In this document: one piece after another, positions 1 to 42,988 of the stretch
Position numbering within the stretch: the first letter of the stretch is position 1
Layout: the number at the start of each line of letters is the position of its first letter
From: a virus
Taxonomy: Duplodnaviria > Heunggongvirae > Uroviricota > Caudoviricetes
Reading direction: 5' to 3' (one strand)
Virus record (IMG/VR): IMGVR_UViG_3300045988_149348
Length of the DNA stretch: 42,988 nt
The notes under the pieces: generated by a model
Databases searched by the model: none
What the model was told of the DNA's origin: nothing
The model's input: only the letters and a program-made list of their open reading frames with translations
Program-made: the position numbers and the translations under genes

Positions 1-35
1 TTTACCGTTTCCTGTAAACCGAGGTATTCGATAAC
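1..35. repeat. gix/hix-like invertase crossover site (left copy); inverted-repeat partner of 42954..42988
   Basis: Bases 1-25 are the exact reverse complement of 42964-42988. Bases 10-35 (TTCCTGTAAACCGAGGTATTCGATAA) resemble the 26-bp Gin/Hin-family sites as recalled. The site lies inside the 3' part of the tail-fibre reading frame. Confidence 0.7.
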
Positions 36-1382
36 GGCGGCAACGGTCGATTTCGCAAGAATATCCCGCCCGACTTTTGTCAGAGTTGCCAGGCTGGCGA
101 CATCATTCCCCGTAAAATACGGAAACTTGTCTGCCGCAGTAGTAAGCCCGGCCAGCGCCGTCAGGGTGGCATCTTTCGGTTGCTTACCCGCAAGCGCGTT
201 AGTCATGGTGGTCGCAAAATTCGGGTCGTTTCCCAGCGCCGCCGCTAACTCGTTCAGCGTATTCAGTGCGTCAGGTGACGAATCTACAAGGGCGGCAATC
301 GCAGCCATAACATAAGCCGTGCTTGCGATCTGAGTATTGTTAGTACCTTTTGGCGCAGTTGGTGTTGTTGGTGTTCCGGTCAGCGCCGGACTGTTCAGGG
401 GCGCTTTCTTGTTCGTTTCATCCATTACCACCTTTACAGCTTTCGATGTCGCGGCCAGTGTTTCAGACGTGCTGTTGGTGGCACTACTGAGCTGAGTTAT
501 TCCCCTTACAGTCAGTGAAGCTACAGGCACATTTGTTATCTGATCCCACGAATGCGTGTGATTGGACGGAGCCTTTCCGGCCGCAAGATCATACGCTGCC
601 TTAACAGCCTTTGGTGTTGCTGCCAGCGTTTCAGACGTGCTGTTGGTGGCACTACTGAGCTGAACAATCCCTTTTCGCGCTGTGGTAGCGTCCTGTGCGG
701 TGTATTTAGCATTAGCCAGGTTATATGCTGCCTTAACAGCCTTAGGCGTCGCAGCAAACGTTTCAGACGCGCTATTGGTGGCGCTGCTAAGTTGAACAAA
801 GCCTTTTGAGGTTAAAGTTGCATCAGGATGATTACGTGATTGCTCATGTTTCACAATGGCTTGCTTAAGCCGCTTTGCTGAAACAGCAAGGGAATCATCT
901 GTACCTGCATCAATTTCTTGTTCATTAGCAAATCTTGCCACCCCAACAACAGTTTCGGTCGCGGGAGGATTAATAAACTCAATATCACCAAATGTAATAT
1001 TTTTAGTATCAAGAGTTTTAATTGCTATATCACTTGATATTAAAGCGATAGTAGATGATGCTTTATTTATTATTGCTTGTTCTTGTGAGTATACAGCAAA
1101 CAACGTACCCTTATTCGTATACAATCCTATTGTATGGACAACATACTCATCTTTACTATCATCCTTCGCTGTTACATGAATTGTATCAGGGGAAACAACT
1201 TTGCCACCTATTGTGGTAAGTCGTTTTATTTCGTTTGTTATATTTGTTTGTGAAGTTGACGTGACATAATATCTACTACCTAAACCAACAGAAACAATCT
1301 CAACTTTATTTGTTCCTGTTTTGTTGGCATTAACCAGCTCCTGACGCCCGGCGTCAGTCATCGTAAATAATAATTTACTCAC
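1..1382 (-). CDS. tail fibre protein, partial (3' end runs off window start); P2 gpH/Mu S-like N-terminus followed by tandem fibre repeats
   Basis: Hand translation of the minus strand gives an uninterrupted frame from GTG 1382 (AAGGA Shine-Dalgarno 7 nt upstream; alternative ATG 1361) to position 1. The N-terminus has a GLYTNKGTLFAV motif like P2 gpH; three copies of GIVQLSSATNSTSETLAATPKAVKAAY follow. Not in the ORF track because no stop lies within the window. Confidence 0.75.
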   Translation of the reverse strand, partial: MSKLLFTMTDAGRQELVNANKTGTNKVEIVSVGLGSRYYVTSTSQTNITNEIKRLTTIGGKVVSPDTIHVTAKDDSKDEYVVHTIGLYTNKGTLFAVYSQEQAIINKASSTIALISSDIAIKTLDTKNITFGDIEFINPPATETVVGVARFANEQEIDAGTDDSLAVSAKRLKQAIVKHEQSRNHPDATLTSKGFVQLSSATNSASETFAATPKAVKAAYNLANAKYTAQDATTARKGIVQLSSATNSTSETLAATPKAVKAAYDLAAGKAPSNHTHSWDQITNVPVASLTVRGITQLSSATNSTSETLAATSKAVKVVMDETNKKAPLNSPALTGTPTTPTAPKGTNNTQIASTAYVMAAIAALVDSSPDALNTLNELAAALGNDPNFATTMTNALAGKQPKDATLTALAGLTTAADKFPYFTGNDVASLATLTKVGRDILAKSTVAAVIEYLGLQETV

Positions 1383-1412
1383 GCTTAATTCCTTGAATAA
1401 ACAAATTGCGAA

Positions 1413-1994
1413 TTAGCACTCGCCAATTAATCGTATATAAGACACAGGCTGACAAGCACCAACAATACCGACACCACCAGAAACATCGGCAGCTTGCGAA
1501 AATGTAAATAATGTTCTTGCCGACTTTGCGCTCTTGATACTTCTTAACGTATCTTCCAGCATCTCTTTCGAAGGAACGGCACCATCAAAAGAGTTAATCG
1601 AAGCAACAATTGAGGCCGTATATGGTTCGCCAGGTGGTGATGTTTCAAACCATTCTGTTATGTTTACCTCTCCACCCAAGCTATTTACTACATCTTCAAC
1701 CGCTGCCCTTGTACCCTTTATTCGCTTTGTTCGTATTATTGATTTAAAAACAGAACGCTTTAACGATACAGGCCAACTATCCCTCCATGTATCAGCATTC
1801 CATTGCCAAGCTAAATGATCGAGAACAACTGAGTCCAGGTTATCAACAACGCTATATATTTCTGTCTTATATATTAAATTGTTAATTGCTTGTAGTTCAT
1901 CATCAATAGCTTTCGACATAGCTATCACGTTGGGATCTCTAGCTAAGTTAGGAGGTAAAACATCCAACAAGCTAACATTAAAGATATCAGCCAT
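1413..1994 (-). CDS. baseplate protein, P2 gpI / Mu gp48-like
   Basis: 193 aa; the LAWQWNADTWRDSWP...NITEWFETSPPGEP pattern matches the recalled gpI family signature; sits between the J-like gene and the fibre gene. Confidence 0.6.
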   Translation of the reverse strand: MADIFNVSLLDVLPPNLARDPNVIAMSKAIDDELQAINNLIYKTEIYSVVDNLDSVVLDHLAWQWNADTWRDSWPVSLKRSVFKSIIRTKRIKGTRAAVEDVVNSLGGEVNITEWFETSPPGEPYTASIVASINSFDGAVPSKEMLEDTLRSIKSAKSARTLFTFSQAADVSGGVGIVGACQPVSYIRLIGEC

Positions 1995-3111
1995 CCTCTA
2001 ACCCCGCATACTGGCAATTTATATTTCTCTCTCTGGCGACCTGCGTCTCTCCAACTACAGTAAATACAGGACTTGATATTTCTAATCTTTTAGCCCCGGC
2101 ATTTTTTAAACGTTGAATAATTTCATCTGGATTTATATCTCTTCCCATAACCGAACGTTGCCATTGTTTATACTCATCAAGAGCTTTCTCAACCTCACTT
2201 TGAATTAACGTTGTTCTGTTTTTGTCCGATGAGTTAATCCAGTATTTAATTATTATATCGTATTCAATGCTCTCTGGTTTCTTAACAAGAACTTTATCTG
2301 TGAATGGTCGAATATTAGTTGCAGAGAGAACGCTATTTATCTGCTCTAATAGTTCATCAGAAGGTATATCCCCGTTCTCTAACAAAGAACGGATTTCTAC
2401 AGTTCCGGGCGATGGTGTATATACATTCACATCTTTTATATTCTGATTGGCTGTTCTTGTCCAATATTTATAAGAATCCTCCGGCCCTGCTGTAGACAGT
2501 TTTTCCGGCGACAGTTTTATTCTTTCAGCATAATTATCATCTGACTCTGTATCAGCACCAGAATTAGATGTTGTTAGATTCCTTACGCTGGAAACATACG
2601 GCAACGGAGTCACCAACTCGTTTATTTGCCCAGGTAAAAATCCATTCCCCGATAAGCCAGGTATAACAGCATATCCTGAGACTGTACCAACTGTTTTCCC
2701 AGCTGGTATTTCCAACAAAACATCTGTTTGGAAAATAACACTATTTCCAGTTGAAATTTGAGTGCCAGCAGGTATTGTATATATCCCCGATAATTTTGTT
2801 GACAGATTAAACTCAAATGTAGTCAAGGCAGATTGAGCTTCCAGCCTAGGCGTATCCGTCAGATAGCCTATATGGTCGAGATATTCCCCCCCACCATATG
2901 TAAGAAGGTTTTGTTTTGCAGAAAAATCGATAGCTTTTCTTTGCTGTATAATAATCTCACACAATGACAAGATGAATAATCTACGTGGATCAGCAGGTGC
3001 TAATGTTTCACCTGTTATACTCTCAAAAGCCCTGATTGAACGAGTTGTTATATCAGTCGGGTTAGAATCTGCGAAAGTAATATCTGGCAAACCACCGCGC
3101 GGCAACGTCAT
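1987..3111 (-). CDS. baseplate J-like protein
   Basis: 374 aa, position between the W-like and I-like genes; overlapping start/stop typical of a baseplate operon. Confidence 0.55.
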   Translation of the reverse strand: MTLPRGGLPDITFADSNPTDITTRSIRAFESITGETLAPADPRRLFILSLCEIIIQQRKAIDFSAKQNLLTYGGGEYLDHIGYLTDTPRLEAQSALTTFEFNLSTKLSGIYTIPAGTQISTGNSVIFQTDVLLEIPAGKTVGTVSGYAVIPGLSGNGFLPGQINELVTPLPYVSSVRNLTTSNSGADTESDDNYAERIKLSPEKLSTAGPEDSYKYWTRTANQNIKDVNVYTPSPGTVEIRSLLENGDIPSDELLEQINSVLSATNIRPFTDKVLVKKPESIEYDIIIKYWINSSDKNRTTLIQSEVEKALDEYKQWQRSVMGRDINPDEIIQRLKNAGAKRLEISSPVFTVVGETQVARERNINCQYAGLEDG

Positions 3112-3428
3112 TCTCTAACTCCTATCACAAGTTTTGGCCTAATAAAACCATCAGAAACGTCCGTTCTTTCAAAAGTAACAGAATGGATAATCGCTCTAGG
3201 CTCAAACTCACTAATTTTTTGAATTATTTCTCGTGTTGCTGTAGCAATAAAAATTGGGCTGGGGCTATCAACAAGACTTGAATTAACTCCTAATTTTCTG
3301 GCATATGGTACAGTGCCAATCTGAGTATTAATAATAGTAGAGACATTTTGCAAAACTTCTTCTACAACTGTTTTGGGCGACCAATCAATCGAGTAAGAAG
3401 GTGATGATATGGTAAACGTATTATTCAT
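3108..3428 (-). CDS. baseplate wedge protein, GPW/gp25-like
   Basis: 106 aa, size and position as in P2 gpW / Mu gp46; coupled overlaps with both neighbours. Confidence 0.55.
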   Translation of the reverse strand: MNNTFTISSPSYSIDWSPKTVVEEVLQNVSTIINTQIGTVPYARKLGVNSSLVDSPSPIFIATATREIIQKISEFEPRAIIHSVTFERTDVSDGFIRPKLVIGVRE

Positions 3429-3892
3429 AATAATTTACCTAACGCACTTCTAGTTTTTGACTCTATATTGCCAGCAATATCAACTAATGCTTCTTTCAGA
3501 GAGGTCTGTCCGACTTCCTGTAATTTAATGCCGACGATAATCACTCGTGGATTCCCAGTTGGACCGAAATAAGTCCATGATTCCTCTATATCTGTAATTA
3601 TAAAATTACCAAAATACTGAATACCAATTACAACAGGATTTACTTCCTGAATTGATTGCATTGTCCTAAGTAATGAAAGCGCAGCCAATGGAACAATGCC
3701 AAGTGTTGTATCCAACCGCATATTAAAACTAACTTCATCCAGATCTGGACCTATATCCTCCAGAACAGGTTTAAGCCCAATAACATCATGGCGCGCTACA
3801 CGACGCTTTGACGTCCTTTTAAAATTGTTGAACGTATTCACCACTATTGATGAGGCAACAAAAGGCATTGTACCAAGCATACCCACAATCAT
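3425..3892 (-). CDS. tail/baseplate-associated protein, unassigned
   Basis: 155-aa ORF tightly coupled between the V-like and W-like baseplate genes. Confidence 0.4.
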   Translation of the reverse strand: MIVGMLGTMPFVASSIVVNTFNNFKRTSKRRVARHDVIGLKPVLEDIGPDLDEVSFNMRLDTTLGIVPLAALSLLRTMQSIQEVNPVVIGIQYFGNFIITDIEESWTYFGPTGNPRVIIVGIKLQEVGQTSLKEALVDIAGNIESKTRSALGKLL

Positions 3893-4509
3893 GCCTGAGC
3901 CTCCGTTGTCGGAGCGTATTCCCCCTGAGCTGTGTGATGGTGGCCTTTAGATTTAATCCCATCAACATCTATATCACCACCAACAACCTTAACATCCCCA
4001 GAAATTGTAGCTGCAACACCTCCAGCAGAAGATCCTTTCATTCCACCTTTGAAGGTTAGTAATCCTTCAACTGTAGCATTTCCGGTAATGATGGTTTCTG
4101 GAGCATCAATAGTTACGGTTCCTGTAGCCTTAACGGTTACATCTCCGACAGCATCAACAAGGAGTAAATTAGATTCTCTGTCTACCTCAATACGAGTTCC
4201 GTTATTAAATCTAATGACGCGTTTATTAACAGTATTAGATGGCGGCTTCTGTGTTTCATCATAAAAACTACCAAGAATAAAACCTTGTTGCGGCCCTGCG
4301 GGATGAAAGATACACAAAACTTGCTCACCAATATCTGGCATCCAGTAATCAGCATTCTTATCCGTATTTTTCACAATAACTGATAACTTTGCCGAAGTGA
4401 CGTTATCCTGATCATCGAAAGTAACTCTTGCTGTAACATCACCATCATCAATATCAGAAACAACGCCAACTCTTATAGTCTGACGTAATAATGTTTCTAA
4501 ATCATTCAT
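3889..4509 (-). CDS. baseplate assembly/spike protein V-like
   Basis: 206 aa; the WMPDIGEQVLCIFHPAGPQQGFILGSF motif matches the recalled Phage_base_V pattern. Confidence 0.65.
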   Translation of the reverse strand: MNDLETLLRQTIRVGVVSDIDDGDVTARVTFDDQDNVTSAKLSVIVKNTDKNADYWMPDIGEQVLCIFHPAGPQQGFILGSFYDETQKPPSNTVNKRVIRFNNGTRIEVDRESNLLLVDAVGDVTVKATGTVTIDAPETIITGNATVEGLLTFKGGMKGSSAGGVAATISGDVKVVGGDIDVDGIKSKGHHHTAQGEYAPTTEAQA

Positions 4510-4511
4510 AA

Positions 4512-5513
4512 TTAATACCCATTAATTACTCTTCGGACATCAATCGAGGTGGTATAACCACTAGCCCCAATTGAATGCACAGCTTTCGATATAAGATATT
4601 TTCCAGAAAATGAACCGAATCCGTCCAGATTTATAGTTACACCAGCTACCAATCTGGTGTCTCCAACCAATACTAAAGATCCTGTATTTTGATATCTATT
4701 TTTAAGCCGCAAAGCAGCCTTTGCCTTACGTTTTGCTTCATCTAAATTAGCTACCAGTTTTCTTATCTTAAGATTCGACCCTTCTTCTACGGATGGATCT
4801 ACCCAAGTATACGAAAGCGACTTTCTTTTTTTAGGTACGCGATATTTGCACGTGCAACTTTTATACAAATCTGTAGATTGTGTGCTAAAGCTATATCTGA
4901 TTATCTCATCAATACCTAACGTAAGCGTAGCGATAGGATCTTTTTGCTCAAACATCTCTTGAGCAAATATTATTAATTGGCTATCAGTGACCTTTAACGA
5001 CAACCCTTCATCCTGGCAAAGTCGATGGAGAAATTTTAAATCGCTTTCCTCCATTTGATCTTCACGCGCATAATATGGATTACTATCACCATCAATAAGA
5101 AACAACAGTTCAAGGTTAGCTAATTTAGCTATAGAGGTTGCTATATCTTTAAGAGTTGTTTTTTCCCATGCATTACTTTTTAAATCACGTCTAATGCCTG
5201 ATGAAACAGGAACAGAAACAGCAGTCACCTCAACAACAGAAGGTGGTCCAGAGCAAGTTATGCCATCTACCTGGAATTTCCCGCACTCAAGGACGATTTG
5301 ATTTATAGGCTTAAAGCTCAAATCAATAAAATCACCCTTTTTAGGTGTCCAGTCTCCAGACCATTTCCCATCATCATTTTTTAATATAATAGAAATATCA
5401 TCGACCTGACCATCTTCATTATCTGTATAAGACATTGACAAAACATCAGGTGACATATGAGCGGTAATATTTACATTCTGATATATAACATCAAAAAGCG
5501 TTTTACGTAACAC
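4512..5513 (-). CDS. tail protein D-like (late control D / baseplate hub)
   Basis: 333 aa directly downstream of the LysM-like X gene and tape measure; C-terminal G..YTTSIDV pattern as in the GPD family. Confidence 0.55.
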   Translation of the reverse strand: MLRKTLFDVIYQNVNITAHMSPDVLSMSYTDNEDGQVDDISIILKNDDGKWSGDWTPKKGDFIDLSFKPINQIVLECGKFQVDGITCSGPPSVVEVTAVSVPVSSGIRRDLKSNAWEKTTLKDIATSIAKLANLELLFLIDGDSNPYYAREDQMEESDLKFLHRLCQDEGLSLKVTDSQLIIFAQEMFEQKDPIATLTLGIDEIIRYSFSTQSTDLYKSCTCKYRVPKKRKSLSYTWVDPSVEEGSNLKIRKLVANLDEAKRKAKAALRLKNRYQNTGSLVLVGDTRLVAGVTINLDGFGSFSGKYLISKAVHSIGASGYTTSIDVRRVINGY

Positions 5514-5721
5514 TATTGCGTCTCCACGGAGGCAAATTGTTTACTGATATTGGCATAACCGGAGCATCAGGAACTTTAAGAATAATTCCCGCAGAAAAAA
5601 GCACCGTAAAGCGGTGCTCCGTATTAGCATCAATAAGAAGATAAGACAGGTACTCATTACCGTACAACTTTAACGCGATACTATCCCATGAGTCCCCTTG
5701 AACCGTTCTATAATCATCCAA
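5503..5721 (-). CDS. LysM-like tail protein X
   Basis: 72 aa; the TVQGDSWDSIALKLYG...ILKVPD pattern is LysM-like, as in P2 gpX. Confidence 0.55.
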   Translation of the reverse strand: MDDYRTVQGDSWDSIALKLYGNEYLSYLLIDANTEHRFTVLFSAGIILKVPDAPVMPISVNNLPPWRRNSVT

Positions 5722-8506
5722 AACTTAATCTCCGTTGTTGGAACATATGAGCACTCAATTTCTTCTCAAAATCAGAATATCCCGCATCTAATGCTCTTTT
5801 AGCTGCCGCCTCAGTTTCCTTTGGTGAACCAGCCGGAAGATTGATTACAGGTGAATAGGTTATTCCACCAGTCACAGCATTAACGTTCTGGCGAGGTCCA
5901 GAAGTCCCGGCGGCAGATATCCCGTGAGGTGATAAATTTGATTGCCCGAACTTGGTTGCTATTGCATTCTGTAAGCTGTTATTCCTGCTAACGCCTGATG
6001 CCAGAGTAGTCATTATTGCACCACCTGACTTTGTTAGCTGTGAGAATGGACCTTTTTTCGCGTCAGAGAACGGTAAATACTCACGTACAGAAGAAAAAAC
6101 GCCTTTCACTTCATTAATTAAAGCATTTGCTTTTGATTTTATCCCAGTGATTAACGTCTCAATTATTTTTGCGCCTGACTCACTCCAGTTTATTCCAGAC
6201 AAATAAGCCGTTACAGATTGGAATGCTCTTATAAAGAGTCCAACTGGTGAAAAACGCATAAAAAAAGATACCAGTGTATCTATGATTTTCTTTCCTGTTT
6301 CGCTCCAGTTAATACCAGAAAGGTAATTTGTTGTAAGTTTAAATGCTTTAATTAAGAACGGAAGCGGAGACATCCATTTAAAAGCACTAATTAATGTACT
6401 GTAAATTCTTACTCCTGCCGAACTCCAGTTTATGTTGGAAAGATAATCCCATGCTTTACCAAACATAGATATAATCCATCCATTGAGATCAAAGTTTAAG
6501 ATAAAGTTTTTTATAGCTTCAAACGATTTAACTGTATATTCCTTAACAGAAGGCCAAACTCTGACAGCATAATCTCTGATCTTATCCCAGTTCTGATAGA
6601 GCAATATTCCTGCGGCAACCAGCGCAGATATAGCCATCTGAATCCACCCGAAGGGTGTTAGCTTTGTCGCTACAGATAAAGCCAGCATAGCTACCCTACA
6701 CGCTATAACCACACTTTTCATGGTTAGAAACGCACCTGCCGCCATCACAATCTGAGACACAAAATTGGGGTTGTTAGCTACAAATTCACTAATTTTTGTA
6801 ATCAGAGGAACCAAAACACTAAGCGCGGCATTCAAAGCAGGTTGCAAGGCCTGACCAAAACTTAATGATGCATTGCTAGCCTGAATACGTAATTGTTTCA
6901 ATCGCTCCGCATTGTCTTTCGTTATGTTGGCAAAATCGCGGTCAATAACAGCACTTCCAGCACCAAGAGATGTTGCTTTGATTCTCTGGTATTCCTTCCA
7001 GTTTTGAATCATCGGACGAACAAAGTTCTGAACCTGCATATCGCCAAATAGCTCACCAAGTAACTTCTGATCTCCGTTCTTAGTCATTTTCATGACAGAA
7101 TGCATTGCAGCTTCGAATGGATTCTTCCCTTTTTTCTGCGCTGTTGTGACAATTTTATATAAATCTACACCGAAATTTTTCTTTGCTTTTTTTAGTGTTT
7201 CAGGGGAAAGTATTTTCGCCAAAAAGTTGTTCATATTATTAGCAGCCTCATCCGAAGTTGCAGCACCTTTGCGAGCTATCTGCAAAGCTGCCCCCATCGT
7301 CGCGGCGGCTTCTTTACCTCCCATTTTTAATGCCTGGAACTGGGCACCAAGCACAGGAAGATTTTTGGCCATATCTTTAAATTCAAAGTTTCCCTCTTTC
7401 CCTGCCTGAACCAGAATCCCCATTGCAGACTTCATTTGAGATGGATCAATCTTCAATGAGTCACTTAATGTAAATGATGCTTTCGAGACATCGAGGATAT
7501 CAGAGCCAGTAGCTGTAGCTGTTCGCCCAATAGTTAGTAGATTCGCCTGAGCCTCTTTATAATCCTGCCCAGCAGCGACGAGAAAACCCTGAGCAGCCTG
7601 AATATCAGATGCAAACTGGTTGGTAGCCGTTCCGGTAACAAGCATCGCCTGCCCCATCGCCTGAACTTCTTCCGGCTTCATATCTGCCGTAAGACCAATC
7701 ATTTTGTTTTCACGATTGAAATTTGCTGCATTGTTAGCAGCAGCAAATGCACCAGCCGCTACAGCACCAGTTTGTAATCCTGACCTTACAAGTTGACTCT
7801 TTGCCTCACCAAGATGCTCTCGCTTCAATTCACGCTGCCTTTCCAGAGCGCGGTTTAACTCCTCCTGAGCACGTTTTACTGCAAGAACATTTTTCCGTGC
7901 ATCAGCCAACGCATTTTTATAGCTGTTAATTTTATCAATACGTTGTTTTTCTAATGCCCGGTTAAGTTCCTCCTGCTGTTTTTTCACTTGCTGAACATTT
8001 GCTCTGGCTAAAGCCAAAGCCGTTCTGTAGCGGTTAACCTGCTCAACGCTACGGACCTGAGCCTCACGATTACGATCAATGCTGGCTTTAAGCTCTTTCT
8101 CTCTTGAGGCCAAAGCTCTGGCAGATGTATCAGCTCCCTGATAGGCAGACTTTAAAGCGGCCAGTTCTTCACGCTGAGAACGTAGTGATGCTCGTAAATT
8201 CGATGAATGTGTTTTTGCCTTCTCAAAGTCACGAAGCATCGCTCTGGTTGGATTGGCCGTGTTTTTTATTTGCTTCTGTAACTCTTCAACGCGAGCGGCA
8301 GCTTTATGATATTCGAGGGCAGTCTGTCCAACCTTTACTTTTACAGATTGTAGCTTTTGAATTTCCCCATGTTCTTTCGTTAATCCAGCAAGCTCGGCAT
8401 TTAATTTAGCAACAGCCTGATTAGCTGTAGTAAAACTTTTGGGGAGAGAGGCGGCAACTTTGCCACCAATTTCAAAAGCCAGCTTAAAGTTCTTATTGCT
8501 GGCCAT
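5714..8506 (-). CDS. tail tape measure protein
   Basis: 930 aa; coiled-coil N-terminal half with repeated QEELNRALE(K/R)QR units, hydrophobic central segment, three tandem ~35-aa YLSGINWSE.G.KII repeats; located between the chaperone genes and baseplate genes. Confidence 0.85.
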   Translation of the reverse strand: MASNKNFKLAFEIGGKVAASLPKSFTTANQAVAKLNAELAGLTKEHGEIQKLQSVKVKVGQTALEYHKAAARVEELQKQIKNTANPTRAMLRDFEKAKTHSSNLRASLRSQREELAALKSAYQGADTSARALASREKELKASIDRNREAQVRSVEQVNRYRTALALARANVQQVKKQQEELNRALEKQRIDKINSYKNALADARKNVLAVKRAQEELNRALERQRELKREHLGEAKSQLVRSGLQTGAVAAGAFAAANNAANFNRENKMIGLTADMKPEEVQAMGQAMLVTGTATNQFASDIQAAQGFLVAAGQDYKEAQANLLTIGRTATATGSDILDVSKASFTLSDSLKIDPSQMKSAMGILVQAGKEGNFEFKDMAKNLPVLGAQFQALKMGGKEAAATMGAALQIARKGAATSDEAANNMNNFLAKILSPETLKKAKKNFGVDLYKIVTTAQKKGKNPFEAAMHSVMKMTKNGDQKLLGELFGDMQVQNFVRPMIQNWKEYQRIKATSLGAGSAVIDRDFANITKDNAERLKQLRIQASNASLSFGQALQPALNAALSVLVPLITKISEFVANNPNFVSQIVMAAGAFLTMKSVVIACRVAMLALSVATKLTPFGWIQMAISALVAAGILLYQNWDKIRDYAVRVWPSVKEYTVKSFEAIKNFILNFDLNGWIISMFGKAWDYLSNINWSSAGVRIYSTLISAFKWMSPLPFLIKAFKLTTNYLSGINWSETGKKIIDTLVSFFMRFSPVGLFIRAFQSVTAYLSGINWSESGAKIIETLITGIKSKANALINEVKGVFSSVREYLPFSDAKKGPFSQLTKSGGAIMTTLASGVSRNNSLQNAIATKFGQSNLSPHGISAAGTSGPRQNVNAVTGGITYSPVINLPAGSPKETEAAAKRALDAGYSDFEKKLSAHMFQQRRLSFG

Positions 8507-8511
8507 TAGTA

Positions 8512-8694
8512 TTAATCCTCATTAAACACATCAATCCATGCGACGATTCGCCTCAACCGAAGCGAAAGCCAGTAGGATATAGGTGTTGATTGAGATGATT
8601 GAGATAGAGAACTCGCGGCCCTCATTATTTGCTTATCAATAGGTTTTTGCTCATCAAAACCTACGAGAGCAAAAAATTCTGTACCTTTTGACAA
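8512..8694 (-). CDS. tail assembly chaperone frameshift extension (E'/GT-like)
   Basis: -1 frame ORF overlapping the end of 8661..8942; the slippery heptamer T_TTT_TTG (minus strand, 8666..8660) would join the two frames. Confidence 0.45.
   Translation of the reverse strand: MSKGTEFFALVGFDEQKPIDKQIMRAASSLSQSSQSTPISYWLSLRLRRIVAWIDVFNED
8660..8666 (-). other. candidate programmed -1 ribosomal frameshift site (U UUU UUG)
   Basis: Heptamer in the zero frame of the chaperone gene, just before its stop; shifted reading continues as FFALVGFDEQKP, the 8512..8694 frame. Confidence 0.4.
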
Positions 8695-8942
8695 ACTTTA
8701 ACAAAGTCTTTCGCTGGCAATCCATTCAGATACTCTATTGGACGGCCAATACAGCGAGCAGCCAAGGCTGCATGGACTTTATTATCAAGTGATGTTTGAA
8801 CTGAAACATGCCCTTGAGATTGCAGTAAGTCCGATACCTCTAAAATATCACTGCCTTTTAGGTTGTCTAAATCAAGGTTGAGTTCAGTCACCGGCTCAAA
8901 GTCTTCAAAACGATATTCTTTACTTAATTTAACGGTTTCCAT
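8661..8942 (-). CDS. tail assembly chaperone (gpE/G-like)
   Basis: 93-aa ORF between tube and tape measure; its 3' end is overlapped by a -1 frame ORF. Confidence 0.55.
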   Translation of the reverse strand: METVKLSKEYRFEDFEPVTELNLDLDNLKGSDILEVSDLLQSQGHVSVQTSLDNKVHAALAARCIGRPIEYLNGLPAKDFVKVCQKVQNFLLS

Positions 8943-8951
8943 TTTGTCACC

Positions 8952-9473
8952 TTATAAACCTAAATCATCACGAACGCTTTTTAATATATCTTCACCATCA
9001 AAGATACAAATAAAGTTCAACTTATCAATTTCCAAGACTTCTTTTCCATCAATAAATAATTTGATATAGAGAACTTCAAATTCATTCTCTGAATCAGTAG
9101 CCTTTGCCACCTGTAGCGAACCTAAATCCAGTTTCTTAGGGTTTAGCTTCATTGAAGCCCGAATAGGAACCGTTTTATATTTTCCTGTTCCTGCATCATA
9201 AACCTGCTGGCTACCGCGAAAATCTACCTGATGCGATGAGGATAGAAATAATTTTGTACCAGCAGAGGTCAGAGTTCGCCATTTAAGAGAGACAGTCATT
9301 GGTTTGAAATGCCCCAGCGTTCCGCTCTCAAGCTCTCCAGCGATACCTGCACCACTAACAGTTTCTGTCATCATCTCAATTGATGGCAGCTTTGCGTCAG
9401 CAACACCGATAATACGGTTTCCCTCACCGTATACTGTAAAGTTAATAAGTCTCTCAGGAATTTGATTGCTCAA
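8952..9473 (-). CDS. tail tube protein
   Basis: 173 aa immediately downstream of the sheath gene, order as in P2 FI-FII / Mu L-M. Confidence 0.6.
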   Translation of the reverse strand: MSNQIPERLINFTVYGEGNRIIGVADAKLPSIEMMTETVSGAGIAGELESGTLGHFKPMTVSLKWRTLTSAGTKLFLSSSHQVDFRGSQQVYDAGTGKYKTVPIRASMKLNPKKLDLGSLQVAKATDSENEFEVLYIKLFIDGKEVLEIDKLNFICIFDGEDILKSVRDDLGL

Positions 9474-9489
9474 AGCAACCTCCTATTAT

Positions 9490-10953
9490 TTATTCAGAAA
9501 ACAAGTTCAGCAGATAATCAGGATTATATTCCATGACGAACTCTATATCTCTGGCAGGTGAGAATGGTGTCATTTTTACATGGAATTTAACAATCCCGTC
9601 CATCAATGACGTAATCGTGTTTTCAGACTGATCAAAGGTAACAACACCACCTGCAATATCCTGATTACCTGTGAGGCCGTTAAGCCAAATATTCGCACTT
9701 GTAACAATCGATTCAATTAATCGACGGTTTGCAGGATTGTCTATTTTTGACCAATGCGAAAGAATTAACGTATTACCCACCCAGTTAAACATACGTCGGC
9801 AAACACGAAATGCGTCTTTGGGGTCTGTAGATGTTGGATAAATAGCATTACGGTTTCCCCATGATTTCCAACCATCAAAATTAAGGCTTGTTACAATCCC
9901 CTGTCCATTTAAGTAGTTTGCCTGGCTAATGTTAAGCCATACTTCACTGCCATCTTTACGTACAGCACCGTCCATCTGTAGTTTTATATTTGACGGAGAA
10001 CGTGATGGAATATCACCATACTGACTATCCAGCAAGCATGTTGCGGCCGCTAAATGGGTTGAGTGATGGTAAATATTGTCACCAAGTTTCACCATCGGCC
10101 AGCACACTGTCTGGTTAGCGGCCATGTGATTATTGTTCTGTTTCCATTCAGGAACAGCCGAGTAATCACTGATAGTAGATTTATCGGTCGGTGCATCAGT
10201 TATGGCTTCTGCTTTGAACAATTCACTAATCAACGCGGCTTTAGCCGCCATTAGCTGACCAACTTCACTATCAGAACTAAATCCAGGCGCAATCACTTGT
10301 CCAGGAACCAACTTGAAGCGGGGATACACATCAGACAGTAACTCAAGCCCTGTATTGGCTTTAGTGTTGGAATCCACACCACCGATAATGTCATTTTTAG
10401 TTACGGCACCGGGATCAAGATGCGTATAACTAACCTTAAGAGTAGCGTCTTTTTCGGTAATTTTTCCTCCGCTAATAGCGGTAATGACCGTATAGCCATT
10501 ATCATCCAGCGCCAGCACATAATCGGTATCAACCGTTAACCCTGCCGAATCACCATCTGCTTTTTTCACAACAACAGATTTATATAAGACACCATCGTTA
10601 GAGAGCGTACCTTTCCCGCCAGAAAGTTTTACTACCTCATCAGTTACGTCTTTCTTATGCTTTGCTGGATCAAGCACATTGATAAATACAACTGGCGCAA
10701 CACCATATATTCCAAATGCAACTTTAATTACTTCGCTTAAAGTATATTTCTCGAAGTTTGTGCTATATCCTATTTTAGATACGGCCTCTGCGTATGTATA
10801 AGCAATGATAGGTTTATTTACCGCTGAGGCTGGATCTTCTAACTGATTAACAGGAGCTGTACCAAATGCGACAATCAACCCAGCACTAACTTGTACTGGA
10901 GGAGTTATAGATGTAGCCAGCTCAGATATATAAATACCGTGGCGATATCCCAT
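9490..10953 (-). CDS. contractile tail sheath protein
   Basis: 487 aa, position upstream of the tube gene; sheath-like size. Confidence 0.7.
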   Translation of the reverse strand: MGYRHGIYISELATSITPPVQVSAGLIVAFGTAPVNQLEDPASAVNKPIIAYTYAEAVSKIGYSTNFEKYTLSEVIKVAFGIYGVAPVVFINVLDPAKHKKDVTDEVVKLSGGKGTLSNDGVLYKSVVVKKADGDSAGLTVDTDYVLALDDNGYTVITAISGGKITEKDATLKVSYTHLDPGAVTKNDIIGGVDSNTKANTGLELLSDVYPRFKLVPGQVIAPGFSSDSEVGQLMAAKAALISELFKAEAITDAPTDKSTISDYSAVPEWKQNNNHMAANQTVCWPMVKLGDNIYHHSTHLAAATCLLDSQYGDIPSRSPSNIKLQMDGAVRKDGSEVWLNISQANYLNGQGIVTSLNFDGWKSWGNRNAIYPTSTDPKDAFRVCRRMFNWVGNTLILSHWSKIDNPANRRLIESIVTSANIWLNGLTGNQDIAGGVVTFDQSENTITSLMDGIVKFHVKMTPFSPARDIEFVMEYNPDYLLNLFSE

Positions 10954-11243
10954 TATTTAATCTCCATGATAGAAGAAGAAACTCTAGAGTACATTACATA
11001 CTCGACACTGGTTTTATCAGAAAGTCTTTTTTCTGCATCTGCAAAATCACTGGTTGCCACAAACAAACACTTTGCACCAGGAATATGTGATATTAATTTT
11101 TCACACTCTGGAGATAAGCCATTCTTAAATAGTTTATGCTTCAAAATTGAGAGTTGAGGGATTGTTGGTCCTATATATACAAATGTTTGAGCAACATCTT
11201 CCTTCTTTTCTATATCTTCTTTACTACTTTTCTTATTAGCCAT
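10953..11243 (-). CDS. hypothetical protein, AT-rich small ORF
   Basis: 96-aa ORF with locally low GC between head-tail joining genes and the sheath gene. Confidence 0.35.
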   Translation of the reverse strand: MANKKSSKEDIEKKEDVAQTFVYIGPTIPQLSILKHKLFKNGLSPECEKLISHIPGAKCLFVATSDFADAEKRLSDKTSVEYVMYSRVSSSIMEIK

Positions 11244-11729
11244 TTAGATAAACTCCTGAGACTGAATATTCTGAGGCTTTAATACTAGCCACGTTCCAGT
11301 TGCTTCCGTTATCCAATATGGATATGGTTGATCATCAAACATTCGCCATCTGATATCACCCTGAAAGAGAAATTTCTCTTCAAGTAAAGGCTTCTCCTGA
11401 AAATGAAACATCATCCTTTCAAGAAGAGCCATTACCCATTCATATCCAGTATGGTCCTCACAAAAACCACCTAGAAGAAACTTAACCTTAACTTCATCCG
11501 TTTCAGGCTGCATTCCTCCTTCCGTGGGTCTGATAATCACATGAGGAAATTCTGGCGGTTTATCTGGAGATGGTTGTGATTTAGGAGGCAAGTATCCTTT
11601 AAATATTGTTGGAACAAACAATTTAATATCGCTGTCTGTTTCATCATAAGGAGGCCCCTGCACTAATAAATCATGGAAAACCTCATGTTCCAACCGATTT
11701 TTTATTGCATCTATCAAAAGATTAATCAA
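11244..11729 (-). CDS. hypothetical virion protein (possible tail completion/neck)
   Basis: 161-aa ORF in the head-tail junction block; function assigned by position only. Confidence 0.35.
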   Translation of the reverse strand: MINLLIDAIKNRLEHEVFHDLLVQGPPYDETDSDIKLFVPTIFKGYLPPKSQPSPDKPPEFPHVIIRPTEGGMQPETDEVKVKFLLGGFCEDHTGYEWVMALLERMMFHFQEKPLLEEKFLFQGDIRWRMFDDQPYPYWITEATGTWLVLKPQNIQSQEFI

Positions 11730-12070
11730 ATCGGCATTCCTCTGTTAGTATTAACAGTGAGAGTTATTTCCAATACACCAACATTATCTGATACTTCATC
11801 AACAATATAATTTTTACCGTTGATTTTCATTGACTGGTCTTTGACAGGGAGAACAGGAAAATCTTTTCTTGAAACAAATAATATTATTTGCCCCTGATTT
11901 ATTCCCTCTGCAAACTCAGCATATGAGCGTTTATTACGCTCATGAATAAGGTCTGTATCAATAACGGCAAGGATATCCTTGCCGTCTATGTTATATGTAT
12001 CGGCAAACTCTTTTTCATTGAGGAATATTGCAGAAATATCTTGCGCTATAACCTCTTTGAAGGAGTTCAT
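11726..12070 (-). CDS. hypothetical virion protein (possible head-tail connector)
   Basis: 114-aa ORF, coupled overlaps with neighbours. Confidence 0.35.
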   Translation of the reverse strand: MNSFKEVIAQDISAIFLNEKEFADTYNIDGKDILAVIDTDLIHERNKRSYAEFAEGINQGQIILFVSRKDFPVLPVKDQSMKINGKNYIVDEVSDNVGVLEITLTVNTNRGMPI

Positions 12071-12462
12071 TACTTCTTATTACCTTTTTTTTGCGTTGAT
12101 TTTTTCGCATTACTGGTATCAGAAGTAGCTACAGATTCAGATGAATCATCAGCAACCATTTCCTCATTGCCGCCATCATCCTCAAACTCAACCTCGAATA
12201 CACAGCTACCCGCCTCCGTTCGCGTAATCAACCCCGCGTCCACAGCATCATTAACAGCAGATGCGTATCCATGCTCAAAAGCTAACTTAGCAGCATCATA
12301 GCCCCCAGCCGATGCCAAATCACCATCCTCTTCGGTGGCAATAGCATGTCCTGACGCAATCAGTTCGGCAATTCTGGAGTTATCCATTAGCCCATTAAGC
12401 AAACGGCCCGCTTTTAGCGAGCCGTGGCTTATCGTATCAATGTTTTTAATCAGTCTGGCCAT
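12070..12462 (-). CDS. hypothetical acidic protein downstream of major capsid gene
   Basis: 130 aa, acidic with Lys-rich C-terminal tail; position only. Confidence 0.35.
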   Translation of the reverse strand: MARLIKNIDTISHGSLKAGRLLNGLMDNSRIAELIASGHAIATEEDGDLASAGGYDAAKLAFEHGYASAVNDAVDAGLITRTEAGSCVFEVEFEDDGGNEEMVADDSSESVATSDTSNAKKSTQKKGNKK

Positions 12463-13506
12463 TTAAACCACCTTAGCCACCAGATAGGCATCAGCCACAC
12501 CAGGATTAGGCAGTGGAGATGACTTCATGGCAACATAACGGCCAGCCGGCTTACGAGTTACCCAGGTGTCTGGAACTCGTGGCGACTCAACAATCGTTAG
12601 AGTCTTTTCGGCGTCATCTACAAGCTCTACAGCACCATACAGCATCGTTCCTCGACCAGGAGAGCCAAAGAGGATCTTATCTTCCGGTACTAATGGTTCT
12701 GGTTTTCCTGTTTTATCATTGCGAATAAGTTCGTCGTAACCATAAAAATCGACACCTTCAAGATTGCCATAATGAGTTACGCCTTCTTCTAACTCCTTAG
12801 GCTCAATATACCCAAGCTCTTTTCGGCGATTATCAAGATATTTAGTTACTGCTTCATTTTTAACGAAGGCATCAACAACTTTTGCGCCCATTACGGCAAC
12901 ACGAGGTGTAAAACCTGAAGTTAGTGATACCCGACGTTTCCAGTTGCGAACATTGACCAACGGATCTGATTTTGCTGCACTCCATAAATCATCACCTGTC
13001 AGTTCAAGATATGGTTTATCTCCTTCCTCTTCAGGCCAAAAATAAACTGTGTCATCCACTCCTTCACCAACAATATCAACCTGCCCCGTAAACAAGACTT
13101 GTGCACACATCCATTCTTCACGGCGGTTAACCATTTCATCAAGCTCAAGCAAATCTTTACCTAATTGCGCGGCGGCTCGTTCTGCTGGCGATTTTGCGTT
13201 GTAAATATTCTCACCCGGAAGCCTGTTTAAAAGCAGCTCGGCTGTTGTTACCAAATCAGGTGCAACAAGTGGTGGCTCCAGAGTTCTCGTTACAAAGCCG
13301 CGTCGCTCAACGGTTTTTGAGCCAAAACCTTTACCAACAAACGGAGCCATAGTACGGCCACCGCGAACAAAATCCAGATCAACTTTCTTTGTATTAAAGG
13401 TCTGAACACCAGGAAAAAAGGTACGAAGAAGAAAACGACGAGCCTTGAAATTCTGAATAACAGGCTCAAGCATTGTACGTCGTTCAAAAATATCAATATT
13501 CGGCAT
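12463..13506 (-). CDS. major capsid protein, lambda gpE-like
   Basis: 347 aa; N-terminal FLLRTFFPGV...LDFVRGG pattern as recalled for the major capsid protein E family; follows the decoration-protein gene as in lambda. Confidence 0.7.
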   Translation of the reverse strand: MPNIDIFERRTMLEPVIQNFKARRFLLRTFFPGVQTFNTKKVDLDFVRGGRTMAPFVGKGFGSKTVERRGFVTRTLEPPLVAPDLVTTAELLLNRLPGENIYNAKSPAERAAAQLGKDLLELDEMVNRREEWMCAQVLFTGQVDIVGEGVDDTVYFWPEEEGDKPYLELTGDDLWSAAKSDPLVNVRNWKRRVSLTSGFTPRVAVMGAKVVDAFVKNEAVTKYLDNRRKELGYIEPKELEEGVTHYGNLEGVDFYGYDELIRNDKTGKPEPLVPEDKILFGSPGRGTMLYGAVELVDDAEKTLTIVESPRVPDTWVTRKPAGRYVAMKSSPLPNPGVADAYLVAKVV

Positions 13507-13526
13507 AAAAATACGACCTCTTTATA

Positions 13527-13910
13527 TTATGCAGATGGATTTTGTTGTGCGGTATTAAGGAATATCCCAACCTTCCGGCAAGCCAGATATACATCGGCAA
13601 TCTTTGCTGATTCAGGAAGGATAACCGCATGTGCATTGAACATTCCGGTCAGCCATGCTGTTCCAACTTGCGCTGAATCAGTCGCATCAATACTATGTTG
13701 AGCGATACAATACGGTTCTTTTGCCACCCCCTCACCAGAGAGATTTATTGGTGCCACAGTGACAACATTTGTTGTCTGATCAATACTGACAAAAGCAAGC
13801 AACTCACCTCGATTTACTTTACCGCTGGCAAGTTTAATACTTGTTGTAATTGCTGGCATACCACCAGAAATAATCAGATTATCTGGTTCAAATGAAAAAG
13901 ACTCTCGCAT
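13527..13910 (-). CDS. head decoration protein, gpD-like
   Basis: 127 aa between protease/scaffold and major capsid genes. Confidence 0.55.
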   Translation of the reverse strand: MRESFSFEPDNLIISGGMPAITTSIKLASGKVNRGELLAFVSIDQTTNVVTVAPINLSGEGVAKEPYCIAQHSIDATDSAQVGTAWLTGMFNAHAVILPESAKIADVYLACRKVGIFLNTAQQNPSA

Positions 13911-13919
13911 AAACTCACC

Positions 13920-15008
13920 TTAATTTTTATCGCGGTTTTTAAATACTGACCCAATAACATTTTTTACTACTTCAGCTTGTTTATCGCCGTTGTTTTCTGG
14001 TTGATTAACATCAACTGAATCATTCACCTCATTTGCGTCTTCTTGCCGTTGATTAAGAAAGTTTTTGTTACGCGCTCGCTCTGCATTCATAATTTCCAAA
14101 GCAAGTTCAGCCGCAGAAATTCCCGTTTTGAATTTTGCATTCTTAACCAGGTCGTCATGACCTGGAATTACGCTATTCTCGATTGTTTCAATGCGCTCGC
14201 GTTCTGATTTAACGCCCTCGTCTTTACCAGCATTAAAAACCTGATTGTATAATTCTGGATGTTTATTTTTTAATTCATCAAGAGTCACAACATCGTCCTC
14301 ATTTTGTTCATTTAATTCAGTAGATAATTCATTTTTATTTTGTGGCAACTTTGCGAGCGAATCAGGTAATTTTGAAAACCTTGATGCTTCAAAAGTTATT
14401 CCATTGAGCGAAAGCATCCCTTCCTTTATAGAAGCGGATAAGCGCATTGGTTTTTCAACTTCGTCAGCAAATCCAAGCTCTACAGCCTCTTCTGCATTTA
14501 GCCATGTTTCCTGATCCATTAGTTCAATTAATTTATCCTCAGAAAGCCCTGTTTTCTCCTTATATGCAGATAAAATACTATCTCGTATCTTATCCATCAT
14601 CTCAGCAATATCACGTAGTTCATCCGCATCACCAGCAGCAAATGTCCACGGATTATGGATCATCATCATAGCATTAGATGGGATAACAACTTTATCACCT
14701 GCCATTGCAATAATGGTTGCAGCCGATGCAGCAATACCATCAATATAAACAGTAATATTAGCCTTATGACGTTTTAATGAAGAAAGAATAGCTTGAGCAG
14801 TAAAAACAGAACCACCATAACTATTAATTTTTACGTTGATAGCATTTGATGATATATCCTTTAATTTATTAACTATGTCAGAAGAAGAAACCTCATCAAA
14901 TTCGCCAATATATCCGTAGATTAAAAGTTCAGCCGGAGAGTCATCTTCACCCGTGCTATTTTTTATTTCCCACCAATTAGGCATCATCTGTCTCCATATT
15001 TTGTTCAT
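13920..15008 (-). CDS. head maturation protease (S49/ClpP-like) with C-terminal scaffold-like region
   Basis: 362 aa; N-terminal INSYGGSV...IDGIAASAATIIAMAGDKVV resembles S49-type prohead protease; C-terminal half is charged and coiled-coil-like. Confidence 0.7.
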   Translation of the reverse strand: MNKIWRQMMPNWWEIKNSTGEDDSPAELLIYGYIGEFDEVSSSDIVNKLKDISSNAINVKINSYGGSVFTAQAILSSLKRHKANITVYIDGIAASAATIIAMAGDKVVIPSNAMMMIHNPWTFAAGDADELRDIAEMMDKIRDSILSAYKEKTGLSEDKLIELMDQETWLNAEEAVELGFADEVEKPMRLSASIKEGMLSLNGITFEASRFSKLPDSLAKLPQNKNELSTELNEQNEDDVVTLDELKNKHPELYNQVFNAGKDEGVKSERERIETIENSVIPGHDDLVKNAKFKTGISAAELALEIMNAERARNKNFLNQRQEDANEVNDSVDVNQPENNGDKQAEVVKNVIGSVFKNRDKN

Positions 15009-16551
15009 TTACCTCAGAAACAGGAGGCGTAATCAGCCCCAACTCACGGCGAGCATTCTCTTCTCTGCCACAAATTTGTGCGGTTTCTTCCCAGTTAAGA
15101 CCTGACATTTCAGCCGCTTCCTTTTCACGGGTAGAGAATGTTTCCTCAACACGCAGTTTTGCAGCTTTGACTTCTTTAAGGGGATCTAATTGGCCTTGTG
15201 ATGGGCCATACCATTGAGCGCCACTCCATGCAGCGCGATATTCAGGCCCATAAAAAAAACCAGGGGCAATAACACGACCTTTAGCAACGGCTTCGGCCAA
15301 CCATTCCTCATAGATCGGTTGGCAAAATGACTGAACCATCCAGTCACGTCGCATACGGAACATTTTCCAGGCTTCAAGTAATGCGGCCCTGCTTGCGCTA
15401 TAACTTGCTGTAAAATGCTTTACCAAAAGTTCGTAAGGGAGTTCTAAAGCAGCCCCAATTTGACGGCATATGGCGACAACAAAACCATCAAATGCCGTAT
15501 TTGGTCGCCCGGGATTTGCTGTATCTATCGACTCACCTTCACCCAAACTTACTATGGAGCCATTCCCCATTTCTTGGGTGTTATCATCATGGTTATCGAT
15601 CTGCTCGTACTGAGGGATACCCGATTCACCGACTGGTCCATCAGGAGCGTCTGTTTTAATAAAGACAGTAAACATCCCTGACACAACCGCAGCAACCAAT
15701 TCAGCATCGGTGTATCGTCCTAACTGCTTCAATGCTTCAATAACAGGAGCAAGAACAGGAACGCCACGGCGTTGCCCAGGCCTTTCAAAATCCTGCATGA
15801 CATGCAGAATATTTCTTCTTCCTGTTTTACTCCCATATGCTGGAATACGTTCCCACTTGCGGGTTACAAAACCAGAAGTCCCGGCTGGGTGATGTTTTGC
15901 AACCCAGTACGCCACAGGCTCGCTAAATTCACCAACCTCTACGCCACCGTAAAGATTTGGTATAAAACGATCCTCTGGATTGCAAACACGATCACCTTCA
16001 ATTAAATAGACGCACAAATCATATATAACACCCTTACGCTTAATAACTGGTAGCGCAGCAAATATATCGCCAGATGTTAACGCAGATATTTGGACCAATG
16101 ATTGCAATTGTCCAAAAGTACACATTCTTGATGCATCACAATTTGGAGAATCAGCCCATAATCTAAACTCACGCTCAACATGCTTTTCCCATGCTCGCGC
16201 TTCTTCCTGCGTCATCCCCAAGAAATCGGCATCAATGTTCGCATTTAGTTTTAAACCGGAACCAACAACGTTTGTCCTGATAGTTTTTATTGCGCCAACC
16301 GATAGCGGGTTTCCCATGAAGAGATCACGAGAACGCTCACGCAATTTATCTATATTTTTAACAATATCATCATCAGGAGAACCAGCTTTACTAAACCAAC
16401 CCCTTAATGATTTTTTATGAGTGCTTGCACCATGACGTGAATATCCAAGGTTATTAATACCTTCAAGTGCTTCTAACCGTTTTCTTGCCAAAGCTCGATT
16501 TAATGCCCTCTGAGGTGAAAACGGCGCAATAACTCGATCAAGAATATTCAT
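14977..16551 (-). CDS. portal protein, lambda gpB-like
   Basis: 524 aa between the gpW-like gene and the protease, as in lambda W-B-C order. Confidence 0.7.
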   Translation of the reverse strand: MNILDRVIAPFSPQRALNRALARKRLEALEGINNLGYSRHGASTHKKSLRGWFSKAGSPDDDIVKNIDKLRERSRDLFMGNPLSVGAIKTIRTNVVGSGLKLNANIDADFLGMTQEEARAWEKHVEREFRLWADSPNCDASRMCTFGQLQSLVQISALTSGDIFAALPVIKRKGVIYDLCVYLIEGDRVCNPEDRFIPNLYGGVEVGEFSEPVAYWVAKHHPAGTSGFVTRKWERIPAYGSKTGRRNILHVMQDFERPGQRRGVPVLAPVIEALKQLGRYTDAELVAAVVSGMFTVFIKTDAPDGPVGESGIPQYEQIDNHDDNTQEMGNGSIVSLGEGESIDTANPGRPNTAFDGFVVAICRQIGAALELPYELLVKHFTASYSASRAALLEAWKMFRMRRDWMVQSFCQPIYEEWLAEAVAKGRVIAPGFFYGPEYRAAWSGAQWYGPSQGQLDPLKEVKAAKLRVEETFSTREKEAAEMSGLNWEETAQICGREENARRELGLITPPVSEVNEQNMETDDA

Positions 16552-16787
16552 AAATCTCTTATCACCACTCGTTTAATTCGTGGGCCTCGGCGTATACCTG
16601 CTGATAATCTTTCTACTTCATTACGCCAGTAATCCATCTCTTTTCTGACTTCTGATAAATCCGCACGAGTTAACTGCCGCGTACCAAATTTATATGACTG
16701 ACCGCCAATAGCAATAGCGCGATATGCTTCCCGCCAGACAGATAACATCTCTCTGGCTTCAGTCAGAGAAAATGCTTCATTGTTCAT
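16548..16787 (-). CDS. head-tail joining protein, gpW-like
   Basis: 79 aa directly after the large terminase, as in lambda. Confidence 0.55.
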   Translation of the reverse strand: MNNEAFSLTEAREMLSVWREAYRAIAIGGQSYKFGTRQLTRADLSEVRKEMDYWRNEVERLSAGIRRGPRIKRVVIRDL

Positions 16788-16798
16788 TTATATTTCCT

Positions 16799-18655
16799 CT
16801 ATATGGTTACGCCTTTACTTATAACTCTACGACGTCTTCTACGTATACCTGACGAGTTCTGCACATACACATTACCTCGCATTTCCTGTTCGGCAAGCCA
16901 GTTAAAATTAGGGTTCAGAATTTCCATCGCGGCAGTTGCATAGTTACGGCAATCAAGAGGCTCGTTACGCTCGTAGACTTTCACCCACTTTTCTTTTGTC
17001 TGCCCATTTTTATATTCAAATATTTTTTTCTCTGATAATAATCCTTTAAAGTATTCGGTATCATATCCTCTGTCAGAATCTAATGGGAAATGCATATAAC
17101 CAGGACCAGGATCATGTAGTTTAATTCTTGCCATGATGGTCCCTTTACCATCATCAACCCCCAAATTAAACAACATAGCACCCACACGGTTATTATTACT
17201 TGGCTTTCCTATAAATGGTAAACCTACCCCACCACGCCCCCTGATAGAGTATATTCGCCTTGATTCTCTCGGCTTAGTAAAGCGATATACCTCTGTCGTA
17301 AAATGCCCACCAGAGTCAATACAAACGGAAGAAATCTGTAATTTTCGACCGTCACGGAATGACCAGCTACGGAGTAAGTATTCATCAAGTTGTTTCCAGA
17401 CAACATCTTGTGCGGGATCACCTGGGAATATTTTATATTCTATCCCCCATGACTCCTTACCTTTTCCCCAACCGACCAATTCACAAACTAAATACGTGTC
17501 CTGTACGTCAACACCAGCACTTAACAATAAAACATCATCTGGTAAAAACTCTTCAAACCTTATTCTGCGTTGCAACAAGTATTCAGGATCGATATCGTCT
17601 TTAGCATCCTCTTTCCATGGCTCACCCAGCTTAAGGTTAATAAACTCCATTAATCCATTTTTATCGCGGTTTCTGGTTGCTTCCGTAAATTCTTCAACCA
17701 GCTCTGACAATGCAACCCACGGGGAGTAAAGACTGTTAATATGAAAACCAACAATACCTTTAACTCCAGTATGTTCAGCTATCCATACCCCCTTCGCCAA
17801 CCAATCAACGTCTGGTTTACCAGATCCGCGCATAATCCCGCCGCACTCACAGCACTCATATCTGGCCGTTTCCGGTAACGCCTCACCTGAATCGCTCTTA
17901 TCCCATCTGACTTGCGACCATTTCATCACCTGCATGGTGCCACAACATGGGCAAGGAACATGGTAGTAACGCTGATCGGAGAGCTTAAACCACTTGTGGA
18001 TTTTGCTCGTTTCCTCCAAAACAGGAGTAGAAACAAAAACTTTCTTACGATTATGAAAGTTGGTAGTACGCTGAATACCTAGTTTTAGTGGGTCGCCCTC
18101 CTGCGTCACACCGTAACGATCAATCTCATCAGCTAACAGTATTCGAATTGGCCTGGATGCAAGACCTGCTGGGGAATTAGCACCAACAAGTGCTATATAT
18201 CCACCAGCGTAATGCTTCATACGTATAGTCGTGCTGGACTTTTTGGCTGCACCGCGCCCCTCTTTCCCTTCATGCAGCTTGTGTTTCAAACCAGGGGAAT
18301 ATTTGAACGTCGGATCAATACGCTCCTTTGAAAAAGCCTCAGCCGCCTCTACCGTTGGATAAATCATCAACTGAGGAGATGGCTCCTGATCTGCAAAGTA
18401 ACCCATAACATTTAGCTGTAATTCGGATTTACCAATTTGTGAGCTACATTGCATCACTACTGTTTCTGTATCAGCGTCACCAATAACATCCATTGGTTCA
18501 CGCAAATATGGCACTCGGCTTGTACGCCACGGCCCTGGCTCTGGAGACGTTCCCGGCGCTACATGACGATACTTATCAGCCCATTCGGAAACAGTTAGCC
18601 GTGATTTAGGGCGAAGCGCACGGAAAAAAGCGGTGCTCCATACTGTTTCGCCCAT
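16799..18655 (-). CDS. terminase large subunit, GpA family
   Basis: 618 aa; N-terminal TVSEWADKYRHVA...VMQCSSQIGKSEL pattern as recalled for lambda gpA; cysteine cluster CPCCG...CCECGG. Confidence 0.8.
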   Translation of the reverse strand: MGETVWSTAFFRALRPKSRLTVSEWADKYRHVAPGTSPEPGPWRTSRVPYLREPMDVIGDADTETVVMQCSSQIGKSELQLNVMGYFADQEPSPQLMIYPTVEAAEAFSKERIDPTFKYSPGLKHKLHEGKEGRGAAKKSSTTIRMKHYAGGYIALVGANSPAGLASRPIRILLADEIDRYGVTQEGDPLKLGIQRTTNFHNRKKVFVSTPVLEETSKIHKWFKLSDQRYYHVPCPCCGTMQVMKWSQVRWDKSDSGEALPETARYECCECGGIMRGSGKPDVDWLAKGVWIAEHTGVKGIVGFHINSLYSPWVALSELVEEFTEATRNRDKNGLMEFINLKLGEPWKEDAKDDIDPEYLLQRRIRFEEFLPDDVLLLSAGVDVQDTYLVCELVGWGKGKESWGIEYKIFPGDPAQDVVWKQLDEYLLRSWSFRDGRKLQISSVCIDSGGHFTTEVYRFTKPRESRRIYSIRGRGGVGLPFIGKPSNNNRVGAMLFNLGVDDGKGTIMARIKLHDPGPGYMHFPLDSDRGYDTEYFKGLLSEKKIFEYKNGQTKEKWVKVYERNEPLDCRNYATAAMEILNPNFNWLAEQEMRGNVYVQNSSGIRRRRRRVISKGVTI

Positions 18656-18660
18656 GAGGT

Positions 18661-19221
18661 TTATTCTTCCTGCTTAATAAATCGGGATTCCTGGAGCGCC
18701 TGAAGCGCAAAATTAATCTCGTCTTCAATAATGCGTTCGATCTCCCTGGCTGTTTTGCCTTCACAACGGGGAGCTGCTCTTGGAGCAATACTAAATAAGC
18801 GGCTACGCAATTCATTAGCTGCCAGAAATGCATCATCCCTGACCGCATCTTTAGCGATGAGAGAGCCTTCCTTTTCTTCAAATTCAAGGCGTTTCAGCTT
18901 TGCCTGATAAATTTTTTCTGCGGTCTTAGCCTTGTTGAATTGCACCGCAACACCGGAAGTACCACCAGCTAATCCGGCATCATCAGCGGGTAACTCTGGT
19001 TGTTCCGAAGATATCCCATGCCCTCTTTTTCCATTTTCAGCAGATACCTCACGACCAACCTGTCGGCTCGCTTCATAAGCCGCACTGGCTTTATCAAAAT
19101 CCAGCTTGCCGCTTTTCAGCACTGGAATGCGACCGGAACGACAGAGCTTCGTAACCATTGCCGGAGAAATACCTTTCCGGCGGGCAAACTCTGACTTACT
19201 GACGATGGCCATTACTTGCAA
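18661..19221 (-). CDS. terminase small subunit, Nu1-like
   Basis: 186 aa with N-terminal helix-turn-helix (VSKSEFARRKGISPAMVTKLCRSGRIPV) immediately upstream of the large subunit. Confidence 0.6.
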   Translation of the reverse strand: MQVMAIVSKSEFARRKGISPAMVTKLCRSGRIPVLKSGKLDFDKASAAYEASRQVGREVSAENGKRGHGISSEQPELPADDAGLAGGTSGVAVQFNKAKTAEKIYQAKLKRLEFEEKEGSLIAKDAVRDDAFLAANELRSRLFSIAPRAAPRCEGKTAREIERIIEDEINFALQALQESRFIKQEE

Positions 19222-19802
19222 CCATTAGCAAGATACTGAACAAATCCCTCATGCGTTTCATGCGCGTCGTGGTACTGACGATAAACATCCAGCAACAATG
19301 CAATTTCCATATCCGTCGCGGGAATACGTTCTTTATCAATAGCCAGGTACTTAATTTGAACAACAGGGGAAGAATTATCGTCTTCTTCCTGCGGCTGTTC
19401 ATCGCTTAACATTTCGTCAAGCTCTGCATCATTAAACCCAAGCAGATCAATATCAAAATCATCATCCATTAACTCTTTGACTTCTTCGGCCAGAAGCTGC
19501 ATATCCCAGCCAGCATTTAAGGCCAGCTTGTTATCTGCAATCCTGTACGCCTTCTTCTGTTTTTCAGAAAGGTTACTCAACCGAATCGCCGGAACTTTAT
19601 CCATTTCCAAAATTTCGGCTGCTGCAAGCCGCCCATGCCCCGCAATCAGTTCATTCTTTTCATCGATCAGCACAGGATTAGTGAAACCGAACTCACGGAT
19701 ACTGTTCACCAACTGCTCAACTTGCTCATCTGAATGAGTCCGTGAATTTTTGGCATATCTGAGCAGCTTACCGACTGGTAAATATTCGATTTTTAGAGCC
19801 AT
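19212..19802 (-). CDS. ParB/Srx N-terminal domain protein (paralog 1)
   Basis: 196 aa; NSRTHSDEQVEQLVNSIREFGFTNPVLID...IAGHGRLAAA is a ParB N-domain-like motif; paralog of 22469..23092. Confidence 0.6.
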   Translation of the reverse strand: MALKIEYLPVGKLLRYAKNSRTHSDEQVEQLVNSIREFGFTNPVLIDEKNELIAGHGRLAAAEILEMDKVPAIRLSNLSEKQKKAYRIADNKLALNAGWDMQLLAEEVKELMDDDFDIDLLGFNDAELDEMLSDEQPQEEDDNSSPVVQIKYLAIDKERIPATDMEIALLLDVYRQYHDAHETHEGFVQYLANGCK

Positions 19803-20359
19803 TTTTTAACCGCCATAACACAACAGGTTAAAGAAAACTGTTTAACTTATTGATACTAAAAGAGAAAAATGACGATCTTTTTACTCATAAAGAATCACAC
19901 AAACCAGCATAATCATCTGATTTTATTAAGTTTTTATAAGTAAAAAGGATCTTGCGATGGTTTTTTGGTTAAAAGATTGGATGTATTTGCATGATTTATA
20001 ACGATTTTTATCAGAACAACATCACATTGGTTAAAGATCTGCGCGTATCTTGATGATCTAAAAGAAAATTTTCTACTTTCTTTTTACCAGCACAAGCACA
20101 GCAAAAAATCACGTTTTCCCAATATTTTTCAATGAGATGAGTAAATTTCTTTTACCGCAACTTTTAACCTAACTTTTTTCACGTTTAGCTAGCCGAACAT
20201 CGGGGTTCGAATGACCCGCATCCAACGCTTTTGGCCAGAAGGACCCAATTCTGCCGGACGATGAAACGATGCTCGTGCACCCCCACAGACAGCCTGCGAG
20301 CGACGCTACAGAACACAGTGAATACACTCTGCATAACAACACCATCAACCACACGATGA

Positions 20360-21079
20360 TTAACGAGAGAAGGTCTTAGAAAGAATGTCATCAATAGCCT
20401 TTGTGACTTCATCAGCAAACGCATCCTCACCAGCACGCAGCGCCACGCCATGCCAATCAAGACGCTGCGAATAGTTAGGTTGCTGGATAAACGTAAGGAT
20501 CAACGTAGGACGCCGCCCAACGCGCTGCCAGACGCCTGGTTGAAGCGGGTTACTTGTACCAGGTCGAACAACAAAAAACTCCGTAGGCTTGCCCTGACGG
20601 CGATTTTGATGCGCATCTCGCTGAACTCTTAGGCCAGATAAGACCTGCTGTAATTGCCCCCGCGAAATATTCCCGTATTTGTCCAGCTTTGCGCCGGGAC
20701 CAGGAGCAAGCTGCCAGCCGTTAGGCAAATATCCACCAGCCCTTAGCGCCCCTTCTGAGCGTTTGTACTGTCGTTGGCCACCTTCGATTTGCGGAGTCAA
20801 CGTTACAGGGGCTGGCGTTCCTCCCCATTCACGAGCATACACAATGGCTGTAGGATCACTCTTCTTTGCGGCCAAAACGTAAGTAGAGTTCTGAATCCAC
20901 GGCGTGGGCCTGTCAAATACCCGATTAATTTCATTCTTAATCGCAGCCTGAGAAGCCTTTGCCGTTCTGGTTGCCGCAAGCGCCATTGCGAACGGCAATT
21001 CGCGTTCTTCAAGGCGCTGGAGTTGTCGTTGAATATCCTGAGAAGAAAAATCCATCTTTATCTCAATTCTGTCAGCCAC
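20360..21079 (-). CDS. hypothetical protein
   Basis: 239-aa ORF in the GC-rich block between the ParB-like genes; no recognised motif. Confidence 0.4.
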   Translation of the reverse strand: MADRIEIKMDFSSQDIQRQLQRLEERELPFAMALAATRTAKASQAAIKNEINRVFDRPTPWIQNSTYVLAAKKSDPTAIVYAREWGGTPAPVTLTPQIEGGQRQYKRSEGALRAGGYLPNGWQLAPGPGAKLDKYGNISRGQLQQVLSGLRVQRDAHQNRRQGKPTEFFVVRPGTSNPLQPGVWQRVGRRPTLILTFIQQPNYSQRLDWHGVALRAGEDAFADEVTKAIDDILSKTFSR

Positions 21080-21095
21080 CAGCGCCTCCTACACA

Positions 21096-22475
21096 CTACT
21101 TAATCAACGGCCGGAAAGCCGCCAGCACATCATCAGATCGTCCGATTGTTGAACCACCAGGCAACGGCAACTCAAACTCAAAACGAACAGCTTTCTCCAG
21201 ACTCGCCCAACTAAGGGAATCATCGTTAATGACGTGCAAATACCAGCTCTTACAGTTGAATATTGACCGCTTAATCCTGAAACCATGTACACGACACAAC
21301 TGCTTCACTTCCTCATCAGAGTGAAACTTCTGGTAAAACCAGTGCCCCTTCCGGTACAACGCGGTAAAACCGTTATGATCAATAAAATAAAGCCGGCTTT
21401 TGGAACTCGCCGCTTGTGTCTGCTTCAGGACTGTTTCCAGCTCTCCACGGCTACGGCCAGAAAAGAATATTGACCCACCAGCTTTACACAGCCCTTTCAG
21501 AACCGTCAGAACGGACCATTCAGCCTCGACACTATCGACCGAGTTCAAAACGCTATCGCAAATCACGTAGTCGTAACGCCCTCGCGTTTTTAAGTCGTCC
21601 ACCAGCGTATCAATCATCCGGTTTGTTGCGGTCCTATCCAGAGTGTTTCCAGCGCCCTTACGGCGGAAAAGCTCAAGATCATGCAGGTTATATCCCTTTG
21701 CCCTGAGCATTCGCGCGTAGTCTCCCTGACCCGAACCAAAATCAATTCCTCTTGGCGTCTTGGCAATGATCGGGAGGATCAACGACTCATACAGGTTTGA
21801 TTTCAGGCTGCCACCATTACGCAACCGCATAAGCTGCGCATACGTCTGGATGTATGTTGTTTTCTCCAGATGAGAATACTCAAATACACCATAAGTTTTA
21901 TTCAGATAACTTTGGTATTTTTCCTTCTCAACATCAGGGATCACAAACACCGTTAGCGGTGTGCGCGTCATCTTCGCTGCTAATGCATACTGAGCACAGT
22001 GAATAACCTCGCCAGACTGCGTAGCAACACAACCACCCCACGGACCATACTTGATAACCAGTTCCGCTATGTTCTTTCGAACATATGCCATTTTCGCGCG
22101 CATATTGCCTGAGATCTGGCTTGCCGATACCTGAACAAAACCATGCTTATCTTCCAGACCTGACACCCTGCAACGCTCATCTCCGCTGTCAAAATCCGTT
22201 CCGTTATGCAGTTGGTTAAACCGTACTTCGTCGTATACCGTCGTTTCACAGGGCAACACATACACCGCAGCACGCGTTATTCCCAACTTACGTAGCGCCT
22301 TCGTCCTTTGGTGTCCCGCCACCAGCAAATCGCCGCGCACTATCAATGGCTTCACAAGCCCCAGCTCCCTGACGCTTTCCGCCAGCCTCGCAAGATCATC
22401 CTCACCGATAAAACGCGGGTTATATTCCGCGCCGCGTAGGTGCGTTATGTCGTAATTGAGATGAAGCATCAGCAC
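21096..22475 (-). CDS. ParB N-domain / class I SAM-dependent methyltransferase fusion protein
   Basis: 459 aa; N-terminal ParB-like motif (PLIVRGDLLVAGHQR); C-terminal Rossmann methyltransferase motifs (GIDFGSGQGDY, LHDLE, YDYVICDSVL); no DPPY-type motif seen. Confidence 0.55.
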   Translation of the reverse strand: MLMLHLNYDITHLRGAEYNPRFIGEDDLARLAESVRELGLVKPLIVRGDLLVAGHQRTKALRKLGITRAAVYVLPCETTVYDEVRFNQLHNGTDFDSGDERCRVSGLEDKHGFVQVSASQISGNMRAKMAYVRKNIAELVIKYGPWGGCVATQSGEVIHCAQYALAAKMTRTPLTVFVIPDVEKEKYQSYLNKTYGVFEYSHLEKTTYIQTYAQLMRLRNGGSLKSNLYESLILPIIAKTPRGIDFGSGQGDYARMLRAKGYNLHDLELFRRKGAGNTLDRTATNRMIDTLVDDLKTRGRYDYVICDSVLNSVDSVEAEWSVLTVLKGLCKAGGSIFFSGRSRGELETVLKQTQAASSKSRLYFIDHNGFTALYRKGHWFYQKFHSDEEVKQLCRVHGFRIKRSIFNCKSWYLHVINDDSLSWASLEKAVRFEFELPLPGGSTIGRSDDVLAAFRPLIK

Positions 22476-23092
22476 ACCTCCCCAGCCAGCAATGCGGATA
22501 CAAATCCGATATAGCTGCCATTATCATCAACATAACGAGACACCGCGCAGTCAAAACGATCCGCTTCCTCATCCGTTGCCGGGATTTTATGACCTCCAAA
22601 TGACAGGTACTGAACTTTTACGCCTGATTTGGCCTCATCCTTCTCAAATGGGATATCCATACCCTCTGTGTCATCGTAGACCGCCGCACTCAATAAGTTA
22701 TCCAGTTCGCGCTGAGTAAAACCAATTGAGTCCAGAGCAAAATCATCGGCCGCAAGATCTGCAAGCTCCGCGCTTAACAACTCTTCATCCCAACCAGCAT
22801 TCAGCGGAATACGGTTGTCGGCCAGACGATATGCCTTCTTCTGATTCTCCGTTAGCCCTTCCAGAACAATGCAGGGAACGTCATCCATCCCCAACTGAGT
22901 GGCCGCAGCAATTCGACCATGACCAGCAATTACAACGTTGTTCTCGTCTATCAGGATCGGATTAGTCCATCCGTACTCCTGTATGCTGGCAACAATCTGA
23001 TCTACCTGCTCCACGGAGTGTGTGCGAGCGTTCTTTTCATAACCAATCAACACAGAAAGTGGTAAAGAAACCACATTAAGATGTTTTGTCAT
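22469..23092 (-). CDS. ParB/Srx N-terminal domain protein (paralog 2)
   Basis: 207 aa; NARTHSVEQVDQIVASIQEYGWTNPILID...IAGHGRIAAA; shares the C-terminal KIPATD motif with paralog 1. Confidence 0.6.
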   Translation of the reverse strand: MTKHLNVVSLPLSVLIGYEKNARTHSVEQVDQIVASIQEYGWTNPILIDENNVVIAGHGRIAAATQLGMDDVPCIVLEGLTENQKKAYRLADNRIPLNAGWDEELLSAELADLAADDFALDSIGFTQRELDNLLSAAVYDDTEGMDIPFEKDEAKSGVKVQYLSFGGHKIPATDEEADRFDCAVSRYVDDNGSYIGFVSALLAGEVC

Positions 23093-23214
23093 GCCGTTTA
23101 TCCGCTAAAATCCCCTCGCTTGTGCAAGCAAGTGGGCCTCGGTTTGTATCCACGGCACCCTGTGGGTATGAATGACTGTCGTCAGGTCGCAACTGACGGC
23201 GGGTGAGAGTGAAT

Positions 23215-23290
23215 TGGTGGCCCCTACCGGATTTGAACCGATGACCGTGCGATTATGAGTCGCCTGCTCTAACCACTGAGCTAAGGGGCC
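23215..23290 (-). tRNA. tRNA with CAU anticodon (Met or Ile2/lysidine type)
   Basis: 76-nt cloverleaf folded by hand: 7-bp acceptor stem, GCTC/GAGC D stem, anticodon loop CUCAUAA, T loop TTCAAAT, 3' CCA encoded. The 5' 42 nt match E. coli ileX-type tRNA as recalled. Confidence 0.8.
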
Positions 23291-23459
23291 ATATTTGATC
23301 TGTTTGTCTGGTGTGGCGCCGCGCACGAAAATCCCAGCCAATAAATTCAGGATTTTTGGGCGCGGCGGCATATCAGACAAACATGGTTGATGCGTGCGCC
23401 CATGAGAAAAGCGCATAGAATGTTGTAACTATATATTTATATAATTATAGAAATATATA

Positions 23460-23669
23460 TTACTTGGGGCAGTTGATTTCCCATGCCCTGTTATGAGCCA
23501 GAATATCTTTCTTTGTCTGGCGGTCCATAACATCGATATCGTGATCAGTCAGGTAGATGGGCTTTACCCAATCACAGGCGGTATCAACCACCACCGGGAC
23601 GCTTCCACGACTCCCGCAGCTCGCGATCAACATCGTCATCAGCCATATGGTTAACACTCTGCTGTACAT
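23460..23669 (-). CDS. o-spanin, Rz1-like lipoprotein
   Basis: 69 aa with lipobox LIASC; overlaps the 3' end of the Rz-like gene in another frame. Confidence 0.55.
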   Translation of the reverse strand: MYSRVLTIWLMTMLIASCGSRGSVPVVVDTACDWVKPIYLTDHDIDVMDRQTKKDILAHNRAWEINCPK

Positions 23670-23862
23670 TCCCCACCTCTTTTGTCACTTCTATACGCCG
23701 CTCCGCAGTGGCTTTTACGGCGGCTGCATTCTCATTAATGCGCTGCTTTTCAGCTTCATCTTCGGCCTTTTCTCGCCCCTTCATACGACCAAAACCAAAC
23801 GCACCGAATGCAACCAATATAACGGTGCCGATAAATGACAAAACGGCTTTCAAACCAGTCAT
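23584..23862 (-). CDS. i-spanin, Rz-like
   Basis: 92 aa; N-terminal transmembrane segment then charged coiled-coil; directly downstream of the endolysin. Confidence 0.55.
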   Translation of the reverse strand: MTGLKAVLSFIGTVILVAFGAFGFGRMKGREKAEDEAEKQRINENAAAVKATAERRIEVTKEVGNVQQSVNHMADDDVDRELRESWKRPGGG

Positions 23863-24401
23863 ACCACCACTCGCTCTTTCATCCAGCCGTAGACAAACGA
23901 CTCATTAGCCTCGCGCTTCTCCGCCAGCTCCAGATAGCGTTCGCCCTGCGTACAGTTCAGCGACGTCAGCATCACCCGTTCGCCGTCTTTTCCCCGATTC
24001 CCAAGATAAGCACGTAGCGCATTAATGGTACGTGGACCGATTCGTCCGTCTGCATCCAAATCGGGATACAGCTTCCCGCGCAGGTTGAACACATTCAGCC
24101 AGCGTTGAAGCATTTTTGACGCCACTGTTGGCCCCATGTTCACCCCCGTGTCACACAGCTCTGCGGCAATATCAGAGGATAATGCGGCCACCTGATCAAA
24201 GCGTGGTCCGTACCAGTAATCAGCCTCAAGGATTTCCAGTGCCTGTTCGCGGGTTAAATCGCGCATATCGCCACGGTATCCATGAGCACGGGCAGTGTTC
24301 TGAGTAATGCCCCACTTTGTTGGGCCTCCCTTGTCGTCAGGGTGATCCACATAGCCGCCCTCTTTTCCAAGAACGCTGTTAAAAATCTCATCTTTGGTCA
24401 T
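23859..24401 (-). CDS. endolysin, GH108-type muramidase with peptidoglycan-binding domain
   Basis: 180 aa; N-terminal EGGYVDHPDDKGGPTKWGIT motif as recalled for glycoside hydrolase family 108 lysins. Confidence 0.7.
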   Translation of the reverse strand: MTKDEIFNSVLGKEGGYVDHPDDKGGPTKWGITQNTARAHGYRGDMRDLTREQALEILEADYWYGPRFDQVAALSSDIAAELCDTGVNMGPTVASKMLQRWLNVFNLRGKLYPDLDADGRIGPRTINALRAYLGNRGKDGERVMLTSLNCTQGERYLELAEKREANESFVYGWMKERVVV

Positions 24402-24684
24402 GATTAAACCCTAATGCGTCAACTATCCGCGCCAGATTGCCCCTGAAATACAGAACAACGATGCAGATAATCAGATTTCCAATAACCACCAGCCAGTGGG
24501 ATTCTTGATAAAGACCGAACACATAACGGAAGGGAACATTGGCGTATACAATGACGTAGATATAAGCCAGAAAGGAAACAAATGGACGATGCCTGGAGTC
24601 TTTCCGTCGATAAAGCATCAGCGCCATTACTATTACTGTGCAAAGCACCGCATTAATCAGTGCTGACGGGTCACTGCTTACCAT
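24388..24684 (-). CDS. membrane protein, holin/antiholin-like
   Basis: Multi-pass hydrophobic ~98-aa ORF (from internal Met) between the holin-like gene and endolysin. Confidence 0.4.
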   Translation of the reverse strand: MVSSDPSALINAVLCTVIVMALMLYRRKDSRHRPFVSFLAYIYVIVYANVPFRYVFGLYQESHWLVVIGNLIICIVVLYFRGNLARIVDALGFNHDQR

Positions 24685-25066
24685 TTGAACCCCCTCCACG
24701 TAAGCGGGAAAGCATTCCAAAGATGCTACCGAGATCCTGGCTGTTTACGAACGTGAGGATTTTAATTGTCAATGCAGCCACAATAACCGCACCAAGTGCA
24801 TCAAGAGGACGATCGTTGTAGCTGGTCCATTTGGCAAGAAATGAGCCAACTAACGGCGCTCCAATCACTCCAACAATGAACGATGTAAAGAAATAGCCAA
24901 TCAGCTTGAGACGGCTAATATTCACCGCTGTAGCAACATAGAAAACAGCGCCAGCAAATGCCCCGAATACAACGCCGTAATCAATACCAGTTGCAATACC
25001 AAAAACGCTGGCACCCATCAGGCCACCAGCAGCAACGGCCGTACCGGAAATTGGTTCTGCTGACAT
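24671..25066 (-). CDS. holin-like membrane protein
   Basis: 131 aa, Gly/Ala-rich transmembrane segments, first gene of the lysis cassette; GAGGA Shine-Dalgarno 5 nt upstream. Confidence 0.5.
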   Translation of the reverse strand: MSAEPISGTAVAAGGLMGASVFGIATGIDYGVVFGAFAGAVFYVATAVNISRLKLIGYFFTSFIVGVIGAPLVGSFLAKWTSYNDRPLDALGAVIVAALTIKILTFVNSQDLGSIFGMLSRLRGGGSNGKQ

Positions 25067-25080
25067 TGAAATCCTCGTTA

Positions 25081-25110
25081 AAAAAAAAGCCCCGCCGAAA
25101 AAGGCAGGGC
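25081..25110 (-). terminator. rho-independent terminator immediately upstream of the holin gene
   Basis: Minus strand: GCCCTGCC-TTTTTC-GGCGGGGC hairpin followed by eight U residues; ends 15 nt before the holin start codon. Confidence 0.7.
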
Positions 25111-25452
25111 TTCATAAAGCAACAAATTACGCGGTAATCGCTTAACGCAGTTTTACTACGTTAAATGAAACACTACACCCAGTTACCACCTAAAACAAGG
25201 TTTCCCCATAAAAAAACCTTCATATCGTGGTTAATCGATCAATAAAAAAGCAATGTTCAACTTTTTACCAACCGAACATCCCGACCAGGACTTCCATAAT
25301 ATTCGCCGATATGCCACTGCTTAAGTTGAGTAATCTTCTCCAACTTAACTCCCATAGAGTCCAGTTTCTGCCATGTTTTCGGTTGTATGTGCTTCATTAC
25401 CCGCTCTGAATATCTGAATACTGCTCGTAAGCGCATGGCTTCTCACTACAGC

Positions 25453-25878
25453 TTATATATGTTCACGACTGGACTTCCAGAATATCCACGCCAGATCAAC
25501 ATTCTGGTCTTGGTAATTCATCCCTTCGTTGGCACGAAGCAATAATGTTTCATGGTTTTTATCACCCGCATGAAACCTGACAAGTGCTTCGAACTTTTCG
25601 CGCCCATCATCCGGCACTACCGCCGTTGGCGGCGCGGAGAATAGAGGTTTAGGTGATATTTCCGCACGTTTTGCGTATGCTTCAACTGTGTCAGGGTTAA
25701 ACAGGATTATGTTTTCACCGCATTCCCACGCTACCGGCTCTGCTTCCAGCGATGCCAGCGCGATACGAAACACATTGGCAAGCAGGCTGCTTGAAGATTG
25801 GTTATCGTGCGCCGGGTCGCTCAGGAAACCAGTGATGAATGATTTAATTTCCGCGTTTTCTCTGGTAATAGTGGTCAT
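25453..25878 (-). CDS. hypothetical protein
   Basis: 141-aa ORF, last gene of the accessory block. Confidence 0.4.
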   Translation of the reverse strand: MTTITRENAEIKSFITGFLSDPAHDNQSSSSLLANVFRIALASLEAEPVAWECGENIILFNPDTVEAYAKRAEISPKPLFSAPPTAVVPDDGREKFEALVRFHAGDKNHETLLLRANEGMNYQDQNVDLAWIFWKSSREHI

Positions 25879-26390
25879 GCCGCGTATCCTTCTTTCTTAT
25901 TAACAATTACACCGTCATATATTTCATTAAGGTGCCCTCTCAACTCCATGCGCCTTAATGCAGATAACATGTAATCGCATTCAACCTGCTTATTCCCAGT
26001 AAATGGCTTATCGTCAGGATTACCCCAACAGCAATTACCCTTGGGCCACCCATGTACTTTCCGTACTCTTCCGTTAACAACGTGAAGCAATCCCCAGCCA
26101 GGCGGTAAATCCTCAACTGAAATAATTCCCGGCTCACTAATAAAGAATCGCCAGTCGCCCATTCCAAGAGACGGATTTTTACGGAAACGCTTTTTTCTAT
26201 CTGCCAACAAGTCAGCACGAGAACACTTCGCCTCTATCAAGCATGATGCTGAATTTCTGAATCCCATAGCATCTGGCTGTTCTCCGGTACTGGTTACAGC
26301 TATAAAGCGGTCATGAAAGCAAACCTTGAACCCGTTGCGCTTAAGGAACTTGTACGCAATCTGACAGAGTTCGCGGTGTGTTAACGCCAT
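25875..26390 (-). CDS. putative PD-(D/E)xK-fold nuclease-like protein
   Basis: 171 aa from ATG 26390 (AAGGAG upstream); D...CLIEAKC arrangement resembles a D-ExK catalytic motif; assignment tentative. Confidence 0.4.
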   Translation of the reverse strand: MALTHRELCQIAYKFLKRNGFKVCFHDRFIAVTSTGEQPDAMGFRNSASCLIEAKCSRADLLADRKKRFRKNPSLGMGDWRFFISEPGIISVEDLPPGWGLLHVVNGRVRKVHGWPKGNCCWGNPDDKPFTGNKQVECDYMLSALRRMELRGHLNEIYDGVIVNKKEGYAA

Positions 26391-26575
26391 CTCACTCTCC
26401 TTTAGTGCGCAGATAACAGTGGTTTTTCCAGCGGTTTTGCGCCGCGCTACGCTTATCTTTGACTCCCTCTCTGGCAATTCCAGAATATAAGTACAACACC
26501 ACACGGCGATTGCTAACTCTCAACCACTGGCTGGGATAGCAACGTCTGTATACACGGGAAATAAGCATCTTTGCT

Positions 26576-26863
26576 TTACGGTTTTTCATCGTTTGCCCCC
26601 TGCTTTTCTGCCCTTAACACCATGCGAGAACCATCATCCAGCTCCCAATTGATTTCACCGCCTTCTGCCATGACAAGATGCCAAACGAGTTGTGCGGCCT
26701 CGTTGGTTACATCACGACCGCGATCATTGCCTACACGGCGTTTTGTTCCGTCACCTAAATCGCGCATTTTGGCCAACACGATGGTTTTTGATAGCGGTGA
26801 AAAACCAAGCTGTAGCCGTGCGGAATTACTCACTGGTTGCCCCCTGAATACGTTTAAACTCAA
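26576..26863 (-). CDS. hypothetical small protein
   Basis: ORF track only; start uncertain. Confidence 0.3.
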   Translation of the reverse strand: MSLNVFRGQPVSNSARLQLGFSPLSKTIVLAKMRDLGDGTKRRVGNDRGRDVTNEAAQLVWHLVMAEGGEINWELDDGSRMVLRAEKQGANDEKP

Positions 26864-27518
26864 TTACCCATACCCACGGGTTAGATAGCCAGTTCTCTTG
26901 CCCGTAAATACCGCGCCAGATATCACCAAAGCCAACGCGATAAACAGCTTCCGGCGGTGTAATCTTGTACGTCGCCGGAGATGCGCCTTCCGCTTTAGCA
27001 TCTGCCTCGCTCATGTCATGCAGCCGTTCCACACGCACGTCGGTAATTTCCAGCAAAATACGCGAAGCCCAGCGCGGCATGTGAATTGATGGACGCCACC
27101 CGCCATCAAACTTTTCATTCACAGTGTGAGGTTTCCAGTCGACATCATCGGGTATCGACCATAAGCCGTAATCACCCTGCTTTTGCTCACAACTGGCCCG
27201 ATAAATCCTTGCTGCGTTCTTCTCATCGCCACGACAAAGGCTGTCGTTCCAGTCCACACTGCAACCATCCTCATTGCCTAATATCGCCCACGCTTCACGG
27301 ACCCATATGCGATCACCAACGTTACCGAACGGGCATAAACCATGTTCCGGTGCATCCATAACGTGGGTATAGACACCATTGCGTTTCTTTGTCGGTTTAC
27401 GGATAACCAGGCAGTTATCGGCCCTGACATTTTTTACAGGTCGGCGAGTCTGCGTCTTCCTGCCTTCGAGGATGGCCCTGACCATCGCATCATTAAAAAT
27501 CATGCCGCGCTCTTTCAT
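26826..27518 (-). CDS. ASCH-domain-like protein
   Basis: N-terminal MIFNDAMVRAILEGRKTQTRR matches the GxKTxExR-type ASCH signature as recalled; start set at an internal Met (27518) to avoid overlap with the upstream gene. Confidence 0.45.
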   Translation of the reverse strand: MKERGMIFNDAMVRAILEGRKTQTRRPVKNVRADNCLVIRKPTKKRNGVYTHVMDAPEHGLCPFGNVGDRIWVREAWAILGNEDGCSVDWNDSLCRGDEKNAARIYRASCEQKQGDYGLWSIPDDVDWKPHTVNEKFDGGWRPSIHMPRWASRILLEITDVRVERLHDMSEADAKAEGASPATYKITPPEAVYRVGFGDIWRGIYGQENWLSNPWVWVIEFKRIQGATSE

Positions 27519-27523
27519 CTTGC

Positions 27524-27889
27524 TCACTTCAACTCCTCCCGACGACGTTCCTGAAGCTCTAGCATTGCGGCTCGGAAATCCTGCCACCATTCCTCATCGG
27601 CTACTGGGGTGTTCCGCTCCAGCACCTTGTCCGCATCGGCGATCAGGTTTGCCAGACTCTTGTCTGAAATCTTCGTTACCGGAGTCGTTGGTTGCTCAAC
27701 CTGCCCGATAGGTTTTATCGTGCTCAAAAGGAGGCGACGGCGGGAAAGAGGTGCCCCACAACGACGGCCATCTTCCTTGCGATATGTTTCTTTCGGACCA
27801 ACACACCAGGTTGTCGGCGTCTCGCGCAACTTCACTTTTTTCTCACCATCATTGGTAATGATTATTCCGGTATGGGTTTTGATGCTCAT
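27524..27889 (-). CDS. hypothetical protein
   Basis: 121-aa ORF, coupled with neighbours. Confidence 0.4.
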   Translation of the reverse strand: MSIKTHTGIIITNDGEKKVKLRETPTTWCVGPKETYRKEDGRRCGAPLSRRRLLLSTIKPIGQVEQPTTPVTKISDKSLANLIADADKVLERNTPVADEEWWQDFRAAMLELQERRREELK

Positions 27890-28167
27890 GCCACAGCCCC
27901 TCTCAACGGCTTAACTTTGGCTAATAAGGTGTTAAACAACATGGAGTTAGGATTCATGCCAAATGGCAATTCCGGTTTAGCGGAGTAGTACAGGCAACCA
28001 TTTATTTTCCTGGTTGTTATCTGTCCTTCGGCAACCATGCTTCTCAGTCTGCAACGCATAGAGTTCTGCGACACACCAATGTGCTCCGCGATTACGTCCA
28101 CTTTTGAACATGGGTGATCGGTCAGGAAATTAATCACATCTTGGGGGTTAATAATTTTGCGTTTCAT
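27886..28167 (-). CDS. small winged-helix DNA-binding protein (putative regulator)
   Basis: 93 aa from ATG 28167; helix-turn-helix-like segment VDVIAEHIGVSQNSMRCRLRSMV; AT-rich motif copy directly upstream. Confidence 0.45.
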   Translation of the reverse strand: MKRKIINPQDVINFLTDHPCSKVDVIAEHIGVSQNSMRCRLRSMVAEGQITTRKINGCLYYSAKPELPFGMNPNSMLFNTLLAKVKPLRGAVA

Positions 28168-28244
28168 TGTCGAGGCGTCCTTATACATTTATATAAATAT
28201 ATAATTCTATATACGGCGGGAGACATCCCGCCGTAGGCTTACTG

Positions 28245-29312
28245 TCAGGCTTTCAATAGCGATTCTTTCAGATATCGGGCATCAGCCAGGGCGTTTGGAG
28301 TAATCTTGCGAACCCATGCATTACGGGTTGGACTCCACTTAAAGGCGCGTGATTTAAGCAGCGAACGAATGTTTGCCTCTGGTTTGCCAGGGAAATAAAA
28401 CAGGATGCGGTTATCCTCTGGATCTATCTCCATAGAAAAGCCGTCGTATTCTTCGCGCTGTGCTCCTGTTACAGACTTGACCGATTCAAGCTCCTTAATA
28501 CGGCTCTGTAGTCGTTTGATTTCGGCGTTATTGTTGCTCAGTGCGTATGAAGGGAATCCGATGCGCCCACAGAAATCTCCGGCCAGTAACTCTTTGGCTT
28601 CGCTTTCTGTAAACCTGAGATCGATTAATGCAGAAAGCTGCTGTAATTGGTCTTTTTTGTATTTGCGAATGGCCTTATTTGCGGCCTTCATTTTGACGTG
28701 TGACTTCATGCAGCCTTGCAGCTTACGAAGCAACTTAAATAGCGCATCAGGATCATCAGACGAAATTCCATTACGACCAACACCTGCGGCTTTGCTCTCG
28801 TAGTGTGATGCTTTACTTTCGCATTCAACAAAGGCTTTTCTGAATAACGCATCAGCTTTAGACAAACGGCGGCGATGGCCTTTCGCGCTATAATGGTCAA
28901 CTAAAATCGGCTGGCCTAACGGGATCACATCCAACAGGTCATGCGCTCGCTTATGCGCTACCGCACCTTCTTTTCTGGCTTTTTCTGCACGAGCAACATA
29001 TCGGGCAAGACGCGCGTTCTGGCGTTCCTGATAGGTGTTTACGTAATCATCTCCGCGCTGCTGCTGTTCAAGCCATGCTTTGCGCAGATCTTCTGTTACG
29101 TCCACCAGCTCCGCAGGGATACAACCAGTTTGGGCTTCATAAGAGTAACCATCCTCATAGATACGCCCATCGTCTTCAACAAAGAAAAAGGTTTCGTGCT
29201 CATCGCTTTTGACCATACGACCATTAACATGGCGTAATAGGTAGCCAGTATCAGTGCTTAACAGGCTGTTAGGGTTGTTGATCCAGTCAGAAATAATTAC
29301 TTGTTTATTCAT
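28245..29312 (-). CDS. hypothetical protein (possibly DUF3560-like)
   Basis: 355-aa ORF, first gene after the Q-like gene; GGAG ribosome-binding site; preceded by copy A of the shared ~100-bp leader. Family assignment from memory only. Confidence 0.5.
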   Translation of the reverse strand: MNKQVIISDWINNPNSLLSTDTGYLLRHVNGRMVKSDEHETFFFVEDDGRIYEDGYSYEAQTGCIPAELVDVTEDLRKAWLEQQQRGDDYVNTYQERQNARLARYVARAEKARKEGAVAHKRAHDLLDVIPLGQPILVDHYSAKGHRRRLSKADALFRKAFVECESKASHYESKAAGVGRNGISSDDPDALFKLLRKLQGCMKSHVKMKAANKAIRKYKKDQLQQLSALIDLRFTESEAKELLAGDFCGRIGFPSYALSNNNAEIKRLQSRIKELESVKSVTGAQREEYDGFSMEIDPEDNRILFYFPGKPEANIRSLLKSRAFKWSPTRNAWVRKITPNALADARYLKESLLKA

Positions 29313-29318
29313 CAGATT

Positions 29319-29420
29319 TCTCCGGTTTAACCAGGGCGGGTATCGCTCGGTTTCGGGTATAACCTTAGGAAATTTTTTCCCACCTGTAAAGCACTTTTTA
29401 TATAAATCTATAATTATATA
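29319..29420 (-). promoter_or_regulatory. duplicated ~100-bp promoter/leader module, copy A (candidate Q-dependent late promoter region)
   Basis: Near-identical to 38909..39021 (3 differences seen by eye); sits between the Q-like stop codon and the next start codon; contains TTTACA-17-TAAGGT and an AT-rich 20-mer. Confidence 0.55.
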
Positions 29421-29481
29421 TTTATAGATTTTCGATGTTCCCGATGTCTACACACCATCAAAACAGCTCAAAATGACACTT

Positions 29482-29859
29482 TCACTCTCTTCTCTTTTTC
29501 AAATAGTCGACAACATACGCCCTGGCTTTTGCCAGCTTCCGGCGATACTGTCTGAGACTAAGAGAAAGGGCGTGGGCTTTATCAATATGCGGTGCATTTA
29601 TGTCGAGGCCCCGAATCTCCCACGCCCCGTATTCAATTCGGACAACCAGCGCCGCAGTCTCATCAACTACCGTGAGGGCCGTCACCGCTCCCTCGATACT
29701 GGTTTCCAGTGAGTCATTTGGTGCGCCGCCCCCTCCGGTAAACTGGCAACGCGTAACCATCATCATTTCTAACATCGACGCGAAACCGCTACGGGCGTTG
29801 CAGCCATTGCGCACCCACAGCGCCCATAGCTCAAACAAGCTATCCAGATCGCGTCTCAC
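29482..29859 (-). CDS. antitermination protein Q-like
   Basis: 125 aa; LFELWALWVRNG and EYGAW motifs resemble the 82/21-type Phage_antitermQ family as recalled; promoter-like repeat directly downstream. Confidence 0.55.
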   Translation of the reverse strand: MRRDLDSLFELWALWVRNGCNARSGFASMLEMMMVTRCQFTGGGGAPNDSLETSIEGAVTALTVVDETAALVVRIEYGAWEIRGLDINAPHIDKAHALSLSLRQYRRKLAKARAYVVDYLKKRRE

Positions 29860-29862
29860 TGT

Positions 29863-30195
29863 TCAGATCTCCCGTATCGTGACGGGATAAAGCGCCTCTA
29901 CCTGCTTTTTCTTCATGATGTAGACGTCTGTTCGCACACCTTTAGTGTCGACACAATCAATCGTCCCATCGTCATAAAACACCATGAAATCAAGTTTATA
30001 AACGACACCACCTGGCAGATTAAAAGGCACCTGCATAAGAAACGTCACAACGCGGCCAGCTTTTCTCAGTAGCTTCAGTTCGCAGTAGTAATCAGCCTCT
30101 TTTTTGCTATCAAAAGCGATATCATCGACAACCGTTTTTTTATTGCCGTATTTGCTTTTCCTGGTCGCTGGTTTGCGAAAGCCGGTATATCTCAT
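29863..30195 (-). CDS. DUF1064-like protein (nin-region type)
   Basis: 110 aa; YGNKKT...FDSKKEADYY...YKLDFMVFY pattern as recalled for DUF1064. Confidence 0.5.
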   Translation of the reverse strand: MRYTGFRKPATRKSKYGNKKTVVDDIAFDSKKEADYYCELKLLRKAGRVVTFLMQVPFNLPGGVVYKLDFMVFYDDGTIDCVDTKGVRTDVYIMKKKQVEALYPVTIREI

Positions 30196-30596
30196 TTGGT
30201 ATCCCCTGGTACTTCACCAAGACTAAGATCAAACCCAATTTCGTCTTTAACTGACTGCGGCAACAGCTCCCACGTCTGCGCACACAAAAATTCATCGGTG
30301 CCATAACGCTCAACAAAGCGAGCACAATTACTCAGGGGAGGGTGACGAACGGCAATATGCGGAGGCACGCGCCCACCACCAGGCACAACACCGCGATGAT
30401 GTGGTGCGCACAACCCAAAGCTATGGAAGTGGCAATTCTCATCAACGCTGCCGTAATCAGGATCGTGATGTAGTTCCGTCCACAGCTCTGGATTCTCAAT
30501 TTCACGGCCATCAATAATGCAAGCTATGCAACCCACGTGAGTGAGCACCGCTTGTATATAAAGTTTCTCTTTCTTCGTTGGTGTACGTCCGTTCAT
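30192..30596 (-). CDS. putative zinc-binding HNH-type nuclease (Ref/NinG-like recombination protein)
   Basis: 134 aa; Cys/His cluster GCIACIIDG...LHHD...CHFHSFGLCAPHH. Confidence 0.4.
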   Translation of the reverse strand: MNGRTPTKKEKLYIQAVLTHVGCIACIIDGREIENPELWTELHHDPDYGSVDENCHFHSFGLCAPHHRGVVPGGGRVPPHIAVRHPPLSNCARFVERYGTDEFLCAQTWELLPQSVKDEIGFDLSLGEVPGDTK

Positions 30597-30829
30597 CAGC
30601 GCCCCTTACCATTGATAAAGAGGTTGAACTCGTTGATTAACTGGACATACATGCTTCTGGCCGCGTAGTTCTTTGCCAGCTCTTTACGGGATGAGATCCC
30701 GCAAAACTCACGCAGAATCACAGAGGCCTCAGAACTGTTTGAAACGTTCTTCCCTGTTTTACTGGTCAGAAAGCGCCAGAATTGGGGATTCTGGCAATGC
30801 ATCGCAGCACCGCGAACATAACTACTCAT
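30596..30829 (-). CDS. hypothetical protein (nin-region)
   Basis: 77-aa ORF, coupled start/stop with neighbours. Confidence 0.4.
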   Translation of the reverse strand: MSSYVRGAAMHCQNPQFWRFLTSKTGKNVSNSSEASVILREFCGISSRKELAKNYAARSMYVQLINEFNLFINGKGR

Positions 30830-31341
30830 TGATGGCCCCCGTCATTTCTGGTGCTTTTCACCGTGCGGCTTCTTAAAAACCTGCCATCACGAACAACAGA
30901 CACTTCTCGTTTACCCAACCTCATTTCACGGCGGTAACATTCAGAAAATGCCTCGTCCGGCATCATATAAATGCGACGCTTCGCCTCCGTATCCAGAAGG
31001 GAACGGCTTGGGGTTACATATAAAAACGACTCATCAATAGGGACAAAACCACGAGCAAGAATTGCTGGCAGAATGCCAGGAAGAACGCAGAAAACAGCTC
31101 CACGATGCAGCAACATCTGGTACTCCATGACCTCCGTTATCCCCGTGACTACTGTTACGGTGTCACGTCTGTTACGGCTGGCAACCAGTCGCTGCACACG
31201 TCCAATTTTCTGATCTACAGATAGATGTTTGCTATCGTTATCAATATGATCGATAACAAATCCTTTAATCGTTTGATCAAGGTAGTGCACCACCTTCGAT
31301 TGAATCTGGTGATTATCACCAAAGAAGGCCAGAATCATCAT
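30826..31341 (-). CDS. hypothetical protein
   Basis: 171-aa ORF in the early operon. Confidence 0.4.
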   Translation of the reverse strand: MMILAFFGDNHQIQSKVVHYLDQTIKGFVIDHIDNDSKHLSVDQKIGRVQRLVASRNRRDTVTVVTGITEVMEYQMLLHRGAVFCVLPGILPAILARGFVPIDESFLYVTPSRSLLDTEAKRRIYMMPDEAFSECYRREMRLGKREVSVVRDGRFLRSRTVKSTRNDGGHQ

Positions 31342-31832
31342 TCCTCAAGCCTCCCGAGTGCTGAACGCCGGGCGTTGCTAATCTCCTTATGAATCAGCTC
31401 GATATCGCTGGAATCTTTATTCTTAAACTCCAGCATGGCAATCGCATCACGAACCTCTGAAACGGTTACGTGTGAGTGTTTCCAGCGAGCAATGAATCGC
31501 GGACCGCGTAGATTGCAACGCTCCGCAGGCATCCCCAGCTCAGAGAAAACCGCTTTCAGCCTTGATAAGCAGTTAACAGGGAGATTCCCTTTGATCTTGT
31601 TCTGCCGAACCGATGTGCCATCGCTACGCTGGCGCTGACGTTCGGCAAAATCTGCCGCCCATTGCTGGACGTTAATCCGGCCTTCCGAATACGCCACCAG
31701 CAGCGTCAGGTTATCCGCACGAGGGAATCTCTCGAAGCGATACCAGGCACCAATCAGTGATGACGTAAAGCCAAACTTTCTGGCAACACCAATTTGGCCT
31801 CCATTTTCGTCAACCCACTCCTGAAAGGTCAT
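31338..31832 (-). CDS. Cro/YdaS-like DNA-binding protein with C-terminal extension
   Basis: 164 aa; N-terminal helix-turn-helix QIGVARKFGFTSSLIGAW; first gene leftward of the divergent operator region; GGAG ribosome-binding site. Confidence 0.55.
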   Translation of the reverse strand: MTFQEWVDENGGQIGVARKFGFTSSLIGAWYRFERFPRADNLTLLVAYSEGRINVQQWAADFAERQRQRSDGTSVRQNKIKGNLPVNCLSRLKAVFSELGMPAERCNLRGPRFIARWKHSHVTVSEVRDAIAMLEFKNKDSSDIELIHKEISNARRSALGRLEE

Positions 31833-31850
31833 TTAACGAACTCCAGTTAA

Positions 31851-31865
31851 ACCACGATATGTGGT
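31851..31865. promoter_or_regulatory. operator, ACCAC-N5-GTGGT family (ACCACGATATGTGGT), Cro-side
   Basis: Perfect 15-bp inverted repeat in the cro leader; imperfect neighbour ACCACATATCGTGAG at 31872..31886 falls in the spacer of a TTGAAA-17-TTTAAT promoter on the minus strand. Confidence 0.6.
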
Positions 31866-31953
31866 ATTAAAACCACATATCGTGAGTTTTTCAATGGGCG
31901 AAACAAAAAATAACCTTCTATTTGTGGTCCACCTCTCGTCTTACCATGTGAAA

Positions 31954-31968
31954 ACCACTAAATGTGGT
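31954..31968. promoter_or_regulatory. operator, ACCAC-N5-GTGGT family (ACCACTAAATGTGGT), repressor-side
   Basis: Perfect inverted repeat just upstream of a TATAAA -10-like hexamer (31973..31978) and the CI-like gene start. Confidence 0.6.
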
Positions 31969-32005
31969 AATGTATAAATAACCCACCATTCACGATTGAT
32001 GAGAC

Positions 32006-32662
32006 ATGAAAAGCAACGACGAGAACATCAAGAAAGAAATAGGTCTGCGCATTCAGACTCTACGGAAACAATCCGGCATGACTGCCGGAGATCTCCAGCA
32101 AGTCACTGGAATAGGCTTAAGCACCTTGCAGAACTATGAGGCCGGATTAAGACAACCATCTATACCTGCCATCAAGAAAATCGCGCACGCCCTGAAAGCA
32201 TCAGCGCCTTATATCGCGTGCTTAACAGATAACCCGTTCCCACCCCAGAATACTAACGCTCCTGTTATTCCTGGGCTTGTAGCTATAAAAAATGACATAG
32301 CATCGCACGCCGGAGAAAAGCCAGTGCTGGCGATAGAACAGGAGATTCTACGAAGCAAGAACATCAACCCATCGTCTCTGTCAGTTCTCCAGAGCAACGA
32401 TGAGTTAATGTCACCAACAATATCCCCTGGCTCCCAAGTCCTGATTAATACAGACGATACAGAGATTCATGAGGGGATCTATGCCCTTGAAGACAGAAAT
32501 GGCCTGGTTGTTTTGAGGCACTGTAGAGTCATACCGGGTGACAATGCTGTTATGCTGTCAACCGAAAGGGATGCTGAAATGAACACTAAGCATCTGAATA
32601 ACGAGGAATTTAAGCGTTATAAAGTTCTTGGCCGCGTAGTTAGTGTTGTCAACTGGTTATGA
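32006..32662 (+). CDS. CI-like repressor (HTH_XRE N-domain + LexA/S24-like C-domain)
   Basis: 218 aa; N-terminal helix-turn-helix (LQQVTGIGLSTLQNYEAG); C-terminal ELMSPTISPGSQVLIN aligns by eye with the S24 GDSMxPxIxxGDxVLVD motif. Confidence 0.7.
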   Translation: MKSNDENIKKEIGLRIQTLRKQSGMTAGDLQQVTGIGLSTLQNYEAGLRQPSIPAIKKIAHALKASAPYIACLTDNPFPPQNTNAPVIPGLVAIKNDIASHAGEKPVLAIEQEILRSKNINPSSLSVLQSNDELMSPTISPGSQVLINTDDTEIHEGIYALEDRNGLVVLRHCRVIPGDNAVMLSTERDAEMNTKHLNNEEFKRYKVLGRVVSVVNWL

Positions 32663-32704
32663 TACACAGCACGGCGAAAGCCGTGCATTTCTACGCTCAA
32701 AAAA

Positions 32705-32719
32705 ACCACATTTTGTGGT
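32705..32719. promoter_or_regulatory. operator, ACCAC-N5-GTGGT family (ACCACATTTTGTGGT)
   Basis: Perfect inverted repeat between the CI-like gene and 32755..33129, followed by TTGACA. Confidence 0.55.
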
Positions 32720-32754
32720 TTTGACAACATGTAAAAGTATAAAAGAGGCTACGC

Positions 32755-33129
32755 ATGGAATTACATACAGCCAATAAAAATGAAACTCTGATCACTGCTG
32801 GAATCGAAATCCAAGCGTTGAACATAGCGATTGAGTGTATGTTATGCCAAATCATTGATAATGAGAAAGATATCGACTGGATAGAATCTATCCTTCATCT
32901 GGCATCAGAACAAAAAGTCTGCCTCAAAACGGCCTTGCAATACGATGTGCCAGCGGTATCGAAGCTGTGCCAGCCATTGATGGCATATAACAGGGCTATT
33001 ATTTCTGTATGCCTCATGATTCTTGATGAAAACACCCCTCTTAGCGACCGCTCAGAAGCTGCTCTAACCCTCTCACGTAAACAGCGACATCTAGCAAATC
33101 AACTGATATCAACGATAGCTGACCTCTGA
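32755..33129 (+). CDS. hypothetical protein downstream of the repressor gene
   Basis: 124-aa ORF with its own operator copy upstream. Confidence 0.45.
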   Translation: MELHTANKNETLITAGIEIQALNIAIECMLCQIIDNEKDIDWIESILHLASEQKVCLKTALQYDVPAVSKLCQPLMAYNRAIISVCLMILDENTPLSDRSEAALTLSRKQRHLANQLISTIADL

Positions 33130-33264
33130 CTGCAAGCGGGCTAACGCCCGCTTATATGATTATAGATTTATATAATTATATAAAACGCTTTCCATCCGCC
33201 AAAAAGTTGGTTATGCTTACCTCGTTCTATAAATATAGATTTATAGAATTATATAACCAAACAC

Positions 33265-33933
33265 ATGGAGTCTCGACAAATGACTATCTCTGTAGGTATT
33301 TTCAACGGAAAAGGCGGCGTAACCAAATCAACAATTGCCCGTGCTTTAGCAGTTGCTTATGCAAAGGCTGGCTGGAATGTATGCCTGATCGATATGGATG
33401 TGCTTAACGGAACGGTAACGCGTTGGGTACAACGCAGAATGGCCAACAATATCGAACCAGCAATCGCGGCGCAGCCGTGCGGCACACCATCACAAGTCCA
33501 GAAAATCATCGAATCAGAAGTATACGACCTGGTTATCGTTGATGGCGGTGCCTACGCATCTGAATCAGTACCGAAGCTATCTGAATTTCTGGATATGGTT
33601 ATTTTGCCAACCCGATTCTCTACCGATGACCTGGAAACCACCGTTAACACTGCTCACGGCATCGTTAAAAAGGGTGTGCCAATCAAGAAAATTTGCATGG
33701 TGTTTTCCGGCGCGGCTGAAAATGAAGCTGACTATATTGAAGCCCAAGAGTACCTGGCTAATACGCCATACTTTGTTGTCGATAAGTACATTCCCCACAA
33801 GCCAGCTCTGAGCAAAGCTCAGGATAAGGGCTTAAGCCTCATTGAATGCTCATACGTTGCGCCACGCAAAAAGGCAGACGACGTTATTCAGGGGATTATC
33901 AACCAGCTTGAGGCTCTGACTACTGCCGCGTAA
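33265..33933 (+). CDS. ParA-family partition ATPase (small, type Ib-like)
   Basis: 222 aa; deviant Walker A GKGGVTKST near the N-terminus; followed by a small ribbon-helix-helix-like gene; AT-rich repeats upstream. Confidence 0.7.
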   Translation: MESRQMTISVGIFNGKGGVTKSTIARALAVAYAKAGWNVCLIDMDVLNGTVTRWVQRRMANNIEPAIAAQPCGTPSQVQKIIESEVYDLVIVDGGAYASESVPKLSEFLDMVILPTRFSTDDLETTVNTAHGIVKKGVPIKKICMVFSGAAENEADYIEAQEYLANTPYFVVDKYIPHKPALSKAQDKGLSLIECSYVAPRKKADDVIQGIINQLEALTTAA

Positions 33934-33976
33934 TATATAATTATAGTTTTATAGATTTATATAAGAGGGGATACAC

Positions 33977-34225
33977 ATGGCCGCACCATCAAAACCACCA
34001 AAGAAGAACAGCAAAGGCGTACCGCCATCGATCGAACAACCGCAGGTTTTCGACCCGACTGAAACGCCAACCAGAACCAAATCAGGTGGGGCACAAATGG
34101 CGTTTAACGTCGACCCTGAATTTAAACGCGAGTACAAAACGTTCGCCAGCTCAATGGATATGTCATTGAAAGAAGTGCTGACAAAATCTTTTGAGTTACT
34201 CAAGGCTCAATACAACCAGAAGTAA
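33977..34225 (+). CDS. ParG-like ribbon-helix-helix partition/centromere-binding protein
   Basis: 82 aa; basic Pro-rich N-terminal tail and C-terminal RHH-like segment (MAFNVDPEFKREYKTFA...); immediately downstream of the ParA-like gene. Confidence 0.5.
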   Translation: MAAPSKPPKKNSKGVPPSIEQPQVFDPTETPTRTKSGGAQMAFNVDPEFKREYKTFASSMDMSLKEVLTKSFELLKAQYNQK

Positions 34226-34254
34226 GAGAAGGTGACGGCCTCCAGCGCCAACTG

Positions 34255-34437
34255 TTGGCCGTCGCGACACAACAAGGGGAATTTGTTATGTCCGAGCAAC
34301 AATATACACGGTTACTGAAAACTCGTCTAACCGACCTCAAACGGCTGCAAGCTGGTCGCTTATTTGCCCTGCTATCCACCAGGCCAGAATGGGTACGTGA
34401 AGCAGTTCTGAAAGGCTTAATGCGCTCCAGCGTTTAA
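34255..34437 (+). CDS. hypothetical small protein
   Basis: 60-aa ORF; last ORF before the hairpin at 34454..34469. Confidence 0.3.
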   Translation: MAVATQQGEFVMSEQQYTRLLKTRLTDLKRLQAGRLFALLSTRPEWVREAVLKGLMRSSV

Positions 34438-34446
34438 ATTCAACCA

Positions 34447-34469
34447 TAAAAAAGGCCCCCGAAGGGGCC
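34447..34469 (-). terminator. rho-independent terminator (minus-strand orientation)
   Basis: GGCCCC-CGAA-GGGGCC hairpin with an A-run on the plus side, giving a U-run on the minus strand after the small peptide ORF. Confidence 0.55.
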
Positions 34470-34475
34470 TAATCG

Positions 34476-34598
34476 CTACTTGCTGCTAATGTTTATCGTC
34501 ACATTCAGAGCGTTATCAGTAATCTTCCAACCCTCCCCATGTGGCGTAAACAAAGCTCCAGTAACAACGATAAAAATACACATGTAGTATTTTTTCAT
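34476..34598 (-). CDS. small hydrophobic peptide (40 aa), candidate membrane peptide
   Basis: MKKYYMCIFIVVTGALF...; AAGGG 8 nt upstream of ATG 34598; own terminator downstream. Low confidence. Confidence 0.3.
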   Translation of the reverse strand: MKKYYMCIFIVVTGALFTPHGEGWKITDNALNVTINISSK

Positions 34599-34976
34599 TG
34601 TGTGGCCCTTACAGGCCGTTTCACGGCATCCCCACCGACGAAAATGACGCGAGAGCAAGCACGCTGTTTGTGCCTGCGTGGTACGGCAAGTGGATAATCC
34701 TTTCCTGAAAGTCGGTGCCCGGTTGCGAATCGGCGAAAAGGCCCCGCGTAATGTTACACCGCAGCCCCTTCATAATGAAGGGATAAAAATGTATTGTTTT
34801 TCATTAGGTTAAATACACACCACAAAAATCACTCGCTTTTGTGCTCTAATAAACCAAATTTATTTGGACAATTTTATTCAGTTGGGTAAGAATATGGTTG
34901 CTGTTTGTGCTTGCGTGGTTGTATTTATACAACAACGTAATGCTGAAAGGACCGCGAATCCGATCAGCACGAAAGA

Positions 34977-35002
34977 ACCGTCCTCAAAAGGACGGTTTTT
35001 TT
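34977..35002 (+). terminator. rho-independent terminator (plus strand)
   Basis: ACCGTCC-TCAAAA-GGACGGT followed by TTTTTT; overlaps the 3' end of the minus-strand gene 34984..35556. Confidence 0.6.
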
Positions 35003-35556
35003 GTTTCTCCCCCTTCCTTCCCAAATGATTCAAATGTTAATGAGAGTGAATCATTTGATATGTTCGATTTAGCGCCGTTATCGACCCAATTTCTGTATGC
35101 TTCATCACAACAGTACCTTACAGCAGTTGGAGTAACAGGGATGCCGCCCCCAAATGAGAATCCCATTGAGCTAATGCTAACTCTTTCGAATGGCCTATTT
35201 CTCAATGCTTCAAACCCCTTGCTATTAAAGTAACGCAGCATCAGAGGTAAAAGGTTATCCTCGTCCTGACTGATTGTTCCAGGGAAAAAGTAGTAACCAT
35301 AACGGTTAAATTCGGGAATAAGAATTTCTACCAATGACATGAAATTCACTGGAGTAATATTAAGGGCTGTGAAAGCACCAAAAAGGGCGTCAACTGTTAA
35401 TACAGACTGCCCGTTCTCTATCTTTGTCCATGCGTTTGGTGTTTTTCCAGCAGCTTGAGCCAGCACTCCTTGATGCACACCTCTTTCTAGCCTAAGTTCT
35501 TTTATGATCATTAGGTGAATTGTTGAAAAACATGAGTTTTTTGACTGTTCAATCAT
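34984..35556 (-). CDS. HTH_XRE-family DNA-binding protein with uncharacterised C-terminal domain
   Basis: 190 aa; helix-turn-helix VLAQAAGKTPNAWTKIENGQSVLTVD; GGGGA ribosome-binding site 6 nt upstream of ATG 35556. Confidence 0.55.
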   Translation of the reverse strand: MIEQSKNSCFSTIHLMIIKELRLERGVHQGVLAQAAGKTPNAWTKIENGQSVLTVDALFGAFTALNITPVNFMSLVEILIPEFNRYGYYFFPGTISQDEDNLLPLMLRYFNSKGFEALRNRPFERVSISSMGFSFGGGIPVTPTAVRYCCDEAYRNWVDNGAKSNISNDSLSLTFESFGKEGGETKKPSF

Positions 35557-35692
35557 TTTTTATCCCCATACTGAATTTTTTCTTGTTCCCGACTTTAACA
35601 AAACCCCACAACTCAGGACTGATTGATTCCTTACAGGAACTATACATTCCCATTTTTAGCATATCAAGAAAATTAAAAGCCCCGCATTCAAA

Positions 35693-35707
35693 CCCACACT
35701 ATGTGGT
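35693..35707. promoter_or_regulatory. operator, ACCAC-N5-GTGGT family (CCCACACTATGTGGT, one mismatch)
   Basis: Immediately upstream of an extended -10-like TGTTAAAAT (35711..35719) that precedes the candidate small-RNA region. Confidence 0.5.
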
Positions 35708-35737
35708 TTAGTCTGTTAAAATCCCTCTGTATTGACA

Positions 35738-35839
35738 TAAATGCGCCATTGGTGGACACTTTCCGAGCCGTAGCAAAATCTACGGTCGGGATTGGAACCC
35801 CGTAGACACAATGGCGCATACCGCGTTAGCGGTTTTTTT
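35738..35839 (+). ncRNA. candidate c4-like antisense regulatory RNA with intrinsic terminator
   Basis: Structured ~100-nt region: GCGCCATTG...CAATGGCGC long-range stem, CCGTAG/CTACGG inner stem, then ACCGC-GTTA-GCGGT plus UUUUUUU terminator (35820..35839). 35789..35817 is complementary in two blocks (CATTGTGTC, GTTCCAA) to 35917..35941 in the downstream leader. Confidence 0.5.
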
Positions 35840-36005
35840 ATGCGTAAAGCACTGCTACACCCAAATTATGGTGGGGCGTGCGGGGGAGTCGTAAGACTCG
35901 CCGGTTCGTCATTGTGTCCGGTAGTTCCAACCCTGCACGTCTCACCACCCAATGATTGGAACCTGACGGTGGTGAGTATCCTTAACCTTTAAGGGAATCA
36001 TCACA

Positions 36006-36197
36006 ATGACAAACCTACCCCATGACTATTACGTCAACCTCGTAAAGATCCTTCTCAAGAAAGCCTCATACGCCGATAAAGTCCGCCTGGCTGAAATCAT
36101 CGAGCGCGAAGCTATGCGCATCGCCAGCAACGATAACGCTGTTTCTGACGCAAAAATCTCCCTCGTAACCAAAGTAGTTATGGGAGGTGCAAAATGA
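36006..36197 (+). CDS. icd-like small ORF, translationally coupled to the antirepressor gene
   Basis: 63-aa ORF whose TGA stop overlaps the ATG of the next gene (ATGA); AAGGG ribosome-binding site lies in a CCTTAA/TTAAGG hairpin. Confidence 0.5.
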   Translation: MTNLPHDYYVNLVKILLKKASYADKVRLAEIIEREAMRIASNDNAVSDAKISLVTKVVMGGAK

Positions 36198-37375
36198 AAA
36201 CGCTTCCGATCGTTAACACCCTACAGCCTATCCTGCATAACCAGATCCCCGTTATCACTACTGAACTACTGGCAAAGCTATACGGCACAGACGTTGATAA
36301 CATCAAAAAAAATTACTCACGTAACGCAACCCGCTTTATTGAAGGAAAGCATTTTTTCAAAGTGGCTGGCGATGAGTTAAAAACTTTGCGAGTGACTTTA
36401 AGTCACTCACAAAATTTGCGACTAGTTTTAAACGAGTCACAAAATGAAGTGCAAATTTCCCCCAAGACTCGCTCTCTCATCCTCTGGACAGAACGCGGGG
36501 CTGCACGTCATGCCAAAATGCTTGAAACTAACCAAGCGTGGGATGTATTCGAACGGCTGGAAGACTGCTATTTCAGCCAGAACGCGCAAACGGCCGCGAC
36601 CGTAACCGTCTCGCCAAACAATGCTCGTGAGGTTGTCGATACGCTCAACGCCAAACCGATGTTTTACATTAAAGTGTGCAACAACGAGCCACTCACAACC
36701 TCAGCCGATGTTGCCCAGGCATTCAGCACCACAAACAATTCCATCGTTATGGCCATCGATGCGCTACGCATTCCTCGCACGGCTGCGGCGCGTCACTTCT
36801 TTAAAGAGCAACGACCGTTGGAAGGAAGCGACCGCGAAATAACAATCTATCGCATGACAAAAGACGGATTTACCTTGCTCATGGAGAGCATCGACGGTCC
36901 AGGCGTGAAAGATATCAAGCTGGCCTACATTGAAGCCTTTAACGCTATCAGCAGCGTGTTAAAAACACAGTACGAGCGTGATCTGGCTAAACGACTGTAC
37001 CAGGAAAAAACGATTATCCGCGCGGCAACAGAGCATAATCGGCTATTAACGGAACCGAACTACAGGAAGGAACTAATCAAGGAGTTTGACAAGGCAACAG
37101 GGAAAACCAAAGCGGCGCTAAATCTGCCAGCAATGACTCAGGAAAATGTGATATCAGCCTTACTTCTTGATCTGCTCAGAAACGCCAGAGCACTTATCAG
37201 CTTTGACGAAAACCTGAATCCTCAGCTCAAGCTACTACCACCGACAGGCAAAGTAGTCGACCAGGCTGATCACAACAGCATACTCAGCGTACTGGATGCA
37301 AACCTGCCAGCCAGGACACTACAGGATCTGATAAAAACATGTGCTGATAAGCTGGCACAGAAAAGCAGACCATAA
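36194..37375 (+). CDS. antirepressor-like protein (ORF6N/KilA-N-like N-domain + Rha-like domain)
   Basis: 393 aa; N-terminal ITTELLAKLYGTDVDNIKKNYSRNATRF (ORF6N-like) and central PLTTSADVAQAFSTTNNSIVMAIDAL (Rha-like), as recalled; GGGAGG ribosome-binding site. Confidence 0.6.
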   Translation: MKTLPIVNTLQPILHNQIPVITTELLAKLYGTDVDNIKKNYSRNATRFIEGKHFFKVAGDELKTLRVTLSHSQNLRLVLNESQNEVQISPKTRSLILWTERGAARHAKMLETNQAWDVFERLEDCYFSQNAQTAATVTVSPNNAREVVDTLNAKPMFYIKVCNNEPLTTSADVAQAFSTTNNSIVMAIDALRIPRTAAARHFFKEQRPLEGSDREITIYRMTKDGFTLLMESIDGPGVKDIKLAYIEAFNAISSVLKTQYERDLAKRLYQEKTIIRAATEHNRLLTEPNYRKELIKEFDKATGKTKAALNLPAMTQENVISALLLDLLRNARALISFDENLNPQLKLLPPTGKVVDQADHNSILSVLDANLPARTLQDLIKTCADKLAQKSRP

Positions 37376-37377
37376 CT

Positions 37378-37399
37378 ACAAGGGGCTACGGCCCCTTAC
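37378..37399 (+). terminator. rho-independent terminator after the antirepressor gene
   Basis: AAGGGGC-TAC-GGCCCCTT hairpin followed by a T-rich tract. Confidence 0.55.
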
Positions 37400-38112
37400 T
37401 CTTTTCTCTCTTATCAACGCCAGAGACTTTCTGAAAATCCTTTCGAATAGCGTCAGCATCACGCGCCAAGCCCATACTGGAATGCGTCGCCATATGACGA
37501 AAATGATCAACTGCCGGAAACAAAGAAATAATGGACCCAATAGCTTGCAGCAAACTCGCTTTTCTACGCATCATAATTCCACCATAACCGATAACCACCC
37601 TTCAGACACAACCCCCCCTCCCCCCATACAGGGTGCCCTTTACCGGAGTTCCGGCCCCTTCTCAAAAGCATCAAAAAAAGCTCGAGATCGAGTACCGGAA
37701 CTCATGCCACCAGATAGCTCCACATCGTTTCCAATGCTTCGCCGCCGTGTGCGCCCTGTGGCCCACAATCATGCCATTGGTCGTCTGATATACCTTCTTC
37801 TGCTCATAGAGCACAGGCGAGTTGTCGCACTCCTGCCTTTCTCAGACTCGACTTAGTTTAGATCGCTGTTCCTGGCTTGCGTCAGCACACTTTCCCCTTG
37901 TACGCATACCCGCGCGCCACTTCGCCCAAAAACACCGAACCCAACGAAGTGGCAAAGACAACGACGCGAGCGTGAGTCTGAAATGGGCACCAGTAAAAAA
38001 GGGGTTGCAGGCGCAAAAAGATTTGATTATCTTTAGACGCAAGAAAGCCGCCCCAATCAAGAGGTGTCTTTTTAAATCCAGCCTACCAAGCAAGATTTAA
38101 ATTTCAGACTGA

Positions 38113-38137
38113 AAACCGCCCGGCAAGGCGGTTTTTG
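38113..38137. terminator. bidirectional rho-independent terminator
   Basis: ACCGCC-CGGCAA-GGCGGT hairpin flanked by AAAA on one side and TTTTT on the other; downstream of the minus-strand operon 38901..38185. Confidence 0.6.
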
Positions 38138-38184
38138 TCTTTCTGGCGCTTACATTACACCACCATAAAACGATCCGTAAAGGA

Positions 38185-38457
38185 TCATTTGATCCCTTGT
38201 TCCAATTCTGACGACACTTTAACCTTTTCCCATACAAGGGTTTGCAGCCTTAACAGAATCGCATCTTTATCAAGGTGTGAAAGATCCTTAACCATATCGT
38301 CAAACGACAGAACGCGAATGGCCATCTCAATGACCCTCGGCGGCTCCCCCTTCTCATATCGCTTATATGTAGCCAACGATATCCCAAATTCTTCGGCGGC
38401 TCGCTCCTGCGTCCAGTTCATCCCACGACGCCATAATTTCAATTCATAACCCGTCAT
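38185..38457 (-). CDS. Cro/C1-type helix-turn-helix DNA-binding protein
   Basis: 90 aa from ATG 38457 (GAGGAGG upstream); WTQERAAEEFGISLATYKRYE helix-turn-helix. Confidence 0.55.
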   Translation of the reverse strand: MTGYELKLWRRGMNWTQERAAEEFGISLATYKRYEKGEPPRVIEMAIRVLSFDDMVKDLSHLDKDAILLRLQTLVWEKVKVSSELEQGIK

Positions 38458-38520
38458 AGCATCCTCCTCGCACAATATTAACACTCGCAAAGTGTCAAAA
38501 TGACACTTTGCGCATTGTGT

Positions 38521-38901
38521 TTACTTAACGAGGAATAAAAATGGTTTATTGTTCGGCGGTGTAATCGGGGCTGGCTCGCTTTTGCTCATGCGGTCAGTGT
38601 ACCAGGCCAGCTCCTTGTCAAAGTAAGCCTGATTAAAATAGGCCATGAATGTGGTTTCAAATCCATAACGACCGCTAATACGCAGCATCTGATTGCCGTT
38701 CTCTGTTTCCAGATATACCAGGGCACGCTCCTGATTCTCCTTCAGCCAGGTTAAAGCCTCATCGCACGAGGACACACGATACTCATCATCGTAGCCGTCA
38801 TCGATGCGGCTTGAAGAAGAACGGCAAATCACGCCAACAGAACCAGCCAGGATAGTTTGAATTTTAAGGAAAGCGTTTTTGCGGATTTTAATCATGCTCA
38901 T
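38521..38901 (-). CDS. hypothetical protein driven by copy B of the duplicated leader
   Basis: 126-aa ORF; 5' region identical to that of 28245..29312 up to the ribosome-binding site. Confidence 0.45.
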   Translation of the reverse strand: MSMIKIRKNAFLKIQTILAGSVGVICRSSSSRIDDGYDDEYRVSSCDEALTWLKENQERALVYLETENGNQMLRISGRYGFETTFMAYFNQAYFDKELAWYTDRMSKSEPAPITPPNNKPFLFLVK

Positions 38902-38908
38902 CGGGTTA

Positions 38909-39021
38909 TCTCCGGTTTAACCAGGGCGGGTATCGCTCGGTTTCGGGTATAACCATAGGAAATTTTTTCCCACCTGTAAAGAACCTTTTTATATAAATCT
39001 ATAATTATATAACTCTATGAG
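38909..39021 (-). promoter_or_regulatory. duplicated ~100-bp promoter/leader module, copy B
   Basis: Near-identical to 29319..29420, including the TATAAATCTATAATTATATA 20-mer. Confidence 0.55.
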
Positions 39022-39065
39022 CACAAAAAAGCCCCTTTGCAACAGGGGCTTATCATTCGTTCTGA

Positions 39066-39365
39066 TCAGATGTTAAACGCTATTCGTTTTCCTGTGGGAA
39101 GCTCAACATCCAGGCTTAATTTGCCTCCCATAGCTTCAACGTAACGCTTTAATGTCGCCAGCTTTAAATCATTTCCGCGCTGCTCCAGCTTTGTTACTGC
39201 TGGCTGGCTTATACCCATCGCCTCAGCAACCTGTTTTTGTGATAACTGGAGTTCTTCACGCATCATCTGCAAGCCGACCTCAAGAATCATCTCATCTGCC
39301 ATTTCTTTAATTCGCGCCTGGCTTTCAGGTGAACGGCTGGCAATCACCTCATCTAATGTTCTCAT
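39066..39365 (-). CDS. HigA-like antitoxin (HTH_XRE)
   Basis: 99 aa; helix-turn-helix LSQKQVAEAMGISQPAVTKLEQ; start overlaps the stop of the upstream toxin-like gene. Confidence 0.6.
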   Translation of the reverse strand: MRTLDEVIASRSPESQARIKEMADEMILEVGLQMMREELQLSQKQVAEAMGISQPAVTKLEQRGNDLKLATLKRYVEAMGGKLSLDVELPTGKRIAFNI

Positions 39366-39718
39366 TACTTGCTCTCCAGTGTGTTCAGATGTGCTGCAAA
39401 CTCATCCTCAGCTATACGCACCAGTTTTTTATAAAACCGCTTATCGTTACTTTTGTCTCCTGCACAAAGAACGATAGCCCGGCGAATCGGATCGAACGCA
39501 TAAAAGGCTCTTATCGGACGGCCAGAAAACTGAACGCGAAGCTCTTTCATATTTTTGTACCGAGAACCTTTTACGGTATCGGCATATGGCCTGGGTAACT
39601 CAGGTCCGTAAACCTGTAGATTTTTCAAATCAGCCAAAACCTTTTCCTGAAGAGCGTCTTCTTGCTCATTTAGCCAGTCGTCAAATCGCTGGCTAAAAAG
39701 TACCGTCCACATGATCAA
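39365..39718 (-). CDS. HigB/RelE-family (Gp49-like) addiction-module toxin
   Basis: 117 aa; W.V.F...F..WL...GS....MKELR...YRA.Y......IVL..G.K pattern as recalled for the killer-protein family; toxin-first order. Confidence 0.6.
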   Translation of the reverse strand: MIMWTVLFSQRFDDWLNEQEDALQEKVLADLKNLQVYGPELPRPYADTVKGSRYKNMKELRVQFSGRPIRAFYAFDPIRRAIVLCAGDKSNDKRFYKKLVRIAEDEFAAHLNTLESK

Positions 39719-39956
39719 TCCTATAACCTGTAGTTTATATCACTAACTATATAACCCGTAGATTATAATTTCAAGAAAAACGGGGCTATTTAACATAATG
39801 GACGTTATCGGCACCACCGGAGCACCGTTCATTGTCGGATCTAAAAAATCCGCTCAAAAGATCATGTTTTCCTGGGCGTTTTCCACCGTTTTTTATGTTG
39901 CTTATTTGTTAATAAAATCTCGTTTCCAGTTTCGCCTCATTTTCGACGCGAAAGCC

Positions 39957-40247
39957 CTATTTTTGTGACTTTACTCCTGGCATATGGACTTCCCAGCGCC
40001 GAATCCCCATAGCTGCGCAAAAATCAGCCACATAATTCAATCCCGCCCATTCGCGGATACCACCACGGGCTTTTTCAATGAAAACGGCAATCCCTTTTTT
40101 ATTGAGAGCAAAAAGCCGCCAGCTTTTTGTCACTTCGTCCTGGGTAGCCACAACACAAGTGAAAGCTCCCATGCGATACAGGTCCAAGAACTCTTTGCGT
40201 GTTTTGCGTACAAGTTCCATAACAAACCTCATATTTGCATGTTTCAA
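39957..40247 (-). CDS. hypothetical protein
   Basis: 96-aa ORF, 4-nt overlap with the upstream HTH gene. Confidence 0.4.
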   Translation of the reverse strand: MKHANMRFVMELVRKTRKEFLDLYRMGAFTCVVATQDEVTKSWRLFALNKKGIAVFIEKARGGIREWAGLNYVADFCAAMGIRRWEVHMPGVKSQK

Positions 40248-40543
40248 ACATCTGTTTTGTTATCAATGAAGATTAACCCTAACCCAGCGAAGTAACACAG
40301 CAGCGCCCAGGCTGCATACGGAATGCTGGATCTGGATGTGGACTCCTTTAACATCTGCCAGTTGCGAACATTGCGACTATCTTTTAAGCCAAGTTTTTTG
40401 GCCAACTGCGAGCCGCTCATTCCGGTCAGGCCAATGACTGCCCGAACTTCTCCACATGTAGGAGATTCCCATTCATCCGCTTTTTTTAAACAAGCCGGAT
40501 TCAACATTTTTAAAACAGTATCTTTATCCATAACCATCTCCAT
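40244..40543 (-). CDS. helix-turn-helix protein with hydrophobic C-terminal segment
   Basis: 99 aa; MSGSQLAKKLGLKDSRNVRNW helix-turn-helix-like; AGGAAA-TC-TTTTCCT palindrome upstream. Confidence 0.4.
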   Translation of the reverse strand: MEMVMDKDTVLKMLNPACLKKADEWESPTCGEVRAVIGLTGMSGSQLAKKLGLKDSRNVRNWQMLKESTSRSSIPYAAWALLCYFAGLGLIFIDNKTDV

Positions 40544-40895
40544 TTATTATATCTACGATGGTAGGAAATCTTTTCCTATGTGGCAATAGAAATTTACTAC
40601 ATTGCGTATAAGACAAGTTTTCTATGTCTAATAGGAAATGATGTTTCTTACGTTTTATCGCGTTCTGATGGCTACTGTGTGCGTATTTATCGACGTTTAT
40701 TGATAAGGCTCGCTCCTTCCTCCTGCAAAGCCCGGCCGTAGGCCTTATTTCGGCCTTATATAAATTGATTTTGTATAGTTCGAAACGCGCCGTTTCGAAA
40801 AGGATGATCAGGCTGCTCCATGCCTCCGGCAAGTGCCGGAGGAGGTATATTTGAGCGTAGCGATTCGAACCGGCGCGAGCTTTAGCTCGCTGCAA

Positions 40896-41174
40896 GGGCG
40901 AACATATTCACAGGCAAAGCCTGCGTAAGTTAAATAAAGAAAGTCTTAATAAAAGAAAGTGATTTTGCATTTATTTGTTTAGTGCATCTATTATAAAAAA
41001 CCATTTGCATATATATATCAAAACTGTGGATAACTTTATTAGCCGATGCCTGTAAAGGCGATATTTTTGCTGTGTTCAGGTTTAGAGAAAATTAATTTAG
41101 ATTGTTTTTTGAACAGATGTTTTATTGCGACGTAGATAATCCTCCGGTAAAACCGGATTCATCATTCAGGTGGG
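40896..41174. other. candidate replication origin region downstream of repA
   Basis: AT-rich non-coding stretch with a perfect DnaA box (TTATCCACA on minus strand, 41025..41033); position relative to repA as in IncFII oriR. Confidence 0.45.
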
Positions 41175-42023
41175 TTAATGTTGGAGTGATTTCCAGGTCT
41201 TTCTTAACCTGTTATAACGCTGCTCAACGAGGGATCGTAAATATGCAAGGTCAGCACCTGGATACATGCCATCAGCAAATTCCTGACTAACCTCTCTAGT
41301 GATTTGATGACGAAGTTCGGCCTCTCCCTTTTCCTGAACAAGACGCGCAGCTCTCTCCGCTGCTTTCTGTTTTGCCTTTATCTCTCTGGCCGTCTTCCTC
41401 TGACGCCATACATTCTCCATCTGCTCCTGAATAACAATACGCTTATAATCAGCCTCCGTTATCGCTTTTTTAAGCCGTTCGCTATTCTTCGCATTGAAGT
41501 AATTAAGTTTCTGGCTAACCGCACGTCTCCATGCTTGTTCAGTAATACCAACGGTTTCCAGCAGTTGATCACGAATCTCTATTTTCGCTGGCCAATACTG
41601 TTTATTCACCCGATCCCAGCGACGTTCATAATCAATAAAACCTAACGCTTTCAGTTGCGACAACGCCCTTGTACAGCGCGTTATAGACTTGTTCCCAGCT
41701 TCGGATACGGTAGACAGGCCGCAAAAATCAGCCAACGCCTCAGCACTAGCCAGAACCCGCTTAGAAATGATGTTTACATGGTGCAAAATCGCAGCGATCA
41801 CAGCATTAATCGCCCGACGACGATGCTCGTTTATCCGGCGCTTCCGCTCTGACGGTTGATTAACGTAGAACGCAACCTCACACGTAAGATCACGCCCATT
41901 AATGCGCTGTAAAGCATCAGATAACACCAGCGGCAGCTTGTGCGTATGGTGCTTTGGAGGCTGGAACTCCGGCGACAAATTACAAACGTAAGCTGAACGT
42001 AGAGACGGCATTGGTCTATCCAT
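41175..42023 (-). CDS. repA: plasmid replication initiator RepA, IncFII RepA1-like
   Basis: 283 aa from ATG 42023; CGLSTVSEAGNKSITRCTRALSQLKALGFIDYERRWD matches the RepA1 core motif as recalled. The ORF track's longer form (to 42185) starts at a TTG. Confidence 0.75.
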   Translation of the reverse strand: MDRPMPSLRSAYVCNLSPEFQPPKHHTHKLPLVLSDALQRINGRDLTCEVAFYVNQPSERKRRINEHRRRAINAVIAAILHHVNIISKRVLASAEALADFCGLSTVSEAGNKSITRCTRALSQLKALGFIDYERRWDRVNKQYWPAKIEIRDQLLETVGITEQAWRRAVSQKLNYFNAKNSERLKKAITEADYKRIVIQEQMENVWRQRKTAREIKAKQKAAERAARLVQEKGEAELRHQITREVSQEFADGMYPGADLAYLRSLVEQRYNRLRKTWKSLQH

Positions 42024-42067
42024 ATGTTCGCTCTTGCGTCCACGGAAAACCAACGTATAATGGGAGT

Positions 42068-42148
42068 TGTCGATGCGCCCATGGATATTGTTGTTGGTTT
42101 TCCGTGGATGTCGCAAGAAGCCCGCAGATTTATCTGCGGGCTTTTTGT
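42068..42148 (+). ncRNA. candidate CopA-like antisense RNA (countertranscript to the repA leader)
   Basis: Plus-strand promoter TTGCGT-16-TATAAT (-10 at 42056..42061); stem-loop CCAUGGA/UCCGUGG; terminator GCCCGCAGA-TTTA-TCTGCGGGC plus TTTTT (42120..42146); lies 45-125 nt upstream of repA on the opposite strand. Confidence 0.55.
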
Positions 42149-42190
42149 TTCCATATCTGGTCACTTTCCAACCAGACACCCACAATCATA

Positions 42191-42205
42191 ACCACGTTAC
42201 GTGGT
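42191..42205. promoter_or_regulatory. operator, ACCAC-N5-GTGGT family (ACCACGTTACGTGGT), upstream of repA
   Basis: Perfect 15-bp inverted repeat in the spacer of a putative minus-strand promoter with -10 TATGAT. Confidence 0.55.
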
Positions 42206-42335
42206 TTTAAGAGAACTCTACCACAACACTTTCGGTCATGCACGAAGTCTCTCACTGATCGAACGATAATCCACCAGTAAAAGGATCTAAATTGGATCTC
42301 GTTTTGCGAGCATCATACTACTGGCCTAACTCCAG

Positions 42336-42890
42336 TCAATGATTCCCAGCCGGAAACCTGCGGTAAAGCGTGGATAAGGTAACATCGAAGATAATCGCTA
42401 TCCGCTTACGTGAAACACCATTCGCAATAAGCCTTCCGATCTGTTCCCATTGCTCTGGTGCCAATTTTGAGCGGCGTCCTCCTATCCTGCCGTTAGCCCT
42501 TGCCACCGCCAATCCTGCACGCGTTCTTTCAATCATATTTTCCCGCTCCATCTCTGCGACTGCACTCAGCATCGTGTAGGCAAAGCGGCCAATTGAAGTG
42601 CTAATTTTTATCCCTTCCGTAATCGAAATAAACTCAATGTTGTTTGATAAAAAATAGTTAAGTAAATCAACAAGATGAATCAGAGAACGCCCCATTCGGT
42701 CCAGCTTCCAGACAATAACCGTATCGCCCGGCCGTAACACCTTCAGTAGCTTATCAAGTCCTGGTCGTTTTGATTTAGCACCGGATATTTTATCTTCAAA
42801 AATCCGGTCACATCCTGAACTCCTGAGCGCTTCCAGTTGTAATTCCAAATTCTGGTCAAAAGTTGACACCCTCGCATAACCATATTGCAT
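42336..42890 (-). CDS. serine recombinase, Gin/Hin/Cin-family DNA invertase
   Basis: 184 aa; YARVSTFDQNLELQ catalytic-serine motif, VWKLDRMGRS, C-terminal GRIGGRR...LSTLYRRFPA helix-turn-helix; closely parallels Gin as recalled; gix-like site about 65 bp upstream. Confidence 0.8.
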   Translation of the reverse strand: MQYGYARVSTFDQNLELQLEALRSSGCDRIFEDKISGAKSKRPGLDKLLKVLRPGDTVIVWKLDRMGRSLIHLVDLLNYFLSNNIEFISITEGIKISTSIGRFAYTMLSAVAEMERENMIERTRAGLAVARANGRIGGRRSKLAPEQWEQIGRLIANGVSRKRIAIIFDVTLSTLYRRFPAGNH

Positions 42891-42953
42891 ACTTTCTAAA
42901 CCGCGATTGTTGCTAAAAGCGGAAAAAAATATCGTTCAGACGACACAGAGGCA

Positions 42954-42988
42954 ATTCGCAAAAACCTCGGTTTACAGGAAACGGTAAA
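42954..42988. repeat. gix/hix-like invertase crossover site (right copy); inverted-repeat partner of 1..35
   Basis: Reverse complement of 42954..42979 is TTCCTGTAAACCGAGGTTTTTGCGAA; 25-bp perfect inverted repeat with window positions 1..25. Confidence 0.7.

Follow-up and report, generated by a model that had tools for sequence, protein, structure and literature searches.

The window, a 42,988-nt stretch of viral DNA, contains at 32006..32662 a gene for a 218-residue CI-like repressor. The protein is composed of an N-terminal helix-turn-helix (HTH) domain, a variable linker and a C-terminal domain of the S24/LexA type. The gene is transcribed away from an early operon on the opposite strand.

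31338..31832, − strand: opening gene of the divergent lytic (early) operon, encoding 164 aa (ORF; phrog_7452; syntenic in all family loci)
32006..32662, + strand: CI-like immunity repressor gene, 218 aa (ORF, HTH_3, phrog_4)
32051..32212, + strand: HTH_3 DNA-binding domain, aa 16–69 (Pfam; AF2 pLDDT >90)
32231..32323, + strand: variable linker, or vestigial cleavage-site region, aa 76–106 (family alignment, pN, lowest pLDDT)
32324..32659, + strand: S24/LexA-like C-terminal domain without the catalytic dyad, aa 107–218

The CI-like character (HTH plus S24-like domain) proposed in the first-pass annotation is borne out by the HTH_3 match (Pfam, E 4.5e-11), the S24 homology of the C-terminal domain described below, and the PHROGs family phrog_4 ‘transcriptional repressor’, which covers the protein over its full length (9.6e-27). 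The Pfam match to Peptidase_S24 (PF00717, aa 113–212) scores 18.4 bits, under the gathering threshold of 23.3. Structural matches of the HTH domain include the N-terminal domains of P22 C2, the 434 repressor and SinR, and its recognition region, T34–G47, is invariant in a 12-member family alignment. The family is narrow: clustering at 90% identity gives 13 groups, the most distant of them 60% identical. Judged from its sequence and surroundings, the gene encodes the immunity repressor of a phage-plasmid, with predicted repression of the early promoters.

The source element is a circular phage-plasmid of ~48 kb from Escherichia coli, most of which is covered by the window; coordinate mapping on the annotated relative NZ_CP024865 showed that the 5.5 kb outside it hold tail-fibre and baseplate genes only. 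The 2-kb surroundings of the repressor gene are found at ≥95% DNA identity in 58 PLSDB plasmids (57 from E. coli and one from Klebsiella, none mobilisable), among them one of 48,488 bp in the reference strain ATCC 25922. The same region is 99.2% identical in the Yersinia phages vB_YpM_39, vB_YpM_41 and vB_YpM_44, in which the repressor protein is 100% identical; this plasmid prophage, common in E. coli, also gives rise to phages infectious on Yersinia pestis. NZ_CP024865 carries P2-like tail and baseplate genes, an IncFII-type RepA, ParA, HigBA and, divergent from the repressor gene, a long early operon that encodes a Ref-like nuclease, DUF1064 and DUF3560 proteins, a methylase, holins and a lysin. 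The tail of the phage-plasmid is of the P2-like contractile type, and its replication and partition proteins are an IncFII-type RepA and ParA. The element matches none of ten curated phage-plasmid types, and a search for literature on it, its phages, its repressor or the protein accessions returned nothing; the published induction study of ATCC 25922 concerns chromosomal prophages only.

The palindrome ACCAC-N5-GTGGT has eight matches at one mismatch or fewer, against 0.62 expected, and defines a set of predicted operators (palindromic, without strand).

31851–31865: predicted operator ACCACGATATGTGGT, perfect, adjoining the divergent early gene (pattern search)
31871–31885: predicted operator ACCACATATCGTGAG, two mismatches, adjoining the divergent early gene (pattern search)
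31954..31968: predicted operator ACCACTAAATGTGGT, perfect, ~40 bp upstream of the repressor start codon
32705..32719: predicted operator ACCACATTTTGTGGT, perfect, 43 bp past the repressor stop codon, upstream of a 124-codon ORF and the parA operon
35693..35707: operator-like palindrome CCCACACTATGTGGT, one mismatch, between the divergent promoters of a 190-aa HTH gene and of isrK/C4
42191..42205: predicted operator ACCACGTTACGTGGT, upstream of repA

Three of the palindromic sites lie in the 173-bp switch region between the repressor and the early gene. Sites paired as at 31851..31885 recur in four family loci (L004–L007), across which the switch and other operator positions recur as well, and the position upstream of repA is conserved in L001, L004, L005 and L006. 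The site at 31954..31968 is the probable autoregulation site. The palindrome at 35693..35707, with its centre at about −67 relative to the 5′ end of isrK, is kept in L001 and L002, has a similar counterpart in L006 and none in L004, and its role as a working operator is uncertain. If lambda and 186 CI are a guide, several separated operators would fit a need for cooperativity mediated by the C-terminal domain.

The active-site positions of the C-terminal domain are located as follows.

32405..32407, + strand: codon TTA, L134, position of the S24 serine nucleophile (LexA S119) (two hmmalign alignments, hhalign)
32513..32518, + strand: codons TTG AGG, L170 R171, position of the lysine general base (LexA K156) (hhalign, hmmalign)

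The first-pass annotation had read the region equivalent to G-D-S-M-x-P as D-E-L-M-S-P-T-I-S-P-G, with leucine in place of serine, and the lysine segment V-K-R-L as L-R-H-C. Both strings are correctly quoted (D132-E133-L134-M135-S136-P137-T138-I139-S140-P141-G142, nt 32399..32431; L170-R171-H172-C173, nt 32513..32524), and the serine replacement stands, as three independent alignments put L134 on the nucleophile. In the hmmalign alignment, the L134 column contains serine in 120 of 162 relatives, within G-D-S-M-x-P-T-I. When aligned to the superfamily profile with the same program, LexA S119, UmuD S60 and lambda CI S149 all fall on L134 (the E. coli LexA, UmuD and lambda CI sequences were checked for length and, by index, for their catalytic positions). 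Profile–profile alignment with hhalign of the family C-domain to 40 dyad-intact S24 proteins, a set that includes LexA, UmuD and lambda CI, shows that the domain is homologous to Peptidase_S24 (probability 99.6%, E 1.3e-24) and likewise equates the S24 serine with L134. The nucleophile motif G-[DNM]-S-M is absent from the repressor, which has D-E-L-M instead, and residues D132, L134, M135, P137, T138 and I139 are invariant in the 12-member family alignment.

For the lysine, the earlier reading holds in part: the residue is substituted, and the register is probably one off. The position corresponds to L170 by hhalign, and again to L170 in the gap-free comparison of K-R-x-x-R in the nearest intact relatives with L-R-H-C-R in the family, whereas hmmalign inserts one residue in the hairpin ahead of it and assigns it to R171. 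Sequence comparison probably favours L170, in which case R171 and R174 would correspond to ancestral arginines. Residues 168–176 contain no lysine, whichever register is used, and because lysine is absent in both, the conclusion on cleavability is the same. Residues R171, H172, C173 and R174 are invariant in the family, as is L170 except for isoleucine in one member. Nor does proper alignment place a Ser/Lys dyad elsewhere: residues 100–218 contain no lysine that is invariant across the 12-member alignment (the K116 position is arginine in the window protein), so the dyad cannot have moved to another site in the C-terminal domain.

An AF2 model built from the 12 close family members only had a C-domain pLDDT of 56 and was unusable; with a 106-sequence alignment the pLDDT of this domain rose to 91.8. 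The latter model takes the LexA/UmuD-type β fold, and its Foldseek matches are 186 CI, a lambda–186 hybrid, LexA, lambda CI and UmuD′. The family C-domain profile on its own found no PDB sequences, whereas the superfamily profile made from 106 sequences matches UmuD′ in the PDB (E 5e-9); the link to S24 thus needed the wider profile together with hhalign. True homology links the C-terminal domain to the self-cleaving S24 domain of LexA, lambda CI and UmuD, whose fold it has kept, and the AF2 and Foldseek results define it as an S24-fold domain without S24 catalytic residues. Changes of the S119A/K156A type abolish cleavage of LexA, and mutants of this type are the crystallised forms in several of the PDB matches. 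With both catalytic positions substituted, the repressor is expected not to self-cleave, as the first-pass annotation had proposed for RecA-dependent cleavage; we infer strongly from the sequence that neither RecA-stimulated nor spontaneous self-cleavage can occur.

Some 3 kb downstream of the repressor gene lies a compact module of RNA and protein genes.

35767..35839, + strand: isrK-like leader RNA and terminator, with a1/b1-type C4 decoy sites (RF01394, 67.7 bits against a gathering threshold of 50)
35864..35952, + strand: C4 antisense RNA (RF01695, 77.8 bits against a gathering threshold of 45)
36006..36197, + strand: orf63, 63 codons, coupled to the antirepressor gene (ORF; phrog_7886)
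36194..37375, + strand: antirepressor homologue (Ant), 393 aa, ORF6N + Rha (Pfam, PHROG)

The stop codon of orf63 overlaps the start codon of ant in the tetranucleotide ATGA (36194–36197). Ant contains ORF6N (1.7e-20) and Phage_pRha (4.1e-12) domains in Pfam and belongs to PHROG anti-repressor families (best 3.7e-60). At the N-terminus, Ant shares 50% identity with the Gifsy-1 region and 65–70% with antirepressors of Stx phages. A search for exact k-mer complementarity revealed the C4 pairings. The loop at 35908–35916 is exactly complementary over 9 nt to 36002–36010, which spans the orf63 ATG at 36006, and residues 35910–35918 are complementary to a decoy in isrK (35805–35813). A further segment of C4, 35924–35930, is complementary to 35956–35962 and, within isrK, to 35792–35798. 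RNAduplex energies of C4 against the flanks give a z of about −2 and are uninformative. The isrK–orf45–anrP architecture and its mechanism have been described for Gifsy-1 (PMC4825925). The antirepressor module that the first-pass annotation had located at 36006..37375 is, by its sequence features, real (isrK, C4, coupled orf63 and an ORF6N + Rha homologue), and 35767..37375 represents a genuine RNA-gated module of the P1 immI/Gifsy-1 isrK type. The isrK–C4 pair is also present in L003, L004 and L006, with RF03163 (c4-a1b1) in L003; the module is absent from L007 and, within the flanks read, from the distant dyad-less loci L008–L010. The window and the Yersinia phage have a 190-aa HTH gene divergent from the module (34984–35556), which is deleted in NZ_CP024865.

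No LexA box (CTGT-N8-ACAG) was found near 35557–36005, even at one mismatch, so the module has no evident SOS link. The sole perfect match in the window, at 11742, lies inside a virion gene (0.41 expected), matches with one mismatch number 14 against 12.3 expected, and the regulatory regions of the window and of the family loci contain none. Since the repressor does not appear to cleave itself, derepression would have to be non-autoproteolytic. We favour, at a probability of about 0.7, an immunity repressor that is an S24 pseudo-protease derepressed in this way, for which the isrK/C4/ant module is the best inducer candidate. The HTH_3 domain would bind ACCAC-N5-GTGGT at the switch, past the repressor gene and at repA, while the dead S24 domain would let repressor molecules dimerise or oligomerise cooperatively between operators, and may also offer a docking surface. 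Pairing of C4 over the start codon would normally keep orf63 translation off. Derepression would proceed through the downstream module, from the isrK leader, C4 and orf63 to the ORF6N + Rha antirepressor, which would inactivate the repressor. Induction by this route, suggested in the first-pass annotation, is plausible but partly supported only, and a link to DNA damage is unsupported.

The principal alternative, which we consider unlikely yet the strongest competitor, is that the repressor is non-cleavable and the module is not its inducer. The module would then act as an anti-immunity or inter-phage cassette, like P1 immI or the FsoA-type cross-talk antirepressors of Salmonella, and the prophage would be derepressed by host protease turnover, by changes in copy number or dilution, by a Cro-like first early gene, or only spontaneously. 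With parAB on one side and a conserved small HTH gene on the other, the module forms an accessory region that varies, and elements with a repressor of this type may have another payload or none: among those with a dead domain the payload is ORF6N + Rha here and Rha only (138–259 aa) in L004, L005 and L006. In phages with a 100% identical repressor, Ant is only 87.8% identical, which argues against tight Ant–repressor co-evolution. The lack of a LexA box also suits this alternative, as does the occurrence of the Ant N-terminus in Stx and Gifsy phages with unrelated repressors, and cases are on record of antirepressors that act on non-cognate repressors (PMC3121763). Against it, the module is kept in 58 of the 58 closely related plasmids that have this repressor allele, and isrK and/or C4 occur at the same locus in five of six family elements, including the distant L003. 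Moreover, no inducer candidate other than the module was found, and the annotation of the homologous plasmid lists no ImmA/IrrE-type protease.

The pattern of selection on the gene bears on the fate of the C-terminal domain. The family genes of the window, L004, L006 and L007 were compared; their synonymous sites are saturated (pS 0.53–0.78).

HTH domain: pN 0.07–0.12; dN/dS about 0.04–0.07
C-terminal domain: pN 0.14–0.28; dN/dS 0.10–0.23
Linker, aa 76–106: pN 0.32–0.48, the highest in the gene; dN/dS without a reliable estimate

These substitution rates indicate that the C-terminal domain is under purifying selection. L134, L170 and R171-H172-C173-R174 are kept at 60–66% identity with saturated synonymous sites, which is not due to chance, and the invariance of both substitutions together with purifying selection points to a maintained pseudo-protease, probably one used for oligomerisation or interaction. 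The linker, which also has the lowest pLDDT of the AF2 model, contains A102–G103 in the window protein (nt 32309..32314); Ala-Gly is found in 4 of the 12 family members, and the others have SG, G or D. Trans-cleavage at A102–G103 by a host S24 protease was rejected on account of this poor conservation. A linker that is freest to vary beside a conserved C-terminal domain is the pattern expected if cleavage was abandoned and the domain kept for another role.

A 119-residue C-terminal profile searched against 1.84 billion representatives (E up to 1e-3) yielded 527 relatives. Among the best matches, 148 relatives are not family members; of these, 102 have the complete Ser/Lys dyad and 21 have neither residue, and the dyad-less proteins are enriched among the closest relatives of the repressor. 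Common to them are D-x-x-[ML] ... h-R-[W/F/H]-x-R and a Trp at the C-terminus. Those that can be placed, often on 36–50-kb contigs, share a synteny of divergent early operon, cI, small ORF, parA and small ORF.

P0019, locus L003: dyad-less, shared synteny
P0034, Serratia, locus L008: dyad-less, shared synteny
P0165, locus L010: dyad-less, shared synteny
P0045, Pseudoalteromonas: dyad-less, shared synteny, adjoining a Rep3 gene

All placed dyad-less relatives are uncharacterised proteins.

These relatives also bear on a second alternative, that the repressor is still a protease, cleaving on RecA or another signal through non-canonical residues such as the invariant His172 and Cys173 or another Ser or Thr. 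It draws on the invariance of R171-H172-C173-R174, which extends to the 30%-identical P0019, and on the presence of A102–G103 in the cleavage-site loop region of the window protein. In the wider dyad-less clade, however, position 172 is W, F or H and position 173 is A, I, G, M or C, that is, an aromatic residue followed by a small packing residue with no conserved His-Cys, and a Cys/His catalytic centre was rejected for this reason. Adjacent residues of a β-strand would also face opposite sides. The Ala-Gly pair is missing in 8 of the 12 family members, and S185 aligns by hhalign with the structural serine of the S-D-N motif, away from the active site. We know of no S24-fold protease with a Cys/His mechanism, and we regard this alternative as very improbable. 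Equally remote is a third, that the ORF resembles CI but encodes an accessory regulator of the XRE family, acting for instance on partition or replication: a small ORF and parA do lie directly downstream, one putative operator is upstream of repA, and the NCBI name is only ‘helix-turn-helix domain-containing protein’, but a long divergent early operon with three palindromes in the intergenic region is the classical switch layout, the PHROG repressor family is matched over the full length, and in N15 the prophage repressor governs both lytic genes and replication.

The distribution of dyad-less proteins suggests an old loss of the dyad within a phage-plasmid lineage. More tentatively, and with doubt prevailing, it may be that in a gammaproteobacterial lineage of 40–50-kb phage-plasmids with cI–orf–parA synteny, the S24 domain lost catalysis once and early, uncoupling the switch from RecA and LexA in favour of an isrK/C4-gated antirepressor that responds to a non-SOS signal. 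Leu or Ala would have taken the place of Ser and a hydrophobic residue that of Lys, an aromatic side chain would occupy what used to be the active-site strand, and the hosts would be E. coli, Citrobacter, Klebsiella, Yokenella, Salmonella and Serratia, probably along with Enterovibrio, Pseudoalteromonas and Motilimonas. If the repressor is blind to RecA and the antirepressor is not LexA-controlled, the customary inducers, mitomycin C and fluoroquinolones, would not predict mobilisation of the element. As a clean natural S24 pseudo-protease, the repressor would also be useful for studying roles of LexA-like domains besides cleavage, such as oligomerisation and antirepressor docking.

The repressor shares its two-domain architecture and C-domain fold with lambda CI, P22 C2, 434 CI, LexA and UmuD (MEROPS S24) and keeps their M-x-P-T-I, G-x-Y, R-x-x-R and G-R-V motifs. 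It differs from these canonical members in the Ser-to-Leu and Lys-to-Leu replacements, in an unconserved Ala-Gly and in a Pfam score below the gathering threshold. The non-cleavable P1 C1 repressor, by comparison, is not an HTH_3/S24-type protein. The likeness to P1 lies instead in the plasmid prophage state, the Ref-like RecA-dependent nuclease of the early operon and the operon arrangement of immI (c4 RNA–icd–ant): a C4 antisense RNA between complementary decoy and target sites, and a small ORF (icd or orf63) that is coupled to ant and whose translation start is covered by the target pairing. P1 has 94 kb, whereas the present phage-plasmid has 48 kb and a P2-like virion module, and Ant is here of the ORF6N + Rha type.

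The principle of a non-cleavable repressor combined with an antirepressor is well established, from 186 (Tum), N15 (AntC) and the Gifsy phages (PMC3121763, PMC8044961). In 186 the antirepressor is the small, LexA-controlled Tum protein, whereas the present phage-plasmid has an RNA-controlled ORF6N/Rha antirepressor and no LexA box at its regulatory sites. The 186 CI repressor has, to our knowledge, no detectable sequence similarity to S24 proteins, while the present repressor is clearly an S24 homologue by sequence. In structure, 186 CI provides the earlier example of a LexA-like fold at work in a repressor that is not cleaved.

The isrK–orf45–anrP operon of Gifsy-1 resembles the present module in its isrK leader, in a short coupled ORF with an ATGA overlap and in an AnrP-like antirepressor (50% identity over the N-terminal 163 aa). 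In Gifsy-1 the target of AnrP is the repressor of the antQ operon, and the inducing antirepressors of the Gifsy phages (GfoA and others) are LexA-controlled. The Gifsy repressors (GfoR/GtgR) are likewise uncleaved and inactivated by antirepressors; they have about 136 aa and no C-terminal domain (PMC3121763), whereas the present repressor keeps a full but dead S24 domain.

N15 is likened here by description: it too is a phage-plasmid, and SOS is not sensed by its lambdoid-type repressor (CB). N15 has a repressor site close to repA, and the present phage-plasmid has a predicted one near its own repA. N15 differs in being linear, in its siphovirus tail and in its induction by the LexA-controlled AntC. 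Its immA locus (CA RNA–antA) is RNA-controlled and encodes an antirepressor, as far as it is described through reference 10 of PMC7969092, and the N15 work of Mardanov and Ravin (2007) enters here as cited in PMC8044961 and PMC3121763. The present phage-plasmid differs from the known cases in having an S24 repressor, recognisable as such from its sequence, in which both catalytic residues are leucine and which is paired with a C4/isrK-gated rather than a LexA-gated antirepressor.

The region upstream of repA contains a perfect copy of the operator palindrome ACCAC-N5-GTGGT, the putative binding site of the CI-like repressor, at 42191-42205. Equivalent perfect palindromes precede repA in L001, a close E. 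coli relative (position 27623), and in L004 (19375), L005 (17788) and L006 (16949), three family elements that are more distant. This shared placement suggests that the prophage repressor has a further role in controlling plasmid replication, or that it loops the repA site to the switch region at 31833-32005, as has been reported for the CB repressor of N15.

Gene turnover is concentrated in the interval between parAB and a conserved small HTH gene. The extents of this interval, and the features within and beside it in the window, are as follows:

Window 34400-38100; L004 12289-14734; L005 12226-13780; L006 10755-13671; L007 12212-14259: gene-turnover region, parAB to the conserved small HTH gene
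34448-34746, minus strand: full-length ryfA-like RNA (Rfam RF00126, 136.6 bits, E 5e-35)
34984-35556, minus strand: gene for a 190-aa HTH_3 protein, divergent from the isrK/C4/ant promoter
About 38797-39443: RelE/ParE-family (HigB-like) toxin and HTH antitoxin pair, mapped from L001 24500-25146

The payload gated by the C4 antisense RNA is a 393-aa ORF6N+Rha protein in the window, whereas L004–L006 encode Rha-only proteins of 138-259 aa, sometimes accompanied by an Ash-family ORF; in L007, the same interval holds unrelated minus-strand genes in place of the C4-gated payload. The gene for the 190-aa HTH_3 protein, found in the window and in Yersinia phage vB_YpM_41, is precisely missing from the related plasmid NZ_CP024865. 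The segment concerned is 35009-35689, and homology to NZ_CP024865 restarts at 35690, right at an operator-like palindrome (35693-35707). The protein may be a regulator devoted specifically to the antirepressor operon.

The ryfA-like RNA sits between the parAB-like genes and the HTH_3 gene. Because the product of ryfA loci is a small toxic peptide that is paired with an antisense partner, this locus may be a type I toxin–antitoxin, or plasmid-addiction, cassette carried on a phage-plasmid. The HigB-like toxin and its antitoxin, conserved as Gp49 and HTH_37 in the family loci, presumably form a plasmid-maintenance module.

Across at least the antirepressor module (94.6% identity), the 48,488-bp plasmid NZ_CP009073.1 of E. 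coli ATCC 25922 is this same element. ATCC 25922 is a common quality-control strain held by most laboratories; a published induction study of it confined its analysis to the chromosome.

Single-stranded segments of the C4 RNA have complements both in the isrK-like leader upstream and downstream at the orf63 start. Segment 35908-35916 has an exact complement at 36002-36010, over the orf63 start codon, and segment 35910-35918 has one at 35805-35813, in the leader; segment 35924-35930 has exact complements at 35792-35798 (leader) and at 35956-35962 (downstream). These complementarities reproduce the a1b1/a'b'/a2b2 scheme of P1 immI.

Two further genes lie outside these modules:

23218-23290, minus strand: tRNA gene (Rfam 67 bits; tRNA-Met in the vB_YpM_41 annotation)
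30192-30596, minus strand: early-operon gene for a homologue of Ref, the RecA-dependent nuclease of P1

The position of the tRNA gene is kept in L004 and L005. In relatives, the Ref homologue is annotated as 'Ref family recombination enhancement nuclease' (Pfam RecA_dep_nuc). The same phage carries a predicted RecA-dependent nuclease alongside a repressor inferred to be no longer RecA-sensing. The Ref-like nuclease is another P1-like trait of this P2-tailed element.

What the first reader, a model, noticed from the sequence alone, without database searches (positions are those of the whole stretch)
33154..34225. Plasmid-type ParA/ParG-like partition pair flanked by the AT-rich repeats, inside a phage
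A small deviant-Walker-A ATPase (GKGGVTKST) is followed by an RHH-like protein, with repeat copies upstream of and between the genes as candidate centromere sites. Active partition is a plasmid trait.
Basis: partly seen in the sequence, partly recalled or inferred. Interest (0 to 1): 0.6.

Follow-up and report, generated by a model that had tools for sequence, protein, structure and literature searches.

The report
Phage-plasmid partition pair with scattered centromere arrays
This is the plasmid-style DNA-segregation module (a ParA ATPase, a small ribbon-helix-helix DNA-binding partner and its repeat arrays) of a 48-kb phage that lives as a plasmid in E. coli; it is ordinary in kind, but its binding arrays lie at seven promoter-side places across the genome, not only beside the genes.

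Summary
A 217-aa deviant-Walker-A ATPase (33280-33933) is followed by an 82-aa protein (33977-34225). Three AT-rich arrays sit beside them: two upstream and one between the genes. The ATPase best matches partition ParA over its full length, not MinD. The small protein has no curated family, but sequence and fold comparisons point to a disordered basic tail plus a ribbon-helix-helix domain. The element is a roughly 48-kb myovirus-type phage-plasmid with an IncFII RepA: 71 of 72 E. coli occurrences are on plasmids.

- Each array is exactly four 8-bp units (TATA box plus 4-bp spacer), the same periodicity as the ParG sites of TP228.
- There are seven such arrays in the window. Four lie far from par, at the head of other operons.

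Relatives of the small protein always follow a ParA gene, in phage-plasmids and in ordinary plasmids alike. Each has 8-bp-period arrays whose unit sequence changes with the predicted DNA-reading residues.

Best reading: a type Ib partition system whose centromere-binding protein autoregulates par and also occupies dispersed arrays, as in pSM19035 omega or N15. No binding or stability experiment exists. I rate it a new variant of a known kind, of moderate interest.

The parts
33280..33933 (+). parA: 217-aa type Ib (short, no N-terminal HTH) deviant-Walker-A partition ATPase; an alternative ATG lies at 33265
   Evidence: CbiA 1.7e-12; phrog_164 2e-39; NF041546 ParA_partition 4.3e-22 over the full length (78.6 bits, below the cut-off of 180). 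ParF of TP228 is the best partition protein in the PDB (3e-4).
33977..34225 (+). Centromere-binding protein candidate (82 aa): a basic, proline-rich disordered N-tail (residues 1 to about 39) plus a C-terminal strand-helix-helix (RHH) domain
   Evidence: phrog_6024 (unknown function). 102 family representatives. 12 of 33 members give weak RHH_10 hits. hhalign to ParG gives E 3.4e-4 in register. The AF2 model has helices at 47-59 and 64-79. Top Foldseek hits are almost all RHH proteins.
33152..33183 (.). Array D: 4 x 8-bp units (TTATATGA TTATAGAT TTATATAA TTATATAA), directly after the hairpin that ends the upstream gene
   Evidence: conserved in the E. coli and Salmonella relatives.
33225..33256 (.). 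Array E: 4 x 8-bp units, ending 24 nt before the parA start codon; candidate operator overlapping the par promoter
   Evidence: The 41-nt spacer between D and E diverges in Salmonella while the arrays are kept.
33933..33964 (.). Array F: 4 x 8-bp units filling the gap between parA and the CBP gene, ending at the CBP RBS
   Evidence: The same third site is present in locus L011 with a different unit sequence.
23429..23460 (.). Dispersed array A (4 x 8 bp), about 140 nt upstream of tRNA-Met (minus strand) and the ParB_N/methyltransferase genes
28181..28212 (.). Dispersed array B (4 x 8 bp), between a hairpin and the start of a minus-strand operon whose first gene is a MarR-like phrog_1687 protein
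29398..29429 (.). Dispersed array C (4 x 8 bp), at the upstream end of a 103-nt repeated promoter/leader in front of the DUF3560/primase-like gene (28245-29312, minus)
38989..39020 (.). Dispersed array G (4 x 8 bp), lying between a terminator (39051-39029) and a promoter-like TTTACA-17-TATGGT (38980-38952, minus strand) with the second copy of the 103-nt leader
34288..34437 (+). Conserved 49-aa third ORF of the operon (MSEQQY...), function unknown
   Evidence: A 48-49-aa ORF follows the CBP gene in the E. coli, Serratia, L010, L011 and L013 loci. There is only a weak phrog_22022 hit.

Best explanation
This is a type Ib ParABS-like partition cassette of a 48-kb phage-plasmid.

Shown:
- A short Walker-type ParA gene is followed by an 82-aa protein of a previously unannotated family.
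- Arrays of four 8-bp units (a TATA tetramer box plus a 4-bp spacer) bracket the par promoter region and fill the parA-cbp gap.
- Four more identical-format arrays sit upstream of other operons.
- The ParA-small-protein pair and 8-bp-period arrays travel together across phage-plasmids and ordinary plasmids.
- The unit sequence changes with the three predicted DNA-facing beta-strand residues.

Inferred mechanism:
- The small protein dimerises through a ribbon-helix-helix domain. One dimer reads each box, so four dimers coat a 32-bp array cooperatively.
- Occupation of arrays D and E represses the par promoter (autoregulation).
- The conserved basic N-terminal tails (MAxPSKKPxKxxKGxPP) contact nucleoid-bound ParA-ATP and stimulate its ATPase. 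The plasmid prophage copies then ride ParA gradients to opposite cell halves.
- The dispersed arrays are bound by the same protein. They act as extra centromere sites, as handles that tie transcription of early, replication and accessory operons to the level of the partition protein, or as both. This resembles omega of pSM19035 and the four SopB sites of N15.
For: ParA identity: partition ParA over the full length; MinD only at the P-loop; ParF is the nearest partition structure.

Plasmid lifestyle:
- 61 plasmid records; 71 of 72 places in E. coli genomes are on plasmids.
- IncFII RepA, 231 bits against a cut-off of 70.
- no integrase is annotated in the complete 48,183-bp relative.

RHH nature of the small protein:
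- conserved pattern LNFxVxxEFxREFKxFA...SMxELLxxxFExYK.
- 12 of 33 members hit RHH_10; others hit Antitox_RHH, 56B_RHH, HicB, ParD or NikA.
- ParG RHH aligned in register, E 3.4e-4.
- two helices at 47-59 and 64-79 after a disordered tail.
- roughly 45 of the top 50 structural neighbours are RHH proteins, with target TM-scores of 0.6-0.84.

Gene linkage: in all nine relatives with a complete upstream gene, the small gene directly follows a CbiA/ParA gene. The ParAs co-diverge with it, at 53, 34 and 31% identity.

Arrays belong to the pair rather than to phage regulators. Plasmid-like loci that lack the cI-like gene still carry 8-bp-period arrays upstream of parA: L007 (ParE TA), L008 (RPA replicase plus resolvase) and L009 (DnaB).

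Covariation of residues 40/42/44 with the 8-bp unit:
- Q,A/S,N with TTATAKAW (window, Salmonella).
- P/A,N,N with CTTTAAAT/TTTATTTC (four loci).
- P,N,K with TTCGTTAA (two loci).
- G,N,Q with TGTAGAAW.
- T,S,T with GGAACCAR (about 45 copies).
- Q,K,A with GTAC boxes.

Dispersal is conserved with the motif switch. The Serratia phage-plasmid has six arrays of its own motif, and the Tara contig L013 has extra arrays.

Precedent:
- One ParG dimer binds each 4-bp box, with 4-bp spacers between boxes (PMC3130281).
- Four contiguous repeats are the minimum for full ParA activation by the RHH ParB omega, whose parS sites overlap three promoters (PMC9499535).
Against: - No experiment exists: DNA binding, ATPase stimulation and plasmid stabilisation are all inferred.
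- Every RHH signal is below the curated or significance thresholds. There is no Pfam or NCBIfam hit for the window protein itself. The best Foldseek E-value is 0.81. hhalign probability to ParG is only 38%.
- The AF2 monomer shows no beta-strand. This is expected for an RHH monomer, but it is not proof.
- ParA scores below NF041546's curated cut-off.
- No convincing sigma-70 promoter was found on the plus strand between arrays D and E, so the operator role rests on position only.
- The residue/motif covariation rests on about 11 loci read by eye, not on a statistical test.
- AT-rich arrays just upstream of a -35 element could also act as UP elements.
Confidence: 0.75

Rival explanations
1. The arrays are operators or promoter elements of the phage's own regulatory circuit (bound by another phage regulator, or acting as UP elements or H-NS/IHF sites). 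The small protein would not bind them, and the partition system would use some other site or none.
For: Four of the seven arrays are far from par and sit next to promoter-like sequences or leaders of unrelated operons. The arrays are extremely AT-rich. Several HTH regulators are encoded nearby.
Against: The cI/divergent-promoter region (31833-32005) contains no array. Arrays of the same 8-bp format accompany parA-cbp in plasmid-like loci that lack the phage regulators. The unit sequence co-varies with the small protein's predicted DNA-reading residues. All arrays have the same fixed length of four units, which fits a stoichiometric protein array better than an UP element.
Confidence: 0.12
2. 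The pair is mainly a transcriptional control module. The small RHH protein is a global repressor or activator of early and maintenance operons, and the ParA-like ATPase modulates it or has another role. There would be little or no contribution to segregation, with plasmid stability coming from the toxin-antitoxin systems and copy number.
For: The arrays are promoter-proximal at seven or eight places. The element carries a HigB/RelE-type TA and a ryfA/TimP-type locus, which could stabilise it. RHH ParBs such as omega are bona fide global regulators (PMC9499535).
Against: The ATPase is collinear with partition ParA over its full length, and nine of nine relatives with a complete upstream gene have it directly upstream of the small gene. 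In known systems (omega, ParG, KorB) regulation and partition coexist rather than exclude each other. IncFII-type replicons are low-copy (established knowledge), so active partition is expected.
Confidence: 0.08
3. The ParA works with one of the three ParB_N-domain proteins of the element (19212-19802, 21096-22469, 22469-23092) as a ParA/ParB pair. The 82-aa protein would be unrelated.
For: PHROG labels these three proteins 'ParB-like partition protein', and Pfam detects ParB_N in them.
Against: They lie more than 10 kb away on the other strand, in the late block beside the terminase. They have only the N-terminal ParB/Srx domain; one is fused to a methyltransferase domain, and no HTH or dimerisation domain was detected. 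A short type Ib ParA normally pairs with the small downstream protein, and that synteny is conserved in loci without any ParB_N gene.
Confidence: 0.03

Closest known systems
ParF-ParG-parH/OF of plasmid TP228 (type Ib)
   Same: A short Walker-type ParA is followed by a roughly 80-aa protein with a flexible N-tail and a C-terminal RHH. The sites are arrays of 4-bp boxes separated by 4-bp AT-rich spacers (8-bp period), in mixed orientation and upstream of the operon, and they serve as both operator and centromere (PMC3130281). ParF is the nearest partition structure to this ParA. ParG's RHH aligns in register.
   Different: The sequence relationship is marginal: there is no Pfam ParG hit, hhalign probability is 38%, and ParF matches at only 3e-4 over half the protein. 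The box here is TATA, not ACTC. The arrays are short (four boxes), and there are seven or eight of them spread over about 16 kb, instead of one block of 20 boxes.
delta-omega (ParA/RHH-ParB) of pSM19035
   Same: An RHH centromere-binding protein binds arrays of short contiguous repeats that overlap several promoters, acting as both parS and global operator. Four contiguous repeats are the minimum for full ParA activation (PMC9499535), which matches the invariant four-unit arrays found here.
   Different: That system uses 7-bp heptads in arrays of 7-10, in a Firmicute plasmid. No sequence similarity to omega was detected (no PDB sequence hit at E<=10). The host replicon here is a phage genome.
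SopAB with four dispersed IR centromere sites of phage-plasmid N15
   Same: It is a plasmid prophage whose centromere consists of separate sites rather than one cluster (IR1-4, PMC7205306). From my own knowledge (Grigoriev & Lobocka 2001; Ravin, Rech & Lane 2008, not readable here), these sites lie in phage regulatory and replication regions and influence phage gene expression.
   Different: N15 uses a type Ia system (a large SopA with an N-terminal domain, an HTH ParB-family SopB, and 16-bp palindromes). This system is type Ib, with an RHH protein and direct-repeat arrays.
ParA-ParB-parC1/parC2 (par2) of pB171 (type Ib)
   Same: From my own knowledge: a small ParA plus a small RHH ParB, with repeat arrays located both upstream and downstream of the genes.
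   Different: That system uses 6-bp repeats in two large clusters, with no dispersal through the replicon. It was not compared by sequence here.

Membership tests
ParA/Soj superfamily, partition-type (type Ib) ATPase | Deviant Walker A motif KGGxxK[ST] with the signature lysine | tested here: met
   GKGGVTKST at residues 10-18 of the 217-aa protein; Pfam CbiA 1.7e-12, above its cut-off.
ParA/Soj superfamily, partition-type (type Ib) ATPase | Short protein (about 200-230 aa) without the N-terminal HTH/regulatory domain of type Ia ParAs | tested here: met
   217 aa. Walker A starts at residue 10. Collinear with the 203-position NF041546 model from position 2 to 200.
ParA/Soj superfamily, partition-type (type Ib) ATPase | Reaches the curated score of a partition-ParA equivalog model | tested here: not met
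   NF041546 ParA_partition is the best family (4.3e-22), but 78.6 bits is below the cut-off of 180. It is a divergent relative, not an equivalog member.
ParA/Soj superfamily, partition-type (type Ib) ATPase | Small centromere-binding-protein gene immediately downstream, with conserved synteny | tested here: met
   Nine of nine relatives with a complete upstream gene have a CbiA/ParA gene directly upstream of the small gene. The ParAs co-diverge.
ParA/Soj superfamily, partition-type (type Ib) ATPase | Stabilises a low-copy replicon in cis with its centromere | not testable with these tools
   Needs a plasmid-loss assay.
   TIGR01968 scores 26.9 bits against a cut-off of 212.9, and only residues 6-41 (the P-loop) match.
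ParG family (Pfam ParG, TP228-type RHH CBP) | Sequence match to the ParG family | tested here: not met
   No Pfam family at E<=1 for the window protein. No ParG hit among 33 family members. hhalign to the ParG sequence (typed in from memory) gives E 3.4e-4 at probability 38%.
Ribbon-helix-helix (MetJ/Arc) superfamily | N-terminal beta-strand followed by two helices, with alternating hydrophobic core residues in the strand | tested here: inconclusive
   The pattern is L/M-x-F-x-V followed by helices at 47-59 and 64-79. There are sub-threshold hits to six RHH Pfam families. The top Foldseek neighbours are almost all RHH, but the best E-value is 0.81. The dimer could not be modelled.
Ribbon-helix-helix centromere-binding proteins | Binds arrays of short repeats, one dimer per repeat | not testable with these tools
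   Indirect support only: 8-bp-period arrays accompany the gene in every locus examined, and the unit sequence co-varies with residues 40/42/44.
Phage-plasmid (extrachromosomal prophage) | Complete phage gene set plus a plasmid replication gene, found as a circular plasmid and as a virion genome | tested here: met
   One search shows terminase, portal, capsid, contractile tail, lysis genes and RepA in a 48,183-bp circular record. One search identifies an IncFII RepA. Searches give the plasmid records. One search shows that three Yersinia phage isolates are 98.6-99% identical in this region.
Type Ia ParABS (P1 ParAB, F/N15 SopAB) | HTH-ParB family centromere-binding protein and a large ParA with an N-terminal DNA-binding domain | tested here: not met
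   ParA is 217 aa. The partner is 82 aa with no ParB domain. The element's ParB_N proteins lie in the late block and lack HTH and dimerisation domains.

The most novel reading that the evidence does not exclude
The 82-aa RHH protein is both the centromere-binding protein and a genome-wide regulator of the phage-plasmid. Through seven or eight identical-format four-box arrays, it would build a distributed centromere. It would also couple transcription of replication, early and accessory operons (primase-like gene, MarR-like regulator operon, tRNA/ParB_N block) to the state of the partition complex. On this reading the partition protein forms part of the lysogeny-maintenance circuit in a whole, so far uncharacterised, family of RHH partition proteins found from enterobacterial phage-plasmids to marine contigs.
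Probability: 0.4. Interest if true: 0.6.

Novelty: new variant of a known kind. Interest (0 to 1): 0.45.

Why it matters
Phage-plasmids are increasingly recognised as common in Enterobacteria; this one is in about 1.3% of complete E. coli genomes, including the reference strain ATCC 25922. How they are inherited is known mainly for P1 and N15, which both use type Ia systems.

This locus adds three things:
- A type Ib, RHH-based system whose DNA-binding partner is labelled 'hypothetical protein' in every record seen and has no curated family.
- A defined family of that partner (102 representatives) with a simple, readable residue-to-box code.
- A natural case where the centromere arrays are spread over promoter regions of a phage genome. 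That makes the link between segregation and gene control directly testable in an easily available strain.

Tried and rejected
- Direct sequence searches of the 82-aa protein against Pfam, NCBIfam and PDB sequences gave nothing. A profile search against the PDB gave only noise-level hits: titin, and an RHH antitoxin at E 1.7.
- hhalign with only the close homologues gave no signal against ParG (probability 1%). It improved only with the deep alignment.
- Fold search was not statistically significant. The dimer could not be modelled because the tool folds single chains.
- The promoter scan found no acceptable plus-strand sigma-70 promoter for parA, and none at arrays A-C. Only array G has a neighbouring promoter-like site.
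- Literature searches by phage name, protein accession and plasmid accession found no description of this element or its par locus. pTZ20_1P turned out to be P1-like and irrelevant. The element is not one of the ten typed phage-plasmid groups; pSLy3 is SSU5-like at 85-134 kb.
- Ravin & Lane 1999 (PMC94163) is not held, so the statement about where N15's sites lie rests on my own knowledge.
- Rejected: the arrays as RepA iterons, because none lies near repA (41175-42185).
- Rejected: the arrays as cI operators, because there are none in the cI/divergent-promoter region.
- Rejected: the ParB_N proteins as ParA partners (see rivals).
Full report
**1. What is in the sequence**

Between 33130 and 34440 the plus strand reads, in order:
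- a hairpin (GCGGGCTAACGCCCGC) ending the upstream 124-aa gene;
- a 32-bp AT-only array (D, 33152-33183);
- a 41-nt ordinary spacer;
- a second 32-bp array (E, 33225-33256);
- a GGAG ribosome-binding site and a 217-aa ORF from ATG 33280 (an in-frame ATG lies at 33265);
- a third 32-bp array (F, 33933-33964) that exactly fills the gap after the stop codon;
- AAGAGGGG and an 82-aa ORF (33977-34225);
- a 49-aa ORF (34288-34437).

The 217-aa protein begins MTISVGIFNGKGGVTKST, a deviant Walker A motif. The repeats are not chance. The 16-mer TTATAGATTTATATAA with up to 3 mismatches occurs 24 times against 0.71 expected. Self-similarity at an 8-nt lag is found in five segments, and at no other lag from 5 to 12.

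**2. What the element is**

The 1.8-kb region is 98.6-99.4% identical to 58 or more circular, non-mobilizable plasmids of 44-52 kb, mostly from E. coli. It matches three Yersinia phage genomes (vB_YpM_39/41/44) equally well.

A complete relative (NZ_CP070136.1, 48,183 bp) carries the following, with no integrase annotated:
- terminase, portal, capsid, contractile-tail and lysis genes;
- an IncFII-type RepA (231 bits against a cut-off of 70);
- a RelE/HigB-type toxin-antitoxin pair.

Among 5,426 complete E. coli genomes, 71 carry the locus, in 72 places; 71 of those places are on plasmids and one is on a chromosome. One carrier is the reference strain ATCC 25922.

The window itself is a contig that ends in perfect 25-nt inverted repeats next to a Hin/Gin-type invertase gene. 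It probably broke at an invertible tail-fibre segment.

**3. The ATPase**

- Pfam gives CbiA (1.7e-12), and PHROGs gives 'ParA-like partition protein' (2e-39).
- The best NCBIfam model, and the only full-length one, is ParA_partition NF041546 (4.3e-22, residues 5-206 on positions 2-200 of 203). The score of 78.6 bits is below the equivalog cut-off of 180.
- MinD, ArsA, Mrp and others match only the P-loop.
- In the PDB the nearest partition protein is ParF of TP228 (3e-4).
- With 217 residues and Walker A at residue 10, there is no room for the N-terminal DNA-binding domain of type Ia ParAs.

I file it as a divergent type Ib partition ParA, not as a member of any curated equivalog.

**4. The small protein**

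It has no Pfam, NCBIfam or PDB sequence match. PHROG 6024 is 'unknown function'.

An exhaustive profile search found 102 cluster representatives, almost all 72-90 aa. The alignment of 33 of them shows three parts:
- a conserved basic, proline-rich N-terminus (MAxPSKKPxKxxKGxPP);
- a variable linker;
- a conserved C-terminal block, LNFxVxxEFxREFKxFAxxxDMSMxELLxxxFExYK.

Four weak but concordant lines of evidence point to a ribbon-helix-helix fold:
- Scanned singly, 12 of 33 members touch Pfam RHH_10, and others touch Antitox_RHH, 56B_RHH, HicB, ParD or NikA. All are below threshold.
- hhalign places the block in register on the RHH of ParG, with E 3.4e-4 and probability 38%.
- The AlphaFold monomer is disordered to residue 46 and then forms helices at 47-59 and 64-79, with pLDDT 81-92 there.
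- Its Foldseek neighbours in the PDB are almost exclusively RHH proteins (PutA DNA-binding domain, CdbA, CopG, Arc, AmrZ, ParD, AtaR, NikA), with target TM-scores of 0.6-0.84 but no significant E-value.

RHH is therefore the well-supported fold class. Membership of the ParG family was tested and not met.

**5. The arrays**

Every array is exactly four 8-bp units with ordinary sequence on both sides. Of the 28 units, 23 have TATA at positions 2-5, and the consensus is T-TATA-K-A-W. This is a tetramer box plus a 4-bp spacer in mixed orientation. TP228's ParG sites have the same geometry (ACTC boxes, 4-bp AT-rich spacers, one dimer per box; PMC3130281).

Four contiguous repeats is also the experimentally determined minimum for full ParA activation by the RHH ParB of pSM19035 (PMC9499535).

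In the Salmonella relative the 41-nt spacer between D and E has diverged beyond recognition, while the arrays are retained.

**6. The arrays are not only at par**

The same four-unit array occurs at 23429, 28181, 29398 and 38989, and an eighth copy lies in the complete relative. All lie in the non-structural half of the genome, upstream of minus-strand genes:
- before tRNA-Met and the ParB_N/methyltransferase genes;
- before a MarR-like regulator operon;
- before a DUF3560/primase-like gene;
- before a phrog_8090/HTH operon.

Two of the arrays head a 103-nt repeated promoter/leader. At 38989 the order is terminator, then array, then TTTACA-17-TATGGT.

**7. Which protein binds them**

The evidence is comparative.
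- (a) In all nine relatives with a complete upstream gene, the small gene directly follows a CbiA/ParA gene. The ParAs diverge in parallel, at 53, 34 and 31% identity.
- (b) The relatives include phage-plasmids with the same cI-orf-parA-cbp module (Serratia pJSRIV006_2, which has lambda-like rather than myovirus structural genes, plus L006, L010 and L011). They also include plasmid-like contigs without any of the phage regulators (L007 with ParE, L008 with an RPA replicase and resolvase, L009 with DnaB). All carry 8-bp-period arrays upstream of parA.
- (c) The unit sequence differs between loci and tracks the three residues predicted to face DNA (positions 40, 42 and 44, which flank the invariant core Phe43):
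  - Q,A/S,N goes with TTATAKAW.
  - P/A,N,N goes with CTTTAAAT/TTTATTTC in four loci.
  - P,N,K goes with TTCGTTAA in two loci.
  - G,N,Q goes with TGTAGAAW.
  - T,S,T goes with about 45 tandem GGAACCAR units.
  - Q,K,A goes with GTAC boxes.
- (d) The Serratia element has six dispersed arrays, all of its own motif. L011 repeats the layout of two arrays upstream and one between the genes, and the marine contig L013 has extra arrays.
- (e) The cI/divergent-promoter region of the window has no array.

Together these make the 82-aa protein the most likely ligand of all arrays. It remains an inference.

**8. Mechanism proposed**

- RHH dimers bind one per box and coat a four-box array.
- Arrays D and E flank or overlap the par promoter and give autoregulation. 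Array F may control or insulate cbp expression.
- The conserved basic N-tails stimulate nucleoid-bound ParA-ATP, giving diffusion-ratchet segregation of the low-copy IncFII-type plasmid prophage.
- The dispersed arrays add partition-complex mass, or tie the neighbouring promoters to CBP occupancy, or both. This parallels omega in pSM19035 and, in a type Ia setting, the separate SopB sites of N15 (plus my own knowledge of Grigoriev & Lobocka 2001 and Ravin et al. 2008).

What is shown: gene identities, synteny, array format, dispersal and covariation. What is inferred: binding, stoichiometry, ATPase stimulation, repression and stabilisation.

**9. Rivals**

- The arrays belong to another regulator or are UP elements (0.12).
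- The pair is mainly regulatory and has no partition role (0.08).
- ParA pairs with one of the ParB_N proteins (0.03). These proteins have only a ParB/Srx N-domain, one is fused to a methyltransferase domain, and they sit in the late block beside the terminase.

**10. Novelty and verdict**

A partition module in a phage-plasmid is expected, and a type Ib ParA/RHH/repeat system is a known kind. Three things are new:
- the CBP family, which is unannotated everywhere;
- the invariant four-box arrays;
- their dispersal over about 16 kb of a phage genome, conserved with a motif switch in a distant relative.

No paper in the library describes this element or an RHH partition system in a phage-plasmid.

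It is a new variant of a known kind, with interest of about 0.45.

Noticed in passing
window 1-25 and 42964-42988; ORF 42336-42890 (-): The window ends are perfect 25-nt inverted repeats (TTTACCGTTTCCTGTAAACCGAGGT) that resemble gix/cix crossover sites (resemblance judged from memory). The adjacent 184-aa ORF is a serine recombinase (Resolvase 3.4e-44 plus HTH_7). The complete relative has tail-fibre genes in the missing interval, so the contig probably broke at an invertible tail-fibre segment.
   Followed up: partly
window 34448-34746 (-): There is an Rfam ryfA match (136.6 bits) directly downstream of the par operon. It contains a 40-aa hydrophobic ORF (34476-34598, minus). From my own knowledge, ryfA encodes the TimP type I toxin in Salmonella, so this may be a second stabilisation module next to par.
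   Followed up: partly
window 35767-35952 (+), 36194-37375 (+): isrK (67.7 bits) and C4 antisense RNA (77.8 bits) are followed by an ORF6N/Rha anti-repressor gene. This is a P1/P7-type immI antisense-controlled anti-repressor region, in addition to the cI-like HTH-S24 repressor at 32006-32662.
   Followed up: partly
window 29319-29420 and 38909-39011: A 103-nt repeat (97% identical) forms the promoter/leader of two unrelated minus-strand operons, each headed by an array. A third copy lies in NZ_CP070136.1 at about 45094-45207. No Rfam family matches it, and whether the leader has its own RNA function is unknown.
   Followed up: partly
window 23215-23290 (-): A tRNA-Met (CAT) gene lies inside what the ORF list shows as a 103-aa ORF (23105-23416), so that ORF is probably spurious.
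   Followed up: yes
window 19212-19802, 21096-22469, 22469-23092 (all -): Three ParB_N-only proteins sit beside the terminase, and the middle one also carries a methyltransferase domain. PHROG labels them 'ParB-like partition protein', which is misleading for this element.
   Followed up: partly
window 32755-33129 (+): A 124-aa protein of unknown function (phrog_7632, no Pfam or NCBIfam hit) is conserved between the cI-like repressor and parA in every phage-plasmid relative seen (E. coli, Salmonella, Serratia, L006, L010, L011).
   Followed up: no
L005 (Serratia pJSRIV006_2, NZ_CP074139.1): This 44-kb phage-plasmid shares the cI-orf-parA-cbp-RepA maintenance and early module with the E. coli element, but it has lambda-like siphovirus head and tail genes instead of myovirus ones. 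That is a clear case of module exchange between phage-plasmids.
   Followed up: partly
window around 23202/23203 versus L001 43335-46091: The window lacks a 2.7-kb segment that is present in NZ_CP070136.1. That segment holds an MT-A70 methyltransferase, several small ORFs and the eighth array with its leader. Other variable islands lie at window 25646-26627 and around 35009-35689.
   Followed up: no
L009 2920-3270: About 45 tandem 8-bp units (GGAACCAR) lie upstream of a parA-cbp pair in a 49-kb contig that also encodes a giant ankyrin-repeat protein. This is an extreme version of the array.
   Followed up: no
window 454-495/622-663 and 595-667/727-799: Short direct repeats (42 nt at 98% identity, 73 nt at 84%) occur in the tail-fibre-proximal end of the contig.
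   Followed up: no

Follow-up and report, generated by a model that had tools for sequence, protein, structure and literature searches.

What is encoded in the roughly 500 bp that follow the partition operon of IMGVR_UViG_3300045988_149348, a viral DNA stretch of 42,988 nt that was analyzed over its whole length and is referred to here as the window? The original prediction pointed to a small hydrophobic peptide, a 20-nt direct repeat and a short terminated unit on the plus strand, and read them as a possible type I toxin with an antisense-like sRNA. That reading was right in substance: the region carries a match to the Rfam family RF00126, a plus-strand unit with a TimR-like body, and a peptide collinear with TimP. 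The locus is very probably a divergent copy of the known enterobacterial timP/TimR (ryfA/ryfB) type I-like toxin-antitoxin pair, carried by a ~48 kb Escherichia phage-plasmid. It represents a new mobile-element clade of a system that has already been described and mechanistically dissected, and sequence comparison supports its membership of the timPR family well at the levels of the mRNA, the sRNA and the architecture.

The predicted timP-like mRNA and its peptide

The RF00126 (ryfA/timP) model matched the minus strand at 34746..34448 with 136.6 bits (gathering threshold, 80) from the first to the last model position (1-296 of 296). The name ryfA predates timP, whose mRNA codes for a toxic inner-membrane protein of 38 aa with a Sec-signal-like N-terminus and is repressed by TimR (PMC7667032). 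The predicted mRNA of the window (34448..34746, minus strand) comprises a 148-nt structured 5'UTR, a 40-codon ORF and a terminator, and its fold has an MFE z-score of -4.84. The corresponding Rfam match in Yersinia phage vB_YpM_41 reached 134.6 bits, and E. coli chromosomal loci annotated as timP were ~70% identical to the window. Among 16 related loci, the timP region was 93-100% conserved.

Comparison with homologs pointed to TAACAT (34751..34756, minus strand) as a candidate timP -10 hexamer, which would place the transcription start ~6-8 nt downstream, near 34746-34744. All 14 homologs inspected have a -10-like hexamer (TAATAT, TAAAAT, TACTAT, TACAAT, TATTAT, TATAAT or TATCAT) at a constant distance from position 1 of the Rfam model. 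No timP promoter was listed by a consensus promoter scan of the window, and the -35 that accompanies TAACAT is weak, so we treat this promoter as a candidate only. At the other end, a terminator with a G+C-rich stem (34470-34453) and a T-run was found, as originally predicted; the whole element, stem and U-run (34448..34470, used on the minus strand), was recovered both by a terminator scan and as the 3' hairpin of the Rfam alignment. On the plus strand, the same stem is preceded by an A-tract and lies downstream of a par-side ORF ending at 34437, and it may be used in both directions.

The 40-aa ORF runs from the ATG at 34598 to the TAG at 34478-34476 (minus strand), and its product, MKKYYMCIFIVVTGALFTPHGEGWKITDNALNVTINISSK, has a KK n-region and a hydrophobic core of 14 residues (YYMCIFIVVTGALF), and its C-terminal tail is polar. 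The proposed ORF at 34476..34598 was thus confirmed together with its own Shine-Dalgarno (SD) sequence, AAGGG (34610..34606), which corresponds to mRNA nt 137-141 and lies 7 nt before the ATG (AUG at nt 149). Likewise, no other credible ORF was present between 34440 and 34984, in agreement with the original prediction. A 60-aa ORF with a TTG start (34658..34476) was rejected, as its extension is unconserved and falls within stem-loops SL3 and SL4 of the leader.

The NCBIfam model NF040796 (toxic_TimP) matched the peptide weakly, with 22.2 bits (E=1.2e-4) against a cut-off of 45, and BLASTP found 9 of 19 identical residues (E=2e-5). Nine chromosomal TimPs from Escherichia, Citrobacter, Kluyvera, Pseudocitrobacter and Superficieibacter could be aligned with it end to end at 29-38% identity, with only two one-residue offsets, one at the N-terminus and one at the next-to-last position. 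The basic N-terminus, Y5, C7, V12, L16, N36 and the terminal K/R were conserved. Within the mobile clade, the reading frame is kept, with a pN/pS of 0.25-0.63. From this alignment, we regard the peptide as a probable, divergent TimP member that falls under the curated cut-off. A protein-database search with the 40-aa peptide returned nothing but the identical sequence, with 3 members on 7 contigs that all came from Logan assemblies, and a Pfam scan at E values up to 10, with the Hok/Gef family included, gave no family matches; homology searching at the protein level is therefore a dead end at this length.

The leader fold and the putative divergent sRNA

In Salmonella, the SD of timP is trapped in SL4, translation needs both a 7-bp SL1-SL3 pseudoknot and a pairing between sites 2 and 4, a pairing between sites 1 and 2 locks the inactive form, and TimR disrupts the active fold by binding to SL2 (PMC11228461, PMC13000454). 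To compare the window with this scheme, we aligned 19 leader sequences (7 from mobile elements and 12 chromosomal) and derived an RNAalifold consensus. SL1-SL4 were all recovered, and SL2-SL4 were also present in the single-sequence MFE fold of the window. When the pseudoknot and the site 2-4 pairing were added to the structure, 97.6% of the cells were paired, compared with 36-50% when the partners were slid.

All leader elements lie on the minus strand. SL1 (34699..34741), whose lower stem is 100% paired in the 19 sequences, contains pseudoknot site 1, CACCGAC (34717..34711). It is followed by site 2 (UGCCGU, 34683..34688), whose function as the partner of site 4 in opening the SD stem-loop is taken from PMC13000454. 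The predicted TimR-binding site and SL2 (stem 34677..34655) together occupy 34655..34682 and include the first copy of the repeat; this assignment comes from RNAalifold and the 21-bp helix described below. SL3 (34621..34652) contains pseudoknot site 3, GUCGGUG (34639..34633), which forms the helix with site 1. Site 4 (ACGGCC, 34619..34614) and SL4 (GGCCU-GUAA-GGGCC, 34617..34604), found both by RNAalifold and in the MFE fold, share the segment 34604..34619. SL4 sequesters the SD (34610..34606) and shows a compensatory U-A to C-G change in the RNAalifold consensus.

The SL1-SL3 pseudoknot was a 7-bp helix that was 100% paired in 19/19 sequences. The 7 mobile sequences, and no others, differ at both partners of two of these pairs (U-A to C-G and G-C to A-U), so that CACCGAC pairs with GUCGGUG in the window and CGCUGGC with GCCAGUG in E. 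coli. For site 2-4 (partner, 34619..34614), the window keeps five of six pairs (GCCGU with ACGGC), in which pair 60-133 is G-C and pair 64-129 is U-A; one outer pair was lost in all 7 mobile sequences. The site 1-2 pairing, in a register that we took from the text of PMC13000454, had 5/5 bp in most chromosomal sequences, whereas in 7/7 mobile sequences it had 3/5 non-contiguous bp (34683-34717 in the window), with A-C and U-U mismatches; an alternative register of 4 bp pairs GGCA with UGCC. The interrupted lock may mean that the mRNA is more constitutively active, or the wrong register may have been used.

These leader features also bear on whether the minus-strand RNA is mainly a non-coding sRNA, RyfA, that tunes host stress, biofilm or virulence genes. 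The peptide would then be incidental or non-toxic at native levels, and the plus-strand RNA would merely tune RyfA abundance, as RyfB1 does in Shigella. RyfA is treated as an sRNA for stress resistance and virulence in reports on UPEC, APEC and Shigella (PMC8205139, PMC10664665, PMC13188913, PMC5333039), deletion of timR in Salmonella gave no growth phenotype (PMC7667032), and the window RNA is strongly structured. However, the frame, length and N-terminal pattern of the ORF are preserved across clades at the low pN/pS given above, and the leader keeps every translation-gating element (the SD-sequestering SL4, the pseudoknot and the 2-4 pairing), all of which would be pointless in a non-coding RNA. 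We therefore consider a mainly non-coding role unlikely and favor a translated timP mRNA, which might nonetheless have a dual function.

The two repeat copies, GCTGTTTGTGCCTGCGTGGT at 34663-34682 and GCTGTTTGTGCTTGCGTGGT at 34900-34919, are identical at 19 of 20 positions and lie 237 bp apart, with no dyad symmetry. The first copy starts where it had been predicted, while the start of the second was off by two (34900 rather than 34898). No further copies with up to three mismatches were found in the window, and none of 100 shuffles contained two matches. On the mRNA strand, copy 1 reads ACCACGCAGGCACAAACAGC (nt 65-84) and covers the SL2 loop, the 5' stem arm and 5 nt upstream, whereas copy 2 forms the first 20 nt of the plus-strand unit, that is, its seed. 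The two are complementary as RNAs, and the single difference between the copies yields a G-U pair. When the interaction between the plus-strand unit and the peptide leader was predicted, as had been suggested as a check, a contiguous 21-bp helix with one G-U was obtained. The predicted site (nt 65-84) lies >60 nt upstream of the SD (nt 137-141), as in Salmonella, where ~18 nt in the 5' region of TimR pair with the timP leader at a like distance (>60 nt) before the RBS (PMC7667032).

On the basis of its TimR-homologous body, its fold and the covariation with its target, the plus-strand unit is predicted to be a TimR-like antitoxin sRNA of ~105 nt (34900..35004, plus strand). It consists of the seed GCUGUUUGUGCUUGCGUGGU (34900-34919), a first hairpin, a conserved hairpin (34942-34968) and a terminator (34969-35004). 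The predicted fold (-44.1 kcal/mol, z = -6.84) leaves seed nt 3-9 unpaired, followed by the two hairpins and the terminator. In an alignment of 13 TimR sequences (6 mobile and 7 chromosomal), the hairpin core GCUG..A.G.CCGCGAA.C...C.G.A was invariant and the terminator was present in 13/13. The terminator had been foreseen at 34977..35002; its arms of 16 nt each (34969-34984 and 34989-35004) set the wider bounds, and, as stated originally, it overlaps the 3' end of a convergent gene, here the stop codon of an XRE-family gene (34984-35556). The promoter-like element was also present with its 17-nt spacer and AAGAAT, but its -35 is best read as TGGACA instead of TTGGAC (TGGACA-17-AAGAAT, 34865..34893, plus strand; 9/12 consensus matches). 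Taken alone, this candidate timR promoter is not significant, as 4 such sites were found against 2.3 expected. Across 17 related loci, the -35 was invariant and a -10 was kept despite variable flanks.

All 21 timP homologs examined carried their own SL2-region sequence as an exact repeat of 8-18 nt upstream, on the opposite strand. Measured to the timP +1, this exact repeat lay 164-240 nt upstream in the mobile clade and 85-100 nt upstream in chromosomal loci; in the window, the TimR seed starts ~154 nt upstream. The putative antitoxin is a divergent, trans-encoded sRNA whose seed duplicates its target site, which upholds the proposed antisense-like control through the repeat but not a cis-overlapping arrangement. 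The spacer between the timP and timR promoters (34757-34864) was mosaic and hypervariable, while the units flanking it were 93-100% identical.

The putative sRNA also gave a weak Rfam match to RNAI (RF00106) at 34906-35003 (29.4 bits, E=0.0027), which would suit a ColE1-type replication-control antisense RNA. This score is under the gathering threshold of 47, its best-paired part is the terminator hairpin, and no RNAII or ColE1-type RNA was found at threshold in the window. Since the plus-strand RNA also aligns with TimR homologs via the invariant core, replication control is extremely unlikely. Matches to RNAI, Atu_C8, PhrS and Phe-leader were all under gathering and were treated as by-products of the terminator or of local hairpins.

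Within the phage-plasmid family, seed and site fell into three allelic classes that differ by A-U to G-C double changes at two positions. The site in the timP leader and the TimR seed read ...CACAAACAGC and GCUGUUUGUG... in class A, to which the window belongs, ...CACAAGCGG and CCGCUUGUG... in class B, and ...CACAAGCAGC and GCUGCUUGUG... in class C. In class C plasmids, the spacer between the timP and timR promoters was replaced outright. In 13x13 matrices of TimRs against leader sites, the cognate pair had the best duplex energy in its row for every TimR and the longest helix for every TimR except for one tie (the L043 TimR with the L064 site). The window site formed a 21-bp helix with its cognate sRNA, compared with 10 and 7 bp with the E. 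coli chromosomal TimRs. The different SL2 loop and the shorter helix suggest insulation from the host TimR. However, strict orthogonality was rejected as a firm claim, because the duplex energies are near (-42.4 kcal/mol for the cognate pair and -39.5 kcal/mol with E. coli TimR copy a), a similarity that reflects the conserved SL2 stem. The covarying changes are few, clade-wide events and not many independent ones, and the two DNA repeats could in principle have been homogenized by recombination. The chromosome of E. coli APEC37 carries timP twice in tandem (14-999 of the extracted locus L002), with an IS128 RNA match and a fragment of sseB in between. The SL2 loop and the TimR seed differ from one copy to the other, so seed diversification also occurs between sibling systems of a single chromosome.

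Covariation of the two copies would equally be expected if they were protein-binding DNA sites, such as a partition centromere, an operator or iterons, with the plus-strand unit serving only as a bidirectional terminator for the XRE gene. The position of the repeats just downstream of the ParA operon and the non-significant timR promoter match fit such sites. Nevertheless, there are only two copies, well separated and without dyad symmetry, and their one difference gives a G-U pair in RNA. Moreover, copy 1 falls within the full-length ryfA match of Rfam, where the TimR site has been mapped experimentally, and the sequence after copy 2 is homologous to TimR of chromosomal systems that lack par genes nearby. 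We therefore consider DNA-binding sites very unlikely and retain the timP/TimR pair.

Transcription, toxicity and repression at the window locus are what we infer by analogy, as the mechanism is borrowed from published Salmonella work. There, TimP resides in the inner membrane and is toxic when overexpressed, TimR represses its translation, and the mRNA needs no processing (PMC7667032, PMC11228461). By this model, the minus strand would give a ~300-nt timP mRNA whose 40-codon ORF would encode a small, Sec-signal-like inner-membrane toxin. The leader would fold into SL1-SL4 with the SD trapped in SL4, and translation would need the SL1-SL3 pseudoknot (sites 1-3) together with the site 2-4 pairing that frees the SD. 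A divergent promoter ~154 bp upstream would produce the ~105-nt TimR-like sRNA, and pairing of its 5' 20 nt with the SL2 loop, the 5' stem arm and 5 nt upstream (21 bp, one G-U) would destabilize the active fold, so that timP translation is blocked.

Phage-plasmid setting and possible role

The window represents a phage-plasmid of the myovirus type. Over its first 25 kb, identity is 99.4% to a 48.8 kb E. coli plasmid and 99.1% to Yersinia phage vB_YpM_41; E. coli ATCC 25922 carries a relative of 48.5 kb. Copies of the timPR segment were found on 59-62 plasmids of PLSDB, from Escherichia apart from three Salmonella records and one of Klebsiella, and in 3 Yersinia phages. Among 5,426 complete E. 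coli genomes, it was found at 73 plasmid places; by this count of matches, the plasmid-borne element occurs in ~1% of complete E. coli genomes. A pattern scan added three viral contigs (L019-L021), whose ryfA matches reach 154-174 bits and which each have a seed of their own; their peptides have the common motif P-x-GEGWK-x-(T/S)-x-N-x-LNV-(T/S)-I. Another viral contig (L018) was set aside, as it had no ryfA match and its SL1-pattern match lay inside a coding region. About 30 of the 48 genome-contig matches to the SL1 pattern (TTYCGCCGNNTCGCAANCGGGC) were non-enterobacterial and were treated, unscanned, as chance.

No annotation was found on the timP/timR segment in the ~60 plasmid and 3 phage records examined. 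RefSeq/PGAP names the chromosomal timP (E. coli genome matches H24-H27) and nothing at the plasmid copies (L003-L017), because the peptide, at 22.2 bits, is under the NCBIfam TimP cut-off. The mobile timPR thus exposes a systematic annotation gap at plasmid and phage copies. The papers retrieved on ryfA, timP and TimR, in the portions consulted, concern chromosomal loci; our literature search found no paper linking ryfA or timP to phage-plasmids, and a search for the Yersinia phages found nothing.

The module is flanked on one side by the ParA operon (33265-34437) and on the other by the region with XRE, isrK/C4 and Ant; a CI-like repressor and a small partner protein are also encoded nearby. 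ParA is followed by two small ORFs (33977-34437, plus strand), of which the 82-aa ORF belongs to phrog_6024 and is possibly a centromere-binding partner, and the 60-aa ORF has no family. On the other side, isrK and the C4 antisense RNA matched Rfam above gathering at 35767-35839 and 35864-35952 (plus strand) and are followed by an Ant-like anti-repressor (36194-37375), forming a P1/P7-type immI immunity module beside timPR. isrK/C4 immI RNAs were also present in L019 and L020. In L019, we judged by eye a ParA-like ORF, from its N-terminal sequence, and a HicA/HicB-like pair (465-1155) ~2 kb from the timP variant, so this element may carry two toxin-antitoxin modules. The window also contains a tRNA gene (23218-23290, minus strand; Rfam, 67 bits).

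The location between the ParA partition operon and the immunity region suggests a role in post-segregational killing. By analogy, it is plausible that the module stabilizes the phage-plasmid in this way, given this location and the finding that TimR is less stable than the timP mRNA in Salmonella (PMC7667032). However, Salmonella lacking timR had no growth defect and no persister or P22 phenotype, and timPR mutants showed no phenotype in growth, persistence, biofilm or P22 assays (PMC7667032). Given the unaffected growth of the timR deletion strain, it is not assured that the peptide is toxic at native expression levels or, in turn, that the module kills.

We tentatively propose, as one possibility among several, that the mobile timPR clade serves these phage-plasmids as an addiction (post-segregational killing) module or as a superinfection or abortive-infection module. 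Such a role would be supported by the module's own SL2-loop/seed address, insulating it from the host TimR, and by the clade-specific re-coding of the pseudoknot. In addition, the apparently weakened site 1-2 lock would allow a more constitutive translation of the mRNA and, as a result, make it strictly dependent on a continued supply of TimR. If true, this would be the first clear physiological role for the timPR family and a natural example of specificity diversification by seed/loop co-evolution. The diverged copy in a stability/immunity region makes the physiological role of timPR testable through plasmid retention or phage exclusion. In the mobile clade, the pseudoknot and the TimR seed and site also occur in naturally compensated variants, which provide independent support for the structural-switch model.

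Relation to known toxin-antitoxin systems

The model for the proposed post-segregational killing is hok/sok (parB of plasmid R1), which is likewise a plasmid-borne type I toxin in a stability region and has an unstable antisense RNA. However, the window peptide is outside Hok/Gef in the Pfam scan, Rfam gives ryfA and not a hok/sok RNA, and the window locus lacks an overlapping frame of the mok type. In addition, Sok is an antisense RNA that overlaps its target in cis, and the hok mRNA is activated by 3' processing.

The E. coli type I pairs tisB/istR-1, zorO/orzO, shoB/ohsC and dinQ/agrB are closer in layout. Their antitoxin genes are likewise divergent and non-overlapping, a short duplicated sequence gives trans complementarity to the toxin leader, and a small membrane toxin is combined with a structurally sequestered RBS. 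They have no sequence homology to the window locus, and their toxins lack a signal-sequence-like N-terminus (PMC7667032). Moreover, their mRNAs need nucleolytic processing or standby sites, whereas timP is a purely structural switch (PMC11228461, PMC13000454).

The closest relatives are timP/TimR (ryfA/STnc2070) of Salmonella Typhimurium and E. coli and ryfA1/ryfB1 of Shigella dysenteriae, with which the window locus has the mRNA family RF00126 in common. As in timP/TimR, the ORF has a like position and a length within 38-41 aa, and its product has a putative Sec-signal-like N-terminus. The sRNA is likewise divergent, with a 5' seed complementary to SL2 >60 nt before the RBS and a conserved body and terminator, and the leader has the common SL1-SL4, 7-bp SL1-SL3 pseudoknot and site 2-4 pairing. 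The known timP/TimR occupies the chromosomal sseA-sseB locus, whereas the copies described here reside on a phage-plasmid or phage. RNA identity to E. coli timP is ~70%, but peptide identity is only 29-38%, and the peptide, which is under the NCBIfam cut-off, has a clade-specific P-x-GEGWK-x-(T/S)-x-N-x-LNV-(T/S)-I tail. Finally, the SL2 loop/seed is AAACAGC here and CCCCACA in known timP/TimR, the pseudoknot is altered by two compensatory pairs, and the site 1-2 lock appears weaker than in known timP.

Follow-up and report, generated by a model that had tools for sequence, protein, structure and literature searches.

The window, a stretch of 42,988 nucleotides of viral DNA, carries a compact regulatory locus at positions 35693–36005, the interval singled out by the original prediction, which had been made from the sequence. 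A whole-window Rfam scan with curated thresholds placed two RNAs within this interval, both on the plus strand: an IsrK-family small RNA and, downstream of it, a C4 antisense RNA. They are preceded by a promoter and a palindromic candidate operator, and followed by a leader with two hairpins, a small leader open reading frame (ORF) and a gene of antirepressor type. The coordinates of these features are collected in Table 1.

Table 1. Features of the locus, with their positions in the window and the basis of each assignment.
Feature	Position	Strand	Basis
Palindrome CCACACTATGTGG (core of AACCAC-N5-GTGGTT)	35694..35706	.	candidate operator (putative function)
isrK promoter	35732..35760	+	-35 TTGACA 35732-37, 17-nt spacer, -10 GACACT 35755-60; read from sequence
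IsrK-family small RNA (equivalent of the c4-a1b1 element plus own terminator)	35767..35839	+	RF01394
C4 antisense RNA	35864..35952	+	RF01695
Hairpin CUCACCACC/GGUGGUGAG (arms 35941-49/35968-76), b2 in loop	35941..35976	+	repeat search and folding
Leader-ORF translation-initiation region	35980..36010	+	folding, complementarity
Leader ORF, 63 aa	36006..36197	+	icd position
Antirepressor-type gene, 393 aa, ORF6N and Rha domains	36194..37375	+	Pfam, PHROG

The product of the antirepressor-type gene matches ORF6N (1.7e-20) and Phage_pRha (4.1e-12) in Pfam, and in PHROG it hits families of anti-repressors (down to 3.7e-60). In its N-terminal domain, it shares 50% identity with AnrP of the Salmonella prophage Gifsy-1 (166 aligned positions, E = 2e-49), and comparison with P1 Ant1 revealed no homology (best E-value 1.4). 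The leader ORF, in which the stop codon shares the sequence ATGA (36194–97) with the start codon of ant, matches phrog_7886, a family of unknown function (2e-46). It gave no BLASTP alignment with P1 Icd and no hit to NF033153, which P1 Icd itself hits at 3.4e-14; homology to Icd was therefore rejected, and the ORF resembles icd by position only. Of the icd/ant-type operon that had been proposed for this locus, the layout of a small ORF ATGA-coupled to an antirepressor gene is thus present, but a homolog of Icd is not.

The isrK promoter combines a perfect –35 element with a weak –10 element, which matches only three of six consensus positions and for this reason was not called by a consensus scan. 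It sets the start of transcription at about 35767, which corresponds to position 1 of the Rfam IsrK model, and it is kept, except for one A/G change in the spacer, in the seven phage-plasmid family members described below. The promoter had been thought to overlap an operator. The only operator-like element is the palindrome, which lies 25 bp upstream of the –35 element without overlapping the promoter, and which lies midway between the isrK promoter and the leftward promoter of a gene for a 190-aa HTH protein. The CCACACTATGTGG sequence is enriched in the window (13 matches with at most one mismatch versus 1.65 expected, a number reached by 0 of 100 shuffles), with five copies in regulatory spacers (31852, 31873, 31955, 32706, and 35694). 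The copy at 35694 is kept in 7/7 family members, save for one A/G change in its spacer. With its center about 68 bp from each of the two divergent promoters, on their upstream side, this palindrome may link expression of isrK and C4 to the main repressor of the element. A different motif, ATGCGCCATTGGTG in the promoter spacer, was considered as a repeated operator and rejected (six matches versus 4.7 expected).

The IsrK match covers model positions 1–77 with 67.7 bits, above the gathering score of 50. The RNA contains three hairpins, the last of which is an intrinsic terminator. Hairpin 1 is followed by hairpin 2, which carries the b1 block (UUGGAAC, 35792–98) in its loop, by the single-stranded a1 block (35805–16), and by the terminator (35820–39), in which the hairpin ACCGC-GUUA-GCGGU (35820–33) precedes a run of seven U residues. 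The a1 block ends 4 nt before the terminator stem, and the predicted terminated RNA is 73 nt long; the folded region of ~100 nt ending in an intrinsic terminator that had been anticipated here was correct as to the terminator and too long. In a permissive scan, the full c4-a1b1 model (RF03163, positions 1–53), described in Rfam as “a1, b1 targets of C4 antisense RNA”, aligns over the first two hairpins of IsrK (35754–35806) with 38.8 bits (E = 2e-8), which in the window lies below its gathering score of 46.7 bits. The same model passes its threshold on the IsrK stretches of Gifsy-1, VT2-Sakai, and Klebsiella phage 48ST307, which shows that IsrK carries an a1/b1 element.

The C4 match extends over the full model (1–87) and scores 77.8 bits (gathering score 45, E = 1e-13). 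Its basal stem of 17 bp (35869–85 with 35931–47) bears two hairpins. The 13-nt loop of hairpin 2 (35905–17) contains the a' block, GUCAUUGUG (35908–16), and the single-stranded junction contains the b' block, GUUCCAA (35924–30). Folded alone, C4 adopts the Rfam consensus as its minimum-energy structure (–46.6 kcal/mol, z = –5.69), and opening of a' and b' costs 1.0 kcal/mol, so that both blocks are almost fully accessible.

The two RNAs are complementary in both blocks. The b1 block pairs with b' over 7 nt, and a1 (GACACAAUGGCG) pairs with 35907–18 (CGUCAUUGUGUC) over 12 nt, including one G–U pair and eight contiguous Watson–Crick pairs. The IsrK:C4 duplex has an energy of –36.5 kcal/mol, compared with a mean of –19.8 kcal/mol (sd 3.3) for 2000 dinucleotide shuffles, none of which was as good (z = –4.98). 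A covariance-model search for c4-family RNAs and an interaction prediction had been suggested as checks on the locus, and both gave positive results: C4 scores above its gathering threshold, and IsrK:C4 pairing is beyond chance. A two-block complementarity had also been noticed in advance; the pairing itself is confirmed, and its partner range is 35907–35930 rather than 35917–35941. The range given previously lies about 10 nt too far 3', with the longer block mostly outside it.

A second set of block copies, b2 and a2, was found downstream of C4 by repeat search, having been missed in the first reading of the sequence. The segment GAUUGGAACC (35954–63), which includes b2 (UUGGAAC, 35956–62), is a perfect direct repeat of 35790–99. 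Further downstream, CACAAUGACAAACC (36002–15) is complementary to 35903–16 at 13 of 14 positions and includes a2 (CACAAUGAC, 36002–10), a 9-nt exact complement of a' that spans the AUG at 36006; the a':a2 duplex has an energy of –11.0 kcal/mol. The hairpin that carries b2 in its loop had been foreseen and is present. Its CUCACCACC arm doubles as the 3' strand of the C4 basal stem, and the two structures are therefore mutually alternative. The GGUGGUGA segment is invariant or nearly invariant among 16 loci. Likewise as foreseen, the ribosome-binding site AAGGG (35991–95) is contained in a small hairpin, CCUUAA/UUAAGG (35980–94), and in the predicted fold the leader can sequester its own ribosome-binding site even without C4.

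The energetics of these contacts were evaluated from block duplex and opening energies. These replaced RNAcofold, which was uninformative both for C4 and the leader and for C4 and IsrK, the loop–loop contacts being pseudoknot-like for this algorithm. Whole-segment RNAduplex is confounded by stem sequences and, in P1 and D6, also by an a1 that lies outside the c4-a1b1 model. The block energies sum to –24.7 kcal/mol for C4:IsrK and to –18.3 kcal/mol for C4:leader, and the stronger binding of C4 by IsrK in these calculations fits a role of IsrK as competitor. Because b2 and a2 lie 39 nt apart and the simple RNAduplex score of C4 versus leader is not significant alone (z = –1.7), support for the C4:leader interaction comes from covariation.

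For this comparison, 17 further loci were fetched, from a Yersinia relative, lambdoid and Stx phages, P2-like phages, an N15-like Klebsiella phage, P1, D6, and Gifsy-1, giving 18 loci with the window. All 17 comparison loci contain the tandem of IsrK followed by C4, with c4-a1b1 as the upstream element in P1 and D6, and antirepressor-type or derepression genes are located downstream of every one of these tandems. Rfam groups C4 and c4-a1b1 in one clan, CL00128. The b' block occurs as 10 distinct heptamers over the 18 loci, and the a' loops are about as varied. In every locus (18/18), an exact complement of b' is found at offset 26 of the IsrK of that locus, and another lies 1–9 nt downstream of its C4.

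Alignment-free tests showed that cognate complementarity exceeds non-cognate complementarity for b':b1, b':b2, a':a1, and a':a2, and in each case the observed value was matched by 0 of 20000 permutations. In a structure-blind alignment, both sides of the b1:b' helix change in six of seven pairs and 99.1% of cells are paired. As a control, partner positions were slid by 1–3 columns, which left 26–46% paired across the whole tested structure, and the observed covariation score was reached by 0 of 500 shuffles. Pair counts for a':a2 and b':b2 were weak on the 16-locus MAFFT alignment (70.5% of cells paired), because the offset of a2 varies among loci and the alignment falls out of register; for these helices, pair counting was replaced by the cognate versus non-cognate tests. 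The analysis thus establishes the family membership of both RNAs, their structure, and the three-way complementarity of the blocks together with its covariation.

The closest view of this variation comes from the relatives of the window, which are circular elements of about 48–52 kb with genes for RepA, ParA, terminase, portal, capsid, and contractile tail. The presence of RepA and ParA alongside virion genes identifies the family as phage-plasmids. Among 5426 complete E. coli genomes, 83 contain a match to the query region, mostly in plasmids. The 48-kb plasmid of the E. coli reference strain ATCC 25922 (NZ_CP009073.1) is a member that shows 98% identity at this locus and has a and b blocks identical to those of the window. 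Yersinia phages belong to the family as well, among them vB_YpM_39 (95% identity). A literature search on this phage-plasmid family returned no paper. Across seven family members, promoter, stems, and terminator form an essentially invariant scaffold, on which the a and b blocks occur in four combinations, each consistent across a1/a'/a2 and b1/b'/b2. The a alleles include GUCAUUGUG (type I) and CCAUGGUGA (type II). In 7/7 members, a2 covaries with a' and extends across the AUG, whereas its place in the other loci examined is next to the ribosome-binding site, 10–20 nt before the AUG. Covariation of blocks on a fixed scaffold is the pattern expected of immunity-specificity determinants, as in P1 and P7.

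Taken together, these results indicate that the locus is very probably an RNA-controlled, immI-type antirepressor control cassette on a circular, myovirus-like phage-plasmid of about 48 kb. Within this E. coli phage-plasmid, the antirepressor gene is most likely held silent by the pair formed by the IsrK decoy and the C4 antisense RNA. The layout is the same as in P1 immI (promoter, a1b1, c4, b2/a2, small ORF, ATGA-joined ant), and from it we infer the mechanism, including C4 processing, a block of translation at the AUG, polarity, and the way in which the switch operates in the phage-plasmid element, from off to on or the reverse.

According to this mechanism, transcripts would start at about 35767 from a single promoter, and many of them would stop at the intrinsic terminator and yield IsrK, while read-through transcripts would extend across C4 and the leader to the 63-aa ORF and ant. 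On the model of P1, C4 would be excised from the read-through transcript as a stable RNA of about 77 nt, with RNase P forming its 5' end. The a' and b' blocks of C4 would then pair with the mRNA sites a2 and b2. Pairing at a2 would occlude the AUG of the leader ORF, leaving this ORF untranslated and, with it, the ATGA-coupled ant gene, which would probably also be subject to Rho-dependent polarity. As an outcome, the main repressor of the element would remain active, and repression in trans would extend to a superinfecting relative that has the same alleles. IsrK would act as a competitor of the mRNA, because its decoy sites b1 and a1 are predicted to form the tighter complex with C4; its partner would be C4 itself or the C4 portion of the long transcript, and an excess of IsrK would turn ant on.

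The immI operon of P1 and P7 was reportedly described by Citron and Schuster in 1990 and 1992 and by Biere and colleagues in 1992. Its element order is a1 b1 – c4 – a2 b2 – icd – ant1/2 (PMC8546580, PMC8201110). The window shares with P1 this order of elements on one transcript, the C4 fold, in which a loop holds a' and the junction holds b' (RF01695 matches the window and P1), complementary sites on both sides of C4, a small leader ORF joined to ant by an overlap of stop and start codons in ATGA (icd/ant1 in P1), and residence as a plasmid prophage. The view of the locus as a P1 immI-like, c4-type element before a small ORF coupled to an antirepressor gene, put forward in the original prediction, was therefore right at the level of the system (RF01695, 77.8 bits versus 45). 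The two cassettes differ in specific features. The upstream a1/b1 element is of IsrK type in the window and c4-a1b1 in P1; the a2 block lies over the AUG in the window but directly beside the ribosome-binding site (GUUAGUGAGG) in P1; neither the leader ORF nor the antirepressor of the window is related to its P1 counterpart, Icd or Ant1, respectively; and the window lacks a P1 C1-type operator.

The second well-characterized relative is the isrK – orf45/STnc1160 – anrP locus of Gifsy-1 (Hershko-Shalev et al, 2016; PMC4825925). Here, too, IsrK (RF01394) lies directly upstream of C4, and the antirepressors share the related N-terminal domain described above. IsrK of Gifsy-1 binds Hfq and activates translation of the antirepressor; when supplied in trans, it raises anrP translation about 140-fold, and a processed RNA, STnc1160, is found downstream of IsrK (PMC4825925), in a position homologous to C4. 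The compensatory mutant pairs reported for this locus, G28A/C162U and G31A/C159U (PMC4825925), map exactly to b1 and b' in our own count on the Gifsy-1 sequence. By this count, the helix proved by the compensatory mutations is the b1:b' interaction. Gifsy-1 differs from the window in that it has no separate leader ORF, anrP starting just after an a2 that abuts its ribosome-binding site; in that a 45-codon orf45 overlaps C4, whereas the same frame has 8 codons in the window; in its b/a alleles (ACGCCAA/CGGUGAU versus GUUCCAA/GUCAUUGUG); and in being an integrated lambdoid prophage, in which AnrP feeds into AntQ. An orf45-like ORF over C4 was rejected for the window, the frame from the conserved AUG (35868) being only 8 codons long, and a 50-aa frame from the AUG at 35840 has neither a ribosome-binding site nor a family hit. 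The downstream b2 and a2 copies, which are unused in the model proposed for Gifsy-1, covary equally tightly.

In satellite P4 (CI RNA, seqA/seqC) and in N15 (CA RNA), a small RNA processed from the leader pairs with upstream and downstream sites and thereby enforces immunity. Both RNAs act by promoting transcription termination. The locus resembles these systems in having an operon-leader small RNA with complementary sites on either side of itself, and an N15/phiKO2-like Klebsiella phage carries the isrK–C4 tandem beside its protelomerase gene (L014). A C4-like RNA might act in the same manner on nascent a1/b1 and a2/b2 and promote termination at the IsrK terminator or downstream. The short distance of 4 nt from a1 to the terminator stem and the common clan of C4 and c4-a1b1 are consistent with this mode of control, as is a terminator-competing structure in four loci (L007, L009, L011, and L004), which is lost when a1 is blocked. 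Termination control was also raised by the authors of the Gifsy-1 study, who compare IsrK with P4 seqA, and IsrK in trans lifts a Gifsy-1 transcriptional fusion 8-fold (PMC4825925). We nevertheless consider it unlikely. In equilibrium folding of the window, the terminator hairpin has a probability of 0.94 versus 0.97 depending on the state of a1, and so forms whether or not a1 is blocked, as it does in most loci; an antiterminator competing with the IsrK terminator is accordingly unsupported in the window. The position of a2, on the start codon in the window and beside the ribosome-binding site in the other loci examined, points to translation initiation as the controlled step, and the Gifsy-1 operon is transcribed but not translated (280 versus 4 units; PMC4825925). 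Unlike in P4 and N15, a2 on the AUG and the folding of the terminator thus argue for translational control in the window.

The model proposed for Gifsy-1 is a switch that operates purely in cis and involves no free C4. An inactive fold, in which a1/b1 pair with a'/b' over a long range (“structure A”; PMC4825925), alternates with an active fold; IsrK supplied in trans displaces the cis pairing, and translation of the C4-overlapping orf45 drives ant. Native-gel and mutant data support two conformers in Gifsy-1 (PMC4825925), and in the window a1/b1 are likewise joined to a'/b' in cis in the minimum-energy fold of 35762–36030 (–101.1 kcal/mol, z = –4.47). As a full account of the locus, such a switch appears decidedly improbable. 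The orf45 frame, from whose translation ant expression would follow, comprises 8 codons in the window and differs widely in length among loci, without conservation. The model also leaves unexplained the b2 and a2 copies, which covary with b' and a' in all 18 loci. Furthermore, the Gifsy-1 double mutants restore b1:b' yet remain largely derepressed (224–327 versus 4 units; PMC4825925), which is expected if b' must also pair with the unchanged b2. On the other hand, single b1 mutations in cis raise basal expression in Gifsy-1 (PMC4825925), which speaks against a pure decoy model; for this reason, the long-range cis pairing seen in the modeled fold of the window may contribute to silencing.

The original assignment of roles, in which the terminated RNA at 35767–35839 is itself a c4-like antisense repressor acting on a leader target at about 35917–41, is highly improbable: the complementarity between 35792–35816 and 35907–35930 is real and significant, and the RNA has its own terminator like a free small RNA, but the families that this RNA matches are IsrK and the C4-target family c4-a1b1, and it carries the a1/b1 decoy sites; the supposed mRNA target sits within the C4 structure, where it forms the a' loop and b' junction, and neither a ribosome-binding site nor the start codon of a conserved ORF occurs there (the frame that begins with the AUG at 35868 has just 8 codons), the true sites being b2 and a2; and IsrK of Gifsy-1 activates, rather than represses, ant expression.

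With IsrK as decoy and C4 as antisense repressor, the distribution of block alleles among elements bears on how far the regulation might reach. The b allele GUUCCAA is common to the window and a P2-like Citrobacter phage, and the allele ACGCCAA is common to Gifsy-1, VT2-Sakai, TL-2011b, cdtI, and one member of the phage-plasmid family. One could speculate that the a and b blocks form an independently assorting, combinatorial RNA “address” that allows cross-talk among elements with the same alleles, although we regard this as rather doubtful. Such cross-talk is conceivable because each cassette makes an IsrK decoy for its own C4. If it occurred, the IsrK of an incoming phage could titrate the resident C4 and induce the resident element, and the resident C4 could silence ant of the incomer. 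The cassette would then constitute an RNA network among mobile elements, serving immunity and anti-immunity, and not a private switch.

The element is an unannotated, functional-looking instance of the well-understood IsrK/C4 (immI-type) family, with minor local variations, and the cassette does not reveal a new kind of system. Its practical value lies in annotation: both RNAs are unlabeled in the inspected records of a widespread E. coli/Yersinia phage-plasmid family, IsrK and C4 being absent from the annotation of both fully inspected records (pFDN11_2 and phage vB_YpM_39). The comparison furthermore joins three literatures that have been treated separately, namely those on a1b1/c4 of P1, on IsrK/STnc1160 of Gifsy-1, and on the c4-a1b1 family in Rfam. 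In one relative, the conserved RNA is rendered as a spurious-looking “ash family protein”.

A palindrome with the sequence AACCAC-N5-GTGGTT recurs in regulatory spacers and is enriched in the window, with 13 matches at no more than one mismatch compared with 1.65 expected. The divergent region upstream of the gene for a 220-aa HTH protein holds three copies. A fourth adjoins a TTGACA -35 element upstream of ORF 32755, and a fifth is exactly equidistant from the isrK promoter and the promoter from which a 190-aa HTH gene is transcribed leftward. The palindrome is probably the operator of the main repressor of the phage-plasmid, in which case isrK/C4 would be tied to the main switch.

The second repeat is a perfect inverted one, for which no further copies were found elsewhere in the window. 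One arm (ATGCGCCATTG) falls within the isrK promoter spacer and the other (CAATGGCGCAT) within IsrK, immediately 5' of the terminator. Both arms keep an invariant 9-nt core across the seven family members, including those in which a1, a C4-complementary site in IsrK, differs.

Repeats and accessory genes of the window
Feature	Position	Strand	Details
Palindrome	31849-31867, 31870-31888, 31952-31970, 32703-32721, 35691-35709		AACCAC-N5-GTGGTT
Inverted repeat	35741-35751 and 35809-35819		perfect, 11-nt arms
ryfA homologue	34448-34746	-	full-length; RF00126, 136.6 bits
ParA ATPase	33265-33933	+	
Gp49/HigB-like toxin with HTH antitoxin	39066-39718	-	
tRNA gene	23218-23290	-	

In L019, a relative, positions 1852-2139 (corresponding to the window from about 35911) are annotated by PGAP as an "ash family protein", which matches Pfam Phage_ASH over residues 2-39 (26.1 bits). 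The coding sequence of the matching part consists of the 3' half of C4, the downstream C4-complementary site b2 and GGUGGUGA, so part of the ash protein family may result from reading conserved C4 RNA as a protein-coding sequence. Klebsiella phage 48ST307, an N15/phiKO2-like linear plasmid-prophage, carries the same isrK and C4 tandem (1406-1594) adjoining its protelomerase gene, which suggests that the anti-immunity RNA locus of N15 belongs to the same family.

RyfA is as a rule a chromosomal RNA. The homologue on this phage-plasmid has the ParA region on one side and the 190-aa HTH gene on the other, and it is found in Yersinia phage vB_YpM_39 as well; here it may act as an addiction module resembling type I toxin-antitoxin systems.

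The toxin/antitoxin pair, the ParA ATPase and the tRNA gene are further plasmid and phage accessories of the window.

What the first reader, a model, noticed from the sequence alone, without database searches (positions are those of the whole stretch)
36006..37375. Translationally coupled small ORF plus ORF6N/Rha-type antirepressor
An ATGA stop-start overlap links a 63-aa ORF to a 393-aa two-domain antirepressor-like protein, the icd-ant arrangement of P1-type phages. Together with the apparently non-cleavable CI-like repressor, this suggests antirepressor-driven induction.
Basis: partly seen in the sequence, partly recalled or inferred. Interest (0 to 1): 0.45.

Follow-up and report, generated by a model that had tools for sequence, protein, structure and literature searches.

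The report
P1-type RNA-gated antirepressor operon
This is the anti-immunity switch of a 48-kb E. coli phage-plasmid, in which a small antisense RNA (C4) blocks translation of a 63-codon gene that must be translated for the downstream antirepressor-like protein to be made; it is a complete but ordinary new member of the system known from phages P1, Gifsy-1 and the Shiga-toxin phages.

Summary
A 63-aa ORF (36006-36197) overlaps a 393-aa ORF (36194-37375) by ATGA, and the large protein carries ORF6N and Phage_pRha domains.

Directly upstream lie an isrK/a1b1 leader RNA (35767-35839) and a C4 antisense RNA (35864-35952). The two C4 loops are complementary to two sites in isrK. They are also complementary to two sites downstream, and the second of these spans the ATG of the 63-aa ORF.

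Ten relatives carry five different loop/target specificities, and all three copies always change together.

The ant Shine-Dalgarno is buried in a hairpin inside the small ORF. That hairpin is conserved in distant homologues.

The small ORF is a real protein (dN/dS about 0.1). It is unrelated to P1 Icd and travels with the RNA cassette in front of different antirepressor types.

The ORF6N domain is 50% identical to Gifsy-1 AnrP, which induces its prophage when expressed.

A conserved CI-like repressor (32006-32662) has an S24-like domain without the catalytic serine. Its operator-like palindrome also sits just upstream of isrK.

Verdict: a new member of a known kind. Antirepressor activity, its target and its trigger remain inferred.

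The parts
35692..35708 (.). Operator-like palindrome ACCCAC-N5-GTGGTT, of the type clustered upstream of the CI-like repressor gene. It marks the left edge of the conserved immI-like module.
   Evidence: Pattern AACCAC-N5-GTGGTT with up to 2 mismatches gives 8 hits against 1.41 expected; 0 of 100 shuffles reach 8. It is conserved in all 10 family loci, and homology begins exactly here. It is absent at this position in the sister family L020.
35714..35722 (+). Putative extended -10 promoter TGTTAAAAT. Its -35 region would be covered by the palindrome, making it a possible analogue of the C1-controlled P1 promoter P2c4/P51a.
   Evidence: Read from the sequence; conserved in the family. Inferred only; the consensus scanner did not report it.
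35732..35760 (+). Promoter of the operon (PisrK): TTGACA, 17 nt, GACACT, ending 6 nt before the first base of isrK.
   Evidence: Sequence. It aligns with the annotated P1 promoter P1c4/P51b (TTGACC...TATAGT) and with the Yersinia prophage promoter.
35767..35839 (+). isrK-type leader RNA carrying upstream target copies a1 (TTGGAAC, 35792-35798) and b1 (ACACAATGG, 35806-35814). It ends in an intrinsic terminator (stem 35820-35833 plus a T-run).
   Evidence: Rfam RF01394, 67.7 bits against 50. Terminator scan. Site positions. The P1 leader matches c4-a1b1 and, below threshold, isrK.
35864..35952 (+). C4 antisense RNA gene. It has a long outer stem and two inner hairpins; b' (GTCATTGTGT, 35908-35917) lies in the loop of hairpin 2, and a' (GTTCCAA, 35924-35930) lies in the single-stranded stretch.
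   Evidence: Rfam RF01695, 77.8 bits against 45, E 1.1e-13. MFE -46.1 kcal/mol with the expected shape.
35956..35962 (+). Target site a2 (TTGGAAC) on the mRNA, 7/7 Watson-Crick complementary to a'.
   Evidence: It changes together with a' and a1 in three specificity types within the family.
36001..36010 (+). Target site b2 (TCACAATGAC), complementary to b'. It contains the ATG (36006-36008) of the 63-aa ORF.
   Evidence: It changes together with b' and b1 (CACAATG / CATCATG / CACCATG types).
36006..36197 (+). 63-aa protein gene (phrog_7886, no known function). It is the translational gate for the downstream gene.
   Evidence: ORF. phrog_7886 full length, E 2e-46. 34 clusters, all Enterobacterales. 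dN/dS 0.06-0.14. No similarity to P1 Icd.
36157..36186 (+). Hairpin that pairs the ant Shine-Dalgarno (GGGAGG, 36181-36186) with CUCCCU (36157-36162) inside the small ORF. This is the coupling structure.
   Evidence: The same hairpin occurs in L005, L007 and L010 with compensatory synonymous changes. The P1 icd 3' end folds similarly.
36194..37375 (+). 393-aa antirepressor-like protein: ORF6N domain (aa 12-109), Rha domain (aa 168-252) and a rare helical C-terminal domain (aa about 255-393).
   Evidence: Pfam. phrog_8244 plus many 'anti-repressor' PHROGs on the N-terminus. 50% identity to Gifsy-1 AnrP, E 2e-49. The C-terminal domain occurs in only 7 clusters of 1.84 billion and always follows a Rha domain.
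36284..36469 (+). Hypervariable segment of the ORF6N domain (aa 31-92). It contains a 30-bp (10-aa) direct repeat at 36381-36440.
   Evidence: In alignment A1, residues 1-30 and 93-393 are nearly invariant while 31-92 are mosaic with copy-number variation. Repeat. One allele (P0119) matches the Gifsy-1 AnrP segment.
37380..37397 (+). Intrinsic terminator-like hairpin closing the operon. It is shared with the convergent small ORF.
32006..32662 (+). CI-like repressor (218 aa): an HTH_3 domain plus a degenerate S24-like domain lacking the catalytic Ser. It is the most likely target of the antirepressor and the likely binder of the palindromes.
   Evidence: Pfam HTH_3 E 4.5e-11; Peptidase_S24 E 0.0018, below the cut-off. 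S24 is hit in 10 of 12 family members. An invariant D-x-L-M-x-P-T-I motif has Leu where Ser is expected. It is 99-100% identical in all family loci. Three palindromes lie in its upstream region.
34984..35556 (-). Accessory 190-aa HTH protein transcribed divergently from the operon. It is not a core part of the module.
   Evidence: HTH only. It is present in the window, L001, L002 and partly in L016. It is absent in L003, L013-L015, L017 and L018, where the antirepressor operon is intact.

Best explanation
The finding is the protein-coding half of a P1-type 'immI' anti-immunity operon carried by a roughly 48-kb myovirus-type phage-plasmid of E. coli.

**Proposed mechanism**
1. Transcription starts at a promoter ending 6 nt before isrK. 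Most transcripts probably stop at the isrK terminator, giving a short leader RNA that carries sites a1 and b1.
2. Read-through transcripts contain the C4 RNA, which by homology with P1 is processed into a stable antisense RNA.
3. The two exposed C4 sequences, a' and b', pair with a2 and b2 on the read-through mRNA. Because b2 contains the start codon of the 63-aa gene, ribosomes cannot start there.
4. The Shine-Dalgarno of the 393-aa gene is locked in a hairpin inside the small gene, and its ATG overlaps the small gene's stop (ATGA). With no translation of the small gene there is no antirepressor. By analogy with P1, the untranslated RNA is probably also terminated by Rho.
5. When C4 is out-titrated or mismatched, the 63-aa protein and the ORF6N-Rha protein are made. 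This could happen through excess short isrK RNA acting as a decoy, through a burst of transcription on infection or derepression, or through a heteroimmune relative.
6. The large protein then counteracts the conserved CI-like repressor (32006-32662), which cannot cleave itself, and pushes the element into lytic growth.

**Shown here:** the parts, their order, the complementarities and their covariation, the coupling hairpin, the protein domains, and the homology to AnrP.

**Inferred:** C4 processing, Rho polarity, the decoy role of isrK, direct binding of the antirepressor to the CI-like repressor, and the natural trigger.
For: **RNAs.** C4 and isrK are present at gathering score directly upstream on the same strand.

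**Geometry.** It matches the annotated P1 immI:
- C4 ends 54 nt before the small ORF, against 51 nt in P1.
- The a1-b1 spacing is 15 nt, against 14 nt in P1.
- The small ORF and ant overlap by 4 nt in both.

**Complementarity.** The a' sequence pairs 7/7 with both a1 and a2. The b' sequence pairs 8-9/9 with b1 and b2, and b2 spans the ATG.

**Covariation.** Five specificity types occur among 10 family members, and further types occur in a Yersinia prophage and in P1. Cognate a-sites pair 7/7 and non-cognate ones 4-6/7.

**Coupling.** The SD-sequestering hairpin is conserved with compensatory synonymous changes.

**The small ORF.** It is under strong purifying selection. In other prophages it precedes P22_AR_N antirepressor-type genes with the same 4-nt overlap.

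**The ORF6N part.** It is 50% identical to Gifsy-1 AnrP. AnrP sits behind isrK and C4, is translationally coupled to an upstream ORF, and induces Gifsy-1 when expressed (PMC4825925). VT2-Sakai Ant (ORF6N plus P22_AR_C) sits behind the same RNAs. Knocking out the Phi24B ant impairs induction (PMC3064807).

**The repressor.** The CI-like repressor lacks the catalytic Ser. A palindrome of the same type as those upstream of its own gene lies 24 nt upstream of the -35 hexamer of the operon's promoter.

**The leader fold.** In the full leader, isrK a1/b1 pair with C4 a'/b' (z = -4.6). Duplex energies of the C4 loops with isrK are at least as good as with a2/b2.
Against: - No protein in this locus is homologous to P1 Icd or Ant1.
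- ORF6N and Rha are both predicted DNA-binding modules. No ORF6N protein has been shown to bind a repressor, and the AnrP authors themselves suggest transcriptional activation.
- The variable part of the protein (aa 31-92) does not co-vary with the invariant CI-like repressor.
- The S24-like assignment of the repressor is below Pfam's cut-off. It was not confirmed by hhalign or by structure prediction.
- The operator-like site upstream of isrK is missing in the sister family L020.
- No LexA box or other trigger was found.
- The -10 element of the promoter is weak (GACACT).
Confidence: 0.65

Rival explanations
1. The RNA gate is as described, but the 393-aa protein is not a protein-binding antirepressor. 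Instead it is a sequence-specific DNA-binding regulator (KilA-N-like ORF6N plus winged-helix Rha) that activates or competes at lytic promoters, acting like a Cro/Rha-type lytic regulator.
For: - Both recognisable domains belong to families regarded as DNA-binding.
- The Rha plus C-terminal-domain unit exists on its own as roughly 250-aa proteins.
- The AnrP study attributes the rise in antQ operon RNA 'most likely' to activated transcription.
- The gene contains an 18-nt inverted repeat and a 30-bp direct repeat that could be binding sites.
Against: - The homologous position behind the same RNA cassette and small ORF is occupied by P22_AR_N proteins in other prophages. In P1 it is occupied by Ant1, a proven repressor-binding protein.
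- Stx-phage Ant joins the same ORF6N domain to the C-terminal domain of P22 Ant.
Confidence: 0.22
2. The operon serves mainly in competition between elements rather than in self-induction. On this reading the protein acts in trans on repressors of co-resident or superinfecting prophages, or protects against them. The diversified C4 specificities and the hypervariable ORF6N segment would then reflect an arms race among related elements.
For: - Five C4 specificities occur in one otherwise 94-97% identical family.
- The ORF6N segment aa 31-92 is mosaic, and one allele is shared with Gifsy-1 AnrP, while the cognate CI-like repressor is invariant.
- Trans-acting antirepressors are documented for Gifsy phages (PMC3121763, listed).
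Against: - No co-resident target is identifiable from a single window.
- In P1 the same diversification (P1 against P7) is explained by heteroimmunity of the element's own switch.
Confidence: 0.1
3. The 63-aa ORF is only a leader peptide with no function of its own, or is an annotation artefact of the RNA region.
For: - In Gifsy-1 the coupling ORF (orf45) overlaps the C4 region and is conserved only at the nucleotide level.
- In some relatives the ORF is annotated as a 95-aa 'ash family protein' that runs into C4 DNA.
Against: - dN/dS is 0.06-0.14 with saturated synonymous sites.
- The length is constant at 63 aa and the N-terminus MTNLPHDYYV is invariant across E. coli, Yersinia, Erwinia and others.
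- The ORF lies wholly downstream of C4.
- ORFs that overlap C4 are not conserved in frame or end point.
Confidence: 0.03

Closest known systems
Bacteriophage P1/P7 immI operon (c4 - icd - ant1/ant2)
   Same: - The promoter aligns, and a leader with a1/b1 sites precedes a homologous C4 antisense RNA.
- The a2/b2 target sites lie at the translation start of a small ORF.
- The small ORF and ant overlap by 4 nt (ATGA), and a hairpin covers the ant Shine-Dalgarno.
- Specificity types are defined by the loop sequences, as in P1/P7 heteroimmunity.
- The host element is a plasmid prophage whose repressor has dispersed operators.
   Different: - The small protein is unrelated to Icd, and the large protein (ORF6N + Rha + C-terminal domain) is unrelated to Ant1/Ant2 (KilAC/ANT). 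No in-frame Ant2 start is evident.
- b2 covers the start codon rather than the Shine-Dalgarno.
- The leader has an isrK-type intrinsic terminator.
- The primary repressor is a CI/Xre-type HTH protein with an S24-like domain, not P1 C1.
Salmonella Gifsy-1 isrK - orf45 - anrP - isrJ locus (Hershko-Shalev et al. 2016, PMC4825925)
   Same: - An isrK RNA with a terminator is followed by a C4-family RNA.
- An upstream ORF is coupled through AUGA to an ORF6N-domain protein that is 50% identical over about 130 residues.
- In that system, translation of the upstream ORF is required for AnrP synthesis, and AnrP expression induces the prophage.
   Different: - In Gifsy-1 the coupling ORF overlaps the C4 region and is not conserved as a protein. 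Here it is a separate, protein-level conserved 63-aa gene downstream of C4.
- AnrP is 187 aa with ORF6N only; this protein adds a Rha domain and a rare C-terminal domain.
- No isrJ follows the gene.
- The published model invokes alternative mRNA folds and trans-activation by short IsrK and does not treat the downstream RNA as a C4 repressor.
Shiga-toxin phage ant loci (VT2-Sakai orf34-ant; Phi24B ant)
   Same: - isrK, c4-a1b1 and C4 RNAs lie immediately upstream.
- An upstream ORF overlaps ant by 4 nt.
- The ORF6N domain is 65-69% identical.
- The Phi24B ant knock-out shows less efficient induction.
   Different: - The Stx Ant is ORF6N + P22_AR_C (244 aa).
- The coupling ORF (orf34) overlaps C4.
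- The 63-aa gene is absent; the ant ATG sits where the 63-aa ORF starts here.
Satellite phage P4 immunity (seqA - CI RNA - seqC)
   Same: The CI RNA belongs to the same RNA clan (CL00128). It is a processed antisense RNA with complementary sites both upstream and downstream in its own transcript.
   Different: P4 uses the RNA to terminate transcription of replication genes, not to gate an antirepressor. This comparison rests on the literature as summarised in PMC4825925 and on general knowledge.
Phage-plasmid N15 anti-immunity locus (small processed CA RNA, icd-like gene, antA/B/C; Ravin et al. 1999; Mardanov & Ravin 2007)
   Same: It is a plasmid prophage whose antirepressor operon is held off by a small processed RNA. 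This rests on my own knowledge and was not checked here.
   Different: N15 is linear with a telomere resolvase, and its inducing antirepressor is LexA-controlled. Here no LexA box was found. Homology was not tested.

Membership tests
P1-type immI (C4-RNA-controlled antirepressor operon) | C4-family antisense RNA gene in the same transcription unit, upstream of the antirepressor gene | tested here: met
   Rfam RF01695, 77.8 bits (gathering score 45), at 35864-35952 (+), 54 nt before the small ORF.
P1-type immI (C4-RNA-controlled antirepressor operon) | Two exposed RNA sequences (a', b') complementary to two mRNA sites (a2, b2) at the translation-initiation region of the first ORF | tested here: met
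   a'/a2 pair 7/7 and b'/b2 pair 8-9/9; b2 spans the ATG at 36006. The sites co-vary in five family types plus the Yersinia prophage and P1.
P1-type immI (C4-RNA-controlled antirepressor operon) | Upstream duplicate target sites a1/b1 in the leader (Rfam c4-a1b1 / isrK) | tested here: met
   isrK RF01394, 67.7 bits. a1 lies at 35792-35798 and b1 at 35806-35814. The P1 leader hits c4-a1b1 and, below threshold, isrK.
P1-type immI (C4-RNA-controlled antirepressor operon) | Small ORF translationally coupled to the antirepressor gene | tested here: met
   ATGA overlap and a conserved SD-sequestering hairpin. Functional coupling itself cannot be tested in silico.
P1-type immI (C4-RNA-controlled antirepressor operon) | Small ORF is an Icd homologue (cell-division inhibitor) | tested here: not met
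   BLASTP of the 63-aa protein against P1 Icd gave no alignment at E up to 100. Neither protein has a Pfam family.
P1-type immI (C4-RNA-controlled antirepressor operon) | Antirepressor homologous to P1 Ant1/Ant2 (KilAC/ANT domain) | tested here: not met
   P1 Ant1 matches PF03374 ANT, whereas the 393-aa protein has ORF6N + Phage_pRha and no ANT hit. BLASTP gave only chance matches.
P1-type immI (C4-RNA-controlled antirepressor operon) | Product binds and inactivates the primary prophage repressor | not testable with these tools
   Only indirect support exists: homology to AnrP and positional equivalence to P22_AR_N proteins.
P1-type immI (C4-RNA-controlled antirepressor operon) | Repressor operator at the operon's promoter region (P1 Oc4/Op51) | tested here: inconclusive
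   A palindrome of the type found upstream of the CI-like gene lies at 35692-35708 and is conserved in 10 of 10 family loci. It lies upstream of the main -35, it is absent in sister family L020, and its binder is unproven.
Gifsy-1 isrK-orf45-anrP type locus | isrK RNA with intrinsic terminator followed by an ORF6N-domain AnrP homologue | tested here: met
   isrK with a terminator at 35820-35839. AnrP is ORF6N-only and 50% identical, E 2e-49.
Gifsy-1 isrK-orf45-anrP type locus | Coupling ORF overlaps the conserved RNA region (orf45 conserved in nucleotides, not amino acids) | tested here: not met
   Here the coupling ORF lies downstream of C4 and is conserved as a protein. ORFs overlapping C4 vary in frame and end point.
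Pfam ORF6N (PF10543) / Phage_pRha (PF09669) | Domain match above Pfam's gathering score | tested here: met
   ORF6N scores 73.5 bits against 27.8, and Phage_pRha 46.9 bits against 29.9.
LexA/lambda-CI type self-cleaving repressor (for the 218-aa protein at 32006-32662) | S24 peptidase domain with catalytic Ser-Lys dyad and Ala-Gly cleavage site | tested here: not met
   - S24 is matched only below threshold: 18.4 bits against 23.3, in 10 of 12 family members.
- The motif D-x-L-M-x-P-T-I has an invariant Leu at the Ser position, and R-H sits where Lys is expected. Alignment to the S24 motif was done by eye.
- The structure model was too poor to confirm the fold.

The most novel reading that the evidence does not exclude
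The 63-aa protein may be a dedicated third component of a mobile 'isrK-C4-small protein' cassette. Such a cassette can be plugged in front of unrelated antirepressors: ORF6N-Rha here, P22_AR_N elsewhere.

On this reading the protein has its own conserved activity. Candidates are an Icd-like host cell-division or growth block, a partner or chaperone of the antirepressor, or a factor that counteracts C4 or Rho to make the switch bistable.

The hypervariable 10-aa-repeat segment of the ORF6N domain would then be a separately exchangeable specificity determinant, shared between phage-plasmids and integrated prophages such as Gifsy-1.
Probability: 0.25. Interest if true: 0.55.

Novelty: new member of a known kind. 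Interest (0 to 1): 0.33.

Why it matters
The locus shows that a widespread, little-studied family of roughly 48-kb E. coli, Salmonella and Shigella phage-plasmids uses the classic P1 anti-immunity logic. One member is the plasmid of reference strain ATCC 25922.

Within this family:
- the RNAs are homologous to those of P1;
- the proteins have been swapped for unrelated ones;
- at least five mutually non-cognate RNA specificities are present.

The locus also ties together three bodies of literature that are usually treated apart: P1 c4-icd-ant, Gifsy-1 IsrK-AnrP, and Stx-phage Ant. In all three, isrK is the a1/b1 leader of a C4 operon and the 'orf45/ash' reading frames lie on the C4 gene.

Practically, this gives a testable handle on how these plasmids switch to lytic growth when the repressor cannot self-cleave. 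It also flags a conserved 63-aa protein of unknown function for study.

It does not reveal a new kind of mechanism.

Tried and rejected
- **AlphaFold2 of the 393-aa protein** with 18 close homologues gave mean pLDDT 33.8. The model was unusable, so no fold search was run.
- **AlphaFold2 of the 218-aa repressor** with 12 homologues gave a confident HTH but pLDDT 30-50 for the C-terminal domain. The S24 fold could not be confirmed.
- **LexA-box search** (CTGT-N8-ACAG, up to 1 mismatch) found no site in 35557-35766. The total count was at chance level, so SOS control of the operon is not supported.
- **The adjacent 190-aa HTH protein as the cognate repressor** was rejected. The gene is missing from 6 of 10 relatives that keep an intact operon, and the conserved block begins to its right.
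- **An orf45-like ORF over C4 (35840-35992) as a conserved coupling ORF** was rejected. Its frame and end point are not conserved.
- **Tandem Repeats Finder** found nothing in the ant gene. The 30-bp repeat was seen only with the repeat finder.
- **Naming the phage-plasmid family as pSLy3** was rejected, because pSLy3 belongs to the SSU5 supergroup.
- **NCBIfam and PADLOC scans** added nothing specific.
- **tblastn of the 63-aa protein against phage records** found only the three Yersinia phages vB_YpM_39/41/44.
Full report
**1. The observation**

ORF 36006..36197 (+, 63 aa) and ORF 36194..37375 (+, 393 aa) share ATGA at 36194-36197.

Pfam places an ORF6N domain at residues 12-109 (E 1.7e-20) and a Phage_pRha domain at residues 168-252 (E 4e-12) of the large protein. 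There is no ANT/KilAC match, and the small protein matches nothing. In PHROGs the small protein is phrog_7886 and the large one phrog_8244, both 'unknown function'. The N-terminal third of the large protein also hits many 'anti-repressor' families.

**2. The setting**

The window is a phage-plasmid.
- It carries a full set of myovirus structural genes: terminase, portal, major head, sheath, tape measure and baseplate.
- It also carries an IncFII-type RepA, a ParA, a resolvase and toxin-antitoxin genes.
- The region is 93-97% identical to roughly 48-kb circular plasmids of E. coli, E. albertii and Salmonella, including the 48,488-bp plasmid of E. coli ATCC 25922. It is similarly close to the Yersinia phages vB_YpM_39/41/44.
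- It is not the pSLy3 group, which belongs to the SSU5 supergroup.

**3.

Rfam finds an isrK RNA at 35767-35839 (67.7 bits; cut-off 50) and a C4 antisense RNA at 35864-35952 (77.8 bits; cut-off 45). Both lie on the + strand directly upstream of the small ORF.

A promoter (TTGACA 35732-35737, 17 nt, GACACT 35755-35760) ends 6 nt before isrK. It aligns with the annotated P1 promoter P1c4/P51b. isrK ends in an intrinsic terminator.

C4 folds into the expected long stem with two inner hairpins. Its hairpin-2 loop (b', GTCATTGTGT, 35908-35917) and the following single-stranded stretch (a', GTTCCAA, 35924-35930) each have two complementary sites:
- a1 at 35792-35798 and b1 at 35806-35814, inside isrK;
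- a2 at 35956-35962 and b2 at 36001-36010, downstream.

Site b2 contains the ATG of the 63-aa ORF.

The layout mirrors the annotated P1 immI region (a1, b1, c4, a2, b2, icd, ant1), down to three details:
- the distance from C4 to the small ORF is 54 nt here and 51 nt in P1;
- the a1-b1 spacing is 15 nt here and 14 nt in P1;
- the small ORF and ant overlap by 4 nt in both.

The P1 leader itself hits Rfam c4-a1b1 and, below threshold, isrK. isrK is therefore the a1/b1 leader of a C4 operon.

**4. The pairings are functional, not chance**

I compared ten members of the phage-plasmid family: three plasmid records and six contigs fetched through variant Ant proteins, plus the window. They fall into five specificity types:

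| Element | Variants seen |
|---|---|
| a' | GTTCCAA, ACGCCAA, AGGCTAA |
| b' | CATTGTG, CATGATG, CATGGTG |

In each type a1 and a2 match a' 7/7, and b1 and b2 match b' 8-9/9. Non-cognate a-pairs reach only 4-6/7. A Yersinia enterocolitica prophage and P1 add two further types with the same three-way covariation. This is the P1/P7 heteroimmunity principle, repeated inside one family.

**5. Translational coupling**

The Shine-Dalgarno of the large ORF (GGGAGG, 36181-36186) is predicted to pair with CUCCCU (36157-36162) in a hairpin inside the small ORF.

The same hairpin forms in the homologous loci from Erwinia, an unnamed enterobacterium and Yersinia. The inner stem changes by compensatory synonymous substitutions. 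The 3' end of P1 icd folds in the same way over the ant1 Shine-Dalgarno.

The 4-nt overlap is kept in every homologous locus.

**6. The small ORF**

It is a real protein gene.
- Against homologues 70-87% identical in protein, synonymous sites are saturated while dN/dS is 0.06-0.14.
- The family is small: 34 clusters among 5.8 billion sequences, all Enterobacterales. Length is constant and the N-terminus MTNLPHDYYV is invariant.
- It shows no similarity to P1 Icd.

Its neighbours are informative. In Erwinia tracheiphila, Yersinia and another enterobacterium it is again preceded by a C4-family RNA (C4, or sRNA-Xcc1, which occupies the C4 position in those loci) and followed, with a 4-nt overlap, by a different kind of gene. 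That gene encodes a protein with the N-terminal domain of P22 antirepressor. The RNA cassette and the small protein therefore travel together in front of interchangeable antirepressor-type genes.

Reading frames that overlap C4 itself are not conserved in frame or end point in this family. These correspond to the 'orf45' of Gifsy-1, orf34 of VT2-Sakai, and the 'ash family protein' annotation in NZ_CP070025. The Pfam Phage_ASH match lies on the part translated from C4 DNA.

**7. The large protein**

- Its ORF6N part is 50% identical (E 2e-49) to Gifsy-1 AnrP. I confirmed that AnrP is an ORF6N-only protein sitting behind isrK, c4-a1b1 and C4.
- Published experiments on that locus show that translation of the upstream ORF, which ends in AUGA, is required for AnrP synthesis. 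They also show that AnrP expression raises antQ-operon RNA and induces Gifsy-1 (PMC4825925).
- The ORF6N part is also 65-69% identical to the Ant of Stx phages such as VT2-Sakai. There the same RNAs precede an ORF6N + P22_AR_C protein. In the related phage Phi24B, an ant knock-out induces less efficiently (PMC3064807).
- Residues 255-393 form a rare domain. Only 7 clusters among 1.84 billion representatives contain it, always after a Rha domain. It occurs either as a roughly 250-aa Rha protein or as the three-part architecture seen here.
- Within the family, residues 1-30 and 93-393 are almost invariant. Residues 31-92 are mosaic, with copy-number variation of a 10-aa (30-bp) repeat. One allele matches the AnrP segment.

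**8. Which repressor?**

*The adjacent 190-aa gene.* The divergently transcribed gene at 34984-35556 has only an HTH. It is absent from six of ten relatives that keep an intact operon. The conserved block begins to its right. It is an accessory insertion.

*The universal candidate.* The 218-aa protein at 32006-32662 is 99-100% identical in all family loci.
- It has an HTH_3 domain and a sub-threshold Peptidase_S24 match, which recurs in 10 of 12 members of its small family.
- An invariant D-x-L-M-x-P-T-I motif has Leu where S24 peptidases have the catalytic Ser (comparison with the S24 motif by eye).
- Structure prediction and profile comparisons could not confirm the fold, so 'non-cleavable' is likely but not proven.

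*Operator-like palindromes.* A palindrome AACCAC-N5-GTGGTT occurs eight times at up to two mismatches, against 1.4 expected (0 of 100 shuffles). The positions of interest are:
- three upstream of this repressor gene;
- one before the par operon;
- one at the repA start;
- one at 35692-35708, 24 nt upstream of the -35 hexamer of the operon's promoter.

The last overlaps the -35 region of a possible extended -10 promoter (TGTTAAAAT, 35714-35722). It resembles P1's C1 operator Oc4. It is absent at that place in the sister family, where the repressor is 65% identical but the operators elsewhere are the same.

**9. Mechanism**

*Best supported.* C4 made from the operon's own read-through transcript occludes the start codon of the 63-aa gene. 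Without ribosomes on that gene, the ant Shine-Dalgarno stays buried, and the RNA is probably terminated by Rho as in P1. No antirepressor is made and lysogeny is stable. Relief of C4 control allows synthesis of both proteins, and the large one counteracts the CI-like repressor.

*Short isrK as a possible natural antagonist of C4.* It carries both target sites. Its predicted duplexes with the C4 loops (-18.9 and -15.1 kcal/mol) are at least as stable as those of a2/b2 (-16.5 and -8.8). In the full leader the a1/b1 region pairs with a'/b' (z = -4.6). In Gifsy-1, IsrK supplied in trans raises anrP translation more than 100-fold.

*Still inferred.* Processing of C4, Rho polarity, the decoy role, the protein-protein interaction and the trigger are all inferred. 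No LexA box is present.

*Main rival.* The large protein may be a DNA-binding regulator rather than a repressor-binding protein, since both of its recognisable domains are of DNA-binding type.

**10. Novelty and verdict**

Every element of the logic is already known from P1/P7, Gifsy-1 and the Stx phages, and the RNAs are in Rfam. Four things are new at the level of detail:
- this protein pair (a conserved 63-aa protein of unknown function, and an ORF6N-Rha-CTD protein);
- placement of b2 on the start codon;
- five RNA specificities within one phage-plasmid family;
- the hypervariable ORF6N segment.

I rate it a new member of a known kind, of modest interest.

Noticed in passing
window 34448-34746 (-): A full-length ryfA RNA match (136.6 bits against 80) sits between the par genes and the immI-like module. 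It contains a 40-codon ORF (MKKYYMCIFIVVTGALFTPHGEGWKITDNALNVTINISSK, about 34476-34598, - strand). It looks like a TimP/RyfA-type type I toxin locus serving plasmid maintenance, and it is conserved in L001-L003.
   Followed up: partly
window 31850-31866, 31871-31887, 31953-31969, 32704-32720, 35692-35708, 42190-42206: Operator-like palindromes AACCAC-N5-GTGGTT occur at regulatory positions: upstream of the CI-like gene, before orf124-parA, before isrK, and at the repA start. This suggests that one repressor controls lytic genes, partition, plasmid replication and the anti-immunity operon, as C1 does in P1. There are 8 hits against 1.4 expected.
   Followed up: partly
L002 4028-4315; L020 8537-8734; window 35840-35992: The annotations 'ash family protein' and Pfam Phage_ASH (PF10554) fall on reading frames translated from the C4 RNA gene. 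In this family their frames and ends are not conserved, so the Pfam family probably captures, at least in part, translated RNA-gene sequence.
   Followed up: partly
window 36284-36469 (Ant residues 31-92); direct repeat 36381-36440, inverted repeat 36381-36417: This is a hypervariable, mosaic segment inside an otherwise almost invariant protein. It shows copy-number variation of a 10-aa/30-bp repeat among relatives, and one allele is shared with Gifsy-1 AnrP. Its meaning is unknown; it could be a target-specificity loop, a recombination hot spot, or DNA sites within the gene.
   Followed up: partly
window 34984-35556 (-): A 190-aa HTH protein with an uncharacterised C-terminal half is present in only a minority of family members. 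It exists in at least two alleles (82-93% identity) and is inserted just left of the operator. It may be an accessory immunity or exclusion gene.
   Followed up: partly
window 39066-39718 (-): A HigB/Gp49-type toxin (117 aa) overlaps by one base an HTH antitoxin (99 aa). This is a type II toxin-antitoxin pair conserved across the family.
   Followed up: no
L005 3876-3960, L007 3882-3965: In the Erwinia and ESL0689 prophages the RNA upstream of the 63-aa ORF scores as sRNA-Xcc1 (RF02221) rather than C4, and no isrK is called. The cassette therefore exists in a more divergent RNA version.
   Followed up: no
L009 4001-6276: A 65-aa homologue of the small ORF occurs in what looks like a P4-like satellite or island, with integrase, AlpA, and DUF4222 plus an AAA_25 primase-helicase-like gene. 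It is followed by 56- and 62-aa ORFs instead of an antirepressor. No C4 was found at gathering score there.
   Followed up: no
window 23215-23290 (-): A single tRNA-Met (CAT) gene lies between the packaging and early regions.
   Followed up: no
L020 8731-10064: In the sister phage-plasmid family (Citrobacter, Klebsiella aerogenes, Yokenella; repressor 60-66% identical) the whole ORF6N-Rha-CTD gene is intact and overlaps the 63-aa ORF by ATGA. The automatic gene call lists only the Rha part. Several plasmid annotations ('Rha family transcriptional regulator') appear to have the same truncated start.
   Followed up: partly

Follow-up and report, generated by a model that had tools for sequence, protein, structure and literature searches.

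Extent, carriers and occurrence of the replicon

The window (i.e. the whole stretch of 42,988 nucleotides analysed here) contains at ~40866–42339 the plasmid replication module of a 47–49 kb Escherichia coli phage-plasmid with a P2-type tail. The preliminary description had confined this module to 40896–42205. All the features of that span are there, but it is too short, and we widened it because two conserved promoters of the initiator gene (repA) reach 42339 and a conserved block of the origin reaches ~40866.

The replicon is present in 71 of 5426 complete E. coli genomes (~1.3%), and the reference strain ATCC 25922 is a carrier of a plasmid with it. All 82 places at which it occurs in complete E. 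coli genomes are plasmid-borne (plasmids of ~47–50 kb) and none is chromosomal, which fits an autonomous replicon. It is also found in phages whose isolation host is Yersinia pestis; a scan of genome contigs gave a single chance match (L036). MOB-suite (as given in PLSDB) assigns no replicon type to the matching plasmid, and literature searches yielded no description of the replicon; all that they gave was a brief reference to an E. coli 'P2-like bacteriophage that replicates like a plasmid' (PMC6202452). No further initiator or helicase appears among the ten early-region and adjacent proteins that we scanned. With a partial primase-like protein at 28245–29312, a separate function for lytic replication may exist.

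The initiator protein

The central gene of the module is the following:

41175–42023, minus strand: repA, replication initiator, 282 aa from ATG 42023 or 278 aa from ATG 42011

The preliminary description took its product for a RepA1-type initiator of IncFII plasmids, and profile searches bear this out at the level of the family only. RepA matches the Pfam family IncFII_repA (PF02387) over profile positions 2–272 of 275 (E = 1.1e-43, 150 bits, cut-off 22.9) and passes the broad IncFII/IncL-M model NF040977 of NCBIfam (232.2 bits, cut-off 70). It fails the strict equivalog model TIGR03474 incFII_RepA (78.8 bits, cut-off 446.9), for which RepA of the canonical IncFII locus L034, our control, scores 578 bits. 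Identity to canonical IncFII RepA is ~31–41%, over part of the RepA length only. These results bear on one rival explanation, namely that the locus is an ordinary IncFII (R1/R100) replicon in which a diverged CopA RNA blocks a tap-like leader peptide translationally coupled to repA. The Pfam match is what such a replicon would show, but the failure against the equivalog model is not, and we return to this explanation below as further evidence arises.

The ribosome site and start codon of repA are ambiguous, with a conserved upstream ATG in three frames (0, +1 and +2) across relatives. We rejected the RefSeq start at ATG 42154, which gives a RepA of 326 aa: this ATG is out of frame in the window owing to a 1-nt deletion, L023 has a 5-nt insertion there yet an identical RepA, and the ATG is missing in the 81–85% relatives, whose RepA is annotated with 277 aa. 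The N-terminal extension in the RefSeq initiator annotation is probably spurious.

The origin downstream of repA

Downstream of repA the following features are arranged in order:

41141–41157, minus strand: hairpin TCCGGTTTTACCGGAGG directly past the repA stop, then CAAAAAAC (41111–41104), in all relatives
41025–41033, minus strand: DnaA box TTATCCACA, the sole perfect copy in the window
41010–41006, 40987–40983 and 40970–40966, minus strand: three conserved ATGCA blocks, candidate RepA binding sites
40930–40960: AT-rich 15-mers TTAAATAAAGAAAGT and TTAATAAAAGAAAGT, a direct repeat with 16-nt spacing, candidate DNA-unwinding element
40866–40925, minus strand: GC-rich conserved block with hairpins CGCAGGCTTTGCCTGTG and GCGAGCTAAAGCTCGC, plus CGCCGGTTCG

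An origin with a DnaA box in AT-rich DNA had been proposed for this side of repA, and we find it there, with a perfect box and a stretch of 75–80% A+T. By simple arithmetic ~0.3 perfect DnaA boxes are expected by chance in 43 kb, and a single box is not significant on its own. We regard this one as meaningful because it is invariant across relatives (near-invariant in all 10 compared) and has a matching position in the canonical IncFII plasmid, lying 142 nt past the repA stop here and 176 nt past the stop in L034. L034 also has an equivalent post-stop feature ('TCCGGCCCGCGCCGGAGG ... CACAAAAAAG'). The origin is conserved among relatives to as low as 59% RepA identity and has the layout of the canonical IncFII plasmid; both this layout and the post-stop hairpin would equally fit an ordinary IncFII replicon.

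Three motifs (i.e. ATGCAAATGG, GATGCA and ATGCAA.ATCACT) are invariant in relatives down to the same 59% identity, and we infer that the ATGCA blocks bind RepA. The 40930–40960 region lies within a stretch of 80% A+T, and its AT-richness is kept in relatives. In the GC-rich block many columns are invariant in 10 of 10 relatives, and this block is the sole DNA-level match (74–75%) between the 60% relatives and the window family; its hairpins may constitute a priming signal. By analogy with R1, RepA would act at this adjacent origin and support theta replication of the R1 type.

Promoters of repA and leader types

Upstream of repA we recognize two promoters and their neighbours:

42336–42890: Hin-type invertase gene
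42339–42334 and 42317–42312, minus strand: outer promoter P1 (TTGACT, 16-nt spacer, TATGAT), its −35 overlapping the invertase stop codon
42295–42298 and 42284–42287: GATC pair just past the expected P1 start
42243–42238 and 42223–42215, minus strand: inner promoter P2, with an extended −10 (TGgTAGAGT) and a weak −35-like GTGCAT 17 nt upstream

The leaders of related replicons are of two types, A and B, which differ in their palindromes. P1 matches 10 of 12 consensus bases, and its TTGAC and AGTA..AT are invariant in both types. In P2, which the consensus scan left uncalled, TG-n-TA(G/A)AGT and TGCA are likewise invariant in types A and B. Transcription of repA would start from two conserved promoters, a strong P1 with its predicted start at ~42305 and an extended −10 P2 with its predicted start at ~42208. 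The P2 element is similar to the −10 region ('GTGCTAGATT') that precedes CopA in L034, a further point that an ordinary IncFII replicon would explain. Another candidate −10, TATGAT at 42190–42185 with the operator described below in its spacer, was rejected, as it is not conserved (TATGAA, TAAGAA or TAAGAT in other leaders) and has no −35. The GATCC...GATC arrangement is invariant in all eight aligned leaders, of both types, and is possibly a pair of Dam/SeqA sites or a small RNA hairpin.

P1 is kept in plasmids that lack the invertase gene. We exclude this gene from the replicon because near-identical plasmids lack it and yet retain both promoters. The usual place of copB had been thought to be occupied by an operator together with the invertase gene; the operator does lie at the repA promoter, whereas the invertase is outside the replicon. 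In the ~95 nt between P1 and P2 there is no ORF that could be copB. This speaks against an ordinary IncFII replicon, L034 possessing a copB gene (annotated 'replication regulatory protein RepA').

Type B leaders precede 60% as well as ~30% RepA homologues, and none is found in PLSDB or the phage collection. Contigs of type B include IMG/VR 3300042934_000573 (44.8 kb) and 3300035562_000054 (47 kb). The leader modules appear to have been exchanged independently of the initiator gene.

A probable operator shared with the immunity region

Just downstream of the P2 −10 lies a palindrome that recurs around a distal repressor gene:

42189–42207: operator palindrome AAACCAC-GTAAC-GTGGTTA (core ACCACGTTACGTGGT, 42191–42205), at ~+3 to +18 of P2 and ~+100 of P1
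31851–31865, 31873–31887 and 31954–31968: distal operator O1, an imperfect neighbour and distal operator O2, between the early leftward operon and the CI-like gene
32006–32662, plus strand: CI-like repressor gene, 218 aa, its product the putative operator ligand
32705–32719: distal operator O3, upstream of the ORF-parA operon (ParA family)

Within the window ACCAC-N5-GTGGT occurs in four perfect copies and in eight copies with at most one mismatch, against an expectation of 0.62, and none of 100 shuffles reaches eight. On sequence reading, O1 lies directly past the −10 of a leftward early lytic promoter (TTGAAA-17-TTTAAT). The preliminary description had predicted a phage-type operator at the repA promoter; the palindrome is clearly non-random, and one copy, next to the CI-like gene, overlaps the early lytic promoter. 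At the same position in the 81–85% relatives the half-sites are conserved and the spacer is variable, and P1, P2 and a palindrome at the equal position are conserved in both leader types.

The CI-like protein contains a Pfam HTH_3 domain (E = 4.5e-11) and a weak Peptidase_S24 match below the cut-off (E = 0.0018, 18.4 bits, cut-off 23.3), and its PDB matches span the HTH alone. LexA and lambda CI carry the motif GDSM; by our reading of the sequence this protein has DELM at that position. The arrangement is of the lambdoid type, with an HTH gene beside a divergent promoter region and repeated palindromes, O1 and O2 flanking the intergenic region. In L030 (an 85% relative) an orthologue of the repressor keeps the HTH segment and is flanked by the same palindromes.

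A possible alternative is that the palindrome upstream of repA serves RepA autoregulation, binds some other protein of host or plasmid origin, or forms a small hairpin in the leader RNA. Autoregulation is common among plasmid initiators, and type B leaders have a different palindrome (ACTAC-N5-GTAGC) at the equal place, of which there is no second copy in the type B DNA examined, in contigs that end just past repA. However, the window has three further perfect copies around the CI-like gene, one of them overlapping an early promoter, no copy in the origin where RepA must bind, and a palindrome type that tracks leader type rather than RepA type. Furthermore, a protein-binding site is favoured over an RNA hairpin because the 5-nt centre is variable between conserved half-sites. 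We judge this alternative improbable. That the palindrome at repA is an immunity operator is, on this sequence evidence, well supported.

If so, the CI-like repressor would bind at +3 to +18 of P2 and take the role that CopB has in R1. P2 would be silent in an established lysogen; when the repressor is absent (i.e. when the phage has entered a new cell or been induced), P2 would fire and give a burst of RepA. Since the operator lies ~100 nt downstream of the stronger P1, repression may be only partial.

A predicted antisense RNA in the repA leader

On the strand opposite to the repA leader we find a promoter and a predicted structured RNA:

42034–42039 and 42056–42061, plus strand: antisense promoter (TTGCGT, 16-nt spacer, TATAAT)
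~42067–42148, plus strand: predicted antisense RNA of ~80 nt, made up of a 5′ tail, SL1 and a terminator hairpin; conserved 5′ tail (G)GGAGUUGUCGA
42079–42085/42101–42107, plus strand: SL1, 7-bp stem, loop 42086–42100
42113–42148, plus strand: terminator hairpin of 16 bp, then a U-run

The plus-strand promoter noted in the preliminary description is thus in place, and an RNA of ~80 nt with stem-loop and terminator, antisense to the leader, is predicted as it had been there. The −35 matches 3 of 6 consensus bases, which is why the consensus scan left this promoter uncalled, and its support comes from conservation. The hexamers are invariant (TTGCGT or TTGCAT; TATAAT), while the spacer, of 16 or 18 nt, has wholly different sequences in leader types A and B. 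The predicted RNA folds at −38.3 kcal/mol (z = −5.9), with none of 200 shuffles as stable, and the RNAalifold consensus structure agrees with the single-sequence fold. In the alignment, 98.6% of cells are paired, with three compensatory pairs and with G-U pairs specific to the antisense strand; in SL1, U25-G50 occurs in 6 of 8 sequences and G18-U57 and G20-U55 in 8 of 8, all of which are C-A mismatches on the sense strand. A covariance model of the type A RNA picks up the type B RNAs at ~40 bits (E ~1e-7).

The RNA had been called CopA-like, and this did not hold. Rfam CopA (RF00042) finds nothing at E ≤ 1 in 39500–42988 or in the close relative L003, against 103.6 bits in L034 as positive control, and reciprocally the covariance model of the window RNA finds no match in L034, the CopA locus. 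As judged from sequence, the antisense RNA lies outside the CopA family, and no Rfam family matches it. Both searches count against an ordinary IncFII replicon, though a 'AUUGUUGG'-like motif is common to the SL1 loop and CopA stem-loop I. A match to Rfam Thr_leader (31.6 bits, gathering score 55) is an artefact of the hairpin and terminator. A small plus-strand ORF on the antisense RNA (MRPWILLLVF...) was also dismissed, its ATG being lost in most variants and the terminator preceding any stop.

The leader hairpins and a predicted refolding switch

In its leader the repA mRNA is predicted to adopt two alternative structures:

42032–42118, minus strand: long hairpin, 5′ arm 42108–42093, 3′ arm 42054–39
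42118–42112 with 42038–42032: base helix of the long hairpin
42009–42055, minus strand: alternative 'off' hairpin, the freed 3′ arm with AUGGAU..ACCAAUG, over the candidate starts 42023 and 42011

The antisense promoter sits within the long hairpin. In this hairpin 96.5% of cells are paired, with four compensatory pairs in 11 cells, which none of 500 shuffles matches, and in type B its stem sequences are unrelated to those of type A and still paired. This sense-strand hairpin alone could account for part of what is conserved across the antisense region. When the part covered by the antisense RNA is masked, the 'off' hairpin is the minimum-energy fold in 12 of 12 variants, of types A and B. Taken alone it has −15.6 to −20.2 kcal/mol, and for the window sequence 7 of 500 shuffles are as stable. 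Its pairing is maintained in relatives through U-A to A-U and wobble changes. One base of the 3′ arm (U in the window, A in relatives) covaries with its 5′-arm partner (A to U; columns 55–107) and also with its partner in the start region (again A to U).

This suggests, as a structural model, that the antisense RNA frees one arm of the hairpin, which then closes over the repA start. In the free mRNA the 3′ arm would be held by the 5′ arm. The constitutive antisense RNA would pair with the 5′ arm and loop and release the 3′ arm, which would refold on AUGGAU..ACCAAUG and bury the start; a rise in copy number would in this way lower repA translation.

Alternatively, there may be no functional antisense RNA. 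The hairpins would then be structure of the repA mRNA leader (e.g. masking the ribosome binding site until another factor opens it), and the GC hairpin would act as a terminator in both directions, insulating repA from upstream tail-fibre and invertase transcription. Consistent with this, covariation is strongest in the long sense hairpin, where G-U pairs of the sense strand also occur, the GC hairpin has a symmetric form with both an A-tract and a T-tract, and the antisense −35 is weak and uncalled. Yet TTGC(G/A)T and TATAAT stay invariant at 16–18 nt while the sequence between them is replaced, both leader types keep the 5′ tail GGAGUUGUCGAGGC, and a clean T-run is found on the plus strand only. 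The SL1 G-U pairs that would be C-A mismatches in the sense strand, along with the compensatory pairs, point the same way. We consider a leader that lacks an antisense RNA unlikely.

Two other forms of leader control were considered. A pseudoknot between the loop (UAUCCAU) and AUGGAUA at the start would use a 7-nt complementarity in the window; it is unsupported because this complementarity is lost in L004. A tap-like leader peptide has no counterpart in a conserved small ORF in the leader among relatives, and the candidate that would start in the hairpin loop (ATGGGCGC...) has CTG in place of ATG in L011 and is missing in type B. One indication for an ordinary IncFII arrangement is that, by sequence reading, the repA ATG of L010 (a 59% relative) is overlapped by the TGA of an upstream ORF of 33 codons, but this ORF is what remains of the N-terminus of another RepA rather than a tap homologue. 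Moreover, the antisense target contains no conserved ORF: relatives lack ATG 42154, neither L011 nor type B retains the loop ATG, and variants with identical RepA differ by indels. Despite the likenesses in initiator family, origin and P2, we think there is little chance that this is an ordinary IncFII replicon.

Interpretation and significance

Our results demonstrate the family assignment of the initiator, the conservation of the module, the covariation in its leader and the copy number and positions of the operator. We give a probability of about two in three to the explanation as a whole, namely that this is a phage-plasmid replicon with an initiator and origin related to those of IncFII plasmids, apparently controlled by an antisense RNA and an immunity operator. 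Within it, we infer that the antisense RNA is transcribed, that the leader refolds and that the repressor binds, as well as which way and how strongly these would act. More tentatively, a single replicon of the IncFII superfamily may serve a family of phage-plasmids, with a start-masking antisense layer, the immunity repressor in place of CopB, and leader modules exchanged independently of the initiator gene; we would not yet back this generalization with even odds.

A corrected anatomy would make the replicon a usable target for typing and incompatibility. If the two proposed controls hold, it would be an example of a phage adopting a plasmid copy-control circuit in which the plasmid's own repressor has been swapped for the phage immunity repressor. 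The switch between lysogeny and lysis would then directly set the replication rate, with few copies in the lysogen and a burst when the phage infects or is induced, and start masking would be a third kind of antisense mechanism in one initiator superfamily, besides CopA/tap and RNAI/pseudoknot.

Comparison with known systems

The preliminary description had the locus reproduce the IncFII basic replicon. The type of initiator, the predicted leader countertranscript and the downstream origin agree with this, whereas a RepA of the strict type, CopA, copB and tap do not form part of it. Like IncFII R1/R100, the module has a RepA of PF02387, the order control region, repA and origin, a post-stop hairpin with an A-run, a DnaA box ~140–180 nt downstream and AT-rich DNA next to it, a predicted countertranscript encoded in the leader, and an outer promoter along with an inner one bearing a putative repressor site. 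It differs in that its RepA fails the strict model, its RNA is not of the CopA family, and copB and a conserved tap are missing. CopB of R1 has its site at the −35; here a putative phage immunity operator lies downstream of the −10 of the inner promoter. The control that we propose would mask the repA start by refolding instead of blocking translation of a leader peptide.

The I-complex and IncL/M plasmids (e.g. IncB pMU720, ColIb-P9 and pMU604) are similar in that RepA passes NF040977 and that a short antisense RNA, here a predicted one, targets a leader stem-loop. Leaders matching Rfam PK-repBA (gathering score 45) are found in L005, the nearest non-phage relative (63% RepA identity, 49.3 bits), and in L035 (36%, 60.4 bits). 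The window, by contrast, has no match to PK-repBA or PK-repZ at E ≤ 1 and no conserved leader peptide, and a pseudoknot is unsupported.

In the phage-plasmids N15 and P1 an operator of the prophage repressor lies at a replication gene, and immunity is tied to replication. The sequence of the present replicon suggests the same kind of placement. P1 has separate plasmid and lytic replicons, of which the lytic one alone is under C1, and N15 has a different, multifunctional RepA; the operator described here, unlike those, would lie within an antisense-controlled plasmid replicon of the IncFII type.

Finally, in attenuation of pT181 and pIP501 and in control by ColE2 RNAI, a countertranscript acting on the 5′ leader leads to an alternative hairpin that shuts off expression of the initiator. 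The antisense-induced refolding modelled here would be of this kind, although the sequences are unrelated and the alternative hairpin has no U-run. Because this hairpin covers the start codon, the predicted effect would be on translation rather than on termination.

Family, distribution and surroundings of the replicon

On sequence comparison, the whole module is an IncFII/IncL-M-superfamily replicon whose origin is of IncFII type; with these come a new, comparatively well supported family of candidate antisense RNAs and, replacing CopB control, a very likely copy of the phage immunity operator. The preliminary description had put an IncFII-like replicon at 40896–42205. That location holds, but the limits do not (the actual span is ~40866–42339); likewise, every element it named is found in the window and its interpretation stands in outline, but not in its family labels.

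Features of the replicon and associated genes (window positions)
32006–32662: CI-like gene (Pfam HTH_3, E=4.5e-11; weak S24 match)
39066–39718 and 39957–40543: Gp49/HigB-like toxin and HTH antitoxin, slightly beyond the origin, together with two small ORFs on the origin side of this pair
40925–40866: GC-rich segment containing two hairpins plus CGCCGGTTCG, distal end of the conserved origin order
40960–40930: AT-rich stretch with two 15-mers, after the ATGCA elements
41010–40966: three ATGCA-containing elements, inside the near-invariant origin block
41025–41033: DnaA box, the only perfect copy in the window, in DNA of 75–80% A+T; opens the near-invariant block
Immediately past the repA stop: conserved hairpin TCCGG..CCGGAGG and CAAAAAA, then ~60 variable bases
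41175–42023, minus strand: repA ORF (Pfam IncFII_repA, E=1.1e-43)
42034–42039 and 42056–42061, plus strand: antisense promoter, TTGCGT and TATAAT 16 nt apart
~42067–42148, plus strand: predicted RNA with stem-loop (SL1) and 16-bp terminator (−38.3 kcal/mol, z=−5.9)
42191–42205: operator palindrome ACCACGTTACGTGGT, 10 nt past the −10 of P2, about +3 to +18
42243–42215: predicted inner repA promoter, P2
42339–42312: predicted outer repA promoter, P1
42336–42890: Hin-type invertase gene, its stop codon overlapped by the −35 of P1

Fifty-nine PLSDB plasmids share at least 95% identity with region 40600–42335; they are ~47–52 kb in size, come from E. coli in nearly all cases and are non-mobilizable without exception. 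The region also matches Yersinia phages vB_YpM_39, 41 and 44 at 98.5–99.2%. Annotated neighbours of the replicon include P2-type tail and baseplate genes and a toxin–antitoxin pair; some members also have a Hin-type invertase. Among 5426 complete E. coli genomes, 71 (including ATCC 25922) carry the replicon, and all 82 replicon places are plasmid-borne, with none chromosomal. Plasmid-only occurrence and P2-type neighbours therefore define a phage-plasmid family, and the window region is its plasmid replicon. One paper (PMC6202452) refers in passing to an E. coli 'P2-like bacteriophage that replicates like a plasmid'; no description of the replicon itself was found in the literature searched.

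Ten proteins from the early region and next to it were annotated with PHROGs: ParB-like proteins and an endolysin were recognised, as was a single, partial match to a primase (28245–29312), and no second initiator or helicase was found among them. This is compatible with, but does not prove, a role of RepA and the origin in lytic growth too. Two conserved small ORFs (96 and 99 aa) without family match lie between the toxin–antitoxin pair and the origin, and the origin-adjacent placement of the pair and both ORFs is kept in relatives.

The preliminary description also had the place of CopB taken by an operator and the invertase gene. The operator is indeed located at P2, but the invertase is not part of the replicon: the near-identical plasmid NZ_CP032259 (L001, 7737–8040) lacks the gene except for its last ~30 nt and retains P1. 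The invertase is variable, being present in the window and the Yersinia phages; what follows in NZ_CP032259 is a 'transferase' gene, and the tail fibres are arranged differently.

RepA initiator and origin

Besides its Pfam match, RepA passes the NCBIfam model NF040977 'RepA_IncFII_LM' (232 bits versus a cut-off of 70) but fails the strict incFII equivalog TIGR03474 (78.8 versus 446.9 bits), which the canonical control passes with 578. It is ~31–41% identical to RepA of typed IncFII plasmids over part of its length only, and no solved structures related to it by sequence were found.

The RefSeq/PGAP annotation gives a 326-aa RepA starting from an ATG equivalent to 42154 (L001, 6576–7556). We consider this start unlikely: (i) in the window, the hairpin loop lying in between has lost 1 nt, which puts the ATG out of frame; (ii) L023, a locus with 100% identical RepA, carries a 5-nt insertion in the same stretch; (iii) the ATG is missing in the 81–85% relatives, which are annotated at 277 aa; and (iv) the Pfam profile match opens 9 residues past Met-42023. 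The repA start is therefore placed at 42023 or 42011, and these comparisons indicate that the RefSeq N-terminal extension (42024–42154, minus strand) is an annotation artefact overlying leader hairpins.

The DNA 3′ of repA was aligned for ten relatives with RepA identities of 59–100%. Its near-invariant block is the sole part of the replicon matched by blastn between the 60% relatives and the window's family (74–75% identity). The perfect DnaA box expected downstream of repA is present in AT-rich DNA, as in canonical IncFII: the control locus L034 has the same post-stop hairpin and A-run, followed by a DnaA box 176 nt past the stop and then AT-rich DNA with a terminal hairpin. This common order of sequence features confirms an IncFII-type origin layout. 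The ATGCA elements are candidate RepA-binding sites, and the GC-rich block is a candidate priming signal.

Two leader types

The relatives split into two leader types: type A comprises the window and Salmonella/Klebsiella relatives (RepA identity 81–85%), and type B comprises Citrobacter and metagenomic elements, where it stands ahead of either a 59–60% or a ~30% RepA homologue. Both types begin with P1 (TTGAC(T/G)-16-TA(T/G)(G/A)AT), followed by a GATC pair and P2, an extended −10 promoter (TGnTA(G/A)AGT), and then by a 15-bp palindrome, a small hairpin, a GC-rich hairpin, the long hairpin (42032–42118) and the start region. At the palindrome, type A has ACCAC-N5-GTGGT and type B has ACTAC-N5-GTAGC, and the long-hairpin stems of the two types are unrelated in sequence, with pairing retained in each. 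The GATC sites (42284–42298), 11 nt apart and just past P1, are invariant in both types, and a further GATC occurs at 42257–42260; the pair may respond to Dam/SeqA or, alternatively, form a small hairpin in the RNA.

The 60% relatives carry a 162-aa ORF that is weakly similar to IncFII_repA and whose terminal ATGA overlaps the repA start (L006 and L009, 2516–3004; L037, 9516–10004). This ORF is what is left of the N-terminus of a second RepA type, ~30% related and still whole in L028, L031 and L033; this suggests that initiator genes were exchanged behind a kept leader. In the canonical L034, too, a 160-aa ORF (1283–1765) stands between tap and repA. The type B element L028 contains P1-type immunity RNAs at 5590–5788 (Rfam C4 antisense RNA, 77 bits; c4-a1b1; isrK), so this leader and replicon module is also carried together with another immunity system. 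PK-repBA leaders (Rfam, IncB-type pseudoknot) are present in L005 (2869–2989), the closest non-phage RepA relative (63% identity, conjugative-plasmid context), and in L035 (2351–2469; 36% identity). Closely related initiators thus stand behind three different antisense-control designs.

A candidate new antisense RNA family

The plus-strand promoter described earlier for an ~80-nt RNA with stem-loop and terminator is present. TTGC(G/A)T and TATAAT are invariant within the long hairpin, at a spacing of 16–18 nt, and the spacer between them is one arm of that hairpin, wholly different in sequence between types A and B. In a set of eight different type A sequences, pairing in the antisense structure (SL1 and terminator) reaches 98.6% (slid-partner controls, at most 53%), and RNAalifold independently gives the same structure. 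Several SL1 G-U pairs would mispair as C-A on the sense strand (U25-G50 in six of eight sequences; G18-U57 and G20-U55 in all eight), and two SL1 pairs are changed on both sides, which points to selection on the plus-strand RNA itself.

A type A covariance model detects the type B RNAs (~40 bits, E ~1e-7), with no match in the canonical IncFII locus or two IncB-like loci, while the Rfam CopA model finds nothing in the window versus 103.6 bits on the canonical locus. The proposed CopA-like identity is thus lost, since these failures in both directions place the RNA outside the CopA family. The RNA is a real candidate countertranscript, neither a CopA-family member nor in Rfam, and its status as a new family is comparatively well supported by these models. 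A threonine operon leader hit at 42038–42150 (Rfam 31.6 bits versus a gathering score of 55) was rejected as an artefact of the hairpin-plus-terminator shape.

Probable immunity operator and CI-like repressor

Four perfect copies of ACCAC-N5-GTGGT occur in 43 kb, all four in the longer form AACCAC-N5-GTGGT(A/T), and sites with at most one mismatch number 8 versus 0.62 expected (reached in 0 of 100 shuffles). Two perfect copies occupy the interval that separates the CI-like gene from the divergent early operon, one is upstream of the par operon, and the fourth is the copy at P2. One repressor-side copy is immediately 3′ of the −10 of a leftward TTGAAA-17-TTTAAT promoter, whose spacer holds an imperfect third site. 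In the 85% relative L030, this palindrome is found at repA and at four further positions around an orthologous repressor with a nearly unchanged HTH segment. Operator half-sites are conserved and the 5-nt centre is variable. Autoregulation by RepA is disfavoured because palindrome type tracks leader type, not RepA type. Taken as sequence patterns, the palindrome is very likely an immunity operator. P2 would then probably be repressed in lysogens and freed when the repressor is absent, and repression may be partial because P1 lies 100 nt upstream. In R1, CopB controls the inner repA promoter; repression of P2 would parallel this in a window without a copB gene.

A fifth, imperfect operator-like site, CCCACACTATGTGGT (35693–35707), conserved in the comparison loci L002 and L020, lies between an HTH gene (34984–35556, minus strand) and an ORF6N/Rha-domain gene (36194–37375). 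Through this site, an antirepressor-like gene may be under the same repressor. LexA and lambda CI have a catalytic GDSM motif. RecA-mediated self-cleavage of the CI-like repressor is doubtful because its C-terminal domain is weakly S24-like and reads 'DELM' instead of GDSM; induction may proceed through an antirepressor.

A proposed translational switch and known systems

In the sense leader, made up of a terminator-like hairpin, a base helix and the long hairpin of 16 bp, pairing reaches 96.5%, with 4 compensatory pairs in 11 cells (equalled in 0 of 500 shuffles). When the antisense-covered part was forced unpaired, the start region became base-paired with the freed 3′ arm in the minimum-energy fold of every analysed variant of types A and B. 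In the window, the alternative hairpin CGUUGGUUUUCCGUGG...AUGGAU.AGACCAAUG (42055–42009; −19.0 kcal/mol, equalled in 7 of 500 mononucleotide shuffles) spans both candidate start codons. This pairing is kept by exchanges: ACCAAU, CCAGC, UUCAAC and GAAUUCAAC each fit their own 3′ arm, and the arm freed in type B, CCUGGC, pairs with GCCAGGA at the ribosome site. One 3′-arm base, U in the window and A in relatives, covaries with both its 5′-arm partner (columns 55–107) and its start-region partner. From this folding and covariation we infer a translational switch, in which the antisense RNA would cover part of the repA leader and free the anti-start 3′ arm, which would then pair with the repA start region. 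No conserved leader peptide was found among the relatives, whose upstream ATG is conserved but occurs in each of the three frames. The proposed switch would be distinct from control in R1 (CopA blocking the ribosome site of tap) and in IncB/IncI (RNAI preventing formation of an activating pseudoknot).
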